Below, piece after piece: positions 1 through 64,000 of a stretch of 64,000 bases of DNA. Under the pieces are notes generated by a model that ran no database searches, was not told where the DNA came from, and was given only the letters and a program-made list of their open reading frames with translations. The first letter of the stretch is position 1, and each line of letters begins with the position of its first letter. The stretch is from an uncultured Pseudomonadota bacterium (GTDB lineage: Bacteria > Pseudomonadota > Alphaproteobacteria > Rs-D84). Both the position numbers and the translations under genes were made by a program. The stretch spans positions 2,757 through 66,756 of the forward strand of contig CADAHF010000001.1 in assembly GCA_902787665.1 (NCBI GenBank). The letters are read 5' to 3'.

Positions 1-408
1 GAAGAGGGCATTTTTCCAAATGAAAAATCAATAGATGATGGCAGTATCGAAGAAGAAAGAAGATTAGCATATGTTGCGATTACGCGTGCACGCAGACGCG
101 CGGTAATTTCCAATGCTATGACACGTATGGTATTTGGTTCGCGACAATATAATTCGCCATCACGATTTATTACCGAAATGGATAATCTTTTCCTGGATTT
201 TCAAGGGGGCGCCCCGCGCGCCTATTCAACATCGTATAATGTAAAAATAAAAACACATGATGTTCCAAAAACAATGGTTGGTAAACTGGTTTCACATAAT
301 GAGATGGGGCACGGAACAGTTATTGCTGAAAATGGCGATGTATTAACAGTTGCGTTTGGAAAATGTGGAATAAAAAATGTTATGAAATCTTATTTAACGA
401 TTTTATAA
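1..408 (+). CDS. UvrD/Rep/PcrA-family DNA helicase, C-terminal fragment (5' end lies outside the window)
   Basis: The frame is open from nt 1. The translation (...LAYVAITRARRRAVISNAMTRMVFGSRQYNSPSRF...) carries helicase motif VI (VAxTRA) and the usual UvrD C-terminal tail. Confidence 0.6.
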   Translation, partial: EEGIFPNEKSIDDGSIEEERRLAYVAITRARRRAVISNAMTRMVFGSRQYNSPSRFITEMDNLFLDFQGGAPRAYSTSYNVKIKTHDVPKTMVGKLVSHNEMGHGTVIAENGDVLTVAFGKCGIKNVMKSYLTIL

Positions 409-410
409 AA

Positions 411-1709
411 CTATTTCTTGCTCTCACCATATGCCTTGGCCCAGGACTTTGCGGTTTTATATGTGTCTTGGATGACGGTTTTGATGTCTTCGGCAAATTT
501 TTTGCCAGTACCATCGTCCAATCCATCAAGTTTTTTATCGGTAACAATCTTACGTGCAGTATCGTCTGCCTTGTTTGCAAGCCATGCTGTTAATGCGCCA
601 GTAAGCAATAATGGTATAAATCCATCGTTTTGTAATGTTGGTATTTGGGTTGATGTATTTGTATCAATTACCCCAGACAACAATGCGGCACAAATCGCAA
701 TAACAATAGACAATGTTATAAAATAAATCGTTGCATTGATAAATCTGTTTATTTGTTTATCAAGTTTTACTTCGCCCCCATTAAACAGACCAATAAACGA
801 ATTAAATATATTACCAATTGGTCCCTTATATGATGTCTGCGGAACTGTTTCTGCAAATGCGGTAAATGGTAATAACAACACCCCCAAGAATAAGTTCATA
901 ATAACCGATAATGCCATTAATGCAAATTTCCATGTGTTCCATGCAAATATCACAACAAATATCGCGCCCATGACAAATGTAAATATACTGTGTCCGACAC
1001 CCGCTATCATCCATTTCCAACCTGTTGCAATTGCGGTTACAAAAAATCCAGAAAGGCGTGTTGGTAAACATAAAACATCTGCAGCGGCGGTTGCATCTAC
1101 TATCATACCAGATGGCACTGTCGTCGCGGCATATTGATGAATCGCACCACATGTGTCTGGAATTGTTATGCCAGCTGTTGCGGTTATTGCGTTTAATATA
1201 AAGTCCGCAATAAATGTCCCCAGCGCTATGACAGGTCCAACAACATACAGAAATAATTTGGCGGGACCAATTTGCAATACGGATATCCAAATAATAAGAA
1301 TGATTGATTTTTTGACTATTTCTTTGACCAGTTTGTTTGCATTACTGTCGCCAGTCATCATATTATATGCTTCCAGTGTTATCCAAAAAGCATACATAAT
1401 AATTATAAATATAATCATAAATCTAATAAATGATGTATCCAGTATTTTTGCAATTTGGTTAAGGCCGTTCATCATCGCGATGCCAACGCGTGCCTCAACC
1501 GGAACATAGTCACGTGTAATTTGATTTTGAAACGCAGATTGAAATTCTACCAAATCACCGTGTTCACCAACAAGATTATCAACAAAGATTTGTCTGTTGT
1601 GTTCCGTTGCAAAAATATCACCAGTTTCGGCAAAAGATGATGTGACACACATCACAAGTAATGTTGCGATAATTATTTTCGATAAAAATTTAACTATGTG
1701 TTTTATCAA
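411..1709 (-). CDS. VirB6/TrbL-like polytopic inner-membrane protein, paralog 1 (T4SS)
   Basis: 432 aa. N-terminal signal/anchor helix, a periplasmic loop of about 60 aa, then at least 5 TM helices rich in W/F/G, and a Lys-rich C-terminal tail. Its ATG overlaps the stop of the upstream paralog (ATGA). It is one of five paralogs with the same architecture. Confidence 0.5.
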   Translation of the reverse strand: MIKHIVKFLSKIIIATLLVMCVTSSFAETGDIFATEHNRQIFVDNLVGEHGDLVEFQSAFQNQITRDYVPVEARVGIAMMNGLNQIAKILDTSFIRFMIIFIIIMYAFWITLEAYNMMTGDSNANKLVKEIVKKSIILIIWISVLQIGPAKLFLYVVGPVIALGTFIADFILNAITATAGITIPDTCGAIHQYAATTVPSGMIVDATAAADVLCLPTRLSGFFVTAIATGWKWMIAGVGHSIFTFVMGAIFVVIFAWNTWKFALMALSVIMNLFLGVLLLPFTAFAETVPQTSYKGPIGNIFNSFIGLFNGGEVKLDKQINRFINATIYFITLSIVIAICAALLSGVIDTNTSTQIPTLQNDGFIPLLLTGALTAWLANKADDTARKIVTDKKLDGLDDGTGKKFAEDIKTVIQDTYKTAKSWAKAYGESKK

Positions 1710-3145
1710 CTTTTCTTACCCATTCCTGCGGTTATCTTTTCTGTGATTTGTACTGGCAGATTCCAAATGTTTTTACCCAATTGTTTTATGTTGCCGCCAA
1801 AGTCAAAATCAGATTCGTCCTTAACCGGTGCAAAGATTTTATCAATTTCTGGTGATACAACCCAATAGTATAATGCAAATATGCCAATCATCATCATTAA
1901 AAATCCCCATCCGTCACTCAGGAAATCAAATGCACCCGGATAACGACGTTCAACAGTTGCGCGATGTGCAGTAAAACAGTTTTTAAATTTACCAGCATCC
2001 ATTTTGCCGTCCACCAATGCGACATGTTCGCATTCGGTAAAAGTGTTCATTACTGATAATGTTTTTGCGTCTGGGTTTTGTATTGTTTGCGACAACATTG
2101 GTGGTAATACCGTACTGAACCCATCGACTGGTCCTGGAAAATGTGCATCAGCAGCAAAAGATACCGTTGCATAAATCACAATGATTTTAAGTGATATTGC
2201 AACAATCTTGACCGCAGCAGTTGCCAACATTCCAATCGCTTTTGTGAACAAACCAGATGCTGTTTTCCAAACATTTTCAAAAGCTGCGGCGGCGATAAAT
2301 ATCGGCATAAATATAATTATGAATATCAATTTAAATACAACAGATAAGACCTGGAAAAATAAATCAAAACCGATTACCAAAAACATTATAACCAACATAA
2401 GCCCTGCAAGCCATGTTATTGCGCCACCACCCATACCCATCCATGCATAATTCATCATTGAAAAGCCCCCGGCAGCGCCCGCTAGCATTGTTGCATTAAG
2501 GTTGCCAATGGAACACATGAACGGTTGTAATACGGGGTTTAATATGTCGTCGTTTTTTTCAACCGTGTCTAATGCACCGCATTTTGTTGAATCAGAAACG
2601 CCTGTTGCTGCCATGCCAAGTTCTGCACCAACAAACATTACCGGTGTTACTGTTACGCGTGTTACATATCGCAACGCTGTTGTTCCACCCATACCAAGTG
2701 TTCCAAGTAATACACCACAAATTAAAATGCGACTGCCGGTACGCCATACTTTGTCGAACCATGGCTTTAATTCAATTTTCTTTTCAGATGTATCAATTTT
2801 AGCAGTCTTTTTTGCTGCGTCATATATATATTGTCCAGTATGGATAAATAAAAATACACCAAAACCAATCGCCATAATTATCCACAACAGATTTACAATT
2901 TTTGACCAAAACATTTCTGTTGCGTCACCCAATACACCAAACAGGTCTGCAACATACTTACATAAAAAACATCCATTTGTATTTGCGATGTCACCTTCTG
3001 CACCAATTGCATTAAGGAAATTATCCATACTGGTGTATGTAATGGAATCGCCACTGATTGAAGACGATAAATACCAAATGCCCAATCCCAACGCGATTGC
3101 GCCGATTACAAATTTAACGATAAGCAAAATTATTTTTGCCTTCAT
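1706..3145 (-). CDS. VirB6/TrbL-like polytopic membrane protein, paralog 2
   Basis: 479 aa. Same topology as paralog 1. The N-terminal periplasmic loop carries a CxxC motif (NGCFLCKY). ATGA overlaps occur at both ends. Confidence 0.5.
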   Translation of the reverse strand: MKAKIILLIVKFVIGAIALGLGIWYLSSSISGDSITYTSMDNFLNAIGAEGDIANTNGCFLCKYVADLFGVLGDATEMFWSKIVNLLWIIMAIGFGVFLFIHTGQYIYDAAKKTAKIDTSEKKIELKPWFDKVWRTGSRILICGVLLGTLGMGGTTALRYVTRVTVTPVMFVGAELGMAATGVSDSTKCGALDTVEKNDDILNPVLQPFMCSIGNLNATMLAGAAGGFSMMNYAWMGMGGGAITWLAGLMLVIMFLVIGFDLFFQVLSVVFKLIFIIIFMPIFIAAAAFENVWKTASGLFTKAIGMLATAAVKIVAISLKIIVIYATVSFAADAHFPGPVDGFSTVLPPMLSQTIQNPDAKTLSVMNTFTECEHVALVDGKMDAGKFKNCFTAHRATVERRYPGAFDFLSDGWGFLMMMIGIFALYYWVVSPEIDKIFAPVKDESDFDFGGNIKQLGKNIWNLPVQITEKITAGMGKKS

Positions 3146-4347
3146 TTTTTATCGTCTTTCTTTTCTTCTTTCTTGTCTCCACCAGAAATGATGGTTGTGC
3201 CAACTTTCTTGACCGTATCAAATGTTGCCATGGTTAATGTTTCAACATCGTTTGCCAGTTGTTCGCTTAATGGTTTTTCCGGATTCAAGTTAAATGCAGA
3301 CATAACCATATTTGATACATTTGGTATTTGGTCTTGTATAAAGTTTATCACATATATCAATGCGACCATCCCCATTAATGTTATGGATAATATGTTTTCG
3401 CCAGACAAATCCATATCAAATATATTTCCTGTTGTAATTGCGTTCATAATGTCTACCGTTCCAGTATCTGGGGATGAAAAGAACTTCGTAACAATTACCA
3501 TAATAACCGTATATGTTATAACTGCTGATGCCAGTGCTACAATTGCGTTAATAAGTTTTTTGATTTGTGTGCCACCAATGTTTTTGCCAAGTGCAGATAT
3601 CCACGCTGGTATGTCTTCTCCACTGCGAAAAGCGGTTAATACAAGTGATATTGGAAAGAAAAAAGCAAACATTGCCATTGCGACAATTATATCTGCGAAA
3701 TAACAACAAAATCTGAAAAACAACTTAAAGAAGCCATAGAAAATATATAATCCAATTGCAAATAAAATAACATGTTTAATTAATGCGCCAATTCCCAACA
3801 GCGCTTTCCAAGAAAAAGCCGTGTCCATTACAGCGACACCCATTTTCATATAGGATTGAAATTGTGTGATAGTTGTTTTCATCAGTACAATAATTTTGTC
3901 GCGCAGTTGTGGACGGAAAAAACCATCGTCTGATATTGGTAATGGTTGATAAGTTACCTTTTCATTAACAACACTTGAATCAATGTTTAGCATGCTTTGT
4001 GTATATATTGTCGCAATTTCTGCTGTTGGTTCAAAAGTGATTTGCGATATAAATCGTGGCAGAGTGACCCCAGTAAAAAGTAATGTCAATGCAATAAGCG
4101 AATTGATAATAACTGGGCGGACAGATTTTTGATACATGGGATCTGGGGCACCTTTTTTGATGTTTTGCCAAACCGCGTTAAGAACAAAAAATGCAAACAG
4201 TGTGCAAAACAAAATAGACATTAATAATGCCATACGGTCGTAAACACTTGCCGCCGCAGATGACACGATTTGAAACAGCCGATCAAATATCGGACATCCA
4301 TAACATTGGACAGTGTTATCAACAAAAGTGCCAATTACATTGTTCAT
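3142..4347 (-). CDS. VirB6/TrbL-like polytopic membrane protein, paralog 3
   Basis: 401 aa. CxxC in the N-terminal loop (QCYGCPIF), multiple TM helices, and a C-terminal tail KKEEKKDDKK. Translationally coupled to its neighbours. Confidence 0.5.
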   Translation of the reverse strand: MNNVIGTFVDNTVQCYGCPIFDRLFQIVSSAAASVYDRMALLMSILFCTLFAFFVLNAVWQNIKKGAPDPMYQKSVRPVIINSLIALTLLFTGVTLPRFISQITFEPTAEIATIYTQSMLNIDSSVVNEKVTYQPLPISDDGFFRPQLRDKIIVLMKTTITQFQSYMKMGVAVMDTAFSWKALLGIGALIKHVILFAIGLYIFYGFFKLFFRFCCYFADIIVAMAMFAFFFPISLVLTAFRSGEDIPAWISALGKNIGGTQIKKLINAIVALASAVITYTVIMVIVTKFFSSPDTGTVDIMNAITTGNIFDMDLSGENILSITLMGMVALIYVINFIQDQIPNVSNMVMSAFNLNPEKPLSEQLANDVETLTMATFDTVKKVGTTIISGGDKKEEKKDDKK

Positions 4348-5585
4348 TTGCTTTTAATCCATCCCACTGCTTTACCAATCGTTTTTCCTGTGCTTTTGAT
4401 ATTTCCCCACATTGTCTTTGTATCGCCTGTTACTTGGTTGTACAATGCCCCCATGTCTTTGCCTGCGTACGAATTTAATTGTTCGCGTGTTAAATTAAAT
4501 AATTTGAACATAAGATAGAAAGTCAATATTGATGACAACCATAATATAGAATGTTCGCCAAATGCGCCGTTGCTAATTACATCTGTGTCGCTGATAAAAA
4601 TTGAAGAATTCCATGTGAAAAGAGATTTTATTATCGCAACATTTATACCCAACATAAATGCACACATAATCATTGTGATAACAAGTTTTTTTAATGCGCT
4701 TGTTACCCCAGAAAACGCCGGCCAAATATCCAGCCATTTATCATTTGGTTTTGCAACATAAGACAAAACCTGGAACGGATAAAGTGTAAGCGCCATACCG
4801 AATTCAAAAATACCCTGTATAATAAGCAATGCCATAAACAAATTGCTGGCAAAGAAAGTTGATATTAAAATAAGACCAGTAATTATATTTAGAAACACAC
4901 CACCGCCATTTGGTACAAACATTCCGATCCCGGTTAAGCCACGCGTCAACGATTCAAACCCGCGTTTTATCATTGTGTTGTTTGCGGCTGACAAATCATA
5001 TACTGGCCTTATTAAAAAATCACAAGAAGATTTTGATATCCATGCTTTTTGAACGATAGATTCGGGACACTGCGCAACCCCAGTTGTTACACCAGTGTTT
5101 TGAATTGTTTCAGTTATGCTGTGCGTATAAAGTGAACCAAATTGCAGAAAAGGATTTACCAGAACTTCGGTTAAAACAACCGGGCGAATTTGTAATAATA
5201 AACCAGCGGCTATTATTGCACGAAAGCAGGGCTTCAAAACATTAAAAACAATTGTTTGTGGGTCGGCCTTGCCGTCAATCATTTCACCGCCACCAGAAAA
5301 ACCAAATGTTCCCAACCAATTTTTTGGCAGATACATTTTTACCAAATACATTGCAATAGTGATGGCCAAGAATCCCCAAACCAACAAATAAATTATGCCA
5401 TTGCCGTTTCCAACAAAAAATTCATATCCCCCAGATGCAATCGTCATCATCGCATCCAGTACCAATGGGACAAAAGGCGCCAGGTTGAACTTGTCAACAA
5501 AGCCACCGTCTGCCAATGCTGGCAACGGGACAACAAACATCGCCACTAATAAAAAACAAGGCAAAACTTTGCGAAAAAAATTCAT
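4344..5585 (-). CDS. VirB6/TrbL-like polytopic membrane protein, paralog 4 (first gene of the four-gene minus-strand operon)
   Basis: 413 aa. Cleavable-looking signal peptide (…PLPALADGG), multiple TM helices, Lys-rich C-terminus. Confidence 0.5.
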   Translation of the reverse strand: MNFFRKVLPCFLLVAMFVVPLPALADGGFVDKFNLAPFVPLVLDAMMTIASGGYEFFVGNGNGIIYLLVWGFLAITIAMYLVKMYLPKNWLGTFGFSGGGEMIDGKADPQTIVFNVLKPCFRAIIAAGLLLQIRPVVLTEVLVNPFLQFGSLYTHSITETIQNTGVTTGVAQCPESIVQKAWISKSSCDFLIRPVYDLSAANNTMIKRGFESLTRGLTGIGMFVPNGGGVFLNIITGLILISTFFASNLFMALLIIQGIFEFGMALTLYPFQVLSYVAKPNDKWLDIWPAFSGVTSALKKLVITMIMCAFMLGINVAIIKSLFTWNSSIFISDTDVISNGAFGEHSILWLSSILTFYLMFKLFNLTREQLNSYAGKDMGALYNQVTGDTKTMWGNIKSTGKTIGKAVGWIKSK

Positions 5586-5656
5586 TCTCTCTCTTATCTA
5601 TATTTTTATCTTTTCAATTATATCACATTTGGGACAAAATATGATATACTTAAAAC

Positions 5657-6943
5657 ATGCGTTGGTTAAAAAATTTTTGGTTGGTGTTTTTATCGTTCTT
5701 GCCGTTTTCGGCAGGCGCGGTTGCGCCATTGGTCGTTGGGGCGATTGCTGGCGGGGTTGTTTTGGCCGGTTTTTCAATATATCGCACATCAGTACCGGTG
5801 AATATGAGTGACGCTTTTCATTTCTTTTCATCGTGTTGGACATGCCAAATGTTTTCGGATGTTATCGGGACGGTTTCAAACGCTTTGCCCGGTATATATA
5901 GCACCATTGGTATGTTTATAATTCCGTTTACCGCGGCATTACTGGCAATATGGTTGGCGTGGCAGTTGATTGATAGTTATATGAACGGAAAAAATATAGA
6001 ACCATGGTCAATTACTGGTGATTTTGGTGTTCGTATATTAAAACTGGGGGTGGTGTGTGCAATGTTGGTTGCGCCACTGCCGCGTATGATAAACGATATT
6101 GCAATTGAACCGATTTTTAGCATTGGTATGTCGCTTAATCATGCGGTGACGGGGGACGAACGGTTTAATACTTGTGTTGTTGCAACCGCAATTGCGGACC
6201 CAGTATCAATATCAGATACAGCGGCATCTAAAGGCGCTTTTTCACCAAAATTGCGGCATAATTTGGCTTGTGAATTGGGTGTTGTTCATGAAATGACTGG
6301 AATTGGTATGACTGCGGGTTGGACATTGATGAATATGGCATTTAATGAACAATATATGCATAAAATTATGAACACCATACCGATATTCCCCAATGTTTTA
6401 GCTTTCTTTGCGGGTTTGTTGATAATTGTGCTGTTCTTTGCGGCGTTATTGCCAATACCATTGTTCTTTCTTGAGATTTTTGTGAAACTTGCGCTGGATT
6501 TGGTGATGTTGCCATTGTCTCTTATGGCGTGGATTTTCCCAGGTTGGTCGATTTTGCCAGATGGGCGGAAAAATATTAAATCAATTATAAATGATGTTGT
6601 TGCGGCAACAGTTGGAATTGCAATGACTGGAATATTCGTCACTTTTGCGGTTATGTTTATAAATGTGGCATTTGGTGCATGGGGTGGTGTGTCGGCGTTG
6701 TCGGCTGCATTTGCGCAAAACGATTCGCAAATTTTAATGGATGGTATAATGATGCGTAATGACAGTATCGTAACAATAATACTTATGGGTGTATTTATTG
6801 CCATGTTTATGGTATCTATTCCTGCGCTGGTTAAGAGTTTGTTCAACGTAACAATATCTGACGATTTTTATAAAACGACAAAAAACAATATCGAAACGGT
6901 GTGGGCAAACCTGCAGAAAATCTATAAAGAAATAAAAAAATAA
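5657..6943 (+). CDS. VirB6/TrbL-like polytopic membrane protein, paralog 5 (divergently transcribed)
   Basis: 428 aa. N-terminal TM helix, CxxC loop (SCWTCQMF), at least 6 TM helices, C-terminus ...KIYKEIKK. A 71-bp AT-rich divergent intergenic region (5586-5656) separates it from paralog 4. Confidence 0.45.
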   Translation: MRWLKNFWLVFLSFLPFSAGAVAPLVVGAIAGGVVLAGFSIYRTSVPVNMSDAFHFFSSCWTCQMFSDVIGTVSNALPGIYSTIGMFIIPFTAALLAIWLAWQLIDSYMNGKNIEPWSITGDFGVRILKLGVVCAMLVAPLPRMINDIAIEPIFSIGMSLNHAVTGDERFNTCVVATAIADPVSISDTAASKGAFSPKLRHNLACELGVVHEMTGIGMTAGWTLMNMAFNEQYMHKIMNTIPIFPNVLAFFAGLLIIVLFFAALLPIPLFFLEIFVKLALDLVMLPLSLMAWIFPGWSILPDGRKNIKSIINDVVAATVGIAMTGIFVTFAVMFINVAFGAWGGVSALSAAFAQNDSQILMDGIMMRNDSIVTIILMGVFIAMFMVSIPALVKSLFNVTISDDFYKTTKNNIETVWANLQKIYKEIKK

Positions 6944-7011
6944 AAAATCAAGCACTTTATTTTACATCACCCCCTTTTTTATTACGCCCGAATCTGATAT
7001 AATTCACATCA

Positions 7012-7521
7012 ATGAAGCAGTTTCCGATTCTTTATTGGCCGCGTAAGACAACTGGGGATACGATATACCAGTTGGCGCGTAAGGTTATAAATTCGGCAAC
7101 TGGTGAAATGCCTGATGTTGTTACATCTGATTTGGACTTTCCAAAGATATTCGAATCGAATCCAAATGCGGTCGTTTATTACCCAGTGTTTTGCGAATCG
7201 ACGGGCTGGTGGGGTGAATTGTTGGGGGGTGGCGCGGTTGTCACTGATAAGATAATAATTTCCCCGGAATGTCAGTTGATGGTTATAAAGGCGGAAAATA
7301 ATGCTACGGCACATGGTTCACATCAATTGTTTGCAGCAGAAATTTACCCAGCAAGTGGATTCTTTAAGAAAATGAATTCATCAATTGCAACGGTCGCAGA
7401 TATGTTGGCCACAGACGCCGGAACAATTCTGGCGCTTTTTTCAGGAAAAAATCAGAATCAGTTTGTAAATGTGTTGGAAATGACCGGAAATTCTTACCTT
7501 GGGTGTATTGGTCATTATTAA
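7012..7521 (+). CDS. hypothetical protein (169 aa, no signal peptide or TM)
   Basis: Clean ORF directly downstream of VirB6 paralog 5. No family recognised by eye. Confidence 0.35.
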   Translation: MKQFPILYWPRKTTGDTIYQLARKVINSATGEMPDVVTSDLDFPKIFESNPNAVVYYPVFCESTGWWGELLGGGAVVTDKIIISPECQLMVIKAENNATAHGSHQLFAAEIYPASGFFKKMNSSIATVADMLATDAGTILALFSGKNQNQFVNVLEMTGNSYLGCIGHY

Positions 7522-7536
7522 ATTCGCGAATATCGC

Positions 7537-7564
7537 TTGATTTATCGAAAATTGTTTGTATAAT
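7537..7564 (+). promoter_or_regulatory. sigma70-type promoter for rpmE (TTGATT-16 nt-TATAAT)
   Basis: Near-consensus -35 TTGATT (7537-7542), a 16-nt spacer, and -10 TATAAT (7559-7564). It lies about 30 nt upstream of the rpmE start. Confidence 0.5.
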
Positions 7565-7594
7565 CACGGGGCTAAAAATCAAAAGGGTTATGCT

Positions 7595-7807
7595 ATGAAA
7601 AAAGGAATTCATCCAGAATACCATGAAATCAATGTCACAATGACTGATGGCAAAACGGTAAAAATGTATTCTTCGGTCAAGAAAGATTTGGTTTTGTCTA
7701 CGGATAATTTGAATCATTCTGCTTGGACTGGTCAACGCGCAAATACTGGTGATCGTGGTCAACGCGCGGCTGAATTTAAGAATAAGTTTGCTGGTTTCAA
7801 TTTTTAA
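7595..7807 (+). CDS. rpmE: 50S ribosomal protein L31, Cys-less (non-zinc-binding) form
   Basis: MKKGIHPEYHEINVTMTDGKTV... is the canonical L31 N-terminus. RBS AAAAGGG upstream. The ORF-track start at 7556 lies inside the promoter, so 7595 is preferred. No CxxC motifs. Confidence 0.8.
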   Translation: MKKGIHPEYHEINVTMTDGKTVKMYSSVKKDLVLSTDNLNHSAWTGQRANTGDRGQRAAEFKNKFAGFNF

Positions 7808-7825
7808 TAATTTTGGGGTCGCAAA

Positions 7826-8530
7826 ATGGAATTGCTGATTAAGGGTTCAACGGAATTAAACAAAATGTTTATGGCGTTGCAACGCACGGCAACCAGTTTG
7901 CGCCACGATTTCGGAGAGGTCGAAAATCTGCAACAATCATTGCGTGGGGCGCGCGACTTTGTACAAAAGGCCGAATCCCGAATCGAAGAAAGTATTTTAT
8001 CTGATTTAATGTTGGTGCGCCCAAGCGCGGGTCTGCTTACCCCAAATGTATCAAAGGTGGGTGACGGGCGCGATGAATTTGTGTTGGCATTGTCTGGGGC
8101 GGCAAATTTTGTGCGTGCAAATCCACATTTTGCAATATCGTTAGCGTTGCGTTCAAATGATGAAACACAAATCGCATTGGTTTATTCGCCAATTGATGAA
8201 CGTTTGTATTACGCAGAACGGGGTGCGGGTGCATATGCTTTTTCGGCATTTCATTCTGCACGGATTAAGGTTTCTAATATCAAAGAAGAATCTAATTTAA
8301 CGATTGCTTATAACACGACTGATAACCGCAAAACAATTGGTGATGTTCGTCGGACTGGGTGTCCTGCATTGGATATGGCATGGGTTGCATCTGGTAAATT
8401 TGATGGATTTGTGTCAGAACCGCTTGATTTTGCAGAAATCGCCGCTGGGGAATTACTGGTGCGTGAAGCTGGTGGAAAAATCGATATGGGTGCGGACTTG
8501 GTTGTAACAAACGGTCAGATTGAATTATAA
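7826..8530 (+). CDS. inositol monophosphatase (SuhB/IMPase) family protein with degenerate active site (probable pseudoenzyme)
   Basis: The fold-level motifs of SuhB are kept (…NFVRANPHFAISLAL…, …RRTGCPALDMAWVASGKFDGF…, …AAGELLVREAGG…). The metal-binding residues are replaced: EE→PN and DPLDGT→ALSGAA. Confidence 0.6.
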   Translation: MELLIKGSTELNKMFMALQRTATSLRHDFGEVENLQQSLRGARDFVQKAESRIEESILSDLMLVRPSAGLLTPNVSKVGDGRDEFVLALSGAANFVRANPHFAISLALRSNDETQIALVYSPIDERLYYAERGAGAYAFSAFHSARIKVSNIKEESNLTIAYNTTDNRKTIGDVRRTGCPALDMAWVASGKFDGFVSEPLDFAEIAAGELLVREAGGKIDMGADLVVTNGQIEL

Positions 8531-8532
8531 GA

Positions 8533-8560
8533 AAGCGCATCGGAAGATGCGTTTTTTGTT
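8533..8560 (+). terminator. rho-independent terminator after the IMPase-like gene
   Basis: GCGCATCGGAAGATGCGT hairpin followed by TTTTTTGTTTTT. Confidence 0.6.
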
Positions 8561-8604
8561 TTTATTTGCAAAGAATAAATATTTATCTTAAACTAAAAAA
8601 CATT

Positions 8605-10644
8605 ATGAAATTCAGACGGTTTTTGCGTATTTTGCTGCATGTTATATTCTGGACATTTACTGCCGGAATTGCGGCTTTGGCGGCACTTATATTCATTTAT
8701 GGAAATGATTTGCCCGATTATCGCAAATTGGCAACATATGCACCACCGGTGGCAACGCGTCTTTATGCCGCGGATGGTTCGTTGCTTATTGAATATGCCG
8801 AAGAACGCCGTGTGTTTATTGATTACGACGATATTCCGTCACAATTAATTAATGCTTTTGTTGCCGCCGAAGACCAGAATTTCTGGACTCATCCCGGTAT
8901 TGATGCCCAGGGTATTCTGCGTGCCATGGTTAACAATGGTGCGCGTATGTTGGGCTTCAATACGAATTTTTCAGGCGCATCGACCATTACACAACAGGTT
9001 GCCAAGAATTTCTTTTTGACATCTGAACGCAGCATTTCGCGTAAAATAAAAGAAGCAATACTTGCACTGCGTTTGGAACGGACTTTTTCTAAAAAGCATA
9101 TAATGACGCTATATTTGAACCAAATCTTTCTTGGAGCGCGTGCATATGGTGTTGGTTCGGCAGCATTGATGTATTTTAATAAACCTGTATCAGAATTATC
9201 ATTGGCGCAGTGCGCATTTTTGGCGTCGTTGCCCAAGGCGCCAAATGACAGAAAGCGCGCTGTTGAACGCCGTAATTATGTTTTGCGTCGTATGATGGAA
9301 GAAGGTTATATTACCAAAGAACAGGCAGACGAGGCATCCACCGAAGAATTAAACATTAACAGTGGTTTTACCGAACAGATGGATGCTGCTTTTCAATATT
9401 TTGCCGAAGATGTTCGTCGTCAGTTGCTAGATGTATTGGGACGTGAAACACTTTATAATCAGGGATTGTACATCAAGACGACCATTGACCCCAAATTGCA
9501 ACGCGCTGCATCAGCTGCATTGAACAAGGAATTAGATAAGTATAACGAAGGCAAAAGTGAAAAATTACAGGGGGCAATTATTGCGATGAATCCGCACACT
9601 GGTCGTGTGTTGGCTATGTCGGGTGGTCGCAGTTTTTCCGAAAGTCCCTTTAATCGCGCAACACAGGCATATCGTCAAATTGGCAGTACGATTAAACCGT
9701 TTGTGTATCTTGTCGCGTTGGAACGCGGATATTCCCCAGAACATTTATTGCTGGATGCGCCCATTGTTGGATTTCGTGAAAATGGTATTGAATGGAAACC
9801 AGAAAACTATGACAAGAAATTTTTGGGCGATGTGCCGTTACGGTTGTCGCTGGAAACATCGCGTAATGTAACAACTGTGCGTTTAGCCCAAGAAATCGGT
9901 CCAGAAAACGCAATTGAAATGGCACAAAGGTTTGGTGTATATCCGCAAAATATGAAAAATGTAAATTTATCAATGGCATTAGGGGCTGGTGAAACTACAC
10001 TGCAAAAATTAGTGTCTGGATATTCTGCTTTTATAAACGGCGGACGCATCATAGAACCGATATTGGTTGATTATATTCAAGACCGCTATGGTCGTGCAAT
10101 CGAAGGTGTTGCCCCAGAATTTGTCGAATGGTCTGATGATTTGGTGCCTCCAGAAAAAATTGGAATATCGCAACCATTGGTTGATGCGCAAAGTTTATAT
10201 CAAATTGTATCGATTCTGCAGGGCGCAGTTGAACGCGGCACAGGTCGCCAGGCACGTGTTGATGGACATACTATTGCTGGAAAAACGGGAACCACAAATG
10301 ATGTCAAAGATGTTTGGTTTATTGGTTTTTCAAAAAATCTTATTGCAGGTGTGTATTTGGGGTATGATACACCAACCCCATTGGGCAAAGGTGCGGGCAG
10401 TCATATGGCTGCACGCGTATTTGCGGACTTTATGAAAACCGCATTAGAAGACGAAAAAAATCAACCTTTCCCAATTCCAGATGGTTTATCATTTGTTCGG
10501 GTTAATCGGCGCACAGGGGTGGCTGCTTCTGCAGACCCGGATGGCACAATTATTACCGAAGCCTTTAAATCGGGACAAAAACCAAACCCTGTATCTGTTA
10601 AAAAAACATCGTCATCGGGTCCGGTGGTTGGCGGCGTATTTTAA
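8605..10644 (+). CDS. mrcA: penicillin-binding protein 1A (bifunctional transglycosylase/transpeptidase)
   Basis: N-terminal TM anchor. Transglycosylase motifs EDQNFWTHPGID and TITQQ. Transpeptidase motifs STIKPF, SRN and KTGTT. The ATG at 8605 is preferred over the TTG at 8566 used by the ORF track. Confidence 0.85.
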   Translation: MKFRRFLRILLHVIFWTFTAGIAALAALIFIYGNDLPDYRKLATYAPPVATRLYAADGSLLIEYAEERRVFIDYDDIPSQLINAFVAAEDQNFWTHPGIDAQGILRAMVNNGARMLGFNTNFSGASTITQQVAKNFFLTSERSISRKIKEAILALRLERTFSKKHIMTLYLNQIFLGARAYGVGSAALMYFNKPVSELSLAQCAFLASLPKAPNDRKRAVERRNYVLRRMMEEGYITKEQADEASTEELNINSGFTEQMDAAFQYFAEDVRRQLLDVLGRETLYNQGLYIKTTIDPKLQRAASAALNKELDKYNEGKSEKLQGAIIAMNPHTGRVLAMSGGRSFSESPFNRATQAYRQIGSTIKPFVYLVALERGYSPEHLLLDAPIVGFRENGIEWKPENYDKKFLGDVPLRLSLETSRNVTTVRLAQEIGPENAIEMAQRFGVYPQNMKNVNLSMALGAGETTLQKLVSGYSAFINGGRIIEPILVDYIQDRYGRAIEGVAPEFVEWSDDLVPPEKIGISQPLVDAQSLYQIVSILQGAVERGTGRQARVDGHTIAGKTGTTNDVKDVWFIGFSKNLIAGVYLGYDTPTPLGKGAGSHMAARVFADFMKTALEDEKNQPFPIPDGLSFVRVNRRTGVAASADPDGTIITEAFKSGQKPNPVSVKKTSSSGPVVGGVF

Positions 10645-10684
10645 TTTGTTAAAATTTGTGTTTTGAAAGAAAGTGAGGGACAAA

Positions 10685-10984
10685 ATGAAAAAATTTATGC
10701 TTTGTTTATTGTGTGCAATGGCATTGTTTGCATGTAAAAAGAACGATGCTGATTCAGTATTGCATTGTGGCGCATACGATGTGCAAATAGTCGTCACAGA
10801 GGACGGAAACAAAATGCAGGCAAATATAAATGGTGATGTTGCAGATTTATTGCTTGTACCGTCTGCATCTGGCGCAAAATATAGTGGTGTTTTAAACGAT
10901 ATTGTCGTTGTTTTGTGGCAAAAAGGCGAAATTTGGACAATGTTATTGGATGACGAAGAAATAATTGATTGTCGGACTAAATAA
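10685..10984 (+). CDS. MliC-family lipoprotein (membrane-bound lysozyme inhibitor of C-type lysozyme)-like
   Basis: Lipobox LFAC. The MliC signature includes the conserved Cys pair (HCGAY…DCRTK) and the SASGAKY motif. RBS GTGAGGGA lies 5 nt upstream of the ATG at 10685. Confidence 0.6.
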   Translation: MKKFMLCLLCAMALFACKKNDADSVLHCGAYDVQIVVTEDGNKMQANINGDVADLLLVPSASGAKYSGVLNDIVVVLWQKGEIWTMLLDDEEIIDCRTK

Positions 10985-11038
10985 AATTTATTTTCAGCCA
11001 ATTTTGTGATAAAATGTCAGCATAATAAGGAGAACATT

Positions 11039-12127
11039 ATGCTGACTGATTTTTTCTTGTCTAAAGGGATATCTTTTTTTAATAGTGGATGGACACAATT
11101 TGCATGTGGTTTTGGATTGTCTTTCTTGATTTTGTTAATGTTTGGAAGGCCGTTCATACGCGCTATGCACAACTGGCAGAAAAAGGGTCAGCCAATCAGT
11201 GAAAATGTTCCCGAATCGCATCGTGCAAAGGCAGGAACACCGACAATGGGCGGAATATTGTTAGTTTTGGCGATTGTGGTATCAAGTGTTTTATTTATGC
11301 CGTTGACTAATATGACGGGTTGGATTGCATTGATGGCATTGGTAATGTTTGGGATTCTTGGGTTTGCAGATGATTATAAAAAAGTGTCTTCGCAATCGGT
11401 CAAGGCGTCAAATGGTTTAAGTCCAAAAATGCGTTTGGGAATTGAAGCGATTTTTGTAGTAATTTTAGCATATCTTATTAACAAAACAATGCCGGCATAT
11501 ATGCCAGAATTGTCGTTGTCGTTCGGTTCTTGGATAGTGTTGCCATTGGGTTTGCTGTATTATGTGTTTGCATATTTTGTGATTTGTGGTTCTGCAAACG
11601 CAACCAATATCACAGATGGTTTGGATGGTATGTTGGCAAAGCTGTATATGCCCGTGTTAATAGTTTTGGTCGTTGCGTTGTATGGTGCAACACGAATTGG
11701 GTTTATGGATACTGTGGCGTTTTTACCAGAAACAAGTGGTTTGTATGCGGTGTTGGGGGCGACATTTGGCGCAGTTCTTGGGTTTTTGTGGTATAATGCG
11801 AAACCAGCATCAATATTTATGGGCGACGTGGGTTCTCTTGCGCTTGGTGGATTGATGGGGACAGTTGCAATGTTATTAAAATCGGAAATTGTTATGGGTG
11901 TTGCCGCAGGCATGATGGTATTGATATTATTATCTTCTTTTGTTCAAACAATGTGTTTCAAAATAACACGTAAATTGACTGGGACTGGTCGTCGTGTGTT
12001 CTTGCGTGCACCGTTGCATCATCATTTTGAAGAATTAGGTTGGGCAGAAACAAAAATAGTTGATAGATTTTTTATTCTATCTGTGATGTTTTCGGGTCTT
12101 GCATTGGTAATATTGAAATTCGCGTAA
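11039..12127 (+). CDS. mraY: phospho-N-acetylmuramoyl-pentapeptide transferase
   Basis: Motifs DDYKKV, NATNITDGLDG and MGDVGS. Strong RBS AAGGAG before the ATG at 11039. Confidence 0.9.
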   Translation: MLTDFFLSKGISFFNSGWTQFACGFGLSFLILLMFGRPFIRAMHNWQKKGQPISENVPESHRAKAGTPTMGGILLVLAIVVSSVLFMPLTNMTGWIALMALVMFGILGFADDYKKVSSQSVKASNGLSPKMRLGIEAIFVVILAYLINKTMPAYMPELSLSFGSWIVLPLGLLYYVFAYFVICGSANATNITDGLDGMLAKLYMPVLIVLVVALYGATRIGFMDTVAFLPETSGLYAVLGATFGAVLGFLWYNAKPASIFMGDVGSLALGGLMGTVAMLLKSEIVMGVAAGMMVLILLSSFVQTMCFKITRKLTGTGRRVFLRAPLHHHFEELGWAETKIVDRFFILSVMFSGLALVILKFA

Positions 12128-12142
12128 TGTGTGGGGGCGGAC

Positions 12143-13294
12143 ATGTTCAGACGAACCGAAGAAAGCAAGTTTACTAGTTGGTATTTTGAAATAGACAAAG
12201 TATTGCTGTGGTTGGTGCTGGGCATGATGTTTGCTGCGATTATAATCGCAATATCAAGTGGTTCTGCAAATTTTGTTCGCACATCTGGCAAGACCGAATG
12301 GTATGAATTTTTTGTTCGCATGTTTTTATTTTCTGGTATTGGTATCGCGACAATGATTGGGGTCAGTATGACAAGTCGTAACACGATACTTAAAATATCA
12401 TGGATTGATTTGATTGTGTGTTTCTTGTTGCTTTTGGGAACGGTTGTCAATCCGCACTTTTTAAATAAATCGTATCGTTGGTTTGTTATACCGGGTTTGC
12501 CACGCATTATGCCATCTGATTTGATGAAGCCTGGATTTGTAATGATAACGGCATGGTTTATTTGTAAAATGAAATCTGTATATGGCAAAGATGTATTTGA
12601 TTTTAAGCGCACATTGTTTCAGTTAAAAACATGGTCTTGGGGTTGGTATTTGATACCCCTGGCAATTGTGTGTGGTATTCAGGCATGGCACCCAGACCTT
12701 GGGACGATGGGGTTATATTTGGCAACCTTTGGGGCTATGCTTTTATTGGCAGGGTTGCCGATGCGTTGGGTTGTGTCTCTTGGATGTGCAGGAGCTGGTT
12801 TTGGAACTTTGTTAGTGTTAATAAAGTCCCATGCGCTTGCCAGATTGTTGTCTTTCTTTGGCCCAATGGATCCAACAAGCCAAGTTGGTATTGGTTTGCG
12901 TGCAATTCGTAACGGTGGTTTGTTTGGTGCTGGGGATAAAGCGTCTGTGGTGGAACATTTGCCAATGGCAGAAAGTGATTTTGTTTTATCTGTGATATCC
13001 GAAAATTTTGGGGCGATAGCATCTTGTGGATTAATAATTTTATTAGCCTGGGTTGTGATTCATCTTATAAAACAATCAAGATGTATGCGTGACGAATTTT
13101 CTTCAATGGCGATTGCTGGTACGGCAGCAATGTTTGGTTTTCAATGTTTTATCAATTTGGCATCAACATTGCGTTTAATGCCTGCAAAGGGCATGACATT
13201 GCCGTTTATATCGCATGGGGGCAGTTCATTAGTTGCGTATTGTTTGTTGTTTGGAATGGTTTTGGCATTAATGCGCGAAGATAAATGGAAATAA
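12143..13294 (+). CDS. ftsW: SEDS-family peptidoglycan polymerase FtsW (cell-division lipid II flippase/glycosyltransferase)
   Basis: Ten-TM SEDS architecture. Lies at the position between mraY and murG. The ATG at 12143 is preferred (the GTG at 12131 is inside the RBS). Confidence 0.8.
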   Translation: MFRRTEESKFTSWYFEIDKVLLWLVLGMMFAAIIIAISSGSANFVRTSGKTEWYEFFVRMFLFSGIGIATMIGVSMTSRNTILKISWIDLIVCFLLLLGTVVNPHFLNKSYRWFVIPGLPRIMPSDLMKPGFVMITAWFICKMKSVYGKDVFDFKRTLFQLKTWSWGWYLIPLAIVCGIQAWHPDLGTMGLYLATFGAMLLLAGLPMRWVVSLGCAGAGFGTLLVLIKSHALARLLSFFGPMDPTSQVGIGLRAIRNGGLFGAGDKASVVEHLPMAESDFVLSVISENFGAIASCGLIILLAWVVIHLIKQSRCMRDEFSSMAIAGTAAMFGFQCFINLASTLRLMPAKGMTLPFISHGGSSLVAYCLLFGMVLALMREDKWK

Positions 13295-13306
13295 AAGGTG
13301 AAAGAA

Positions 13307-14353
13307 ATGAGAATTTTTATCGCAACAGGTGGAACGGGTGGACATGTATATCCAGCATTGGCAGTGGCAACAGAATTGGCATCGCGCGGTCATAAAATTA
13401 CGATATCGTGTGATGGTCGTGTTGATAAAATGGTGCGTGATGGAAAACCGGAAAAATCAAAAGTAGTTCATGTCTGGGCGTCTGGTGTTGGTGCAAAAAG
13501 CAGATTAAGTCAAATTTACGCGCTGTTTAAAATCGGTGTGTCGGCGTTTGCATTAATATTGCGGTTTGCGATTTTTAGACCAGCACGTGTTGTTGCGTTT
13601 GGCGGATATGCATCTGTACCGGCGGTGTTTGCGGCACACATTTGGCACATACCAACATTTTTACATGAACAAAATGCGGCAATTGGACGCGCAAATAAAT
13701 TTGCTATGCGCTGGGTTAAAACATTAATGACAAGTTTTCCAACAGTTGATGGTATGCCGAAAAAATCCACAGCCAACGTGGTTTATACTGGTTTGCCGGT
13801 GCGTCGTGATTTTATTCAATATGCTGGATCAAAATTGCCGGGTGGGTCACATTTATTGGTGACTGGTGGTTCGCTGGGCGCACAGATTTTGGATGATGTT
13901 GTGCCAGATGCAATTACAAAAATGAAAAATAAAAAGATTTTTGTAACACATCAAACACGTCCGGAAAATGTTGAAAAATTACAACATTTCTATGCAGAAC
14001 ATAAAATCCACGCAAATGTATTGTCTTTTGTTCATGATATGGCTGGTGCGATTGCAGATTCTGATTTGGTTATATCGCGTGGTGGTGCAAGCACAGTGAT
14101 TGAATTGGAAACTATTGGCAGGCCAGCAATAATCGTGCCGTTGGGAATTAATCCAGACCAAGCAGCCAATGCAGCAAGTTTTGCGCGCCTGGGCGGTGGG
14201 TTTGCTGTTGAACAATCAAAGTTCACATCAAAATGGTTGTCATCGACATTGGATGAATTATTTGATAACCCGTCACGATTAAAAAAGATGGCGGAAAAAT
14301 CGCGTGTCGAAAATCATGCTGTAAAACTTATTTCTGATACTGTTACGAAATAA
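13307..14353 (+). CDS. murG: UDP-N-acetylglucosamine--N-acetylmuramyl-(pentapeptide) pyrophosphoryl-undecaprenol GlcNAc transferase
   Basis: MRIFIATGGTGGHVYPALAV... is the canonical MurG N-terminal G-loop. RBS AAAAGGTGAAAG. Confidence 0.9.
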   Translation: MRIFIATGGTGGHVYPALAVATELASRGHKITISCDGRVDKMVRDGKPEKSKVVHVWASGVGAKSRLSQIYALFKIGVSAFALILRFAIFRPARVVAFGGYASVPAVFAAHIWHIPTFLHEQNAAIGRANKFAMRWVKTLMTSFPTVDGMPKKSTANVVYTGLPVRRDFIQYAGSKLPGGSHLLVTGGSLGAQILDDVVPDAITKMKNKKIFVTHQTRPENVEKLQHFYAEHKIHANVLSFVHDMAGAIADSDLVISRGGASTVIELETIGRPAIIVPLGINPDQAANAASFARLGGGFAVEQSKFTSKWLSSTLDELFDNPSRLKKMAEKSRVENHAVKLISDTVTK

Positions 14354-14426
14354 ATTTTTGTTTGTGCATTTTCTGCTTGCCCCCGATTCGTCATTTGTTC
14401 TATGATTGAATTGGAAGGAAAGGAAT

Positions 14427-15674
14427 ATGCATAAATTTTCAGCGTCATTGTTGGCGATTTTTGTGATATCAAATGCCTGGGGGGATGTTCGTTTGCCGGT
14501 TGTAAATGTTGCGTCTGCTGGGGTTTCGGCACGTGCCGCATTTGGTGAAGAAATTGTTAATCAAAAAACTGTGTCGGTTGCACCGGTGGTTAAAACGCGT
14601 TCTGTGGTTGCGCGTCCGGCGGTAAAACAAACAAAAGTTTCGCATGGTGAAAAGTTAGCAACCGCTGATATTTTAATTCCAAATCGCCCAAGTTCTGATT
14701 TGTGGGCAACAAATGATGCGCCACTGCGTATGCCACGTCCGTCTGAATTTGCGGTGTTAAATTCTGATTTTGATTTGCCCGAAGAAGATTTAGATTATGT
14801 TCAACAAAAACCGACGGTTGTTGCGCGTAATGCGGAACCAATCACAAAGCATGAGGCAATGGCAGAAATTGATAACCAAATTGCAAAATTAATGGAATTA
14901 CAACGCCGTGCCGATGCGAGCGTGGGTGTGCAAACCACACAGGTGACTACAGAACCAAAAATAATTGAAACAGTTGTTGCGAATAATACAAAAACAGTTG
15001 AAACAAAAAATGGTGATTCGTCGGTAAAATTATCACGCGTGGTTGTGCCAATGGACAATGATACTGTTGCACGCACGGTTGAAAAAAATACTTCGCCACG
15101 TATTACGGCGGCACGCAATGATATGTCTTCGATGTCACCGGCTGAATTACGCCGTGCGTTTCACAAAACGTTTTTGTCTGAAAATAAACATCTTTCTACT
15201 TTCCAGATAGATGACCGTTTTGATACAACAAGTGATATGTCTTCTTCGGTTGAAGGATTCACCGCGGCGCGTGATTTATCTGAATCTGGTGGTATTCGTC
15301 CTTTGGAAATTAAAATAAGATTCCGCAATGATGATTCTGCGTTGTCGCGCGATAATTACACACTGTTGACCGAATATGCATCAATTGTGGTAAGTAATCC
15401 AAAGCGCGCAATTCAAGTCACAATTCCACAGGATGTTATGAACAATGCCGATAGCCGTAAATTAGCGGCACGCAGATTGGCGATTGTGGAACAGGTTTTG
15501 CGTGATACTGGTGTTGCCGAACAACGTATTGTGCCAGTGTTGGCGGCGCGTGGTGATGATGGTTTCTTGCTTCGTATAATTTCAAATGACCAATTTGAAA
15601 CATTGACCCAACAACAGCGCAATTTATTCGGTGACACTGTTGGCAAAAAGACATATAAAAGTATGTCTTGGTAA
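14427..15674 (+). CDS. secreted protein with degenerate OmpA/MotB-like C-terminal peptidoglycan-binding domain
   Basis: Signal peptide MHKFSASLLAIFVISNAWG. The C-terminal ~100 aa fit the OmpA_C pattern (…IRFRNDDSALS…NPKRAIQV…SRKLAARRLAIVEQVLRDTGV…QRIVPV) but lack the GHTD motif. Strong RBS GGAAGGAAAGGA. Confidence 0.45.
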   Translation: MHKFSASLLAIFVISNAWGDVRLPVVNVASAGVSARAAFGEEIVNQKTVSVAPVVKTRSVVARPAVKQTKVSHGEKLATADILIPNRPSSDLWATNDAPLRMPRPSEFAVLNSDFDLPEEDLDYVQQKPTVVARNAEPITKHEAMAEIDNQIAKLMELQRRADASVGVQTTQVTTEPKIIETVVANNTKTVETKNGDSSVKLSRVVVPMDNDTVARTVEKNTSPRITAARNDMSSMSPAELRRAFHKTFLSENKHLSTFQIDDRFDTTSDMSSSVEGFTAARDLSESGGIRPLEIKIRFRNDDSALSRDNYTLLTEYASIVVSNPKRAIQVTIPQDVMNNADSRKLAARRLAIVEQVLRDTGVAEQRIVPVLAARGDDGFLLRIISNDQFETLTQQQRNLFGDTVGKKTYKSMSW

Positions 15675-15680
15675 TAGTCA

Positions 15681-16415
15681 ATGAATTATGTGCGTAAAAT
15701 TTTAGAATCATTTATTGAATTTGTTTTTCCTGCAACTTGCCCATTATGTAACGCACGTGTTTCGACGCATGGTGAATTATGTGACGATTGTTGGACCTCG
15801 TTTAATTGGATTGATGGTGCAAAATGTGTTAAATGTGGTTTTCCCTTTGCATCAAGTTTTGATTTGTCACCAAATATGTTATGCCCGACATGTGCCGCGG
15901 GTAAAGCTGAGCTTGATTTAATTCGTTCGGCATGTGTTTATGATGATGCATCAAAACTTGCGATGTTGCCGTACAAGCATGCTGGACATACACAATATGC
16001 GCGATTTATGTCACGTGCAATGATTTGGGCTTTGCGTGATACAGATATTCAACCCGACATTGTTATGCCAGTGCCATTGGCAAACAAACGTTTGTTTCAT
16101 CGTGGCTATAACCAGGCAACGTTACTTGCGCGACCAATTGCAAATGCGTTTGGTGTGCCGATGGATTTAGATTCTGTCACGCGTAAATATCGTGAGAATA
16201 TGGGGCATAAATCAAGTAAACAACGCGCTGAAAACGTTCATAATGTTTTTACTGTTCGGCATTCAGATAAAATAAAGGGCAAGAAAATATTACTGGTTGA
16301 TGATGTTATGACCACTGGTGCGACATTTAATGAATTAAAACGCGTTTTAACCAAAGCCGGTGCAATCGCTGTATATGGTGTGACTTTTTGCCGTGTTGCA
16401 CATTTGGCGAATTAA
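15681..16415 (+). CDS. comF: ComF-family protein (amidophosphoribosyltransferase-like, competence)
   Basis: N-terminal 4-Cys zinc finger (CPLC…CDDC…CVKC…CPTC). PRTase motif ILLVDDVMTTGAT. Confidence 0.8.
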   Translation: MNYVRKILESFIEFVFPATCPLCNARVSTHGELCDDCWTSFNWIDGAKCVKCGFPFASSFDLSPNMLCPTCAAGKAELDLIRSACVYDDASKLAMLPYKHAGHTQYARFMSRAMIWALRDTDIQPDIVMPVPLANKRLFHRGYNQATLLARPIANAFGVPMDLDSVTRKYRENMGHKSSKQRAENVHNVFTVRHSDKIKGKKILLVDDVMTTGATFNELKRVLTKAGAIAVYGVTFCRVAHLAN

Positions 16416-16924
16416 TTATACAGATTGTCATGTAGTGTTGAATGGGCAACCGCCGCCATCGCGATTTTGTTTTTCTTCATTTCCTGTTGAATGACGCGTC
16501 TAGAACACGCATTGATTAGTGCGATAATCTTGCGCTGATATGTGTTTTGTTTTTTGGGGTTCAATGGAATCGAAATGCTTTCAAGTTCTGCAACAACATC
16601 GCCATCGTCCCTTTCAATTGTAATCTCGCACTGCATATATGGAAACCCAAAAAGCATTTTATAAGAACAATTAACACAACATGTTGACATTTCGAATGTG
16701 GTTGAATCTGGCTGTAAATCGTCTGTGAACAGCATAGAATAAACAGGAAAAGTATAACATTTATCACCACCAGTATGATGATGTTCCACAGAAACATTGT
16801 TTGCGGTGGCGCTAGATTTCAATAAATTTAATGTCGCTAATTCCATTAGATTCAAATTTTTATACATAATAATCAAATTGTCAATGTTTTGTTGCAGGGG
16901 TGTTTTGTGTGCTTGAAATTTCAA
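16412..16924 (-). CDS. hypothetical protein
   Basis: 170-aa ORF convergent with comF. The start is uncertain (TTG in the track, with an internal ATG). No recognisable family. Confidence 0.3.
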   Translation of the reverse strand: MKFQAHKTPLQQNIDNLIIMYKNLNLMELATLNLLKSSATANNVSVEHHHTGGDKCYTFPVYSMLFTDDLQPDSTTFEMSTCCVNCSYKMLFGFPYMQCEITIERDDGDVVAELESISIPLNPKKQNTYQRKIIALINACSRRVIQQEMKKNKIAMAAVAHSTLHDNLYN

Positions 16925-16976
16925 TTTAATATGCTAAGATTTGACGGTTAAACATACAGTTTATTGGGGTAAAAAT

Positions 16977-19385
16977 ATGAAAATAGAATTGGGTAAAAAC
17001 ATCAGTCCGCGCGAAATTGAAACCAAAATTCAAGAATTTTGGGATAACAACAGTTTTTGGGATAACGATGTAAATTCATCGAAAAAGTCGTTCTGTGTTA
17101 TGATGCCACCACCAAATGTGACGGGAAATCTGCACATGGGACATGCGTTGGATAATGTTTTGACCGATATCATTTGCCGGTATAAACGTATGGCGGGTTT
17201 TGACGTGTTATGGCAACCCGGAACCGATCATGCATCTATTGCGACCCAATTACTTGTTGAACGGGATTTGTCAAAACGCGGTATAAACCCACGTTCGAAA
17301 ACCAAGGAAGAATTATTGGAAATCGCATGGGCATGGAAGGCGGACAAGGGTGGTCAAATTATGCACCAGTTGCACACATTGGGTGTTACACCGGTCTGGC
17401 ATCGCGAAAGATTTACAATGGACGATGGTTTATCTGCAGCGGTTACGAAATTGTTTGTAAAAATGTATAACGAGGGTTTAATTTATCGTGCAAAGCGTAT
17501 GGTGAATTGGTGCCCGAAACAGCAAACAACTGTGTCTGATTTGGAAATTGAAACACGTGAAGAAACCGGTAAGTTTTATTATTTCAATTATCCGTTGGTA
17601 GATGGTGGTTTTATCGAAATTGCAACAACACGTCCGGAAACACTGTTCGGTGACCAGGCGATTGCAGTTCATCCAGAAAATGAAAAATTGAAACATTTGA
17701 TTGGTAAGAAAGCGATAATTCCATTAACAGATATTGAAATTCCAATTATCGGTGACGAACACGCTGACCCAGAAAAAGGAACGGGTGCGGTGAAAATTAC
17801 ACCGGCGCACGACTTTGATGACTATGAGGTTGGCTTGCGTCACAATTTGACACCGGTTTGTATTTTAACGCCAACTGCGCGTATGATTTCGGCAGCACCA
17901 GTACCAGAAAAATATTGGGATATGGATCGATATGAAGCGCGTGCTGCGGTTATGGCAGATATTGAAGCAGCGGGTTTGTTGGTCAAAGTTGAAGACAAGG
18001 TTATTCCAACACCATATTCTGAACGTGGTGGCGTGGTTGTTGAACCATGGTTGTCAGATCAATGGTTTGTTGATGCTGAAAAATTGGCTGTGCCTGCGAT
18101 TAAGGCAGTGGAAGAGGGCAAAATTAAGTTTATGCCAGACCATCGTTATAACTTATTTATGGCGTGGATGAAGGATATTCGTCCATGGGCGATTTCGCGT
18201 CAGTTGTGGTGGGGACATCGCATACCGGCATGGTATGATGCGGACGGCAATGTTTATGTTGCTGCAACCGAAGAGGAAGCAATTAAACAATCGGGTGGTA
18301 AAGAATTAACACGCGACAACGATGTGTTGGATACGTGGTTTTCGTCTGCACTATGGCCATTTTCAACATTGGGTTGGCCCGAAGATACATTGGAATTGAA
18401 AAAATATTACCCAACAGATTTGTTATACACTGGCGCCGACATTATATTTTTCTGGGTCGCGCGTATGGTTATGATGGGTATTTACGTTATGGGCGATGTT
18501 CCGTTCAGAACGGTGAATTTCCACGGTCTTGTTCGTGATTCTAAGGGTCAAAAGATGTCCAAGACCAAGGGTAATGGAACAGACCCATTAACAGCGATTG
18601 ATAAATTTGGCACCGATGCATTGCGTTATTGGGTTGCAACCGCGCCAATCGGAACAGATTTGCGTTACAGTGATGATGAGGTTAAACGCGGTTCTAAATT
18701 GCTGACCAAATTGTGGAACGCGTCACGTTATGTTTTGATGAATTTGGAAGATTTTGATTCAAAGCAAACACAAAAAATCGAAATTGCAAATCGTTTTGTC
18801 GAAGACCGTTGGGTGTTGTCTGAATTGAACAAGACGATTGCAGAGGTTCGCAAGAATTTGGATAAATACGACAACTATAATTCGCGTTCGGCGATTGATG
18901 CGTTTTTCTGGGATGTGTTCTGTGATCAATATTTGGAATTTATCAAAGACAGATTCTGGAGTCCTGAAAAATACAGCGCGGAATCAAAACTGGCGGCACA
19001 ATGGACACTGTGGGAAGTGTTGCGTAATATAATCGGTTTGTATGCGCCATTTATACCGTTCATTACCGAAGAATTATGGCAAAAGATTTATCAAGATAGC
19101 GAGGGTGGCGAAACATTGCACCTGACCCCGTATCCAGATGTTGATGTGGCGCGCGATACTGATGTTTCGCAAATGCAAATTGCGTTGGATATATTGAAAA
19201 CGGTTCGTGGTTTGCGCACAGAACGCCAAATCGGTAATGGTGCGAAATTAGAAACATTAACAATTCCATCGGATACGCCAGATGCGTTGCATGGTGTGAT
19301 TAAATCTGCGGCGCGTGCAAATGAGATCGTATTGGGTGATACGGTTGATTTTGTCGTTGCGGAAAACAATAACGGTGAAAAATAA
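16977..19385 (+). CDS. valS: valine--tRNA ligase (short form lacking the C-terminal coiled-coil)
   Basis: HIGH-like motif HMGHAL and KMSKTKGN (KMSKS). About 803 aa. Confidence 0.9.
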   Translation: MKIELGKNISPREIETKIQEFWDNNSFWDNDVNSSKKSFCVMMPPPNVTGNLHMGHALDNVLTDIICRYKRMAGFDVLWQPGTDHASIATQLLVERDLSKRGINPRSKTKEELLEIAWAWKADKGGQIMHQLHTLGVTPVWHRERFTMDDGLSAAVTKLFVKMYNEGLIYRAKRMVNWCPKQQTTVSDLEIETREETGKFYYFNYPLVDGGFIEIATTRPETLFGDQAIAVHPENEKLKHLIGKKAIIPLTDIEIPIIGDEHADPEKGTGAVKITPAHDFDDYEVGLRHNLTPVCILTPTARMISAAPVPEKYWDMDRYEARAAVMADIEAAGLLVKVEDKVIPTPYSERGGVVVEPWLSDQWFVDAEKLAVPAIKAVEEGKIKFMPDHRYNLFMAWMKDIRPWAISRQLWWGHRIPAWYDADGNVYVAATEEEAIKQSGGKELTRDNDVLDTWFSSALWPFSTLGWPEDTLELKKYYPTDLLYTGADIIFFWVARMVMMGIYVMGDVPFRTVNFHGLVRDSKGQKMSKTKGNGTDPLTAIDKFGTDALRYWVATAPIGTDLRYSDDEVKRGSKLLTKLWNASRYVLMNLEDFDSKQTQKIEIANRFVEDRWVLSELNKTIAEVRKNLDKYDNYNSRSAIDAFFWDVFCDQYLEFIKDRFWSPEKYSAESKLAAQWTLWEVLRNIIGLYAPFIPFITEELWQKIYQDSEGGETLHLTPYPDVDVARDTDVSQMQIALDILKTVRGLRTERQIGNGAKLETLTIPSDTPDALHGVIKSAARANEIVLGDTVDFVVAENNNGEK

Positions 19386-20116
19386 TGGCGGACAAATACA
19401 CCGAAATTCGAAAATTGCAAGCATATCAATGCGACCGCTATGGTAATGTTCGTCCGTTAATTTTAATGAACGAATTGCAATCGGTCGCAGATACACATGC
19501 AGAAAAATTGGGTGTTGGGCGCACTTTCCTTTTACAAAATAATTTGGCATGGGTCGTGACGCATTATTTGGTTGATATTATCGAATTGCCACACGAAAAC
19601 GAAGAATTGCATTTTATCACATGGCCATCTGTTGCAGATAGCCTGCGCACTGTGCGTGATTTTGAAATTCGCGGGGCGGATAATCGTTTGATGGTACGCG
19701 CAACATCACAATGGATTCTGATTGATATGGAGCGCCGTCGTCCAGTTGTGTTAACCGATAAATTGCCGGAACGTATTTTGGTTGGTGAACGTGCGCTGGA
19801 CCGTAAGTTTGATAAATTCCCGGACTTTGATGCGGACAAAACGCACATAATGAAATGCCGCTTTGACGATATTGATGTGAACCAGCATATAAACAACGCG
19901 GTCTATGCCGTGTGGGCAACGGAAAGCGTTGGATACGCATATCGTAACGAACATAAATTGTGCGGAATTGAATTGAACTATAAAAAAGAAATCAACCCCG
20001 ATGTTCCCGAAGTATTTGTTGATGTGAAAATTGACGGCAATACCTCGTATCATAAAATCCGTACTGATGCCGCCGACCATGCTATTGTGGTTTGCCATTG
20101 GGCAAATCGTGAATAA
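19385..20116 (+). CDS. acyl-ACP thioesterase (FatA/B-like double hot-dog)
   Basis: Conserved DxxxHVNN-type motif (RFDDIDVNQHINNAVY) and two hot-dog halves. The start overlaps the valS stop (TAATG). Confidence 0.65.
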   Translation: MADKYTEIRKLQAYQCDRYGNVRPLILMNELQSVADTHAEKLGVGRTFLLQNNLAWVVTHYLVDIIELPHENEELHFITWPSVADSLRTVRDFEIRGADNRLMVRATSQWILIDMERRRPVVLTDKLPERILVGERALDRKFDKFPDFDADKTHIMKCRFDDIDVNQHINNAVYAVWATESVGYAYRNEHKLCGIELNYKKEINPDVPEVFVDVKIDGNTSYHKIRTDAADHAIVVCHWANRE

Positions 20117-20141
20117 AAAACGGGGCGATGCCCCGTTTTTG
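20117..20141 (+). terminator. rho-independent terminator
   Basis: AAAACGGGGCGATGCCCCGTTTTTG. Confidence 0.75.
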
Positions 20142-20174
20142 TTAATCACCTATAACCAACAGGTTATAACAAAT

Positions 20175-20205
20175 AAAAAACCGGCAACAGCCGGATTTTT
20201 TAGTT
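20175..20205. terminator. bidirectional terminator hairpin (also terminates rpmH on the minus strand)
   Basis: CCGGCAACAGCCGG stem flanked by A-run and T-run. Confidence 0.6.
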
Positions 20206-20352
20206 AACCGCAGAAACAGCCAAACGTGCGCGACCCTTAGCTCTACGGCGATTCAATACATCGCGTCCGCTCTTTGTTGCCATTTTTTCACGGAACCCAT
20301 GTGTTTTCACACGGCGTGTTTTTGACGGTTGATATGTTCTTTTTGTTGCCAT
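20200..20352 (-). CDS. rpmH: 50S ribosomal protein L34
   Basis: The minus-strand translation [50 protein letters not shown] (50 aa) matches the L34 consensus. It is not in the ORF track because it is under 60 aa. Confidence 0.85.
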
Positions 20353-20610
20353 AACTAAATCCTTTTGCGCACCTATTTAATCACAGGTTTTTATAAAACG
20401 CAACATTTTTATTTCGATTTTCCAGAATTTATTAATCCGAGTTTTTTTAACCCTTCGAGCATTAAATAATACACGAAAACAGCGGCAAAAAATTGCCACA
20501 GTGGTAAAAATAAATGTTTTGTTGTGTTCATTTTTAAAAAATCCCTAATTTCTGCGATTTATTGTATTACAAAAACCGTGTTTGTCAATATGTTTTTTGG
20601 GCTTTATTCC

Positions 20611-20640
20611 TTGACCCATATGCTAAAATTTTGCTATGCT
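20611..20640 (+). promoter_or_regulatory. candidate gyrA promoter (TTGACC-18 nt-TATGCT) carrying three ATGCTAAAA-like repeats
   Basis: -35 TTGACC (20611-20616) and -10 TATGCT (20635-20640). The TGCTA(A/T) repeats occur three times across the spacer and the +1 region. Confidence 0.35.
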
Positions 20641-20670
20641 TTGTATGCTAAAAACTAAGGGATTTTTGGG

Positions 20671-23430
20671 ATGTCAGAAATTATTGAAACAAACGAAATA
20701 AATGAAATCAAAGTTCCACAATCATCGCTGGAACACGAAATGCGAACAAGCTTTTTGGACTATGCTATGTCGGTTATTGTTGACCGTGCGTTGCCTGATG
20801 TTCGTGATGGTTGTAAACCGGTGCATCGTCGTATTTTGTATGTTATGAATGATGTCGCACCGGCAACAAAATCAACGGTTAAATCGGCACGTATTGTTGG
20901 TGATGTTATGGGTAAATATCACCCACATGGCGATAGTTCTATTTATGAGGCAATGGTTCGTATGGGCCAGGACTTTTCTATGGGCGAAATGCTGGTTCAG
21001 GGTCAGGGTAACTTTGGTTCGCGCGACGGTGATAAAGCTGCTGCTATGCGTTATACCGAGGCGCGCTTGTCAAAACTGGGTGCATCAATGATGGATGATT
21101 TGGACAAAGATACTGTTGATTGGCAACCGAACTTTGATGGCACGTTGCAAGAACCAGTCGTTTTGCCAACCAAGTTTCCAAATTTCCTGGTGAATGGTGG
21201 TTCTGGTATTGCGGTTGGTATGGCGACGAATGTTCCAACATATAATTTGGGCGAACTGTGCAATGGTATTTTAGCTATTTTGGATAATGATAAAATTTCT
21301 GACGATGAATTATTCGATATTATACCGGGGCCTGATTTTCCAACGGGTGGCGTTATTATGGGACGTTCTGGTGCGTACAAAGCACACACAACCGGACGTG
21401 GTTCAATAATTGTTCGTGCAAAAACACATATGGAAACTTTCCATGATCATCCAGCGATTGTTGTTGATGAAATTCCGTACCAGGTTAACAAATCGCAAAT
21501 GATTATCAAAATTGCAGAATTGGCTAAGGATAAACGAATCGAAGGTATCGCCGAGATTCGTGATGAATCGTCCAAGGAAGGATTGCGTGTTGTTATTGAA
21601 TTAAAGCGCGATGCGATTCCAGATGTTGTTTTAAATCAGTTGTTCCAATACACTGAAATGCAGACGAATTTCCCGGTGAATTTAATGGCGCTGAATCGTG
21701 GAAAACCCATGCTGTTCAATATTCGCGGTGTTTTGGATGCGTTTATTGATTTTCGTATAGAGGTTATTCGTCGCAGAACTATTTTCGATTTGAACAAGGC
21801 GCGTAATCGTGCACATACTTTGTTGGGTTTAACGGTTGCTGTTGGTAATTTGGATGAAGTAATTGAGTTGATTAAATCAAGTCCAAACCCAGATGTCGCA
21901 CGCGAACAGCTTGTTTCGCGTACCTGGCACGCGGCTGATATTGAAAGCTATATCAAATTAATTGATGACCCGAACACCGAATATGAAAACGGAATGTTCC
22001 GTATGTCTGATGACCAGGCGCGCGCAATTTTGGAATTGCAATTGCATCGTTTGACTGGTCTTGAACGTGACAAGATTCACAGCGACTTGGTCGATTTGGG
22101 TGCCCAGATTAAAGATTTGCTTGATATATTGGGCAGCCATGCACGTATCGTGCAAATCATTCGCAGCGAGACGATTGATGAACGCGATAATTGGTCGTCT
22201 AAACGTCGTACAGAAATTTCTGATGCAGAAATTGATATTGATATGGAAGATTTGATTGCGCGTGAAGATATGGTTGTGACGGTTTCTAATACTGGATACA
22301 TCAAACGTGTTGCGCTGGATACATATCGTGCACAAAAACGTGGGGGCAAGGGACGTAATGCTATGACAACAAAAGACGATGATTATGTTGTCCAGGTGTT
22401 TGTTGCAAATACGCATACACCATTGTTGTTCTTCTCGTCCAAAGGTTTGTGCTATAAATTAAAAACATATAAATTGCCAGAGGCGGCGGCTGCAGCGAAA
22501 GGGCGTCCGTTGGTGAATTTGTTGCCGTTGGAAGCTGGCGAAACAATAACTGCGATTTTGCCAGTTGACGAAGAAGAAGTGCAAAAGGTTCAAGAAAGTG
22601 GTAAGGAACATTTCTTGATGTTCGCAACAAGTACTGGAACAGTGCGTCGCAATCGTATGTCAGACTTTGATTCAATTCGCGCAAACGGAAAGATTGCGAT
22701 GAAGTTGGACGACGGCGAAAGTTTGATTTCCGTGTTGCCATGCACCGAAGACCAAGATGTGTTTTTGGCCACATATCGCGGGCGTTGCATACGATTCCCT
22801 GTGAATGAAATTCGTGTCTTTGCGGGACGTAATTCAACGGGTGTGCGCGGATTAACATTGGGCAAAGATGATAAAATTATCGGTATGGCAATGCTGAATC
22901 ATGGGGAAACAGATTCTGCTGTGCGTGCTGCATACATCAAACAAAGTCGCGCCGCACGTCGTGCCGCAACTGGTATTGAAGAAGAGGCCGATGCCGAAGA
23001 AGAAACAACAGATTTGGTATTGGACGATGCCAAGATGGCAGAAATGGCAAAGAACGAACAATTCATTTTGACGATTTCTGAAAATGGTTTTGGTAAGCGG
23101 ACTTCGTCATATGAATATCGTATAACACATCGTGGTGGTTCTGGATTTGCAAATATTAAACTGGGTGGTAAAAATACTGCGGTTGCGGGTTCGTTCCCGG
23201 TTGATGACAATCACGATATTATCATGGTGACCGATGGCGGTAAGATTATAAGAACACCAGTTGCAGATGTTCGTATTGCAGGACGTGCAACAGCTGGTGT
23301 GACACTGTTCAGAACAGCCGAAAACGAAAAGGTTATGTCGGCGATTTCTATCGAACACGAAGATGAATCGAACGATGAAACGGTTGCTGAGATAACTGTT
23401 GAAATACCAAATGAACCAGTTGCAGAATAA
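20671..23430 (+). CDS. gyrA: DNA gyrase subunit A
   Basis: Canonical N-terminus with the active-site region (…HRRILY…[10 protein letters not shown]…). 919 aa, with an acidic tail and C-terminal beta-pinwheel repeats. Confidence 0.95.
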
Positions 23431-23439
23431 TATACAGGA

Positions 23440-23835
23440 ATGAATATGGACGGCGAATATTTTGTTTCAATAAACGATGTTGCAAAACGGCTGTCTGTGC
23501 CGGCACACACACTGCGTTATTGGGAAAAGCAATTTCCAACCGCAATTCGCCCGACAACTGGGGCTGGGGGTCGGCGGTATTATCGTCCAGAAACAGTTGA
23601 TAGGTTGGTCGTTATCAAAGATTTGCTGTATAACCGTGGTATGACGATTGCCGGGGTGAAAAAATTAATACACGAAGGTAATCTGCCAAAGGATGTGGAT
23701 AGTTTTGTTGTTAAATCAAATGTGTCACAATCTCGTGATTTAACAGCAAATTCTGTTACATTAAATTCATCAGACGATATCGATGCTGTGATATCATTGT
23801 TAAACACTGCACGTGAAATTTTAGGGACGGTATAG
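23440..23835 (+). CDS. MerR-family transcriptional regulator
   Basis: N-terminal HTH (…ISINDVAKRLSVPAHTLRYWEKQ…RRYY…) typical of MerR. Confidence 0.7.
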   Translation: MNMDGEYFVSINDVAKRLSVPAHTLRYWEKQFPTAIRPTTGAGGRRYYRPETVDRLVVIKDLLYNRGMTIAGVKKLIHEGNLPKDVDSFVVKSNVSQSRDLTANSVTLNSSDDIDAVISLLNTAREILGTV

Positions 23836-23837
23836 CG

Positions 23838-24575
23838 ATGTCTGCTGTTCGTCATTTCCTTGTAAATATTTTTTGTGCTTGTATTCCGAATAAGCCATTG
23901 CGCAAAAAAATGCGTGTGATGTTAAATTCTGATGTTATTGGATGTGTTCGTTTTATAAAAAATGATTTAAATAAAAAGAAAATCGGTCATATAAAATTTT
24001 TTGTTGGATATCAAGCACGCAGTTTGATTGTTTCTGTAAATAACGAATACGTTTATAAATTCCCTTTGCGCCGAAGCGATGCAGATAAATTGGCGGTGCG
24101 CGAAAAACGTATTGTTGATGCATTATCAAAAATATCACCGATATATGTCCCCGGGGTTAAATTGTTAAAGTGGAACGAAAAAATTGTGCGAAAATATGAA
24201 CACATTTCTGGGGTCACATTATCACAAATGGAAATGGATGATGTTATAAACCACATAAGTATTCTTGCGCCAAAAATTGCAAAATTTATTTATGATATTG
24301 CGTGTGCAGATCCAAAAGAGATTCGTGATTTAAAGCCATCAGCAAGTGCAAAACCTGGTTATTGTTTTGGTTGGTGTCATGGGGATATTGCGGATAATTT
24401 CATAGTAAATCCAGAAACTTTTGATGTTGTTGCATTTATAGATTGGGAAGATGCCGGGTTCTGTGATTTTTCATATGTTTTTACCGCAGATAAACGTTCT
24501 CCACGGCGGGAATTAATGGCGGCTGTTGGAAAAGAATATGACAAATTATATAACAAGAATAATTGTAAAAAATAG
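23838..24575 (+). CDS. aminoglycoside/choline-kinase-like phosphotransferase (APH fold)
   Basis: Brenner motif CHGDIADNF and metal-binding IDWEDAG. The true start may be the internal ATG (MRVML…). Confidence 0.55.
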   Translation: MSAVRHFLVNIFCACIPNKPLRKKMRVMLNSDVIGCVRFIKNDLNKKKIGHIKFFVGYQARSLIVSVNNEYVYKFPLRRSDADKLAVREKRIVDALSKISPIYVPGVKLLKWNEKIVRKYEHISGVTLSQMEMDDVINHISILAPKIAKFIYDIACADPKEIRDLKPSASAKPGYCFGWCHGDIADNFIVNPETFDVVAFIDWEDAGFCDFSYVFTADKRSPRRELMAAVGKEYDKLYNKNNCKK

Positions 24576-24591
24576 GTTGTGATAAAACCAT

Positions 24592-24621
24592 AAAAAATAC
24601 CGGCAAATACCGGTGTTTTTT
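24592..24621 (+). terminator. terminator hairpin, member of the ACCGGCA…CCGGTGTTTTTT repeat family
   Basis: ATACCGGCAAATACCGGTG followed by TTTTTT. Confidence 0.55.
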
Positions 24622-24629
24622 AATCAAAA

Positions 24630-24650
24630 TTTGGCAGTCCCAACGGGAAT
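24630..24650. repeat. 21-bp direct repeat of the tRNA-Glu 3' end (att-like scar)
   Basis: TTTGGCAGTCCCAACGGGAAT is identical to 24804-24824 (the tRNA-Glu 3' acceptor/T-arm half plus 2 nt). The two copies are 174 bp apart. Confidence 0.7.
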
Positions 24651-24769
24651 ACTTCGTCACCTTGGCACATTCCCCATCGTTAACACTTTGTGGAACTGGC
24701 GTCCGTCCGTCCGCCTTGTGCCGGCGGTTCGAACCCTTGCGCACGGGTTTGATTCCTGGGGAAAGCAGA

Positions 24770-24803
24770 AAAAACAAATCGCACCAAGTGGTGCGCTTTA
24801 TTT
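24770..24803 (-). terminator. terminator hairpin downstream of tRNA-Glu
   Basis: GCGCACCACTTGGTGCG stem followed by a T-run on the minus strand. Confidence 0.5.
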
Positions 24804-24805
24804 TT

Positions 24806-24880
24806 TGGCAGTCCCAACGGGAATCGAACCCGTGTTACCGGAATGAGAATCCGATGTCCTGACCGCTAGACGATGGGACC
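24806..24880 (-). tRNA. tRNA-Glu (anticodon CUC)
   Basis: Minus-strand cloverleaf: a 7-bp acceptor stem with G1-U72, an anticodon loop TTCTCAT, T-loop GGTTCGATTCC, and an encoded CCA. Confidence 0.8.
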
Positions 24881-24998
24881 GTATGTGACGGTATTTTATA
24901 CTCAAATGTTGCTGTTTTCAATTTTTTTCTTTTATGTTGCAATTATGCCAAGATATGCTAGGGTTTGTGATGCTCTTGCTCAAAAAAAGGAACACAAT

Positions 24999-25745
24999 AT
25001 GAATTTGCGATATATAACAATGTCTGATCCAGGTGAAGATTTGGATATTGAAGAAACACTTGATTTGCTTAGTGTGTCGCCGTTGGCAGAATTGGGGGTC
25101 CAGGCTTACCCGTCTGCAATGATGTATGGTTTGCCACGTTATGTTTGGTTTAACAAATTGCTAGATGCGGTTGAAAATCTTAAAGAACAGCCGAACATTG
25201 CTTTACATGTAAATTTTCATTGGTGTGATGATATGTGCAACAATGTGGTTCCTAATCAAATACGGGGTTGGCTGGATAGAAAAAATAAAAAAACAGAAAA
25301 ACCACTAATAAAGCGAATCCAGTTAAACATTGGCGATTCTGCATACGTTTTTCGAGCGCATAAAGTGCATGATTTAATTGCAAGATTTCCAGATCGTGAA
25401 TTTATTTTGCCTTATAATAAACGGGTTGCGTCAAAGATAGATTCTTTACATGCAACAAATGCAAAATTTAATCTGTTGTTTGATGAGTCATATGGGGCTG
25501 GTATTGCAGCGAAGAGTTATGATGTACCACCATACAATGATGTGAATAGTGGTTATGCTGGCGGATTGTCCCCAGAAAATGTAATTGATCGTCTTGGTAA
25601 AATAAATCAGATTTTGCCAGCTGATTATAGCACATGGATTGATGCCGAGGGTCAGTTACGTGGTTGTTTTGGTAGCATGGCTTTGAATAGAGCGCGTGCA
25701 TATTTGGATAATGCACTTAGATGGTGTAAACAACACACAAAATAA
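24999..25745 (+). CDS. TIM-barrel protein with weak similarity to phosphoribosylanthranilate isomerase (TrpF-like); function unknown
   Basis: The C-terminal half resembles TrpF (…FDESYGAGI…VNSGYAGGLSPENVIDRL…WIDAEGQLR…). The start is set at 24999 (RBS AAAGGAA) because the ORF-track start overlaps the tRNA. Confidence 0.35.
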   Translation: MNLRYITMSDPGEDLDIEETLDLLSVSPLAELGVQAYPSAMMYGLPRYVWFNKLLDAVENLKEQPNIALHVNFHWCDDMCNNVVPNQIRGWLDRKNKKTEKPLIKRIQLNIGDSAYVFRAHKVHDLIARFPDREFILPYNKRVASKIDSLHATNAKFNLLFDESYGAGIAAKSYDVPPYNDVNSGYAGGLSPENVIDRLGKINQILPADYSTWIDAEGQLRGCFGSMALNRARAYLDNALRWCKQHTK

Positions 25746-25862
25746 AATTTTCATAACTAATAACAATGCCGTCCGATTGGGCGGCGTTTTTTATATGATT
25801 TTACCTTGAATAAAATCCTAAGTTTGTGCTAGCCTTTGCGTGTAGGAAACAAAACAAAGGTT

Positions 25863-27191
25863 ATGCTTATGAAAAAAATTCTTGCCACATTATCAATATT
25901 AGCGTTGGGAACAACATCTTTTGATGCCTGTGCAGCACAACAAAACAAATCGTTTAGGGAAAAAATGTCTGGTTGGGAATTTGGTGTCGGTGTGCCATTG
26001 GTAACACCATTAACAGGATACAATATGTTTGTTGGATATGTTAACAAAAATGCAACATCTTTTTGGGGTAAACGTTTTGGCCTGCGTTTTGATTTCACAA
26101 TACCATCGCCGCTGCGGTTAAACGCAACACTTAATGATAATAATATTGATGGTTATGATATTGATTTGAATATGAAGGCGTTGTGGATGAATATAAAACG
26201 CCCTGGGTTTGAAACTGCTGAATATATCAAAGATGACCAGGATAACCCAATTCATCTTGATCCAAATTCTGTAAAAGCAGCGTTTGAATTAAAGAACAAA
26301 AGTATGGGATTGTTGGTTGATTTCTATCCGTTCGGCAATACATGGTTTCTTGGTGGAATTCGCCTGACTGGTGGTTATTATATTGGTGATTTGGACATTT
26401 CTGCTAATGTTAAAACGTCCAAGAATATCGATTATATGTATTCTGTTGGTAATGTGGGTGATAATTTGCGCGCGCAAATCGCCGCAGGCAGTCGTATCGG
26501 TGTAAAATATCACTGGAACTATTCTGGACCATACGCTGGTCTTGGGTTTGATTTGGGAATATGGCGCGGCTTTAAATTCTATATGGATGCCGGTGTTGTA
26601 TTTTCACAGGCACCAAAGTTCAAGGAAAGCAACATTGATGACAAACATTTTGTGTTAAAGGGTCGTTATGAAATCAACGGCATTGATTACAGCAATAATA
26701 CAAACATGGTTACCATTATGAATGGTGCCGCTGAAAAACCACAGGCAGATAAAATCGTAAGTGACACCATTGGTCAAACAGCTAAGGATTTCTTAACTAG
26801 TTCTTATGGTCAAGATCCAATGTATAACAGTGTAGTCACCCGAATTCAATCAGATTATGGCGTCAGTATCGCTGATGTCAATATTGCCGATTTGGCAAAT
26901 GACGTTAAGGGGTATTTGAACGGAACATCTAATCCGCAATGGATTGAAAATCTTGTAGCCGTAACTAATCCAGATCCAAACGATCCTAAATTGGAAGAAA
27001 CAATCAAAGATATTAAAGATAACTGGGATACTATCGCAGTCGCAACAAATACTAATGTTCAAGAAGATATTGATAAAGTATGGGACGATTACCAGGATGC
27101 AAAAAAGGACACAATTGATGATATCAATAAAGTCCTGAAAGATATTGGAATCGTGCCAATGGTCAAGATTGGATTTATGTATCGTTTCTAA
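25863..27191 (+). CDS. outer-membrane beta-barrel protein (surface-antigen-like) with acidic C-terminal loop repeats
   Basis: Signal peptide (…ILALGTTSFDACAAQ), alternating amphipathic beta-strands, and a terminal aromatic residue (…IGFMYRF). Confidence 0.5.
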   Translation: MLMKKILATLSILALGTTSFDACAAQQNKSFREKMSGWEFGVGVPLVTPLTGYNMFVGYVNKNATSFWGKRFGLRFDFTIPSPLRLNATLNDNNIDGYDIDLNMKALWMNIKRPGFETAEYIKDDQDNPIHLDPNSVKAAFELKNKSMGLLVDFYPFGNTWFLGGIRLTGGYYIGDLDISANVKTSKNIDYMYSVGNVGDNLRAQIAAGSRIGVKYHWNYSGPYAGLGFDLGIWRGFKFYMDAGVVFSQAPKFKESNIDDKHFVLKGRYEINGIDYSNNTNMVTIMNGAAEKPQADKIVSDTIGQTAKDFLTSSYGQDPMYNSVVTRIQSDYGVSIADVNIADLANDVKGYLNGTSNPQWIENLVAVTNPDPNDPKLEETIKDIKDNWDTIAVATNTNVQEDIDKVWDDYQDAKKDTIDDINKVLKDIGIVPMVKIGFMYRF

Positions 27192-27194
27192 ACA

Positions 27195-27222
27195 AAACCG
27201 CCCAAACGGGCGGTTAAATTTT
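27195..27222. terminator. bidirectional terminator hairpin
   Basis: AAAACCGCCCAAACGGGCGGTT followed by AAATTTTT. Confidence 0.55.
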
Positions 27223-27296
27223 TGGTTGGGGCGCACGGATTCGAACCATGATAAAGAGAACCAAAATCTCTTGTCCTACCATTAGACGACACCCCA
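27223..27296 (-). tRNA. tRNA-Gln (anticodon UUG)
   Basis: Minus-strand cloverleaf: acceptor TGGGGTG/CGCCCCA, anticodon stem AGAGA/TCTCT with loop TTTTGGT, T-loop GGTTCGAATCC, and an encoded CCA. Confidence 0.75.
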
Positions 27297-27467
27297 AGGA
27301 CAACGCAGATTATAATATTCTTTGCTTGTTTTGCAATAATATTTTTAGTTTTTATCAAAAAATATAAATTTTTTCTAAAAATACCACTTGCAATAAAATT
27401 GTTAAAATATATAATAATTGGCGGTTTTAATCAATTGCCGGTGTTTTTTGATGAAAAGGGGGACAAA

Positions 27468-27911
27468 ATGGCACATAAAGAGTTTATTCGTCTTATCGAA
27501 GACAATATGCGTATTATGGATCGTTTAATGGACCATACAAAGTCTAAAATGATACGAAATGTGTCTTATACGCGTTCGCAGATTAGTGTTTTGGTGCGTT
27601 TGTACCTGGGCGGGCGTGCTTTGTTGAAAGATATTGCATATCGTGAATTTACAACAACACCAAATCTGTGCGCGACTTTCAAGGTTTTGGAATCACAAGG
27701 TTTGGTTTTACGAGAGGTTGATGCGCACGACCGTCGCAATACGTGGTACAGCGTGACCAAAAAGGGCGCTGATGTTGCAAGGGCTATGATTACAGAATTT
27801 GAAAATATTATCGGCTCGGTTTTTGCAAAATTATCACATGAAGACGAAGAAAAATTAACCAGTGCAATGTCAACGATTAATAAAATTTTAGAAAATATGG
27901 AGGTTGCATAA
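27468..27911 (+). CDS. MarR-family transcriptional regulator (first gene of efflux operon)
   Basis: Winged-helix MarR pattern (…QISVLVRLYLGGRALLKDIAYREF…LESQGLVLREVDAHDRRNTWYSVTKKG…). RBS AAGGGGGAC. Confidence 0.75.
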   Translation: MAHKEFIRLIEDNMRIMDRLMDHTKSKMIRNVSYTRSQISVLVRLYLGGRALLKDIAYREFTTTPNLCATFKVLESQGLVLREVDAHDRRNTWYSVTKKGADVARAMITEFENIIGSVFAKLSHEDEEKLTSAMSTINKILENMEVA

Positions 27912-27912
27912 T

Positions 27913-29247
27913 ATGCGAAAAATAATCAGTTTTTTTGTCGCGATGTTTGTTGCTGTGCCACTGTTCCCGTTGTATGCAATGGATTTGTCGCTTGATGCGG
28001 CGGTTGAAAAAATATTAAACGAATCTCAAGATATGAAAAAGGCGGATGCAAATATTAAAAAGGCACAAGCATCATTAGATGCTGCTAATGCAAATCGCTG
28101 GTTCAGGTTGGAAGGTTCGGCGACATATATGAATATGGTCGATGTTGCACATCCGTTCAGTGGCTCAATGAATATGTCATTGCCACCACAACTTGGTGGC
28201 CTGATTGGTCAAATGATTAACAATGGCAATCCAGTAACAGAAATTGAAATGCCGGATAATATTTTTATGGCGGGTTTAACATTTACGCAACCAATTTATA
28301 CTTTTGGGAAAATTGGTAATGCGGTTGATGCCATGCGCAGCGCGATAAAAATGTCCGAAGCCAGCAAAGAAATGGTTCGGCGTGAGGTTAAATATAGTGC
28401 GGTTGACCTGTACTGGACGGCAAAAATGACAGATGAGATAGTAAAACTTACCGAACAGGATCTGAAATCAGCGCAAAATGCGCGTCGCAATTTAACATCG
28501 GCGGGCCGCGCAAATCGTGGAAACTTGGTCAAGATTGAATCTGATATCGCAGCAAAGGAAATAAATCTGTCGGATGCAAAATTTAATCGTGATACAGCGC
28601 ATCGTATGTTGAAAATTTTGGCTGGTGTTGATGTTGATGAAGAATTAAATTTAACAACCGAATTTCCAAAAACTTTTGCAGAATTAGACGCGGGCGAATT
28701 GACAAATACACCGGAATGGGACATATTGAATCAACAAATCCGTATGTATGAAAAATCTGCGCGTTCCAAACGTGATGGCGCATTACCAACATTGGCGGCA
28801 ACTGCATCATATAATTATTCTGCGATTGGTAATGCGGCGGACGAATTGTTTGATAAAAAGGGAAATCAATCTGCGTATTGGGGGCTGGCGTTTCAAATGC
28901 CTATCTTTTCCGGTGGCATAGATCGTGCGAATGCAACGGTTGATGCGATGAATGCCGAAGCCGCGCGTCAAGATTTGGATAAATCTAAAAAAATCACAAC
29001 AGAAAAATATGATAATGCAATAAAGCAATATAACCACTTGCGTGGAAATTTAACAACATTACAAAATGCACGCGATTTGGCATCAAAAGCATATGGCTTT
29101 TCGCGCCAACGTTTTATTGCTGGGCAAACATCGGCAATTGAATTAGCCGAAGCATCAAGCGGTCTGTATCAATTGGATATGGCATTGCTGAATTCTAAAT
29201 ACAAAATTTTAATGGCGGCAGAATCTGTGAAAAAGTTGGGTGAATAA
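27913..29247 (+). CDS. TolC-family outer-membrane efflux protein
   Basis: Signal peptide, then two TolC-like repeats with characteristic coiled-coil/beta segments. RBS GGAGG lies 9 nt upstream of the ATG at 27913. The stop overlaps the next gene. Confidence 0.75.
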   Translation: MRKIISFFVAMFVAVPLFPLYAMDLSLDAAVEKILNESQDMKKADANIKKAQASLDAANANRWFRLEGSATYMNMVDVAHPFSGSMNMSLPPQLGGLIGQMINNGNPVTEIEMPDNIFMAGLTFTQPIYTFGKIGNAVDAMRSAIKMSEASKEMVRREVKYSAVDLYWTAKMTDEIVKLTEQDLKSAQNARRNLTSAGRANRGNLVKIESDIAAKEINLSDAKFNRDTAHRMLKILAGVDVDEELNLTTEFPKTFAELDAGELTNTPEWDILNQQIRMYEKSARSKRDGALPTLAATASYNYSAIGNAADELFDKKGNQSAYWGLAFQMPIFSGGIDRANATVDAMNAEAARQDLDKSKKITTEKYDNAIKQYNHLRGNLTTLQNARDLASKAYGFSRQRFIAGQTSAIELAEASSGLYQLDMALLNSKYKILMAAESVKKLGE

Positions 29248-29248
29248 A

Positions 29249-29857
29249 ATGAGAAAGATAATTGAAAAAATTAAAAATTTGAACACACAACGTACGCGGC
29301 ATATCGTGTTGCGTATAATAATGGCGGTGTTCGCATTATTTGTTATATATCGTTTTGTGTCGTTCGGTATGGAACAGAATATGTCTGTATTTAATATGAC
29401 GCGCGATGCCGAAAAAAACGGTGTCCCGGTAAGTGTTCTTGAAATGAAAAAAACAGATGGTGTGATTTATGAGCCGTTGTTTATCAAAAATAATCGCGCC
29501 TATGTATCAAGTATGCGTGTTTCTAAATTCAAGAGTGGTCAGAAAATATCAAGTGGTGGCGAAGTTGTATCGGTATCATCATCAATTGATTTAGATTCTG
29601 GCATGCATATTATTCGCACGCGTGGTGTAACGGACGGTGCACATACTGTTGAAATACGCGAAAACGGATTTTATGTGCCAACATATGCCGTGCATAACGG
29701 AAATGTTTTTGTTGTGCGCGATGGTATTGCGCACAGTATCCCAGTGGCTGTTGTTCGTGGTGATGCGGATAACACGATGATAACTGGTGTGGAAAACGGT
29801 GATGTTGTTATTACATCGCATGTTTCAGAAGGTAATAAGGTCAAAGTTGTAAAGTAG
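29249..29857 (+). CDS. unusually short (~200 aa) RND periplasmic adaptor (membrane-fusion) protein
   Basis: N-terminal TM anchor, then beta-barrel/membrane-proximal-like segments (…VSVLEMKKTDGVIYEPLF…VRGDADNTMITGVENGDVVIT…). It appears to lack the alpha-hairpin region. Confidence 0.55.
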   Translation: MRKIIEKIKNLNTQRTRHIVLRIIMAVFALFVIYRFVSFGMEQNMSVFNMTRDAEKNGVPVSVLEMKKTDGVIYEPLFIKNNRAYVSSMRVSKFKSGQKISSGGEVVSVSSSIDLDSGMHIIRTRGVTDGAHTVEIRENGFYVPTYAVHNGNVFVVRDGIAHSIPVAVVRGDADNTMITGVENGDVVITSHVSEGNKVKVVK

Positions 29858-29867
29858 GGGTTATAAA

Positions 29868-32800
29868 ATGTTGAAATTTTTTGTTCGTCGTCCAGTTACT
29901 ACATTAATGTTTGTTTTGGTTTGGGTGCTGCTGGGGCTTGTTGCATATCCGCGCATAAACATTGAACGAACACCGTCATTGGACTTTCCAATGGTGACGG
30001 CAACATTTGTGTATCCAGGCGCGTCAAGCGATGAAATAGAATCGCAAGTTATTAAAAAGGCCGAAGATGCAATTTCCGAAGTGCCTGGGGTAAAACATAT
30101 TACATCGCGTATTTATGAAAACGGTGGCTTTATCATGACCGAATTTAATTTGGGCATAAATGCAAATGATAAAGCGGCAGAAATTAAAACCAAGATTGAC
30201 GGACTGGCGTCACAATTTCCAGATGATCTAAAGCAACCCGTGGTTGAAAAAATGAACCCGTTACAGCAAGCGGTTATGGATATCGTTTTAACCGGACCAT
30301 CTGGCGAAGAAATTAAGCAATATGTCAAAGATATATTGGCTAACAAGATAACTGAAATTGATGGTGTGGCAAAGGTTTCAACATTTGGTGGGCGCGATCG
30401 TGCAATTCGTGTCGCGATGGATCCAGATTTGATGGCGGCACGTGGCGTTACGATTATGGATGTTATAACGGCATTGGGAAATAAAAACATCAATGTGCCG
30501 GGCGGTAAAATTGAATATGGTGCGACATCAAACAATGTGCGTTTTATTGGTGAATTTGCAGATGTTGATGAAATTGCAAATCTGCCGATTTCAACCAGCG
30601 AAGGTATCCGATTCAAGTTATCAGATGTTGCATCTGTGCGTGACGCGGCGCGCGATATTGAAAACGGTGCGCGTTATAATGGGACGGATGTTGTAATTGC
30701 ATCCGTTGAAAAGGCGAACGATGGTAACGCAATTAAAATATCAAAAGGGTTGCGCAAAAAATTGCCGGAATTAAACGCAGACTTTGCAGCACATTTCCCG
30801 AATGTTGATACAAGTATTGAAATTATATCTGATTCTTCAACTGCGATTTCAAACGATACAGACGACACAATTAACGGAATTATTTTGGGTGTTATATTTA
30901 CGGTTTTGGTTTTGCTTGCGTTCACACGCAACTGGCGTTCAACAGTTATTGCTGGTGTCGTGATTCCGGCATCGTTAATCGCTGGGTTTGAATTTGTATC
31001 TGCAAGTGGGTTTACAATTAACGCGGTCACATTGCTTGCGTATTCATCGGCATTGGGAACACTGGTGTCAAACGCAATTATTTTGATTGAGGCTGCACTG
31101 CAAGAAATGCGCGCGGGCAAAGATTCTGAAAGCGCGGCAATTGACGGAACCAAGAAAGTTGCTGTTTCGGTATTGGCGGGCGTTGGAACAAATGTCGTGG
31201 TGTTTTTACCGTTGGCATTTATGGGCGGTATTATTGGTAAATTTATGATTCAGTTCGGTTTGACGGTTGTGTATTTAACACTGTTATCACTGATGTTCAG
31301 TTTTACGTTAACACCAATGATGATTGCGCGTTTCTTGAAACTGTCCGCAGACAATAAACGCGAAATGGCAAAGAAAGTAAACGAAAACAAAAAGGCCGAA
31401 AAGTCATCTTGGCTGCGCAAATGGTTTAATTATCAAATGATACATTCGGGCCGCGTTGTTGGTTTGGCTTTCTTGGTATTGTTTGCATCAACATTTTTAA
31501 TGCGATTTGTTGGAAATGAATTCCAACCAAAAACAGATGTTAATGAAATTACAATTACTGCGCGCGCACCAATGGGCGCAACTTATGAAAAATCAGCCGA
31601 GATTGTAAAACAGATTGAATCGCGCCTGGGCAATATCAAGGAAATTAAATCAACGACCGTAAAAATTGGTGACCAAGGTTTACAGAATATTCAGATAAAG
31701 GTGGAATTGATTGATAAATCAAATCGGCGTAAATCTGATGCAACATTGTCGCGCGAAATTTTGCCGATGTTAAACGATATTCCAGATTTGGAAATCCAAA
31801 TTCGTCCGGGAATGGCAATGTCGGGTGTATCAAGCGATATCGTATTGAATATATATGGCGAAGACGATGCAATACGTGAATCTTATGCGCGGAAAATTAT
31901 TGATGAAATAAATAAAATAGAAGAAATTCAATCGGCAGTGTTGGCACAACAAACCCCAACTAACGAAGTGCGGTTTATCCCCGATGCAGATAAGATGGAT
32001 TTCTGGGGCGTAAAAAATTCGTATGCGGGAACGGTGCTGCGTTATGCGCTTTATGGAAACGACAGTTATAAGTATAAAGAAAACGGTAACGAATACCCGA
32101 TTGTTGTTGAATTTGCAAAACCGTTCAAGACCCAGAATTTGTTTGATGTGGTTTATGCCAATTCGTCCAAGGGGATGGTTGCTTTGTCTGAATTGGGTGA
32201 ACAAAAGGTTGTTATGGCTGCGCCAGATATTCGCCGTTTGGATAAAAACAGAATCACCGAAATTGATATTAATTTGGGTAAATCAACCCTGGGGCCGGTT
32301 CAGAAAAAGATAGAATCGGTTGTAAAGAATATGGATTGGCAACCCGGTTACAGATATAAATTTGGCGGTATGTCGGAAATTCAAGGCGACGCAACCGGTG
32401 AAATTGGTCAGGCATTCTTACTTGCGTCCATATTAACATTTATGTTATTGGCGGCAATATTGAATTCATTGACCCATCCATTAACAATGGCAACCGCAAT
32501 TATAACAAGTTTTGCGGGTGTGTTTGTCATGCTGTTCTTGTCTGGTGCTTCTATGAACGTTGGTGCCATGTTGGCATTTGTTATGTTGGTTGGTTTGGTG
32601 GTTAATAACAGTATTTTGGTTCTGGAACCGACAATCAATCGCGTGCGCAGTGGTGAAAAAATTGCCGACGCGTTGTGGACAGAATTAACCCAGCGAAAGA
32701 ATATGGTGTTAATGACATCAATCGCAGTTGCCGCGGGTATGTTACCACAAATGTTCGGTGGTGACGGCATGAAGACAGCAATGGCGGCAGTTTTAATCGG

Positions 32801-32909
32801 TGGTATGTTGGCATCAATGGTTTGGACATTTACGCTGACGCCGGCATTGTTCGTGGTAATGGAAAACCTGCGCAACCGCGTGCGTGGTTTGATGAACATG
32901 AAAAAGTAA
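29868..32909 (+). CDS. RND-family efflux transporter permease (AcrB/HAE1-like)
   Basis: 1013 aa with the 12-TM duplicated RND architecture and AcrB-like N-terminus (…FFVRRPVTTLMFVLVWVLLGL…). Confidence 0.85.
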   Translation: MLKFFVRRPVTTLMFVLVWVLLGLVAYPRINIERTPSLDFPMVTATFVYPGASSDEIESQVIKKAEDAISEVPGVKHITSRIYENGGFIMTEFNLGINANDKAAEIKTKIDGLASQFPDDLKQPVVEKMNPLQQAVMDIVLTGPSGEEIKQYVKDILANKITEIDGVAKVSTFGGRDRAIRVAMDPDLMAARGVTIMDVITALGNKNINVPGGKIEYGATSNNVRFIGEFADVDEIANLPISTSEGIRFKLSDVASVRDAARDIENGARYNGTDVVIASVEKANDGNAIKISKGLRKKLPELNADFAAHFPNVDTSIEIISDSSTAISNDTDDTINGIILGVIFTVLVLLAFTRNWRSTVIAGVVIPASLIAGFEFVSASGFTINAVTLLAYSSALGTLVSNAIILIEAALQEMRAGKDSESAAIDGTKKVAVSVLAGVGTNVVVFLPLAFMGGIIGKFMIQFGLTVVYLTLLSLMFSFTLTPMMIARFLKLSADNKREMAKKVNENKKAEKSSWLRKWFNYQMIHSGRVVGLAFLVLFASTFLMRFVGNEFQPKTDVNEITITARAPMGATYEKSAEIVKQIESRLGNIKEIKSTTVKIGDQGLQNIQIKVELIDKSNRRKSDATLSREILPMLNDIPDLEIQIRPGMAMSGVSSDIVLNIYGEDDAIRESYARKIIDEINKIEEIQSAVLAQQTPTNEVRFIPDADKMDFWGVKNSYAGTVLRYALYGNDSYKYKENGNEYPIVVEFAKPFKTQNLFDVVYANSSKGMVALSELGEQKVVMAAPDIRRLDKNRITEIDINLGKSTLGPVQKKIESVVKNMDWQPGYRYKFGGMSEIQGDATGEIGQAFLLASILTFMLLAAILNSLTHPLTMATAIITSFAGVFVMLFLSGASMNVGAMLAFVMLVGLVVNNSILVLEPTINRVRSGEKIADALWTELTQRKNMVLMTSIAVAAGMLPQMFGGDGMKTAMAAVLIGGMLASMVWTFTLTPALFVVMENLRNRVRGLMNMKK

Positions 32910-32920
32910 AAGGTGAACAA

Positions 32921-33379
32921 ATGGCACAAGAAATAAGATTTTGCACACCGACGGGGCCGTATTGGTTCTTAAGCCCATTGGCAATCTTTCCAATACGCAT
33001 GACGGTTGACGACAAAGAATTTGTCTTTCCAAGTGCGGAACATTATTACCAGGCAATGAAATTTTATGCATCAGATTCGCGTTTTAATGTAATTATCAAT
33101 ATGAAAAATGCTGACGATGCGCGATTGATAACAAAAACGCCAGAATATAAAATAAATCGTCGTGCTGATTTTGATAAACATAAATATGAAATAATGGAAA
33201 ACGCATTGCGGGAAAAGTTCAAACAGAATAAAGATGCAGCAGAAATGTTGAAAAATACAGGTGATGCGATTTTAATAAAGGCGTGCCCGGTGTGTTATAA
33301 ATGTGGTTTTGGAATAGGCAGTGGTGAAAACAGAATCGGCAAAACATTGATGGCAATTCGTAAAGAATTGCAGAAATAA
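32921..33379 (+). CDS. NADAR-domain (YbiA-like, DUF1768) protein
   Basis: …FVFPSAEHYYQAMKF… and C-terminal …GFGIGSGENRIGKTLMAIRKEL… match the NADAR family. Confidence 0.65.
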   Translation: MAQEIRFCTPTGPYWFLSPLAIFPIRMTVDDKEFVFPSAEHYYQAMKFYASDSRFNVIINMKNADDARLITKTPEYKINRRADFDKHKYEIMENALREKFKQNKDAAEMLKNTGDAILIKACPVCYKCGFGIGSGENRIGKTLMAIRKELQK

Positions 33380-33408
33380 AAAACACCGGCATTTGCCGGT
33401 GTTTTTTG
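33378..33408 (+). terminator. terminator hairpin of the ACCGGCA…CCGGTGTTTTTT family
   Basis: AACACCGGCATTTGCCGGTGTTTTTT. Confidence 0.7.
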
Positions 33409-33463
33409 GTTTGCAGAGTTTTATAAAATATTGTTATAATAACGGCAAGTGAAAGGAATAAAA

Positions 33464-34069
33464 ATGCAAAATAAAGCAAAGAAAGTAAATGTTGTTGTGT
33501 TTGATTTTGATGGGACTTTGTCGGCGTATGATGCAAATGTTGAATTTGGAAAATACTGTTTGCGTCATTCGTTGCGGACTTGGGCTTTTTTGCCGGTAAT
33601 TTTAGTTGCGTATATTGGGCGGCTGATAAATCATCCGGGAATTTGGTGGCGGCAAACTATGCGTCGGTTTTTAACGGCGGGCATGCGTGACAAATTCGCA
33701 CGCGATTTTATAAGACAGCATAAATTAAATCGATTTGGTTGGGCATCAGAACGCGTCGCGGCGGAACGCGCAGCGGGCAACATTGTTGTTTTGATTTCTG
33801 CATCCCCAGATTATTTGTTGCGGCCATTGGTGCGCGATATAAAATTTGATGCGGTTATGTGTTCGGAAATGGATAAAGATTATCCATGGAAATATAAATT
33901 TTTATGTTGGGGCAAAAACAAGGTTGCCGCATTAAATGCCTGGGCGGAAAAAAAGAAAATTACACCACACATTGTGCGTTCTTATTCCGACAGCAAATCA
34001 GATATGCCAATAATGAAATTGGCAGATGAGGCGGTTTGGATAAATCGTAAAACAGGTTGCAGAAAATAA
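33464..34069 (+). CDS. HAD-superfamily subfamily IB hydrolase
   Basis: Motif I VVFDFDGTL. RBS AAGGAA. Alpha/beta HAD core with cap insertion. Confidence 0.65.
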   Translation: MQNKAKKVNVVVFDFDGTLSAYDANVEFGKYCLRHSLRTWAFLPVILVAYIGRLINHPGIWWRQTMRRFLTAGMRDKFARDFIRQHKLNRFGWASERVAAERAAGNIVVLISASPDYLLRPLVRDIKFDAVMCSEMDKDYPWKYKFLCWGKNKVAALNAWAEKKKITPHIVRSYSDSKSDMPIMKLADEAVWINRKTGCRK

Positions 34070-34074
34070 AACAC

Positions 34075-34158
34075 TGGATTGCTTCGCAGGCTCGCAATGA
34101 CAAAACAACAGGCAAGCTCCATTGTCATTGCGAAGCCGTCAGGCGACGTGGCAATCCA
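34075..34158. repeat. nested imperfect palindrome (outer 8-bp stem TGGATTGC/GCAATCCA, inner 11-bp stem CGCAATGACAA/TTGTCATTGCG)
   Basis: Read directly from the sequence. It sits between the convergent HAD and rmuC genes. Confidence 0.6.
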
Positions 34159-34172
34159 AAAATTGTATCAAT

Positions 34173-34232
34173 AAAAACACCGGCATCCGTCTTCGCTTCG
34201 CTACGTCGAGACAGGTTTGCTGGTGTTTTTTT
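34173..34232. repeat. ~60-nt palindromic repeat (CACCGGCA-[45 nt]-TGCTGGTG + T-run); second copy, inverted, at 41667-41726
   Basis: Its core is ~90% identical to the reverse complement of the element after pyk. Flanked by A-run and T-run, so it can act as a bidirectional terminator. Confidence 0.6.
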
Positions 34233-34238
34233 GCCTTT

Positions 34239-35108
34239 TTATTCCCCAAAATCAAGTTCGCGGATTTTTTCGGCACGTGGGGTAATTTTATCAATAGATG
34301 TTTGTAATTCGCCGATATCTTTCTGGGCCAATGCAAAATGTTGATCAATTGCACCCGCACGTTTAGACAGACGATCCAAATCGGCCAGCAATAATTCCAA
34401 TTCTTTTTTGATTTTACCCGCAACGCGTTTAATCTTGATGTCCGACAATATTGCACGAATTGTGTTTAATGTCGCCCACAGTGTTGATGGTGACACAATG
34501 AACACTTTGCGCCGTGCGGCATAGTCAATCGCACCTGGAAAATCGCGATGCAGCGATTCAAATATAGATTCTGATGCAATAAACATCATTGCAGATTCAG
34601 CGGTAGTCCCTGGGATAATATATTTTTCGGCAATCGCGTCAATGTGTTTGCGGACGTCCAGCTCAAACTGCTTTTTTGCGCCTTCTTCGCCATTCGCCAA
34701 CCGATTATACGATTCCAGTGGAAATTTGCTGTCAATTACCATGTCGCCCGGGGGATATGGCAGGCGAATAATACAATCTGGACGCACACCGGTTGGTAAA
34801 ACATGCTGAAAATCATAGGTTTCTGGTGGCATTATGTCGGTCACGATGTCGGTTAATTGCCGTTCGCCAAATGTTCCGCGTGCCTGTTTGTTGCCCATAA
34901 GGATATTCTTGAAATTCGCGATGTCTGCACTGATATTCTTTAATTCAATCGCGTTTTGCGACAGCGCGCCCAGGCGTTCCGCCAGGCGTTCACGAAGTCT
35001 TGCGTTATCTTCTTTTAAAGCCGAAATATCAACGGTTGGACGGCGAAAAAACTGCACAATTGTCATAACCGCGATGAAAATTAATAAAATTAAAATATAA
35101 GTTGTCAT
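34239..35108 (-). CDS. rmuC: DNA recombination protein RmuC
   Basis: N-terminal TM, a long coiled-coil, then the RmuC C-terminal nuclease-like region. RBS AAGGAATA before the ATG at 35108. Confidence 0.75.
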   Translation of the reverse strand: MTTYILILLIFIAVMTIVQFFRRPTVDISALKEDNARLRERLAERLGALSQNAIELKNISADIANFKNILMGNKQARGTFGERQLTDIVTDIMPPETYDFQHVLPTGVRPDCIIRLPYPPGDMVIDSKFPLESYNRLANGEEGAKKQFELDVRKHIDAIAEKYIIPGTTAESAMMFIASESIFESLHRDFPGAIDYAARRKVFIVSPSTLWATLNTIRAILSDIKIKRVAGKIKKELELLLADLDRLSKRAGAIDQHFALAQKDIGELQTSIDKITPRAEKIRELDFGE

Positions 35109-35150
35109 TTGGTATTCCTTTGCTATCATTCATTATAAGAGGTTTTGTAA

Positions 35151-35657
35151 ATGTTGCAAATGAAACTTTGTGGCGATTTGGTCTTGCGCGAAAAGTGCGA
35201 CGCGGTGGGTGAAATTACCCCCGATATTTTGCATGCAATGGATGAAATGGTGCAAATGATGCATGAACAAAATGGCGTTGGCCTGGCTGCGCCCCAGGTG
35301 AACATTACAAAACGATTCTTGGTTATGATGAATCCGGATACGAACGAAGTGTTCAAAATGATTAACCCAAAAATCGTTCGTAAAAGTGTCGAGACGGTTA
35401 AAATGGAAGAAGGGTGCCTGTCGGTTTTGGGATCGGACGGGTTGCCGGTCTTTTCAGATGTGGTGCGTCCAGAAAATGTTGATGTGGAATGGACGGACGA
35501 AAACGGAAAAAGTTTGGCTGCACACATGTCGGGCCTGCCGGCGCGTATCGTGCAACATGAAACAGACCATTTGGACGGAGTTCTGTTTATTGATTATCTG
35601 TCGCCGGTGCATCGCGAAATGGTTATGCGCAAGGTGCGTAAATACAAAAAAGCATAA
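35151..35657 (+). CDS. def: peptide deformylase
   Basis: Motifs GVGLAAPQ, EGCLS and HETDHLDG. Confidence 0.9.
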   Translation: MLQMKLCGDLVLREKCDAVGEITPDILHAMDEMVQMMHEQNGVGLAAPQVNITKRFLVMMNPDTNEVFKMINPKIVRKSVETVKMEEGCLSVLGSDGLPVFSDVVRPENVDVEWTDENGKSLAAHMSGLPARIVQHETDHLDGVLFIDYLSPVHREMVMRKVRKYKKA

Positions 35658-35658
35658 A

Positions 35659-36465
35659 ATGAAATTAGTTTTAATGGGAACAAATGATTTTGTTGTCCCA
35701 ATCTTTAACGCGATTAAAAAAGCCGGACATGAAATTGTCGCGGTTTTTACGCGCGCACCAAAGCCGGTTGGTCGTAAACATATTTTAACAAAATCGCCGG
35801 TGCATACATGGGCGGAAACAAATGGGCTGACCGTTCATACAAACATCAAAGAATATAAATACACACCTGATATGGTTGTGGTTGTGTCATACGGTGTGAT
35901 TTTGGGAGATGATGTATTAAATTCTGCACCTGTTATCAATATTCACCCAAGTGATTTACCACGTTATCGCGGGCCGTCACCAATCAGAACAGCAATTTTT
36001 AATGGCGACAAACAAAGTGCCGTTTGTTTGATGAAAATTGTTCCGGAATTAGACACGGGCGATATCCTTATGCGTGTGCCGTTCGATATATGTGAAAATG
36101 ATACCAATGATACGATTGAAAAACGTGTGTCAGAAGTTGGTTCTGATATGATTGTTGAATACCTGAATGCGCCAGAAAAATATGTGCCAGTTGCACAAAG
36201 TGGTAATGCAACATATACAAAGAAATTCATTGGTGACGATGAAATTATTGATTGGAATAAATCTAGACAATCAATTCATAACCAAATTCGTGCGCTGGGC
36301 TGTGGCCGGACAAAGATAAATGGCATAGATGTGAAAATTTTGGAAACACGTATTGAAAACGGCGAATTAAAAATAATCACAATTCAACCAGCAGGTAAAA
36401 AACCGATGAATTGGAAAAGCTTTATAAATGGCTTGCGCGGAGCAGAGATTGTATTTGGAAAATAA
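35659..36465 (+). CDS. fmt: methionyl-tRNA formyltransferase
   Basis: N-terminal Rossmann-like formyltransferase (MKLVLMGTNDF…IHPSDLPRYRGPSPI…). The ATG at 35659 directly follows the def stop. Confidence 0.85.
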   Translation: MKLVLMGTNDFVVPIFNAIKKAGHEIVAVFTRAPKPVGRKHILTKSPVHTWAETNGLTVHTNIKEYKYTPDMVVVVSYGVILGDDVLNSAPVINIHPSDLPRYRGPSPIRTAIFNGDKQSAVCLMKIVPELDTGDILMRVPFDICENDTNDTIEKRVSEVGSDMIVEYLNAPEKYVPVAQSGNATYTKKFIGDDEIIDWNKSRQSIHNQIRALGCGRTKINGIDVKILETRIENGELKIITIQPAGKKPMNWKSFINGLRGAEIVFGK

Positions 36466-36480
36466 AGTTAAGGAAAACAA

Positions 36481-36690
36481 ATGGCCGAAGATAACAGTAA
36501 AAAATATTGTGGTTTGTTTGATTGCCATGTTGTGCAATCTGAACATAATAAAAACGGAACGTGTAAATGCTTAACGTGTATGGGGTTGCGTTGTGAAAAC
36601 TGTCAGCAATATAAAGATTTGCGGGACGAAGCAGACAAAAACGATTGGGTAAAACTAGAACGTTGTATAAGCTGCAAAAAACAAAGATGA
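36481..36690 (+). CDS. small cysteine-rich protein (8-9 Cys), paralog A
   Basis: 69 aa. RBS AAGGAAA. Shares with paralog B the pattern C-x4-C-x12-CKCLxC-…-C-x2-C-…-RCIxCxKQ and the SEHNxNG motif. Confidence 0.5.
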   Translation: MAEDNSKKYCGLFDCHVVQSEHNKNGTCKCLTCMGLRCENCQQYKDLRDEADKNDWVKLERCISCKKQR

Positions 36691-36715
36691 CACGGAAAAT
36701 GATAAAGGAATAACA

Positions 36716-36964
36716 ATGGCAGAAAACAAAGCACCAACATGGCTTGATACACATCCTTTTTGTGCATTTATGAGCTGTAATGTACTTGTTTCTGAACATA
36801 ATAACAATGGTGAATGTAAGTGTTTGTCATGTCATCCAGGAACCGGGTACTGTAATAATGGTTGTTCATGGTATGAAAGTTTGATGCAAGAACGTTGGAA
36901 CGAAGAAACAAGTTTTGATAATCGGTGTATAAGGTGTATGAAACAACAAGAAAAACAAAAATGA
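36716..36964 (+). CDS. small cysteine-rich protein, paralog B
   Basis: 82 aa. RBS AAAGGAA. Same Cys framework as paralog A. Its stop overlaps the truA start (ATGA). Confidence 0.5.
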   Translation: MAENKAPTWLDTHPFCAFMSCNVLVSEHNNNGECKCLSCHPGTGYCNNGCSWYESLMQERWNEETSFDNRCIRCMKQQEKQK

Positions 36965-37719
36965 CCCGTTATAAAGTAAATCTTGAATATGATGGAACCG
37001 ATTTAATCGGGTGGCAAGAAAATGCCCAGGGGCCATCTGTACAATCAATTTTGTCGGATGCGATTTTTTCTTTCTGTGGTACGCGTCCCGATGTCGTTGG
37101 CGCGGGTCGCACAGATGCTGGTGTGCATGCGTTAAATATGGTCGCACATTTTGATTTGGATAAAGACGTGGATTCCGAAACAGTTATGCGGGCATTGAAT
37201 TTTTATTTGGTTAATAAACCTGTTGCAGTATTAAATTGCGAAATTGTTGCGGACGATTTTAATGCGCGTTTTGATTGTGTAAGACGCAATTATAAATATG
37301 TCGTATTAAATCGTGGACCGCAACCAGTGTTAAATAAAAATCGTGTTTGGTGGGTGCCGCGCAAATTAAATATAACTGCGATGAAACGCGCAGCTTCAAG
37401 GTTGGTTGGCAAGCATGATTTTACAAGTTTTCGTGCCGCCGAATGTCAGGCAAAGTCACCGATTAAAACGCTTGATTCGGCAACCGTTATAAAACAAGGC
37501 GATGAAATTATTTTCGAATTTTCAGCGCGGTCTTTTTTGCATCACCAGGTTCGTAATATGGTTGGAACATTGGTTGAAATTGGCGCTGGTAAACCATACG
37601 ATATTGATGAGATTTTTGCGGCAAAAAATCGCAGCGCTGCGGGTCCAAATGCACCGGCGTCAGGCCTGTATTTCGTTAGTGCTGAATATTCCAACGGCGG
37701 TTGTAATTCTGATAAATAA
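36961..37719 (+). CDS. truA: tRNA pseudouridine(38-40) synthase
   Basis: …LEYDGTDLIGWQ…GAGRTDAGVHA… includes the catalytic Asp motif. Confidence 0.9.
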   Translation: MTRYKVNLEYDGTDLIGWQENAQGPSVQSILSDAIFSFCGTRPDVVGAGRTDAGVHALNMVAHFDLDKDVDSETVMRALNFYLVNKPVAVLNCEIVADDFNARFDCVRRNYKYVVLNRGPQPVLNKNRVWWVPRKLNITAMKRAASRLVGKHDFTSFRAAECQAKSPIKTLDSATVIKQGDEIIFEFSARSFLHHQVRNMVGTLVEIGAGKPYDIDEIFAAKNRSAAGPNAPASGLYFVSAEYSNGGCNSDK

Positions 37720-39601
37720 TTTTGCCGTTTTCATAAATTATAAATCCATCGCGTAAAATTTTAGATTCACAATTCGGCGCAGTGATATCAAAATACGAAA
37801 CAATATAATCAACCGTTTCATCATTACACAGTTTCGTTATGTTGTTTTGCAGTGCAGAAAATTTCTGCATATATGCGATTTTGATTTTTGGTGATTGAAA
37901 TATATACAATCCTTTTTTATGCTTCGCACGTGTGTTTGGTGTATCTGTTTTTATATGTGCAAAATGTTTCCATGTGTCAAAAGTGAAATAATGATTTGAT
38001 GCGCGCGATTTATTAAATGTAATTTCATTATCATTTACAAACGCGACAAGTTCATGATCGCTTGTTGCCATAAACAACGGTTTTGGTGTGGCTACAATTG
38101 TGATAATGCCAAATAGTATAAATATTGCCCCAAGTATGTAATTCATTTTTATCTTTAACGGGCGAATTAAAACAACGCACATCATGCCAAGAATAATCAA
38201 ACATAGTGCCATATTAGATATATATGGTGTTTGTATTGTGGCATGTGGTAATTCAGCAATAAATTTTGCAACAGACAAAGTAAAGTTATATGCAACATCT
38301 GCAATATGTAATGGAAACGCAAAACCACAAATGGCTGCAAATATGCCAATAATAACAAGTGGCATAATTATAACTGAAAACAGGGGCAGTAAAATTAAGT
38401 TTCCGATAATGCTGTAGATTGGCACCGAATAAAAATGCACGGCGATGAATGGCGCAGTAAAGATTGACGCAACAATCGCAGTTAAAACAGCAGTTGTTAG
38501 ATAACGCGGAATTTTGTTTTCTGGCAGTTTTGGATTAACACAATTCCAAAACCAGACAAGACCAAATATAGCCGAAAAAGATAACTGAAAACCCGCTGTC
38601 ATAATATAATATGGGTTAATCAAAAACAGAATGCAAAATGCCAGACATACATTACGTAATGAAAACGCCCCGCGCCCCAATAATGCTGCCAAACAAATAA
38701 GTGTTGCCATTAAAAATGCGCGCAGTGTTGCAACCGATGCACCAGATATCAGTACATAAGAAATAAGGACGCCCCACGCGCAACACATGGCGATGTGTTT
38801 TGCAGGTATGCGTTTAACAATCGGTGGTATTAAACGAAACAGAAAATAAAATATCGCGAACAACCAACCCATAATAAGCGTCATGTGGAAACCACTGATT
38901 GACCAAACATGCCCAACACCCGTCGATGTCCAGATTTCGCGTTCAGCTGCGGGCAGGGTGTGTTTATATCCCAATATCAAACTGTCCACCAGAGGTGCAT
39001 TTGTGTGGTTGTGTATCCATGAACGTAAGTTATTCGGTGCGCGTTCCGTTATTGTAATATCATCGGCATATCCAGTTGATGTCAGCTTGTTGAAATACGA
39101 CCAACGTGCAAAATCAAAGCCACCGGGTGCGTCCGCCGGGCTGGGGGTGAACAATGTCGCGGTTGTTTCAACTTCATCGTTTATATTTATTTGATTTGCT
39201 GTATCCACAGATATACGCACCACTGCATGACGACTTGAATCAATGTTTAATTCATTTGCGGGAACACTAATATAAATACGTGTCTTGTCGGCGGTATAAT
39301 CAATATCACTAACGCGTCCAGCAATTTCAACATCGCGCAAGTTTTTCTTTAATATTGGTGTATCTATCGTATTGGTGTACGCACACGCGTAAACAAAACC
39401 AAAAAGAAAAATTAAAATTGCGCGAATAATAATTGGTGCGCGCCAAAGACACATTGTCCCAAACAAAATTGCTGATATTAAAAACGCAAATGGAATATGT
39501 GGCTCAAACCCAATTGAAAAATATAGTGCACCACCCGCCGCCATTATAAACGGGACCCATAAAAACAGATTATCTTTTTGCACTTTCCAGATTTCTTGCA
39601 T
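37676..39601 (-). CDS. comEC: ComEC/Rec2-family DNA internalisation channel protein (short form)
   Basis: DUF4131-like N-terminus and a polytopic competence domain. 641 aa. Its 3' end overlaps the truA 3' end by 44 nt (convergent). Confidence 0.7.
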   Translation of the reverse strand: MQEIWKVQKDNLFLWVPFIMAAGGALYFSIGFEPHIPFAFLISAILFGTMCLWRAPIIIRAILIFLFGFVYACAYTNTIDTPILKKNLRDVEIAGRVSDIDYTADKTRIYISVPANELNIDSSRHAVVRISVDTANQININDEVETTATLFTPSPADAPGGFDFARWSYFNKLTSTGYADDITITERAPNNLRSWIHNHTNAPLVDSLILGYKHTLPAAEREIWTSTGVGHVWSISGFHMTLIMGWLFAIFYFLFRLIPPIVKRIPAKHIAMCCAWGVLISYVLISGASVATLRAFLMATLICLAALLGRGAFSLRNVCLAFCILFLINPYYIMTAGFQLSFSAIFGLVWFWNCVNPKLPENKIPRYLTTAVLTAIVASIFTAPFIAVHFYSVPIYSIIGNLILLPLFSVIIMPLVIIGIFAAICGFAFPLHIADVAYNFTLSVAKFIAELPHATIQTPYISNMALCLIILGMMCVVLIRPLKIKMNYILGAIFILFGIITIVATPKPLFMATSDHELVAFVNDNEITFNKSRASNHYFTFDTWKHFAHIKTDTPNTRAKHKKGLYIFQSPKIKIAYMQKFSALQNNITKLCNDETVDYIVSYFDITAPNCESKILRDGFIIYENGKIIYQNYNRRWNIQH

Positions 39602-39645
39602 ATATAAAGTATAGGAATTTATACGGAATTACTGCAACGATATTT

Positions 39646-39960
39646 TTATTTGCCGAATATAAAAGAATTATCGGCAGAAAGAGAAATAATTGCGTCAATA
39701 TCGTCTTCTGGGGCGGCATGTTGACGAATGGTTTTACCACATTTTTCACATTTATGGGTGATTATGAACCCTTCGCCAGATTTTTCAGCGGCAATCGGTG
39801 CCATCATTCCGCCACAAGTCGCGGCGCGGTCGCCCGGGGTATTATCCACATGGCGTGAATACAAACATTTCGGGCAATGGTTTGTATATCCATTGCCCGA
39901 AACAGTCGCGCCACAATGTGCGCATGTAAAATCTTCAACAGTTTTTGTGAATCGTTTCAT
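39646..39960 (-). CDS. RNHCP-domain zinc-ribbon protein
   Basis: …TNHCPKCLYSRHVD… signature plus extra CxxC pairs. Confidence 0.55.
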   Translation of the reverse strand: MKRFTKTVEDFTCAHCGATVSGNGYTNHCPKCLYSRHVDNTPGDRAATCGGMMAPIAAEKSGEGFIITHKCEKCGKTIRQHAAPEDDIDAIISLSADNSFIFGK

Positions 39961-40208
39961 TACAGACCCAACGCATTACGATACATTTGGGTTAATTCGT
40001 CTGTTTCCATCAATTCGTCTGGATCCAGTTTACGCAAACGTATCATCTGGCGAATATATTTTGGGTCAAAACCAGCCGATTTTGCTTCACTATACACTTC
40101 TTTGATATCAGCGGCGATTGCAGCGGTTTCTTCATTTAATTTTTCAATTCTTTCAATAATGCTTGTTAATTGTTGGTTATCAATTGCACCGTGGTTTGCG
40201 TTTTTCAT
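39960..40208 (-). CDS. GapR-like DUF2312/UPF0335 nucleoid-associated protein
   Basis: 82 aa. …LTSIIERIEKLNEETAAIAADIKEVYSEAKSAGFDPKYIRQMIRLRKLD… matches the conserved alphaproteobacterial DUF2312. RBS AAGGGGA. Confidence 0.65.
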   Translation of the reverse strand: MKNANHGAIDNQQLTSIIERIEKLNEETAAIAADIKEVYSEAKSAGFDPKYIRQMIRLRKLDPDELMETDELTQMYRNALGL

Positions 40209-40297
40209 ATATTTTTCCCCTTGTTATGTGTTTTGATATGATATATCATAAATTGAAAAAATCAAGACAAACAAAATTGTAATGTGTGGGGAGGGGT

Positions 40298-41668
40298 ATG
40301 TACAATTTTACCAAAATTACCGCATCAATCGGCCCGAAAAGCAGTGACCGCAAAACCATATATGATATGGTTGTGGCGGGCGCTGATGTGTTTCGCATAA
40401 ATTTCAGTCATGATACGGGGCGTGTGCAGGGGGCTAAGATTGATTTAATTCGTGATGTTGCCACAGAATTGGGCAAGCCGATTGGTATAATTGTTGATCT
40501 GCAGGGGCCCAAACACCGTATTGGTGATTTTGAAACAGATGAAAAATATCCATTAAAAGTCGGACAAAAATTTACATTTGATGATGTTGATAAACCTGGA
40601 AATTCCAAACGCGTTTATTTGCCAGATAACGATGTCCTGAAATCATTGCATGTGGGTGATCGTATTTTACTGAATGATGGAAAAATTGAAATGACGGTGG
40701 AATCGGTGGCGGCGCACAAAGTGGTTGCGACGGTTGTTCGTGGTGATCAAATTTGGTCGCGGCGTGGGTTTAACCTGCCGGATACAGATGTTGCAACGCC
40801 AATACTGACCCCAAAAGATCGCGATGATTTGGAATATGCAATTACGAAAAAGCCAGATTATGTCGCAATATCTTTTGTGCAACGTGCGTCTGATATTGCG
40901 GTTGTGCGTGAATTTATTGCAAGTCGCACAACACACCCAATCAAAATAATTGCAAAAATTGAACGGCCAAATGCGGTGGAAAGAATTGATGAAATTGTGT
41001 CTGCGGCGGACGGTATTATGATTGCGCGTGGCGATTTAGCGGTTGAGGTTCCGTTTGAGGAAGTGCCGGCAATTTCGCGCAAGATTATTCGTGTTTGTCG
41101 CACTATGAATAAACCAGTAATTATGGCAACGCAAATGATGGCAACGATGGTGGATGCGGAATTTCCAACCCGTGCCGAGATTTCTGATGTGGCAAATGCG
41201 GCATATCTGCGTGCCGATTCCACAATGACAAGCGAAGAAACAACCATTGGTGTGAATCCAGTCAATGTTATTGATAAAATGGCGCGCATTTTGTCGTATT
41301 CTGATTCTGATACAATCGCGAACCCATACGATTGGTCGCGCGTTGATAACACACCACAAAATGATTGGTCGCGTTCGGTATCAAGCATGGCATACCTGAA
41401 CCACGCGGTTGCGATAATTGTGTTTGCACGTGATGCCGAAAGTGCAATTCAGATTTCGTGTCGCAAACCAGATATTCCAATTATCGCCGTATGTAATGAT
41501 GTCGTGGTCGCAAATCAGTTGTGTTTGTGCCGTGGTATATCAAGTATATATGATGAACAGTTGTATGGTATGCGTGATGGCTTTAATTCTGCCCGCCGTT
41601 TTGGCATTCACACCGGCAAATTAGTAATCGTAGACGAAGATAAAATAAGTTTAAGAACACTTGATTAA
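40298..41668 (+). CDS. pyk: pyruvate kinase
   Basis: …KITASIGP…FRINFSHD…VDLQGPKHRIG…MIARGDLAVE…MATQMM… are canonical PK motifs. Confidence 0.9.
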   Translation: MYNFTKITASIGPKSSDRKTIYDMVVAGADVFRINFSHDTGRVQGAKIDLIRDVATELGKPIGIIVDLQGPKHRIGDFETDEKYPLKVGQKFTFDDVDKPGNSKRVYLPDNDVLKSLHVGDRILLNDGKIEMTVESVAAHKVVATVVRGDQIWSRRGFNLPDTDVATPILTPKDRDDLEYAITKKPDYVAISFVQRASDIAVVREFIASRTTHPIKIIAKIERPNAVERIDEIVSAADGIMIARGDLAVEVPFEEVPAISRKIIRVCRTMNKPVIMATQMMATMVDAEFPTRAEISDVANAAYLRADSTMTSEETTIGVNPVNVIDKMARILSYSDSDTIANPYDWSRVDNTPQNDWSRSVSSMAYLNHAVAIIVFARDAESAIQISCRKPDIPIIAVCNDVVVANQLCLCRGISSIYDEQLYGMRDGFNSARRFGIHTGKLVIVDEDKISLRTLD

Positions 41669-41726
41669 AAACACCGGCAAACCTGTCACGACGCAACGAA
41701 GTGAAGACGGATGCCGGTGTTTTTTA
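41667..41726. repeat. ~60-nt palindromic terminator-associated repeat (inverted copy of the element at 34173-34232)
   Basis: AAAAACACCGGCAAACCTGTCACGACGCAACGAAGTGAAGACGGATGCCGGTGTTTTTT. Confidence 0.6.
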
Positions 41727-41779
41727 TTATTTTTTCTCTATTGACCCGGGGGGCAAAATTTTACTAAACTTTAATTACT

Positions 41780-42946
41780 ATGAAGGGAAGATTTCTTATT
41801 TTGCCGATGCTGTTTTTTGCATCAATTGCCAACGCGGCGAATTACCGTGCAGCAATGGTCGCCGATATGGATTCGGGGCGCGTTTTGTATTCTGAAAACG
41901 CAACCGATTTGAACTATCCGGCAAGTTTAACAAAAATTATGACGCTGTACCTGACGTTTGATGCGCTGGAACATGGGCGGTTACACCTGGACGACTATTT
42001 AATCGTTTCAAATGCTGCGGCAAATGCAGAGCCGGTAAAACTTGGTTTGCCCGCTGGCAGCAAGATTACGGTCGAAGACGCGATAAAGGCGGTTGCTGTG
42101 CACAGTGCAAATGATGTTGCACGCGTCTTGGCAGAAAACCTGAAAGGTGGGAAAGAGGGTAATTTTGCATCGTTAATGACACGTGTGGCACGGGAAATAG
42201 GATTGTCGAAAACTAATTTTGAAAACTCTTCGGGGCTGCCGGACGATGACCATTTGTCCACTGCGCGTGATATCGCGCTGGTTGCGATGGCGGTGTATAA
42301 GCATTTCCCACAATACTGGAAATACTTTGGTATTGGGTCGTGGACATACGGCGGCAAAACATATACAAACGGAAATCGTTTGTTGGCGACATATCCGGGT
42401 TGTGATGGTATGAAGACGGGTTATACGAATAAATCGAAATATTCACTTGTTGCGACGGCAAAACGTGGTGATAAACATTTAATGGCGGTTGTTTTGGGTG
42501 CAGAAAATAAAGATGTGCGTGCCGCGGTTTCGGCAAAGCTGCTGGATAAAGGGTTTGATATGTTGGCACGCGACCCAGCACCAGCAATGATTGTGCGTGA
42601 ATCGCCAACTGTGGCGCCGATTGATACAACACCAAAGTCTGCACCAGTTTATGATAATACACAATCAGTAAATACATTTGCAGGCGCATATCATGCGGCA
42701 ACAAATCATGCGCCGGTTACAGTATCGCAAAGCGGTCCTGGTGTTCAATTTGGTGCGTTTTCAACGCGTGATGCAGCGTCACGTATGATTGCAACCGTAA
42801 AAAATGCAACTGGTACAACGCCGATTATTGAAACAGCACCAAATGGATTGTTCCGCGTGCGTGCATATGGTTTGACGGAAAGCGCAGCACAATCGTTAAA
42901 AACAAAAGCATCGGCATCTGGTATTGATTGCTATGTGTTTCATTGA
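41780..42946 (+). CDS. D-alanyl-D-alanine carboxypeptidase (PBP5/6-like) with C-terminal SPOR domain
   Basis: Signal peptide. Active-site motifs SLTKIMT (SxxK), SAND (SxN) and KTGYT. The C-terminal ~70 aa are SPOR-like (…VQFGAFSTRDAASRMIATV…FRVRAYGLTESAAQSL…). Confidence 0.8.
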   Translation: MKGRFLILPMLFFASIANAANYRAAMVADMDSGRVLYSENATDLNYPASLTKIMTLYLTFDALEHGRLHLDDYLIVSNAAANAEPVKLGLPAGSKITVEDAIKAVAVHSANDVARVLAENLKGGKEGNFASLMTRVAREIGLSKTNFENSSGLPDDDHLSTARDIALVAMAVYKHFPQYWKYFGIGSWTYGGKTYTNGNRLLATYPGCDGMKTGYTNKSKYSLVATAKRGDKHLMAVVLGAENKDVRAAVSAKLLDKGFDMLARDPAPAMIVRESPTVAPIDTTPKSAPVYDNTQSVNTFAGAYHAATNHAPVTVSQSGPGVQFGAFSTRDAASRMIATVKNATGTTPIIETAPNGLFRVRAYGLTESAAQSLKTKASASGIDCYVFH

Positions 42947-42957
42947 TGGGGTTTTAA

Positions 42958-44079
42958 ATGTTCAAGATTCGCAGTATATCAGATATGGAAAACGAATTGC
43001 TGGCATTGTCCAAGACAGAGGATGTTGTAGGGGTAACCGTTGTCGGTGTTGACGAAAGACGTAGTTTACAGAATGCAGAACAACTGTTGACCAAAGAGGA
43101 GATAAAACGCGATGTTTCGACATATGCACGTATTCTGATAAATGTGTACTGCGGTTGGCCTTTTCACAAAGATATTATTAAAAGAAAAGTTCTGAAAAAA
43201 TTATTAGATATTTATCACAGTGATCAAGATATGACCGCTTTGGAATTATTTAATAGATTGAAAGACGTTGTTGCGGTGATTCCTGATAATCATATTTGGT
43301 TGGGTTTTAATGATACTCAGGCAAGATGTTCTTTTAAACGAGATTATAAAAATGTCGGGAAAAATTTGGCAAAACCAAATACGCTTGTAACAGAGTTGCG
43401 CCCAGACAATATAGCGGTTATCGCATTTCGCAGAATGTATCCAGATACATGGGTTGGTGAACAACTGTTGACATTCAAAGATTCATTAGATAATTCATCT
43501 GCTTTGATTGTCGATTTGCGTCGTAATGGTGGCGGAAGTAGTGAGTATTCTGACGAATTGGCAAAATATCTGTATGGCGATAATGTGCGCAGTACGAAAC
43601 GCACATTTGTAAGAAACAACCCAGATGCTGCAAGATTTTTACCTATGGTTCGTCCAAATGGTTGTTGGTGGGATAATGTCAAAGGTGATTCTGATCCAAT
43701 GGCATGTAATGAAAAACCGATGACAAAGTTTAACGCAGATAAGGGTTATGCAAAACCAGTATATATTTTGACGGATGGACATACGGGGTCTTCTTCTGAA
43801 ATGTTTTTGTTGCGTATGATACATCATCCATATGTTAGGGTCGTTGGGGACAACTCGGCTGGTATGGAAAGGTTTGGTAATATGGGAACTGGATTTTTAC
43901 CGGTCAGCAACATAATATTTAGTGTTGGTCTTAACTATCGTGAATTGGAAATTGACAATTTTGAATTGCATGGTTATAAACCAGATATTATGTGTAAAGA
44001 TGGTCAAGATGCGTTTGAAGTTGCAATGGCCGATTTAAGTAAACAAATTATGTTGTCGCGGAATGGAATTGAAAAATGA
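42958..44079 (+). CDS. S41-family (C-terminal processing/tail-specific protease-like) peptidase, no signal peptide
   Basis: Motifs IVDLRRNGGG and TDGHTGSSSEMF (catalytic Ser region). Confidence 0.55.
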   Translation: MFKIRSISDMENELLALSKTEDVVGVTVVGVDERRSLQNAEQLLTKEEIKRDVSTYARILINVYCGWPFHKDIIKRKVLKKLLDIYHSDQDMTALELFNRLKDVVAVIPDNHIWLGFNDTQARCSFKRDYKNVGKNLAKPNTLVTELRPDNIAVIAFRRMYPDTWVGEQLLTFKDSLDNSSALIVDLRRNGGGSSEYSDELAKYLYGDNVRSTKRTFVRNNPDAARFLPMVRPNGCWWDNVKGDSDPMACNEKPMTKFNADKGYAKPVYILTDGHTGSSSEMFLLRMIHHPYVRVVGDNSAGMERFGNMGTGFLPVSNIIFSVGLNYRELEIDNFELHGYKPDIMCKDGQDAFEVAMADLSKQIMLSRNGIEK

Positions 44080-44672
44080 ATTCGAAAATTGAAAAGTTAA
44101 TAAAACAATTTGCAAAGCTGCCGCGGGTTGGAAATCGGGCGGCGGTGCGAATTGTGCTATCGATTTTGCAAACTCGTGATGGGCGGGCGGAAAATTTGGC
44201 GGCGGCAATTTTGGATGCAACTGAAAATGTTGTGCCGTGTCCAGTGTGTGGAACACTGACCGATAAAAATGTGGGGACTTGTGAATTCTGTCGCGACACG
44301 AGTCGTAGCAATGGGCAAATTTGTGTCGTGCGTGATATGGGCGATGTGTGGACATTGGAAAAATCGTCTGTATTTCATGGTCGGTATCATATTATCGGCA
44401 ATTTATTGTCGGGTGCGAACGGTGTTATACCCGAAGATTTGAATTTGAAAACTTTGCCGGACCGCATAAAAAACGAAAATATAACGGAAATTATTTTTGC
44501 ATTGCCCAATACGGTTGAGGGGAAAACAACTCAGCATTATATTATGTCTGTAATCGGTAATGGTAATGTGAAATTCAGTGAATTGGCATCTGGTGTGCCA
44601 CTGGGTGGTGATTTAGACTATATTGATGATGGAACATTATCGTTGGCATTTGGGGGACGGCGCGAATTATGA
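44076..44672 (+). CDS. recR: recombination protein RecR
   Basis: N-terminal HhH, a C4 zinc finger (CPVCGTL…CEFC) and a Toprim domain. The start overlaps the upstream stop (ATGA). Confidence 0.9.
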   Translation: MNSKIEKLIKQFAKLPRVGNRAAVRIVLSILQTRDGRAENLAAAILDATENVVPCPVCGTLTDKNVGTCEFCRDTSRSNGQICVVRDMGDVWTLEKSSVFHGRYHIIGNLLSGANGVIPEDLNLKTLPDRIKNENITEIIFALPNTVEGKTTQHYIMSVIGNGNVKFSELASGVPLGGDLDYIDDGTLSLAFGGRREL

Positions 44673-45490
44673 CAAATGAAATTGAATCTTTGCCACCTGT
44701 CGCCGAAATGATGCGTGATTGCGGATTGGAACCCAAAAAGCAATTCGGGCAAAATTTTTTGTTTGATTTAAATTTAACTGGTCGTATCGCGCGCAGTGTC
44801 CCCAATATTGATAAAATAACAGTTGTTGAAGTTGGACCGGGCCCGGCGGGTTTAACCCGTGCATTATTATTGGCGGGCGCAAAGCGCGTAATTGCAATTG
44901 AAAAAGATAAAACGACTGAACCGATTTTATCACGTGTGGCGGATGCGTCCAATGGACGACTGGAAATAATATATGGTGATGCGTTGCGGGTTGATTTTTC
45001 CAAATTAGGTATCAAAGAATACGCGATTTGTGCAAATCTGCCATACAATGTGGGAACGGAATTGTTGATTGGCTGGCTGCATCAAATGGCGACGGGCACA
45101 TCAATAAAATCAATGACATTAATGTTTCAGCGCGAGGTTGCCCAACGTATCGTTGCGCATGTTGGCGATGAACAATATGGACGCCTGTCAGTGCTAACAT
45201 CATTGATTGCAGATGCCAAGATTTTGTTTGGTGTGCCATCAAGTGCTTTTGTTCCACGACCCAAGGTGGAAAGTGCAGTTGTGCAAATTATTCCAAACAA
45301 AACAAAAATAAAACAAATTGGCAATTTGGAAAAAATAGAAAAAGTGACCGCAAAACTTTTCGGTCAGCGACGCAAAATGGTTCGCGGAATTGTGCCAGGG
45401 GTTGATTGGTCGGCATTTGGTTTAACTGGGACCGAACGCGCCGAAGAAATATCGCCAGAAACATTTGTAAAACTAGCAAGCGTTTTGTGA
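44669..45490 (+). CDS. rsmA: 16S rRNA (adenine1518/1519-N6)-dimethyltransferase
   Basis: …FGQNFL… and a SAM-binding VVEVGPGPAGLT motif. Confidence 0.9.
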   Translation: MTNEIESLPPVAEMMRDCGLEPKKQFGQNFLFDLNLTGRIARSVPNIDKITVVEVGPGPAGLTRALLLAGAKRVIAIEKDKTTEPILSRVADASNGRLEIIYGDALRVDFSKLGIKEYAICANLPYNVGTELLIGWLHQMATGTSIKSMTLMFQREVAQRIVAHVGDEQYGRLSVLTSLIADAKILFGVPSSAFVPRPKVESAVVQIIPNKTKIKQIGNLEKIEKVTAKLFGQRRKMVRGIVPGVDWSAFGLTGTERAEEISPETFVKLASVL

Positions 45491-45519
45491 TATAATAAAA
45501 ATTAACAGCGGAGAGAGAG

Positions 45520-47226
45520 ATGCCTTTATCATTTTTAATTTTCTTTGGGATTTTATTCGTACTGGTATGTATGTTGCGTGCGGCACGAATTGGTGCGCTG
45601 GTTGCGTTTTTGGCGGCTGGTGTTTTATCTGGACCATTTGGATTAAATTTGTTTGAAATGAACCAGACATGGCAATTACTGGGTGATATGGGTATTTTGT
45701 TTTTATGGTTCAACATCGGTTTGGAAATTAATATGAGCCGTCTGTGGAACATGCGCAAGACGATATTCGGTCTTGGTGCGTCCCAGGTTTTAACTGTTGC
45801 TGTTATGTTGTTTCCAGTGTTATTTGGCGTAACGCGTTGGTCGGTATTGGGATGTTTGATGGTTGCATTGATTTTGGCTATGTCCAGTACATCCGAAGAT
45901 TTGCAATTATTATCAGATCGAAACGAATTGAATACTAATGTTGGAAACCAAAGTTTTTCAATTCTGTTGTTCCAAGATTTATTGTCGATTCCTATTTTGG
46001 CTATGTTGCCAGTGTTTGCAGGAAAATCGTTTAATTTTGGGGCAACGGCGATAGATGTTGTTGTTTTGTCGTTGTTGCTTGTTGTATCGGTGGTAATTGT
46101 TGGTCGTTTTATTTTGAACCCATTATTAAAACGGGTAATAAAATTAAAAAGCAAAGAAGCATTATTATTAACTGTTATGTTAAACATTGTTGTATGGGCA
46201 ACGGTGTTGGATATGATGGGATTACCGGTTGGTTTGGGCGCGTTCTTGGCCGGTATGTTGATGTCTGAAACGATTTATCGTCATCAAATAAGCGCGGAAA
46301 TAAGCCCGTATTCAATGCTGTTCCTTGCGTTTTTCTTTATCGCGTTGGGAATGGGACTTAATGTTCCGTTGTTGATTGAAAAATGGAATTATATTTTGAT
46401 TGGTTTGTGCGGTTTGGTGTTTGTAAAGTTTATGGCTTTGTTTATGGTATCGCGTGTGCGCGGAATGTTGGTTCCAGATGCAGTATTTATGGCACTGATT
46501 TTATCCCAGGGTGGTGAATTTGGTTTATTGATGTTGCAAACAATGAAGACCGCAGGGATAAATGCAATTCCATTAACCAGTTCCGAAGTTTTAACAGCAA
46601 TTATCATTTTATCTATTATGACAACACCGGTGTTGTTGGCTGTGTATGATTTTATGCGTCGGCATGGTTGGATTTTTGCTTCATATCGCCCACGCAGTTT
46701 GGATCGTAGTGGTTTGGAAATAACACCCGCTGTCGTTATTTTGGGTTTTGGACGCGTTGGGCAAATTGTTGCCAAATTAATGCAAGAACACGGAATTTCA
46801 TATGTTGCTGTTGATATGGATGTGAACGCAGTTGTTCGTGGCCGTGAACAAGATTATAATGTTGTGTTTGGAAACTGCAAAAACGGTGAAGTGTTGCGTA
46901 ATTTTGGCCTGCATCCGCGTAAAACATCGGCGGTTATAGTTGCGCTTGATAATGCAGAAACGGCAAAAGATGCAGTATTAACGGTTAAAACAATCGCGCC
47001 ACGGGTTAAAATTTTTGCACGTGCACGTAATTTAGCAGATTGTAAAGTGCTGCGCAAACATGGTGTAGATGATGCTTTGCCGGAAACTATTGAAACCGCG
47101 TTTTCGCTTGGTACGGATGTTTTGCAACACATGAAGTTTTCCGATGTAAAAATACACAGTGTGCTTGAACAATTACGCAGTGATAATTATGCGGCGCTTG
47201 ATCCGAATGCGCGGACATCAGAATAG
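45520..47226 (+). CDS. CPA2-family monovalent cation:proton antiporter with C-terminal RCK/TrkA-N domain (KefB/KefC-like)
   Basis: About 12 TM helices, followed by a Rossmann motif VVILGFGRVGQIVA. Confidence 0.8.
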   Translation: MPLSFLIFFGILFVLVCMLRAARIGALVAFLAAGVLSGPFGLNLFEMNQTWQLLGDMGILFLWFNIGLEINMSRLWNMRKTIFGLGASQVLTVAVMLFPVLFGVTRWSVLGCLMVALILAMSSTSEDLQLLSDRNELNTNVGNQSFSILLFQDLLSIPILAMLPVFAGKSFNFGATAIDVVVLSLLLVVSVVIVGRFILNPLLKRVIKLKSKEALLLTVMLNIVVWATVLDMMGLPVGLGAFLAGMLMSETIYRHQISAEISPYSMLFLAFFFIALGMGLNVPLLIEKWNYILIGLCGLVFVKFMALFMVSRVRGMLVPDAVFMALILSQGGEFGLLMLQTMKTAGINAIPLTSSEVLTAIIILSIMTTPVLLAVYDFMRRHGWIFASYRPRSLDRSGLEITPAVVILGFGRVGQIVAKLMQEHGISYVAVDMDVNAVVRGREQDYNVVFGNCKNGEVLRNFGLHPRKTSAVIVALDNAETAKDAVLTVKTIAPRVKIFARARNLADCKVLRKHGVDDALPETIETAFSLGTDVLQHMKFSDVKIHSVLEQLRSDNYAALDPNARTSE

Positions 47227-47300
47227 TTTGTGGAACATTTTATTTGATTTTGTGACCCTGGATTGCTATATTCTGTGTTGATGTTAGCGAAAGGGGACGC

Positions 47301-47825
47301 ATGAAAAAAGTAATCAAATTATTGTTGGTTGTTTTAGCAATAATATTGCTTGACCAAATATCAAAGGGTTTTCTTATAAATCTTATAACGGGGGGTGTTC
47401 CGCTTGCTGCGCCAGCGTGGGAATTAATACCAGTGCCATATTTGATGGCGCATGTGACAGATTTCTTTAATGTTGTGTTTACTTGGAATCCTGGAACATC
47501 ATTTTCGTTATTTAGGGCGTTGGGTGAATCTGCACCAATTGTTATTATTGTTATAACGGCATTTGTAATTGGTTTTATATCGTATTATATGATTAAGCGG
47601 GCAAAGGATTATGAACAATTACCATTGGCATTCATTGTTGGTGGGGCTTTTGGAAATTTAATTGATCGTATGCGTTTCGGTGCGGTGGTTGATTTCTTGG
47701 ATTTTCATATTGGTGGGGCGCATTGGCCGGCATTTAATGTCGCAGATATATTTATTTGCGTTGGTGTCGGGCTTTATATATTAAATTGGTTAATTGCCCG
47801 TCGTAAATGTATATTTAAAAAATAG
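47301..47825 (+). CDS. lspA: lipoprotein signal peptidase II
   Basis: Four TM helices and the conserved FNVADIFICVG region. Confidence 0.85.
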   Translation: MKKVIKLLLVVLAIILLDQISKGFLINLITGGVPLAAPAWELIPVPYLMAHVTDFFNVVFTWNPGTSFSLFRALGESAPIVIIVITAFVIGFISYYMIKRAKDYEQLPLAFIVGGAFGNLIDRMRFGAVVDFLDFHIGGAHWPAFNVADIFICVGVGLYILNWLIARRKCIFKK

Positions 47826-47840
47826 TTGGGGAAAAGAAAA

Positions 47841-49409
47841 ATGGTAAAGTATTTAGACAATAACAATTCTGGGTTTGCAGCATGGAACGCAAATAGAAAT
47901 GCAACAGCAAAAAAACAGGGTGGTGGGTTTCTGCGCTGGTTTTTGATATTCATCGCGGTATGGTGGGCCATTGGAATTATATTTGGTAAAAATACAAATG
48001 TTGTTCCGGTTGATGATTCTGCTGTGGTTGCGGTCGATATTTCTGGTGTTCCGGTGGAAAAGATTAAAGCGGATAAAATTACCGCTGATGTCCAGGGATT
48101 GCGTATATCAAATGTTGATTTATTAGATTTTCCGACAAGTGCGAAGGATAGCGCACCAGTAAAATTATTGTCTGGCGAAGATTCTTATGCGGAAATCGGC
48201 GTTGTCGGTGTCGGTGTGGCCGCGCCAACGGCAAATACCGTGTGGAAAAAATCTGGCGATACTTATACCTGGCGTAACAGTGATGGCATTGTGTTTAATC
48301 GAACAATTTCTGTTGATGGATATGTTATATCAGTCAATGACGAAATAAAAAACAATACTAAAAAAGATTTTTCTTTTGCACCATACGCAAAAATTAGACG
48401 CGAAAATGACCGTCCGTCATCTGCTGGGGTTTATACTGGTTTGGTTGTTTTTGCCAATGGTGATGTTGAACATGATGATTGGCGGGTGCTGGCCAGAAAA
48501 CCACAGGCATATACAACGACAAATGGGTTTGCCGGGTTTGTTGATCAGTATTGGGAAACGGTGACGGATGTTGATGTGCCAGACCAAACAATACGCGCGC
48601 AAAAGTATGGTGAAATATATCAATCAGATATAACTGCGCGTGCGGTAAATGTTGCGTCAAAATCAAATGTGAATATTGTTACATACCTTTATGTTGGTCC
48701 GCGTGATAGTGATACATTAAAAATTGCATCACAGAAAATCACAGGTATTGAAAAAACAGTGGATTATGGTTGGTTCTGGTTTTTGGCAATGCCGATGTTG
48801 TGGCTGATAAATGTAATAAACGCAATTGTTATGAATTATGGTGTCGCGATTATCATCATGACGATTTTGTTGCGATTGCTGATGTGGCCATTAACACGTA
48901 AATCTTTCACATCAATGGCGGCAATGCAGAAAATGCAGCCAGAAATGCAACGTATACAGAAACTTTACGCAAATGACAAACAACGCTTGCAAATTGAAAT
49001 GATGAAATTGTATCAAACACACAAGACTTCACCGATGTCTGGGTGTTTGCCGATGTTAATTCAAATTCCAATTTTCTTTGCGTTGTATAAAGCATTAATA
49101 ATATCTGTTCAAATGCGTAATGCACACTTTTTATGGATATCTGATTTGGCGGTAATGGATCCATACTTTATCTTGCCGATATTGATGGGGGCATCGATGT
49201 GGTTACAACAACGTTTGCAATCAGGTGCATCTAAATCGGCAGATAAAAATGATATTGCTGCACAAACACAACGCGCAATGCGTTGGATGCCAATAATATT
49301 TACGGTAATGTTTGCGTGGATGCCAGCGGGGCTGGTGCTGTATTGGACAGTGTCAAACCTGTTTGGTATTTTGCAGATGTACATAATCAAACGCAATATG
49401 GATAAATAA
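47841..49409 (+). CDS. yidC: membrane protein insertase YidC
   Basis: N-terminal TM helix, a large periplasmic domain, and a C-terminal 5-TM insertase core (…GCLPMLIQIPIFFALY…). ATG at 47841 (the track uses the TTG at 47826). Confidence 0.9.
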   Translation: MVKYLDNNNSGFAAWNANRNATAKKQGGGFLRWFLIFIAVWWAIGIIFGKNTNVVPVDDSAVVAVDISGVPVEKIKADKITADVQGLRISNVDLLDFPTSAKDSAPVKLLSGEDSYAEIGVVGVGVAAPTANTVWKKSGDTYTWRNSDGIVFNRTISVDGYVISVNDEIKNNTKKDFSFAPYAKIRRENDRPSSAGVYTGLVVFANGDVEHDDWRVLARKPQAYTTTNGFAGFVDQYWETVTDVDVPDQTIRAQKYGEIYQSDITARAVNVASKSNVNIVTYLYVGPRDSDTLKIASQKITGIEKTVDYGWFWFLAMPMLWLINVINAIVMNYGVAIIIMTILLRLLMWPLTRKSFTSMAAMQKMQPEMQRIQKLYANDKQRLQIEMMKLYQTHKTSPMSGCLPMLIQIPIFFALYKALIISVQMRNAHFLWISDLAVMDPYFILPILMGASMWLQQRLQSGASKSADKNDIAAQTQRAMRWMPIIFTVMFAWMPAGLVLYWTVSNLFGILQMYIIKRNMDK

Positions 49410-49436
49410 AAATGCCCGTTTGGGCATTTTTATTTA
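49408..49436 (+). terminator. rho-independent terminator after yidC
   Basis: AAAATGCCCGTTTGGGCATTTTTATTT. Confidence 0.75.
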
Positions 49437-49787
49437 TGAATTAAATATTTATACAGTGCATATGGTGTTTGTATAAATATGGATTTTATTTTTAATGTGT
49501 GTTTGCATAAATCAACACAAGAATATGCAGATACACAATCAAGATTTATTGGTGTGGGTGGCGAGATATAAACAAATTTCCAACCATATAGACGCAGAAT
49601 CGTGATGTCACGTGGGCAAAGATGAATTTTTGTAATATGATTTCGTCGTATAAATTGATACATAATTAAATCTTTGCCTGAACATATTATTGGTGCGCAA
49701 TGACGATAATGGCGACACAATATGCGTGGCAAAATTTTGGAAGTGTTTTCTGCAAAAGCAATAATAATCATTGTCGTATCCTTTTTT

Positions 49788-50132
49788 TTATTTTTCTAAC
49801 CAACCGCATTCTAAAGCCGCCGTTTCAATTGTGTTCATTGCATCCCGCCATAATGCCGCTGCACGATTTTCAGACCATATATATTGGTGTGGTGCACGTC
49901 GCCGGTCACCAAATTTTTTCATAACAGCCAATTGTTCATCACTTAATTTCCCACACAGATAAAGTTTGGTTATTAATGTTTCGACATCTAATAATTCACA
50001 CGGTCTGCGTGTTGGTGTGCCGTGGTAATGCGTATATCCATTTTGAACAGATTTAGAATATAAAAACCAAAACCATAATTGTTCTGCATTGTGAAACTTT
50101 TCCTGATTGTATGCCATTTGGGTTTGTGTCAT
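49788..50132 (-). CDS. hypothetical small protein (114 aa), possible HTH-like segment
   Basis: Strong RBS AAGGAG 9 nt upstream of the ATG. It lies immediately downstream of the virB8-10 operon terminators. No family recognised. Confidence 0.4.
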   Translation of the reverse strand: MTQTQMAYNQEKFHNAEQLWFWFLYSKSVQNGYTHYHGTPTRRPCELLDVETLITKLYLCGKLSDEQLAVMKKFGDRRRAPHQYIWSENRAAALWRDAMNTIETAALECGWLEK

Positions 50133-50298
50133 TTTTTGTACTCCTTGTTATAAGTCGTTGTAATTTGTTTATAGAAACACAAGAGAATTATATAAATTGT
50201 TACAACTTTGGGTTGATTGACGAATCGGTTTTTCGATTCGTATATGTTGTTTTGTTTTTGTGCGTGCGAATCGAAAAAAACGAGTTTTATTTTATAAA

Positions 50299-50326
50299 CA
50301 AAAAAAAACGCGCAAAGATGCGCGTT
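50299..50326 (-). terminator. second rho-independent terminator downstream of virB10 (minus strand)
   Basis: CGCGCATCTTTGCGCG followed by TTTTTTTTT on the minus strand. Confidence 0.65.
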
Positions 50327-50377
50327 TAATTTATTGTATTGTTTTTATTGTTATGATGTATCCATATAATTACCCTT

Positions 50378-50410
50378 TAAATAAAAAGCCCCACTTTAGT
50401 GGGGCTTTTG
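50378..50410 (-). terminator. rho-independent terminator immediately after virB10 stop (minus strand)
   Basis: AAAGCCCCACTAAAGTGGGGCTTTTTATTT on the minus strand, about 20 nt after the stop. Confidence 0.7.
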
Positions 50411-50429
50411 TATAATGTTTTTTTGCTAT

Positions 50430-52775
50430 CTACAATATCGGCGGGAAACAATCGCCACCAACTTCGGGACAGCAATTAAATCCCTGGTCGCCCATATCTG
50501 TATAAATTTCACCAGCACAACAACCATTTGCATCTGGATTAGAACCGTCTGTACATTTTATTACTGCTTCTGATGCATTGTTTCCAGAAGAAGAGTTCTT
50601 GAACGGATTTTCAATTGTGCCGTTATCGTTGTATTTTAACCCAAGAACTTGTTCATTATATTTCTGTGTTCCTTTGCCACCTGTGCTGGCAATACTGTTA
50701 GTATTAGATGGATCTTGTTGATTTTGATAAACCGCTTGTTGTTTTGCATTATTAATTGCCTCATAATTACTGGCCTGACAATATGCGACAAGCGTGCTGT
50801 ATGAATAACCCAATTTCTGTAATTCTTCGCGCACTGTATCATATGATTTTGCAGTTATAATACCATTTTTAGGTTCACACAGATTACCCAAATTAAATGA
50901 ACGTGCCTGACCAACCCAAGTACCATCGTTATAATCTGCATATGCACCCCATTTTGGTGTGCTGCGTACATTATTTGCCATGGCGGTACGAACCATACAT
51001 TTTTCGTTTGTTGTGCACGCAACCATTAAATCATTTGGAGAATATACTGTAATACGTGTTCCAGCCGGAATCGTAAATGGCGGAACGGTATTATCCATCA
51101 TATCAACCAATAATTTTTGTGCAACCTGATTCCAAGCAGTTATGATTTCGTTTTTTGCAAGTTCAGAAGAACGCATGGTCCCACTTTGCACAACGGTGTT
51201 ATTATCCAAATCAATTTGGTTTACGAATTTATCAGCAACCGGTGCAATCATATTAACAGCCGCTGGAACAATAGATGTTAACATTGGCATAACGAATTGT
51301 TCTAAGTAATCGGTACTGCCCCGTCCAGGAACACCAATACGACCCTGGGCGTCGGCAGAAACAGGTTCGTCATTTGCAAAATTAAATTCAACACCATTTG
51401 GTAAAACAAATTGATACCATTTTATGTTCATACGACCGATTGCCTTATAAGGACCAGGTACTTGACCGGTGACATAACCCAACAACAATGTTCCTGTTGG
51501 AATTATTATTGTTCGACCATTGTCTGAATACACATTACGGTCAACCGTTGCGCGAACAGGAAAATGTAAGTTATCTGCATCCAATGCCGTATCAGCACGA
51601 ACATCCGATACAATTGTTGCAGGAATTGGTTTATATTGACGAAGGATAAATGTTCTGTCATATGGTTGTGTTGACACGACAACAGTTTGGTCTGTGGTAT
51701 CAAATATTGCATCTTTGATTGGTGCTGGATTTAATGTAATGCGACCCATTTCACCGATTGGTTCGCTTGCCACAGATGTTGGACGATTTGCAACACGTGC
51801 ACGTGGTGCGTCCATAAGTGTCGGCATTAAACCGGTTGTCAAAGCAGAATTTATATGTTCTGCATCAGTACCGATTTTTTTGCCAGCATCATTAATATCT
51901 GTAATCAAACCCGTTCCAGGATTATATATCCCAGTTGCGTTTTTACAATTGCGATCAGAAAACAGATAGAAATAATAACCACCGTGTTCTGGTTTTATCC
52001 AACCATTTTGAGTGCCATATACATCATACCCAGGAAACGCAAAGTCAGAACAACTTTCGCTTGGGTGGACAACCGGTGCAACAGATGGTTCCGTTGCTGT
52101 CGGCAATTTTGTTTTGGTTGTTTTAACAGGTTCTGTTGCAAATGGATCTGATGGCGCAATAGATTTAACCTCTTGTTCAATTTTTGTAGCTGTTGTTGGC
52201 GCAACATATTCAGGTTCATCAAAATCATTGATTTGTTTTTTTGGTGTTACAACTGATTTTGGTTTTTCAATTTGCTCTGGTGCGGATGCGCCCAAAACCA
52301 CCATAACTTTTTCCGCAGATTTCATTTCTTCGGGTTCGTTTTCGCCACGCCAATATATAGATAATGTTAATGTTTCTGGTTTTGCGGCAACAGTCGGCGC
52401 ATATTCCAAAAATACATTACATGAAATTTTGGCATTTATAACGGCGGCATCTGTGCATGTGGTTTTTGCACTAAAACCAGCAACAGTTTTATTTTGACCC
52501 ATTGATACCTTAGCAGGGGCGGTTGTTTTCACAGATATGGTTTGTGTCTTTTTTTCGCCAACGGTTACATTTGCCCAATCGACAGTATCGGCCGACAAAG
52601 TTATTTTCACAGGGACATCTTCTTTGACTGGTGCGGCAGATTTATTTTTTGTTCCAGTCAGTAATAATGTTAACAAAATCAATACCACAATGAATGTTGC
52701 ACCCAAAAGCAACCATTGAACTTGCTTTGGGGTCGAGTCACGCATATTTAAAAATTGTTGTTTTAATTTGTTCAT
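50430..52775 (-). CDS. virB10: T4SS VirB10/TrbI-family protein, enlarged (~780 aa) with extra N-terminal periplasmic domains and a Cys-rich ~200-aa C-terminal extension
   Basis: Cytoplasmic N-terminus and one TM helix (WLLLGATFIVVLILLTLLL). The conserved VirB10 C-terminal barrel region is present (…DRNVYSDNGRTIIIPTGTLLLGYV…RIGVPGRG…GTRITVYSPNDL…). The ATG at 52775 is preferred over the GTG at 52793. Confidence 0.75.
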   Translation of the reverse strand: MNKLKQQFLNMRDSTPKQVQWLLLGATFIVVLILLTLLLTGTKNKSAAPVKEDVPVKITLSADTVDWANVTVGEKKTQTISVKTTAPAKVSMGQNKTVAGFSAKTTCTDAAVINAKISCNVFLEYAPTVAAKPETLTLSIYWRGENEPEEMKSAEKVMVVLGASAPEQIEKPKSVVTPKKQINDFDEPEYVAPTTATKIEQEVKSIAPSDPFATEPVKTTKTKLPTATEPSVAPVVHPSESCSDFAFPGYDVYGTQNGWIKPEHGGYYFYLFSDRNCKNATGIYNPGTGLITDINDAGKKIGTDAEHINSALTTGLMPTLMDAPRARVANRPTSVASEPIGEMGRITLNPAPIKDAIFDTTDQTVVVSTQPYDRTFILRQYKPIPATIVSDVRADTALDADNLHFPVRATVDRNVYSDNGRTIIIPTGTLLLGYVTGQVPGPYKAIGRMNIKWYQFVLPNGVEFNFANDEPVSADAQGRIGVPGRGSTDYLEQFVMPMLTSIVPAAVNMIAPVADKFVNQIDLDNNTVVQSGTMRSSELAKNEIITAWNQVAQKLLVDMMDNTVPPFTIPAGTRITVYSPNDLMVACTTNEKCMVRTAMANNVRSTPKWGAYADYNDGTWVGQARSFNLGNLCEPKNGIITAKSYDTVREELQKLGYSYSTLVAYCQASNYEAINNAKQQAVYQNQQDPSNTNSIASTGGKGTQKYNEQVLGLKYNDNGTIENPFKNSSSGNNASEAVIKCTDGSNPDANGCCAGEIYTDMGDQGFNCCPEVGGDCFPPIL

Positions 52776-52807
52776 ATTACAACATATCCGCACTTGTTAT
52801 TACAATC

Positions 52808-54349
52808 TTATTGAATACGAACGACACTGCAACTTGCACCACTGAACTTTAACAATTGGTCACACAGTTTTTGTGCCGCATCAATATCACTCATTGGACC
52901 AATGCGCAAACGATACAAGCGTGCCGCAGATGCGCCCGACCCAAGATCGCCAACACCCTGTTCGTCAACAGCAAAGAACACCTTGTCTTTATATGGGGTC
53001 AATATTCCTTGTCCATTGTCGCCACTGAATTTAGCAAGCAAATCAACCCAGTAATCATTTAACGCCTTGACCGAAGAATCTGATTTCAATTCAACGGCAA
53101 CACCAGCCTGATTGCTTGTAATAAGTGGAATGTTTGATTGTGGCAAATATGAACCAGCCGTAACGCGTTCTGTTGGCATCATTGTTACACCACCTGCAGA
53201 TTGTGTCATTGGTGTTATTGTTGCAGGTTGTGGATATGCCTGGCCAGCAACGAAGCCGGTTGGCATATAATAGCCAGCCGCGGCATTGTTGGACATATCG
53301 CCAATCATAACAGGTGTCCCGGTATTATTCACACCAGCACTATTTATGGCGGCCATATCATAACCATAAGCCATATTGTTCAACGATTGTCCCGACATCA
53401 TAGATTGTGCAACATTTGCCTCAGCCAAAGCCATAACAGATGCGGTATCAGTAATCAAGAATGGTTTTTCACGTTTTTTGATACATACGATACGTTGACC
53501 ACTGCGCAAGACCATGTCGCCAACCGCTTCGACAATAATCAAACGGCCGTCTTCACCATCGGTACGGAAACCAACAGGGGATTCGCCACCTTCGACCAAC
53601 AATGAAACCACCGGACGTTGAGTCATGGATATAACCTTGTCACCGAAATCAATATATGTGAATATACGGTCACGCCATACACGTTCAGGCGCAATTACAT
53701 AATCGTCTGGATTTGGAACAAAGATATCCAAATCAAAGCGAAATTCAGAAGGGTCGATTTTCATTGATTTTATCCAGCCATAATCTTCGCCATCAACACC
53801 GACCGTGTTTGATTTTTGGGCACTCTTTTTAAATACAGATGACATCGTGCCATTTGGCATTGTTGTGCCGGTTGCATTTGGCAAAGTTGCGCCACCGTCC
53901 ATTACAACTTCGACCTGAGAATAGGTAACCTCAGACGAATTGGATGGTTCTGCACGCAGATAGAATATGTATTTGTTGCCAGATTTACCAGTAACAATCA
54001 AATTAGTATCACCACCTTGGACCCCAGAATTTGGTGTTAAATACATAACGTTTGTGCCAGCGGTACCTTCAAATTTAAACAAACCATCGTCGCCAAACAT
54101 ACCATCTTCGATTTGTTCGCCGTTTGGCAATGTAACCATCGTAACCATGCCACTGCGCAATTTGATTGGTAAAACCGTTCCTTTGGACCAGGACAATTGT
54201 GCATAACCAGGTTTGGTGCTGCCCGATGTCATATTTGCACTTGGGTTATTCCACGCATTCTGTGCAGAAAATGCCGACATTGGCATGGCGCAAACACAAG
54301 CCAAGCACAATAAAGAAATGTTCAACTTAATCGTTCTTGAAAATATCAT
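52808..54349 (-). CDS. virB9: T4SS VirB9/TrbG-family protein fused to a C-terminal FtsN-like SPOR domain
   Basis: Signal peptide (…LLCLACVCAMPMSAFSA). VirB9 N-domain (…PIKLRSGMVTMVTLPNGEQIEDGMFGDD…NLIVTGKSGNKYIFYLRAE…) and C-domain (…IFTYIDFGDKV…RLIIVEAVGDMVLRSGQRIVCIKK…). The terminal ~95 aa are SPOR-like and carry a Cys pair (…LYRLRIGPMSDIDAAQKLCDQLLKFSGASCSVVRIQ). RBS AAAGGAAAGG before the ATG at 54349. Confidence 0.7.
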   Translation of the reverse strand: MIFSRTIKLNISLLCLACVCAMPMSAFSAQNAWNNPSANMTSGSTKPGYAQLSWSKGTVLPIKLRSGMVTMVTLPNGEQIEDGMFGDDGLFKFEGTAGTNVMYLTPNSGVQGGDTNLIVTGKSGNKYIFYLRAEPSNSSEVTYSQVEVVMDGGATLPNATGTTMPNGTMSSVFKKSAQKSNTVGVDGEDYGWIKSMKIDPSEFRFDLDIFVPNPDDYVIAPERVWRDRIFTYIDFGDKVISMTQRPVVSLLVEGGESPVGFRTDGEDGRLIIVEAVGDMVLRSGQRIVCIKKREKPFLITDTASVMALAEANVAQSMMSGQSLNNMAYGYDMAAINSAGVNNTGTPVMIGDMSNNAAAGYYMPTGFVAGQAYPQPATITPMTQSAGGVTMMPTERVTAGSYLPQSNIPLITSNQAGVAVELKSDSSVKALNDYWVDLLAKFSGDNGQGILTPYKDKVFFAVDEQGVGDLGSGASAARLYRLRIGPMSDIDAAQKLCDQLLKFSGASCSVVRIQ

Positions 54350-54371
54350 GTCCTTTCCTTTCTCTGCTTTA

Positions 54372-55049
54372 CTATTCCCTGCCAATGACGAACGCATCAA
54401 GCGGATCACCATCGCCAGATTCAACCGTGTATTCTGCAACACGCAAGCCCAATGGATTTTCCATATGGTCGGTCCAACGCATCGCATTTGCATCATCGGT
54501 TACCAGTGTTATCTTTATTCTATAATCTTTTCGGTCGGTCTGTCCATAACTATTTGTACAAAACCATTTGAAATCAACAGTATATACCGAACCGTCAGAT
54601 GTGTATTTATTTACACTGCCCGGGGAAAATTCCACCGAACAAGAAAAATCAAAACTGCCGTTATTCAGCAAGAATTCTTGATACATCGCAGTGCCCGCAA
54701 ATCCAGCAAAAATATCGTCCGAAGACATTGTTTTTATGGTGCCGTTCTGCATACCCCAATTTTTCTCCATAGTGCGAACACTGGGGCTAACCTCATTACG
54801 TGTTTTGATATATTCGGCAATAAAAGCGCGTTTATAGCGTTCTAAATCATCACCATCTGGCATAACCTGGGTAAGTGTAACCTGGGCATTGTTCGGGTTG
54901 ACGGAACGTAGAAAGAACACCTCTGGTCTATCAAGAGGAAACATTTTATACAGTGTTATCAGCAGCGCAGCCAGCACAACCAACGTTGCCGCAAAGACAA
55001 GCGTCAAAACCCGAGACAGTAAAATTGGCGGTTCTATGCGGTTTTGCAC
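54372..55049 (-). CDS. virB8: T4SS VirB8/TrbF-family protein
   Basis: 225 aa, bitopic, with N-terminal TM helix LLSRVLTLVFAATLVVLAALLITL. NTF2-like periplasmic domain ending with the VirB8-like NPLGLRVAEYTV motif. The GTG start is preceded by the strong RBS GGGGGAGA. Confidence 0.55.
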   Translation of the reverse strand: MQNRIEPPILLSRVLTLVFAATLVVLAALLITLYKMFPLDRPEVFFLRSVNPNNAQVTLTQVMPDGDDLERYKRAFIAEYIKTRNEVSPSVRTMEKNWGMQNGTIKTMSSDDIFAGFAGTAMYQEFLLNNGSFDFSCSVEFSPGSVNKYTSDGSVYTVDFKWFCTNSYGQTDRKDYRIKITLVTDDANAMRWTDHMENPLGLRVAEYTVESGDGDPLDAFVIGRE

Positions 55050-55075
55050 GAATTTCTCCCCCTTGGTATATCGCG

Positions 55076-55105
55076 ATTGTAGAAAAATTTGATATGGTGG
55101 TGCAA
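55076..55105 (-). promoter_or_regulatory. candidate sigma70 promoter of the virB8-virB9-virB10 operon (TTGCAC-18 nt-TACAAT)
   Basis: On the minus strand, TTGCAC (55100-55105) and TACAAT (55076-55081), about 25 nt upstream of the RBS. Confidence 0.35.
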
Positions 55106-55273
55106 GTGAAAATTACACAAATTTAAGATTTTATAAAATACGGGGTAATTTTTTCTTGCGCTGATTTTTTTTAATCTTTATAATATTTCCACTTGATTTT
55201 TTATATGGCTGTGGTATCTTAGCGCAGATCATTGGGGGTATTGCAGCAGAAATCGGGCGATATTTTATAGTTA

Positions 55274-55347
55274 CAGGGGCATAGTTCAACGGTAGAATAT
55301 CGGTCTCCAAAACCGCGGATGAGGGTTCGATTCCTTCTGCCCCTGCC
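55274..55347 (+). tRNA. tRNA-Trp (anticodon CCA)
   Basis: Cloverleaf AGGGGCA…TGCCCCT, anticodon loop CTCCAAA, T-loop GGTTCGATTCC. Upstream of secE, as in the conserved tRNA-Trp-secE-nusG arrangement. Confidence 0.85.
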
Positions 55348-55399
55348 AGAATACTGGGCAAACAATGGTCGTAACGTGAGAAAAAATTGGGTAAGTTTT

Positions 55400-55579
55400 A
55401 TGAAAAAAATGCTGGAATTTATCAAATCTGTACGTGGTGAATGGTTCAAGATTGTGTGGCCAACACGTGATGAAGTTACACGTGCAACAATTATGATTCT
55501 GGTGTTTTCTGCGTTGGCGACATTGTTTCTTTTTTTAATCGACAGTGCGCTTAATGCTATTGTTGGGTGGATTTTCTAA
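55400..55579 (+). CDS. secE: preprotein translocase subunit SecE
   Basis: 59 aa. …WFKIVWPTRDEVTRATIMILVFSALATLFLFLIDS… includes the single C-terminal TM helix. The ORF-track start at 55319 overlaps the tRNA. Confidence 0.85.
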   Translation: MKKMLEFIKSVRGEWFKIVWPTRDEVTRATIMILVFSALATLFLFLIDSALNAIVGWIF

Positions 55580-55603
55580 AGAATACTAGCGAAGGAAGTA
55601 TAG

Positions 55604-56137
55604 ATGGAAGACAAAATGCAATGGTTTGTTGTGAATGTTCATACGGGCTGTGAAGACAAGGTCGCACGTGGTTTGCGTGAACAAATTGACAAGCGTCGCC
55701 TTAATGCGTTTTTTGGTGAAATTTTGGTCCCAACACGCGAAGTTGTTGAGATTAAGGCCGGTAAACGTGTTAAATCTGAAAAGAAGTTTTTTCCAGGTTA
55801 TATCGTTGTTCAAATGGTTATGAATAATGAAACCTTTTCGCTGGTTAAATTGATGCCCCAGGTGGTTATGTTCCTTGGTGCGAAACAGAAACCAATCGCG
55901 GTTAGCGAAGAAGAAGCGCGCCGTTTGATGAAACAAGTCGAAGAAGGTGCGGTTGCTGTTGATGAAATCACATACGAAGTGGGCCAGGAAGTACATGTTA
56001 TCGATGGTCCATTTGCTGGGTTTAATGGTGTTATTTCTGAAGTTGATAATTTGAAACAAAAAATGACCGTTACAATTTTGGTGTTCGGTCGTGAAACCAG
56101 CGTTGAATTGGACTTTACCCAGGTTGAAAAGGTGTAA
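55604..56137 (+). CDS. nusG: transcription termination/antitermination factor NusG
   Basis: NGN domain (WFVVNVHTGCEDKV…) and a C-terminal KOW (…VIDGPFAGFNGVISEVD…). RBS AAGGAAG. Confidence 0.9.
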   Translation: MEDKMQWFVVNVHTGCEDKVARGLREQIDKRRLNAFFGEILVPTREVVEIKAGKRVKSEKKFFPGYIVVQMVMNNETFSLVKLMPQVVMFLGAKQKPIAVSEEEARRLMKQVEEGAVAVDEITYEVGQEVHVIDGPFAGFNGVISEVDNLKQKMTVTILVFGRETSVELDFTQVEKV

Positions 56138-56231
56138 AACCAAAAGAGTTTTCGCGATTTAGTAAAATCGCAACAACTGTGGAAGATGCGCCACATCGTA
56201 CCACAACACAACAAGAAAAATGGAGTGAAAA

Positions 56232-56663
56232 ATGGCAAAAAAAGAAGTTAAGGGATTGGTCAAATTGGTCGTCCCTGCAAAACAGGCAAATCCAGCGCCA
56301 CCGATTGGGCCGGCTTTGGGTGCCGCAGGCGTTAATATCGCCGAATTCTGTAAACAGTTTAACGACAAAACCGCAGATAAAGAACCGGGTATGCCGATTC
56401 CATGTATCATTACGGTTTATACCGACCGCAGTTTCGAATTTATTATGAAATTGCCACCTGTGTCTTATTATATTAAAAAGGCACTTAAATTGAAAATCGG
56501 TTCACACAAACCAGGTCGCGATTTTGTTGGAACAATCACAAAAGATCAAATCAAGCAAATTGCTGAAGCAAAAATGCCTGACTTAAATTGCTCTACCGTT
56601 GAATCTGCAATGAATATTGTTGCTGGTCAATGTCGTTCTATGGGCGTAAAGGTGGAGGAATAA
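56232..56663 (+). CDS. rplK: 50S ribosomal protein L11
   Basis: [30 protein letters not shown]… is the canonical L11. Confidence 0.95.
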
Positions 56664-56666
56664 GAC

Positions 56667-57341
56667 ATGAAAGCTACAAAAAGACAGCAAACTTGGACAA
56701 GTTTGGATAAAGCGAAGGTTTATGCTATTGCGGATGCTATTGAAGCATTGCGTCCATTTGCATCCAAGAAGTTTGATGAAAGTTTAGAAATTGCTATCCG
56801 TTTGGGTATCGATATTACCAAGGCAGATCAAAACATTCGTGGAATGTTGTCGTTGCCAAATGGTACAGGTAAATCTGTGCGTGTCGCAGTTTTCACAATC
56901 AATTCACAAGACGAAGCCAAAAAGGCGGGTGCTGATGTCGTTGGTGGTGAAGAACTGATAGATGCTGTTGCAAATGGTCAAATTAATTTCGACCGTGTTA
57001 TCGCAACGCCAGATATGATGCCAAAGATGTCCAAAGTCGCACGTGTTTTGGGACCAAAGGGTTTGATGCCGAATCCAAAATTAGGTACGGTTACAAACAA
57101 TGTTGCCGAAGCTGTTAAGACTGCTAAGGCTGGTCAGATTGAATATCGTGCCGAAAAGAACGGTATCATTCATGCCGGTATTGGTAAAATGTCGTTCGCA
57201 ACGGATAAATTGGTTGAAAATGCAAATGCATTGATTGATCAGTTGAAAAAAGTTAAACCAGCATCGGCTAAGGGTCAATATATCTTGGGGGCATCTGTTG
57301 CCACAACCCAGGGTCCGGGCCTGAAAATCGATGTAAAGTAA
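56667..57341 (+). CDS. rplA: 50S ribosomal protein L1
   Basis: Canonical L1 (…VRVAVFT…GPKGLMPNPKLGTVT…). Confidence 0.95.
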   Translation: MKATKRQQTWTSLDKAKVYAIADAIEALRPFASKKFDESLEIAIRLGIDITKADQNIRGMLSLPNGTGKSVRVAVFTINSQDEAKKAGADVVGGEELIDAVANGQINFDRVIATPDMMPKMSKVARVLGPKGLMPNPKLGTVTNNVAEAVKTAKAGQIEYRAEKNGIIHAGIGKMSFATDKLVENANALIDQLKKVKPASAKGQYILGASVATTQGPGLKIDVK

Positions 57342-57520
57342 TTTGATTTGGGTCAACCCAAATCAAAAAGAGATTTCTGTCCAAGACTGATGGTGTCACG
57401 ACAAATCGTGGCTTAATTGCCATCATAGACAAAGAACAATTCTTTGGGGCAGGAACCAAGCCCCATCTGGATGAAAGTCCGGTGGAAAGTTAAACAAAAC
57501 GAAGAAGTAAGGGTATATAG
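57342..57520 (+). promoter_or_regulatory. rplJ leader region with an 11-bp perfect hairpin (TTTGATTTGGG-TCAA-CCCAAATCAAA) at 57344-57369; probable L10(L12) autoregulatory leader/attenuator
   Basis: The hairpin is read from the sequence. A 180-nt untranslated leader precedes rplJ, as in the L10 leaders of other bacteria. Confidence 0.45.
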
Positions 57521-58000
57521 ATGAGACGCGAAGAAAAATCAGATTTGATTTCAGCGTTGCAGTCATCTCTTCAGGAAGCAAACGGTGTTTTCGTTGTTGA
57601 AAACAATGGTTTGACAGTAAAAGAATTTGAAGCCTTGCGTAATGAATTACGTCCATTGGTTTCGGTCTTTAAAGTTGTTAAAAACCGTTTGATGAAATTG
57701 GCATTGAAAGATACCAATTTTGAAGCTGTATCCGATATGATGAAACGTCCAACCGCAGTTGCTGTGGCGACGGATGCGTTGGCAGTGACCAAAGTTTTGG
57801 CCAAGTTTGCCGAAGATCACGCAAATTTGAACATCATTGGTGGAAAAATGGATGCAGATGTCCTGGACAAAGATGGCATTGTGCAATTATCCAAGCTTCC
57901 TTCCCTGTTGGAAATTCGTGGAACTATCGCGCGTATTTTGGTCGAACCAGCATCGCGTTTGGCACGTGTTTCAGCAGAGTATGGAAAAAAGAATCAATAA
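57521..58000 (+). CDS. rplJ: 50S ribosomal protein L10
   Basis: Position and L10-like sequence (…VVENNGLTVKEFEALR…). Confidence 0.9.
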   Translation: MRREEKSDLISALQSSLQEANGVFVVENNGLTVKEFEALRNELRPLVSVFKVVKNRLMKLALKDTNFEAVSDMMKRPTAVAVATDALAVTKVLAKFAEDHANLNIIGGKMDADVLDKDGIVQLSKLPSLLEIRGTIARILVEPASRLARVSAEYGKKNQ

Positions 58001-58039
58001 AAACCGGAATGGTGACATTCTGATTAAAAGGAGTACAAA

Positions 58040-58408
58040 ATGGCAGACATTCAGAAATTGGTTGAAGAATTGTCAAAATTAAGCGTTATGGAAGCAGTTG
58101 AACTGTCCAAAGCGTTGGAAGAAACATGGGGCGTTAGCGCAGCGGCTGCTGTTGCTGTTGCCGCTGGCCCAGCTGCTGGTGCAGCCGCCGAAGAAAAGAG
58201 CGAATTTGATGTTGTGTTGGCAGAAGCTGGTGCAAACAAATTGGCTGTGATTAAGGCAGTTAAAGACATCACTGGTTTAGGTTTGGGTGAAGCCAAAGCT
58301 TTGGTTGAATCTGCACCAAAGGCAGTGAAAGAAGCAGTTGCAAAAGATGAAGCTGAAAAAATGAAAGCTACATTAGAAGCAGCTGGTGCAAAAGTCGAAT
58401 TGAAATAA
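58040..58408 (+). CDS. rplL: 50S ribosomal protein L7/L12
   Basis: Ala-rich hinge and conserved C-terminal domain (…[40 protein letters not shown]…KVELK). Confidence 0.95.
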
Positions 58409-58575
58409 TTCAATCGCGCGTGAACACCGCTTGTGTTCAAACAAATCCCATATGAAAATATGGGTCACCGATAAGCCCACCTTAAGATACATTTCTTATG
58501 GTGGGCGGATGGGTGTAAAAGACAAAACAAAAAATTTTGTTTGCAAAACGCAAAAATAAGAAAGGATTGATACCC
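58409..58575 (+). promoter_or_regulatory. rplL-rpoB intergenic attenuator region with several hairpins
   Basis: Hairpins CCCATATGAAAATATGGG, GCCCACC…GGTGGGC, and CAAAACAAAAAATTTTGTTTG. RBS AAGAAAGGA before rpoB. Confidence 0.4.
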
Positions 58576-61500
58576 ATGGCAGTTATCCAAAAATTTAGAA
58601 AATCTTTTGGTAAAAGTTTTTTGCAAACTCCGCTTCCTGATTTGGTTGAAATACAATATGATTCCTATAAAGATTTCTTACAGGCGGATGTAGAACCCCA
58701 AAATCGTAAAAATATCGGTTTGCAAAATGTTTTTGCATCCATGTTCCCGATTAAAGATTATGCGGGTATTGCAGATTTGGAATTTGTCGAATATACATTG
58801 GATAAACCGGTGTATAACGTCAAAGAATGTATGCTGCGTAATATGACATATTCCAGCAAATTAAGATTAAAATTAAGATTGATTCTGTGGGATGTCGCCG
58901 AAGACGGTAAAAAAACTTTGCGCGATATCAAAGAACAAGAGATATTTATGGGCGAAGTGCCGTTGATGACAGAACGCGGCAGCTTTATCGCATCGGGTGT
59001 TGAACGTGTTATCGTTTCACAGATGCATCGTGCCCAAGGTGTTGTCTTTGCAACCACCAAAGAAGCCAAGGTTGCAGGCAACCCAATCACATATACTGCA
59101 CGTATCATTCCAGAACATGGTTCATGGATTGACTTTGAAGAAGCCAAGGGTGTTATCTATGTTCGTATCGACCGTCGTCGTAAAATACCAGCAACTGTCT
59201 TGTTGCGTTGCTTGCCAGCTGCCGAAGACGAAAAGAAATGGGCGGCCGATCCACGCAAACAAAACATTCGTGGTATGTCTGATACAGAAATTTTGTCGGC
59301 GTTCTATAAACGTATTGCGTTAAAGTTTGATGGTAAAATGTGGGTTGGCGATGTCAATGCATTCGATGGTTTGGATAAATATCGTTTGAATTATGATATT
59401 ATCAATCCAAAAGATAAAAAGCCATTAGCAGCCAAGGGTGACCGCTTAACAGCAAAACGTTTGGCAAAGATTGCCACGACATCAAAAACATTTGGTGTTG
59501 CGTCTGAATCGTTGATTGGTGAATATCTGTTTGACCCGATTATGAATGGTGACGAAGTTTTGTATCAAGCAGGTACAGAGATTACCGAAGAAATTTTGTC
59601 TGATTTGGCAAAATTGGGTGTCAAAGAAATATCGCTGATTTCGATTGATAATGCAACGATTACCGCACATATGCGTAATACATTGATGGCGGATAAAACA
59701 ACAAATCGTGAAGAAGCGTTGATTGAAATTTATAACATCATCCGTCCGGGTGAACGTCCAACATTGGAAGCGGCAATCAACTTGTTCCAACGTCAAGGTT
59801 TTGATCCGGCGTATTATGATTTGTCAGCGGTTGGTCGTTTCAAAATGAACAAACGTTTGAAAATTGATTCTGGTAAACGTCCAGAAGATGACCGTTTGTT
59901 GTCTAAATCTGATTTCTTGGCTGTGTTAAAGACATTGACAAACATTATTGACCACAAAGACACAATTGATGATATTGATAACTTGTCAAATCGTCGTGTT
60001 CGTGCGGTTGGTGAATTGCTGGAACAAAATTTCCGCGCAGGTATGTTGCGTATTGAAAGATTGGTTCGTGAAGCATTAAGCAGTCCAAACATTGCAAATA
60101 TGCAACCACAGGATGTTATCAATGTTAAACCATTGATGAGTTTGGTTTCAGAATTCCTTGGGACATCACAATTATCACAGTTTATGGATGCGTATAACCC
60201 ACTGTCTGAATTGGAACACAAACGTTTGATTTCTGCATTGGGACCTGGTGGTTTGAATCGTGAACGTGCCGGCATTGATGTGCGTGACGTTCATCCAACA
60301 CACTATGGCCGTTTATGCCCAATTCACACACCCGAAGGTGCAAATATTGGACTTATTTCACACATGGCATCATATGCACGTGTTAATCCATATGGGTTTA
60401 TTGAAACACCATACTATGTTGTCGAAAACAGCCGCGTCACAGACAAAATCGTATATTTAACTGCGGACGAAGAATTGGGGCACAAAATTGCCCAGGGTAA
60501 TACCCCAACAACAGACAAGGGTGTTTTGGCAGATGATGTTGTAACGGCGCGTGTTGATGGCGAATTTACAATGGTGCCAAAAGAAGAAATCGATTTAATT
60601 GACGTTGCACCACGTCAGGTGGTGTCAATCGCAACAGGATTGATTCCGTTCGTTGAAAACGACGACGCTAACCGTGCGTTGATGGGTTCAAACATGCAAC
60701 GCCAGGGTGTTCCATTAATGCGTGTTCAAGCACCGTTGGTTGGAACCGGTATTGAACGTGAAGTTGCGCGTGATTCAAGGACAGGTAAGGTTGCAAAACA
60801 CAGTGGTGTTGTTGAATCTGTGGATGCAAATCGTATCGTTGTTAAATGTATGAACAGCCGTAATGTTGTGACGGGTGTTGATATTTACAATTTGGAAAAA
60901 TTTGAACGCAGCAACAGTGAAACGCTTATCCACCAAAAACCATTGGTCAAGGTTGGTGACCGTATTTCTGCGGGCGATATCATCGCAGACGGTTCGTCAA
61001 TGAACTATGGTGAATTGGCGTTGGGTCGCAATGTGTTGGTTGCATTCTTGCCATGGCGCGGATACAACTATGAAGACGCTATTGTGATTTCAGAACGTAT
61101 TTCACGTGATGATGCATTCACATCTATCAAGATTGATGAAAAAGAATTCAAGGTTCGTGATACCCAACTTGGACCAGAAAGTTTCACTCGCGATATTCCA
61201 AATGTCAGTGAAGAAGCGTTAAAAAATCTGGACGAATCTGGTATTATCTATGTTGGTGCACGCGTAAAACAAGGCGATATTTTGGTCGGTCGTGTTTCAC
61301 CAAAATCTGAAACATTATTAACCCCAGAAGAAGCTTTGTTGCGTAATATCTTTGGTGAAAAAGCTTTGAACGTCAAAGATACATCATTGCGCGTTGGTCC
61401 AAACGAAGAAGGAACAGTTATCGGTGTGAACGTTTTGACCCGTCATGGTGTGAAGAAAGACGAACGTACTCAGATGATTGAACTGCAAAAGATTGAAAAG

Positions 61501-62712
61501 ATTAACAAAGACCGCGAAGAAGAAACTTCGATTATCGAAAAAGGCTTTGCGGATCAAATCTTCCAAATTGCAGAAAACGACATTATTGATTCTGGCACGG
61601 GTTCTTTGAAACCGTTTGTTGGCAAAAAATTAACAGCGGAAGTGTTCGAAGGTATTAAACCAGTTGATGTTAAAAAACTGGTTGTGAAAAACAAAGAACA
61701 CCAAGCAAAGATAGATGAACTGCGCGAACAACACATTATCAAGTTAAAAGAATTGAATGAACGTGCTGATGCAGAAATTGCAAAGGCAACAGAAAGCAAT
61801 TCGCTTAATGCTGGTGTGTTAAAAGAAGTCAAGGTTTACATCGCACACAAGATGAAGTTACAGCCGGGTGATAAAATGGCTGGACGTCACGGAAACAAGG
61901 GTATCGTTTCAACGGTTGTTCCAATCGAAAATATGCCATATATGGAAGATGGAACCCCGGTTGATATCGTCCTTAATCCTTTGGGTGTGCCAAGCCGTAT
62001 GAACATCGGTCAGATTTTGGAAACTCACCTTGGTATGGCGGCGCGGACACTTGGTAAACAGATTGGTGAAGTTTTGGATGAAGTTAAGGCAAAACGCGCT
62101 GTTACCGATGATTTGCGCAATATGATGGGCAAAATCTATGGCAAAGACATCAAGGAAAAGTTAGATAAGATGACCGACACTGATGTTCGTGCCGAAGCAG
62201 AATTGTTACGTGATGGTGTTCCAATGGCGACACCAACATTCGACGGTGCAACATCTGATGACATTCACAATATGTTAAAGTTGGCTGGATTACCAGAAAC
62301 AGGTCAGTTCACATTGTACGATGGTATGACGGGTGAAAAGTTTGCACGTCCAGTTACTGTTGGTGTTATGTACATGATGAAATTGCATCACTTTGTTGAT
62401 GAAAAGATTCACGCACGTTCAACAGGTAACTATTCATTGGTTACACAACAGCCATTGTCTGGTAAGGCGCACATGGGTGGTCAGCGTTTGGGCGAAATGG
62501 AAGTGTGGGCATTGGAAGCACATGGTGCCGCACACCTGTTACGCGAAATGTTGACGGTTAAATCTGACGATATTGTTGGACGTAACAAGATGTACGAATC
62601 CATCATTTCGGGTTCAACCGATATCCAAACCGGAACCCCAGAAGCATTTAACGTATTCGTTCGCGAATTGCGTGGATTGGGTCTGGCAATGACACCAAAG
62701 AAAATTGATTAG
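58576..62712 (+). CDS. rpoB: DNA-directed RNA polymerase subunit beta
   Basis: 1378 aa, canonical (…MAVIQKFRKSFGK…), including the rifampicin-cluster region. The ATG at 58576 with RBS is preferred over the track start at 58537. Confidence 0.95.
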   Translation: MAVIQKFRKSFGKSFLQTPLPDLVEIQYDSYKDFLQADVEPQNRKNIGLQNVFASMFPIKDYAGIADLEFVEYTLDKPVYNVKECMLRNMTYSSKLRLKLRLILWDVAEDGKKTLRDIKEQEIFMGEVPLMTERGSFIASGVERVIVSQMHRAQGVVFATTKEAKVAGNPITYTARIIPEHGSWIDFEEAKGVIYVRIDRRRKIPATVLLRCLPAAEDEKKWAADPRKQNIRGMSDTEILSAFYKRIALKFDGKMWVGDVNAFDGLDKYRLNYDIINPKDKKPLAAKGDRLTAKRLAKIATTSKTFGVASESLIGEYLFDPIMNGDEVLYQAGTEITEEILSDLAKLGVKEISLISIDNATITAHMRNTLMADKTTNREEALIEIYNIIRPGERPTLEAAINLFQRQGFDPAYYDLSAVGRFKMNKRLKIDSGKRPEDDRLLSKSDFLAVLKTLTNIIDHKDTIDDIDNLSNRRVRAVGELLEQNFRAGMLRIERLVREALSSPNIANMQPQDVINVKPLMSLVSEFLGTSQLSQFMDAYNPLSELEHKRLISALGPGGLNRERAGIDVRDVHPTHYGRLCPIHTPEGANIGLISHMASYARVNPYGFIETPYYVVENSRVTDKIVYLTADEELGHKIAQGNTPTTDKGVLADDVVTARVDGEFTMVPKEEIDLIDVAPRQVVSIATGLIPFVENDDANRALMGSNMQRQGVPLMRVQAPLVGTGIEREVARDSRTGKVAKHSGVVESVDANRIVVKCMNSRNVVTGVDIYNLEKFERSNSETLIHQKPLVKVGDRISAGDIIADGSSMNYGELALGRNVLVAFLPWRGYNYEDAIVISERISRDDAFTSIKIDEKEFKVRDTQLGPESFTRDIPNVSEEALKNLDESGIIYVGARVKQGDILVGRVSPKSETLLTPEEALLRNIFGEKALNVKDTSLRVGPNEEGTVIGVNVLTRHGVKKDERTQMIELQKIEKINKDREEETSIIEKGFADQIFQIAENDIIDSGTGSLKPFVGKKLTAEVFEGIKPVDVKKLVVKNKEHQAKIDELREQHIIKLKELNERADAEIAKATESNSLNAGVLKEVKVYIAHKMKLQPGDKMAGRHGNKGIVSTVVPIENMPYMEDGTPVDIVLNPLGVPSRMNIGQILETHLGMAARTLGKQIGEVLDEVKAKRAVTDDLRNMMGKIYGKDIKEKLDKMTDTDVRAEAELLRDGVPMATPTFDGATSDDIHNMLKLAGLPETGQFTLYDGMTGEKFARPVTVGVMYMMKLHHFVDEKIHARSTGNYSLVTQQPLSGKAHMGGQRLGEMEVWALEAHGAAHLLREMLTVKSDDIVGRNKMYESIISGSTDIQTGTPEAFNVFVRELRGLGLAMTPKKID

Positions 62713-62715
62713 TTA

Positions 62716-62740
62716 TAGTTGTTAGCAAATCTAACAACTA
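62716..62740 (+). promoter_or_regulatory. rpoB-rpoC intergenic hairpin (AGTTGTTAG-CAAAT-CTAACAACT) followed by AACAACTA(A/G)C repeats
   Basis: 9-bp perfect stem. Possible RNase III or processing site. Confidence 0.35.
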
Positions 62741-62776
62741 ACAACTAGCAACTAATTACTTAAGGAGCAGAAAAAT

Positions 62777-64000
62777 ATGACAAATATGTTGCAAAAGATA
62801 TTTGGACAAATTGAAACCAAGGAACAATTTGATGCTTTGCGCATTACAATTGCGTCCCCGGAAGAAATCTTGTCGTGGTCACACGGTGAAGTTAAAAAGC
62901 CGGAAACAATCAACTATCATTCGTTGAAACCAGAGCCAGAGGGGCTGTTCTGTCAGCAGATCTTTGGTCCAGTCAAAGATTACGAATGTGCGTGCGGAAA
63001 GTATAAAAGAATCAAATTCCGCGGTGTTGTTTGTGAACGTTGCGGGGTCGAAGTTGGTTCGTCATCTGTACGTCGTGAACGTATGGGACATATCAAATTG
63101 GCGATGCCTGTGGCACACACTTGGTTTTTGCGTGAAGGTAAAATCGCAACATTGTTGAATAACTTGCCACAGAAAAAATTGGAACAGGTTATTTCATACG
63201 ATGCTTATATTGTTATTGAACCAGGTTTAACAAACCTTAAACAATATGATGTTATCAGCGAAGATGAATATCAAGCAGCTGTTGAAGAATTTGGTGCAGA
63301 CGCATTTCATGTTGGTATTGGTGCCGAAGGTGTTCGTTCAATTATTGCAAATTTGGATATGGGTGATGAACGTACACGCTTGCGCGCAGAATTGGCAGAA
63401 ACCAAATCTGAAGCAAAACGCAAATCTATTATTAAACAATTAAAGTTGGTCGAAGCATTCTTGGAATCTAAAACAGATCCAGCATGGATGTTGCCAGATA
63501 TATTGCCAGTTATTCCACCAGATATGCGCCCATTGGTTACATTGGATGCGGGACATGTTGCGGCATCTGACTTGAATGATTTGTATCGTCGTGTGATTAT
63601 TCGTAACAATCGTTTGAAAAGATTTATGGAAATGCACGCGCCTGAAATCATCGTTCGTAACGAAAAACGTATGTTACAGGAAGCAGTGGATTCATTGTTC
63701 GATAATGGACATAAAGCACGTCCGATGGTTTCACAAAACCGCAGACCACTTAAATCATTGTCTGATTCATTGCGTGGTAAATCGGGTCGTTTCCGTATGA
63801 ACATGTTGGGTAAACGTGTGGACTATTCTGGTCGTAGCGTTATTGTGTCTGGTCCAACATTGAAATTACACCAGGTTGGTTTGCCAAAAGCGATGGCTTT
63901 GGAATTGTTTAAGCCATTTGTCTTTGCACGCTTGCTTGCTGGTGATTATGCAAATACATTAAAAACCGCACGCAAGATGGTTGAGAACGGCGAAGACATT
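62777..64000 (+). CDS. rpoC: DNA-directed RNA polymerase subunit beta' (5' part; continues beyond the window)
   Basis: [11 protein letters not shown]…, zinc-binding CxC…CxxC (…[23 protein letters not shown]…) and NADFDGD-proximal motifs. RBS AAGGAG. The frame is open to nt 64000. Confidence 0.95.

What the first reader, a model, noticed from the sequence alone, without database searches (positions are those of the whole stretch)
52808..53110. VirB9 fused to an FtsN-like SPOR (septal peptidoglycan-binding) domain
The VirB9 ORF is about 513 aa from the ATG at 54349, roughly 200 aa longer than typical VirB9/TrbG. A Gly/Ala/Met/Gln-rich linker follows the VirB9 C-domain. After it, the last ~95 residues read …LYRLRIGPMSDIDAAQKLCDQLLKFSGASCSVVRIQ. 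This resembles the SPOR domain of FtsN, including a Cys pair placed like FtsN's disulfide. A SPOR domain on the outer-membrane core complex would tether the T4SS to denuded glycan strands, for example at division septa. I know of no described VirB9-SPOR fusion. The nearby D,D-carboxypeptidase (41780-42946) carries a second SPOR domain.
Basis: partly seen in the sequence, partly recalled or inferred. Interest (0 to 1): 0.7.

Follow-up and report, generated by a model that had tools for sequence, protein, structure and literature searches.

The report
VirB9 with a SPOR-like cell-wall tail
A type IV secretion system outer-membrane core protein (VirB9) in a reduced-genome gut alphaproteobacterium carries, on a long flexible linker, a conserved SPOR-fold domain that probably ties the machine to the cell wall, and the same undescribed fusion occurs in many other alphaproteobacterial secretion and conjugation systems.

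Summary
The minus-strand ORF 52808-54349 encodes one 513-aa protein with four parts:
- a signal peptide;
- the two VirB9 domains (Pfam CagX, E 1.5e-20);
- a 118-aa, nearly uncharged, disordered linker;
- a roughly 97-aa C-terminal domain.

The C-terminal domain is a SPOR-superfamily member. It scores above Pfam's SPOR cut-off, and 27 of 30 diverse homologous tails also hit SPOR. AlphaFold2 gives the beta-alpha-beta-beta-alpha-beta fold. The best annotated structural matches are the RlpA, CwlC, DedD and DamX SPOR domains.

The fusion is not a frameshift artefact. All 80 Candidatus Enterousia-like species genomes keep it in one ORF, with conserved virB8-virB9-virB10 synteny.

It is also not peculiar to this organism. 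58 of the 150 nearest VirB9 cluster representatives carry the tail. These include complete virB/virD4 operons on Erythrobacter and Sphingosinicella plasmids, and VirB9 proteins of Microvirga. All are annotated simply as "TrbG/VirB9".

- The hallmark SPOR glutamine is glutamate here, so denuded-glycan and septal specificity is not established.
- The invariant Cys pair is not arranged like FtsN's.

The most likely role is a multivalent peptidoglycan tether for the outer-membrane core complex. I found no paper that describes this fusion. I rate it a new variant of a known kind, of moderate interest.

The parts
52808..54349 (-). virB9 coding sequence: 513 aa plus stop. One ORF encodes signal peptide, VirB9 N- and C-domains, linker and SPOR-like tail.
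   Evidence: ORF list. Pfam CagX plus SPOR. 120 full-length homologs at 72-97% identity. Single ORF in 80/80 species genomes. SD-like AAGGA upstream of the ATG.
54263..54349 (-). Predicted Sec signal peptide, residues 1-29 (MIFSRTIKLNISLLCLACVCAMPMSAFSA|Q). No lipobox.
   Evidence: Read from the sequence: basic n-region, hydrophobic h-region, A-x-A-type site. AF2 helix at residues 6-20. The 'A.AQ' motif is conserved in relatives. No signal-peptide predictor was run.
53474..54199 (-). VirB9 core, residues 51-292, covered by Pfam CagX PF03524. AF2 shows two beta-rich domains at about 40-150 and 200-293, joined by a low-confidence loop at 159-191.
   Evidence: Pfam E 1.5e-20, 74.4 bits against a cut-off of 34.2. 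AF2 pLDDT about 80-89 for both domains. Residues 181-320 are 94-100% conserved in the genus.
53114..53467 (-). Flexible linker, residues 295-412 (118 aa). Ala/Thr/Met/Gly-rich with 5.9% charged residues.
   Evidence: Composition. pLDDT below 50 for 295-412. Lowest conservation in the protein, 45-73%, with indels. Linker length varies from 32 to 212 aa across the family, median 114.
52814..53104 (-). SPOR-superfamily domain, residues 416-512: b1 416-424, a1 427-441, b2 457-463, b3 477-486, a2 489-503, b4 508-512.
53090..53092 (-). Glu420 in strand beta1, at the position of the hallmark SPOR Gln (RlpA Q270, FtsN Q251).
   Evidence: Codon checked. Glu in 121/121 close homologs; 24 E, 4 D, 1 Q and 1 V in alignment A3. 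Role of the Gln from PMC6895207. The positional equivalence comes from motif alignment (VAVELKS against MVQCGSF) and secondary structure, not from a superposition.
52904..52912 (-). Arg480-Leu481-Arg482 in strand beta3, within LYRLRIGP. This is the basic patch corresponding to RlpA R309/R311 and FtsN R285.
   Evidence: hhalign aligns R480 with FtsN R285. PMC6895207 equates FtsN R285 with RlpA R309. In A3, L481 is invariant, R482 is kept in 27/30, and position 480 is R or H in 28/30.
52829..52864 (-). Invariant Cys pair: C496 in helix alpha2 and C507 at the start of beta4. Presumed intradomain disulfide.
   Evidence: Codons checked. Invariant in A3 (30/30), in A6 (23/23) and in every close-set sequence that covers those columns (119, plus 2 truncated).
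54372..55049 (-). virB8 (225 aa), immediately upstream in the same operon.
   Evidence: Pfam VirB8 E 7.7e-11. Present upstream of virB9 in 80/80 related genomes.
50430..52793 (-). virB10 (787 aa), immediately downstream. The TrbI domain covers residues 386-588, flanked by long N- and C-terminal extensions.
   Evidence: Pfam TrbI E 2.4e-19. Present in 80/80 related genomes.

Best explanation
The gene encodes a bona fide VirB9 subunit of a chromosomal P-type (VirB-like) type IV secretion system. The organism is Candidatus Enterousia (order Rs-D84), a gut and rumen alphaproteobacterium with a genome of about 0.75-1 Mb.

After the canonical VirB9 C-domain, which in solved core complexes sits on the outside of the outer-membrane O-layer, the protein continues. 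A roughly 118-residue uncharged disordered tether leads to a disulfide-stabilised SPOR-superfamily domain.

The most likely mechanism is this. Each VirB9 copy in the core-complex ring (about 14 in solved VirB-type systems) dangles one SPOR-like module into the periplasm. There it binds glycan strands of the peptidoglycan sacculus. The result is a multivalent tether that fixes, and possibly positions, the outer-membrane core complex relative to the cell wall.

Shown here: the single ORF, the domain architecture, the SPOR fold, purifying selection on the tail, the operon context, and the wide distribution.

Inferred: export to the periplasm, the disulfide, peptidoglycan binding, multivalency, and any positional preference.
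For: - **Architecture and fold:**
- **Selection:** the tail is 82-91% conserved against 45-73% for the linker. The tail lies in one ORF in 80/80 species genomes of a lineage under strong genome reduction (PMC12306168). VirB9 is the best conserved of the three vir genes, at 72% median identity against 46% and 52%.
- **T4SS context:** virB8-virB9-virB10 synteny. Relatives with the same tail sit in complete operons with virB2 to virB11 and virD4. Enterousia encodes VirB4 elsewhere in the genome.
- **Breadth:** 35 of the 150 nearest VirB9 cluster representatives carry a significantly similar tail. A further 23 carry a divergent version that is homologous by hhalign (95.7%, E 9e-9). Linker length varies from 32 to 212 aa while the tail is retained, as expected for a tethered module.
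- **Binding residues:** the Arg pair of the beta3 basic patch and the G-P turn are conserved. In RlpA, many glycan contacts are made by main-chain atoms of the sheet (PMC6895207).
- **Precedent:** the Dot/Icm core complex carries OmpA-like peptidoglycan-binding subunits, DotK and Dis1 (PMC9302130).
Against: - No binding data exist.
- The one side chain most conserved among SPOR domains is the beta1 Gln that hydrogen-bonds the MurNAc lactyl carboxylate. It is replaced by Glu or Asp in this family. That could weaken or change glycan recognition.
- The aromatic residue at HMM position 12 (RlpA F274) is absent in the Enterousia-type tails, although it is present in the divergent group.
- Pfam aligns only the second half of the SPOR model in the window protein.
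- Profiles of the tail do not find solved SPOR domains by sequence.
- Only virB8-9-10 lie in this window, so a complete machine in this organism is inferred rather than seen.
Confidence: 0.6

Rival explanations
1. Septal or polar targeting. The tail binds specifically to denuded, amidase-processed glycan strands, as FtsN, DamX, DedD and RlpA do. It thereby recruits or retains the T4SS at division sites and new poles.
For: - SPOR superfamily membership.
- All characterised SPOR domains bind denuded glycans (PMC6895207; bioRxiv 10.1101/2022.07.01.498525).
- The same genome keeps a canonical SPOR domain on DacA, which suggests denuded glycans are a meaningful landmark in this organism.
- The basic patch is retained.
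Against: - The Gln that reads the free lactyl carboxylate, the chemical signature of a denuded strand, is Glu or Asp here.
- The FtsN-type disulfide geometry is not reproduced.
- No localisation data exist.
- Fourteen or more low-affinity modules per machine would also bind ordinary sacculus regions containing short denuded stretches.
Confidence: 0.25
2. A repurposed SPOR fold. The domain keeps the RNP-like SPOR scaffold but has lost peptidoglycan binding. It instead binds a protein partner of the machine (for example the greatly extended VirB10 of these systems, or a VirB7-like lipoprotein) or a different envelope polymer.
For: - Loss of the hallmark Gln and, in the Enterousia-type tails, of the position-12 aromatic.
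- Family-specific invariant features absent from canonical SPOR domains: the Cys pair and W434 in helix alpha1.
- Co-occurrence with unusually long VirB10-like proteins: 787 aa here, 2653 aa in L081, and 2195 aa plus more than 1442 aa in L086.
Against: - 27/30 tails still score as SPOR in Pfam, with no competing family.
- The beta3 Arg pair that forms the glycan-binding basic patch is conserved.
- A long, variable, disordered tether is typical of SPOR proteins that reach the wall (PMC6895207 introduction). It is unnecessary for an intra-complex contact.
Confidence: 0.14
3. Artefact. The tail is a separate gene or a frameshifted or mis-assembled fusion, or the SPOR match is a chance hit.
For: - Some database entries are short 'stand-alone' tail proteins of 57-188 aa.
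- In two related contigs, gene callers split virB9 from the tail.
Against: - Those splits coincide with a run of N in the linker (L088) or with a single-base deletion relative to a near-identical contig (L086).
- The short products lack signal peptides and begin inside linker sequence, or come from short contigs where visible.
- 80/80 species genomes and 120/120 best homologs are continuous.
- Independent Pfam hits in 27/30 diverged tails, together with fold evidence, rule out chance.
Confidence: 0.01

Closest known systems
Canonical VirB9 / TraO / TrbG subunits of P-type T4SS outer-membrane core complexes (A. tumefaciens VirB9, pKM101 TraO, R388 TrwF)
   Same: Pfam CagX/VirB9 domain over residues 51-292. 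Two beta-rich domains. Sec signal peptide. Gene order virB8-virB9-virB10.
   Different: Canonical proteins end shortly after the C-domain, at about 290-300 aa. Tail-less relatives are 290-320 aa. This protein adds a 118-aa linker and a 97-aa SPOR-like domain. The genes are chromosomal and scattered in Enterousia: virB4 lies elsewhere, and no virB7, virB11 or virD4 is adjacent.
SPOR domains (PF05036) of RlpA, FtsN, DamX, DedD and CwlC
   Different: The beta1 Gln is replaced by Glu. An invariant alpha2-beta4 Cys pair replaces FtsN's beta1-beta4 pair. Insertions in the a1-b2 and b2-b3 loops make the domain about 97 aa rather than about 70-76. The carrier is a secretion-system core subunit, not a divisome protein, lytic transglycosylase or amidase. 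The Alcorlo et al. introduction states that all known SPOR proteins function in division or morphogenesis.
OmpA-like peptidoglycan-binding subunits DotK and Dis1 of the Legionella Dot/Icm (type IVB) core complex
   Same: A peptidoglycan-binding module that is stoichiometrically part of a T4SS outer-membrane complex (PMC9302130). This is the closest functional analogy.
   Different: An unrelated fold (OmpA-like rather than SPOR). Separate lipoprotein subunits rather than a fusion to the VirB9/DotH-type subunit. A type IVB system rather than type IVA.
Xanthomonas citri VirB7 with its extra C-terminal N0 domain, and H. pylori CagX (from my own knowledge; not tested here)
   Same: Examples of core-complex subunits of VirB-type systems decorated with extra domains. 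CagX is a VirB9 homolog of similar total length.
   Different: The Xanthomonas decoration is on VirB7 and is an N0 domain that forms an outer ring. The CagX extension is N-terminal. Neither is a SPOR or peptidoglycan-binding domain.
Peptidoglycan-binding modules of other envelope-spanning machines (T6SS TagL/TssL extensions, T2SS GspA/ExeA, T4P TsaP LysM, flagellar MotB) (from my own knowledge)
   Same: The general principle: a trans-envelope nanomachine anchored to the sacculus by an appended wall-binding domain.
   Different: Different machines, different domain families (OmpA-like, PF01471, LysM) and different subunits.

Membership tests
VirB9/TrbG/CagX family (PF03524) | Profile HMM match above the curated threshold | tested here: met
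   74.4 bits against a cut-off of 34.2, residues 51-292 covering profile positions 5-197 of 198. 88/88 relatives scanned also match.
VirB9/TrbG/CagX family (PF03524) | Encoded between virB8 and virB10 in a T4SS gene cluster | tested here: met
   VirB8 (E 7.7e-11) upstream and TrbI/VirB10 (E 2.4e-19) downstream. Conserved in 80/80 genomes. Relatives lie in full virB/virD4 operons.
VirB9/TrbG/CagX family (PF03524) | Exported, two-domain beta-rich periplasmic protein | tested here: met
   Signal-peptide-like N-terminus, read by eye. AF2 shows two beta domains with pLDDT 80-89. No dedicated signal-peptide predictor was available.
VirB9/TrbG/CagX family (PF03524) | Assembles with VirB7 and VirB10 into the outer-membrane core complex | not testable with these tools
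   Requires biochemistry or cryo-EM. No virB7 candidate was seen next to virB9 in the window.
SPOR domain (PF05036) | Profile HMM match above the gathering score | tested here: met
   23.0 bits in the whole protein and 26.3 bits in the tail alone, cut-off 21, but only profile positions 42-76 of 76 are aligned. 27/30 homologous tails match, best E 6e-8.
SPOR domain (PF05036) | b-a-b-b-a-b fold: a four-stranded antiparallel sheet backed by two helices | tested here: met
   [not shown]
SPOR domain (PF05036) | Conserved beta1 Gln (RlpA Q270, FtsN Q251, DamX Q351) that contacts MurNAc and GlcNAc | tested here: not met
   Glu420 in 121/121 close homologs; E or D in 28/30 of the wider family. The DacA SPOR in the same window has the Gln. 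The Gln is 'preferential', not universal, in the family HMM (PMC6895207).
SPOR domain (PF05036) | Basic patch on the sheet (RlpA R302/R309/R311, FtsN R285) | tested here: met
   R480 aligns with FtsN R285. R482 is kept in 27/30 and position 480 is R or H in 28/30. The equivalent of RlpA R302 was not mapped.
SPOR domain (PF05036) | Binds denuded peptidoglycan glycan strands and localises to the septum | not testable with these tools
   Needs sacculus pull-down, ITC or localisation experiments.
FtsN-type SPOR domain (disulfide C252-C312) | Cys pair linking beta1 to the start of beta4 | tested here: not met
   The residue equivalent to FtsN C252 is Leu421. C496 aligns with a Leu in FtsN helix alpha2. 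Only C507 lies near the C312 position, by manual alignment. hhalign to FtsN SPOR gives probability 11%.

The most novel reading that the evidence does not exclude
The Glu-type, Cys-locked SPOR-like tail defines a distinct subclass of alphaproteobacterial P-type T4SS. In this subclass the outer-membrane core complex reads a specific peptidoglycan chemistry, and that reading dictates where on the cell the machine is built. The ligand could be denuded strands at the septum or new pole. Alternatively, because Gln is replaced by Glu, it could be a different glycan state, such as N-deacetylated or otherwise modified strands. In the partner-dependent, roughly 0.9-Mb Enterousia this wall-coupled positioning would be integral to contact with the partner cell. 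This would be the first SPOR-family domain with a role outside division and morphogenesis, and possibly one with a new ligand specificity.
Probability: 0.2. Interest if true: 0.7.

Novelty: new variant of a known kind. Interest (0 to 1): 0.5.

Why it matters
How type IVA secretion systems pass through the peptidoglycan layer and are fixed to it is poorly defined. The known links are accessory lytic transglycosylases and, in type IVB systems, OmpA-like subunits.

A wall-binding module fused directly to the ring-forming VirB9 subunit would give a simple, testable answer for one subfamily. The fusion is retained in 80/80 Enterousia-like genomes of about 1 Mb or less. It is also present in conjugative-type operons of cultured Erythrobacter and Sphingosinicella and in VirB9 proteins of Microvirga.

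It would also extend the SPOR family to a machine outside cell division. The natural Gln-to-Glu variant could probe what SPOR domains actually read.

On the practical side, these proteins are currently annotated only as "TrbG/VirB9 family". The cultured plasmid systems offer tractable models for deletion and localisation experiments.

The finding is not paradigm-changing, because peptidoglycan anchors on envelope-spanning machines are a familiar theme.

Tried and rejected
1. **Sequence searches of the tail against solved structures.** A single sequence and a 30-sequence profile gave only chance hits (antibody light chains, coiled coils). SPOR domains are too divergent for this. Fold comparison was needed.
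2. **hhalign of the tail profile against single sequences.** Against the window's own DacA SPOR domain and E. coli FtsN SPOR, only the beta3-alpha2 half aligned, at low probability (17% and 11%). I used these only to map residues, not as evidence of homology.
3. **Stand-alone SPOR genes next to virB9** (P0277, P0280 and others). I first took these as a possible natural split that would support a functional link. I rejected them as artefacts: an N-run in the linker in one contig, a 1-nt deletion in another, and no signal peptides.
4. **Other T4SS genes in the window.** blastp of all window ORFs against the complete operons of L081 and L082 found only VirB8, VirB9 and VirB10. The large unannotated ORFs at 411-7521 are not detectably T4SS-related.
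5. **ComB-like competence system.** I considered this because comEC lies 11 kb away. Nothing supports it beyond proximity. Relatives have virD4 and virB11, and JGI's 'ComB9' label on one relative is only an automatic name. Not pursued.
6. **Lipoprotein VirB9.** No lipobox precedes any N-terminal Cys.
7. **First attempt at the genome scan.** It failed because the alignment was too diverse. I repeated it with 12 sequences.
8. **AFDB fold search.** The library was not available.
9. **Duncan et al. 2013 (PMC3837948).** The paper is not held, so the effect of FtsN Q251 substitutions could not be read directly.
10. **Literature on BPSS2145 / 6ozd.** None found.
Full report
**1. What is at the coordinates**

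The minus strand between 52808 and 54496 is one open frame. The ATG at 54349 is the likely start. It lies 20 nt downstream of the virB8 stop and is preceded by AAAGGAAAGGA. It gives 513 aa, in line with the 505-534 aa of the 120 best database homologs.

Pfam finds CagX/VirB9 at residues 51-292 (E 1.5e-20). It finds SPOR (PF05036) at residues 477-511 with 23.0 bits against a curated cut-off of 21.

The neighbours are virB8 (54372-55049) and a long virB10 (50430-52793, 787 aa) on the same strand. Everything else nearby is housekeeping:
- on one side, tRNA-Trp, secE, nusG and rplK/rplA;
- on the other, yidC, lspA, a Kef-type antiporter, ksgA, recR, an S41 peptidase, a DacA-SPOR carboxypeptidase, pyruvate kinase and comEC.

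**2. Whose genome it is**

A scan of one genome per GTDB species found 568 loci encoding relatives. The best 80, at 69-91% identity over residues 1-513, are all gut or rumen MAGs. They are labelled Candidatus Enterousia, 'Alphaproteobacteria bacterium' or 'uncultured Rickettsiales', and include a circular 958,618-bp chromosome.

Enterousia belongs to order Rs-D84. Published genomes are 0.75-1.0 Mb and lack most biosynthetic pathways. The organisms are proposed to depend on a partner organism (PMC12306168).

**3. Is the fusion real?**

Yes.
- All 80 genomes carry the tail in the same stop-to-stop frame as VirB9, of at least 501 codons.
- The order rplK-nusG-secE | virB8-virB9-virB10-orf114-orf113 | yidC-lspA is conserved.
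- Across 120 homologs the tail is 82-91% identical to the query, while the preceding linker is 45-73% identical and carries indels. The tail is therefore under purifying selection in a lineage that sheds genes readily.
- VirB9 is the most conserved of the three vir proteins, at 72% median identity against 46% for VirB8 and 52% for VirB10.

Short 'stand-alone' tail proteins do appear in the databases, and in two contigs the tail is called as a separate gene. These are artefacts. One contig has a run of N in the linker. The other has a single-base deletion relative to a near-identical sequence. The products examined lack signal peptides and start inside linker sequence.

**4. Is the tail a SPOR domain?**

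By superfamily, yes.
- I collected 35 tail-bearing proteins from a search of 1.84 billion cluster representatives and aligned 30 diverse tails at 21-74% identity to the query (A3).
- Scanned individually, 27 of the 30 hit Pfam SPOR (best E 6e-8), and no other family recurs.
- AlphaFold2 on this alignment gives pLDDT 84 and pTM 0.74, with strand-helix-strand-strand-helix-strand topology.
- Foldseek against the PDB ranks RlpA SPOR (6i09, 6i05; probability 1.00, target-normalised TM 0.70) and DedD SPOR first.
- Sequence-only searches of the PDB fail. This is expected for a family with less than 20% pairwise identity (PMC6895207).

The full-length model shows beads on a string:
- the VirB9 N-domain at about 40-150 and the C-domain at about 200-293, both at pLDDT 80-89;
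- a 295-412 segment with pLDDT below 50;
- the SPOR module at 416-512.

The linker is Ala/Thr/Met/Gly-rich and only 5.9% charged. Across the family its length ranges from 32 to 212 residues.

**5. Where the tail departs from canonical SPOR domains**

According to the RlpA-glycan crystal structures, four side chains contact the ligand: Q270, R302, R309 and R311. Only the Gln is broadly conserved. It binds the MurNAc lactyl carboxylate that is exposed when the peptide stem is removed (PMC6895207).

In this family the beta3 motif L-Y-R-L-R-I-G-P retains the two arginines. R480 aligns with FtsN R285, which the paper equates with RlpA R309. L481 is invariant and R482 is kept in 27/30.

The beta1 position of the Gln, however, is Glu. 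This holds in 121/121 Enterousia-type sequences. In the wider set the counts are 24 E, 4 D, 1 Q and 1 V. The SPOR domain on the DacA carboxypeptidase in the same window has the textbook VQFGAF, so the substitution is specific to the VirB9 tail and not a habit of the organism.

The two cysteines are invariant in every tail examined that covers them. C496 lies in helix alpha2, aligned with a Leu of FtsN, and C507 lies at the start of beta4. FtsN's essential disulfide joins beta1 (C252) to beta4 (C312) (PMC6895207). A disulfide is a reasonable inference for an invariant periplasmic pair, but I could not measure it in the model.

**6. How widespread it is, and in what systems**

Among the 150 best representatives of 50%-identity clusters, 35 have a significantly similar tail.

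Another 23 end in a more divergent domain with the same C-x(9-11)-C ending, often with a G-[PA]-[YF] beta1 motif. Their profile matches the first group by hhalign at 95.7% probability, E 9e-9, over 79 columns. In total, 58 of 150 carry the module.

Carriers include:
- metagenomic relatives in complete operons. One runs virB4, several virB6-like genes, two virB8 copies, virB9-tail, a 2653-aa virB10-like gene and virB11 (L081). Another runs virB4, virB5, virB6, virB8, virB9-tail, virB10, virB11 and an intein-containing virD4 (L082).
- cultured bacteria. The Erythrobacter aureus YH-07 408-kb plasmid has virB2 to virB11 plus virD4, and its 432-aa VirB9 ends in ...DVRLRVGPFFGLAEGVRVCKAMTAAGKSCAVISAS. 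A Sphingosinicella plasmid and several Microvirga species are further examples.

All are annotated only as 'TrbG/VirB9 family P-type conjugative transfer protein'. Fragments are sometimes auto-named 'SPOR domain-containing protein, partial', and some database entries already list PF05036 together with PF03524. Routine annotation can therefore see the fusion, but full-text searches found no paper that discusses it.

**7. Is there a machine in Enterousia?**

The window holds only virB8, virB9 and virB10. A VirB4 homolog named as from Candidatus Enterousia merdequi exists. A 79%-identical copy sits on a 72-kb, 34%-GC contig. It is preceded by a small gene and a VirB4 N-domain ORF, in a housekeeping neighbourhood.

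The T4SS genes are therefore scattered on the chromosome, as in Rickettsiales (the comparison is from my own knowledge). I did not locate virB2, virB6, virB11 or virD4 in Enterousia, so completeness is inferred.

**8. Mechanism**

Established structural work on pKM101 and R388-type core complexes places the VirB9 C-domain on the outer surface of the O-layer beneath the outer membrane, in about 14 copies. This is from my own knowledge. The 14-fold symmetry is also mentioned in PMC9302130.

A C-terminal extension would therefore radiate into the periplasm without obstructing the channel. A disordered tether of about 118 residues is ample to reach the sacculus.

The best-supported reading is a ring of SPOR-like modules that tether the core complex to peptidoglycan glycan strands. 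This is analogous in effect to the OmpA-like DotK and Dis1 subunits of the Dot/Icm complex. I put this at about 0.6.

The more specific claim is recognition of denuded strands, and hence septal or polar placement. It is plausible but weakened by the Gln-to-Glu change (about 0.25). A repurposed fold that binds a protein partner or another polymer remains possible (about 0.14). An artefact is excluded.

**9. Verdict**

The domain assignment is correct at superfamily level. The 'FtsN-like' details and the septal-tethering function are not established.

The fusion is a new variant of a known kind: a familiar secretion-system subunit carrying a familiar wall-binding fold in a combination not described in the literature searched. 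It has family-specific twists (Glu for Gln, and a different Cys pair). It is broadly distributed, including in tractable cultured hosts. Interest is moderate.

Noticed in passing
window 50430-52793 (-); L081 11608-19569; L086 7095-15098: The VirB10 next to the fusion is unusually long at 787 aa. Its TrbI domain covers only residues 386-588. It has a long N-terminal part and a Cys-rich C-terminal extension (...CTDGSNPDANGCCAGEIYTDMGDQGFNCCPEVGGDCFPPIL). Relatives with SPOR-tailed VirB9 have giant VirB10-like genes: 2653 aa in L081, and 2195 aa plus more than 1442 aa with Bflower and TrbI domains in L086.
   Followed up: partly
window 41780-42946 (+): A D,D-carboxypeptidase (Peptidase_S11, E 3.4e-55) is fused to a canonical SPOR domain (28.3 bits; VQFGAF and LFRVRAYG motifs). 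It also provides an in-genome contrast to the Glu-type VirB9 tail.
   Followed up: partly
window 411-7521: Six consecutive ORFs have no Pfam match at E <= 0.001: 432, 479, 401 and 413 aa on the minus strand, and 428 and 169 aa on the plus strand. They show no similarity to the T4SS genes of L081 or L082. ORFs at 14406-15674, 24873-25745 and 25836-27191 also have no Pfam hit.
   Followed up: partly
window 49788-50132 (-) and 49430-49771 (-): Two small ORFs (114 and 113 aa) with no Pfam match directly follow virB10 on the same strand. They are conserved there in 70/80 and 68/80 Enterousia-like genomes, and orf114 has 71% median identity. They may be part of the vir operon.
   Followed up: partly
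L082 17256-20432: The VirD4 coupling protein of a distant relative's operon carries Hint and LAGLIDADG homing-endonuclease domains. It is 1058 aa, which suggests an intein inside virD4.
   Followed up: no
L090 8826-11599: In an Enterousia-like contig, VirB4 is called as two abutting ORFs: 272 aa (VirB4_TrbE_N) and 532 aa (CagE_TrbE_VirB). It sits in a housekeeping neighbourhood next to lpxK/lpxC and a PilO/T2SSE/T2SSF pilus-like cluster. Many VirB4 hits of this clade are 530-720 aa, so the split may be real.
   Followed up: no
window 53390-53449 (residues 301-320 of VirB9): The first 20 residues after the VirB9 C-domain (DTASVMALAEANVAQSMMSG) are 97% conserved within the genus, although they lie in the 'linker'. 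AF2 predicts a low-confidence helix here. The segment is not conserved in distant relatives.
   Followed up: no
[not shown]
   Followed up: partly
window 37676-39601 (-): A ComEC competence-channel homolog (Competence, E 9.8e-52) lies about 11 kb from the vir genes. I considered a ComB-like DNA-uptake role for the T4SS, but nothing supports it beyond proximity.
   Followed up: no
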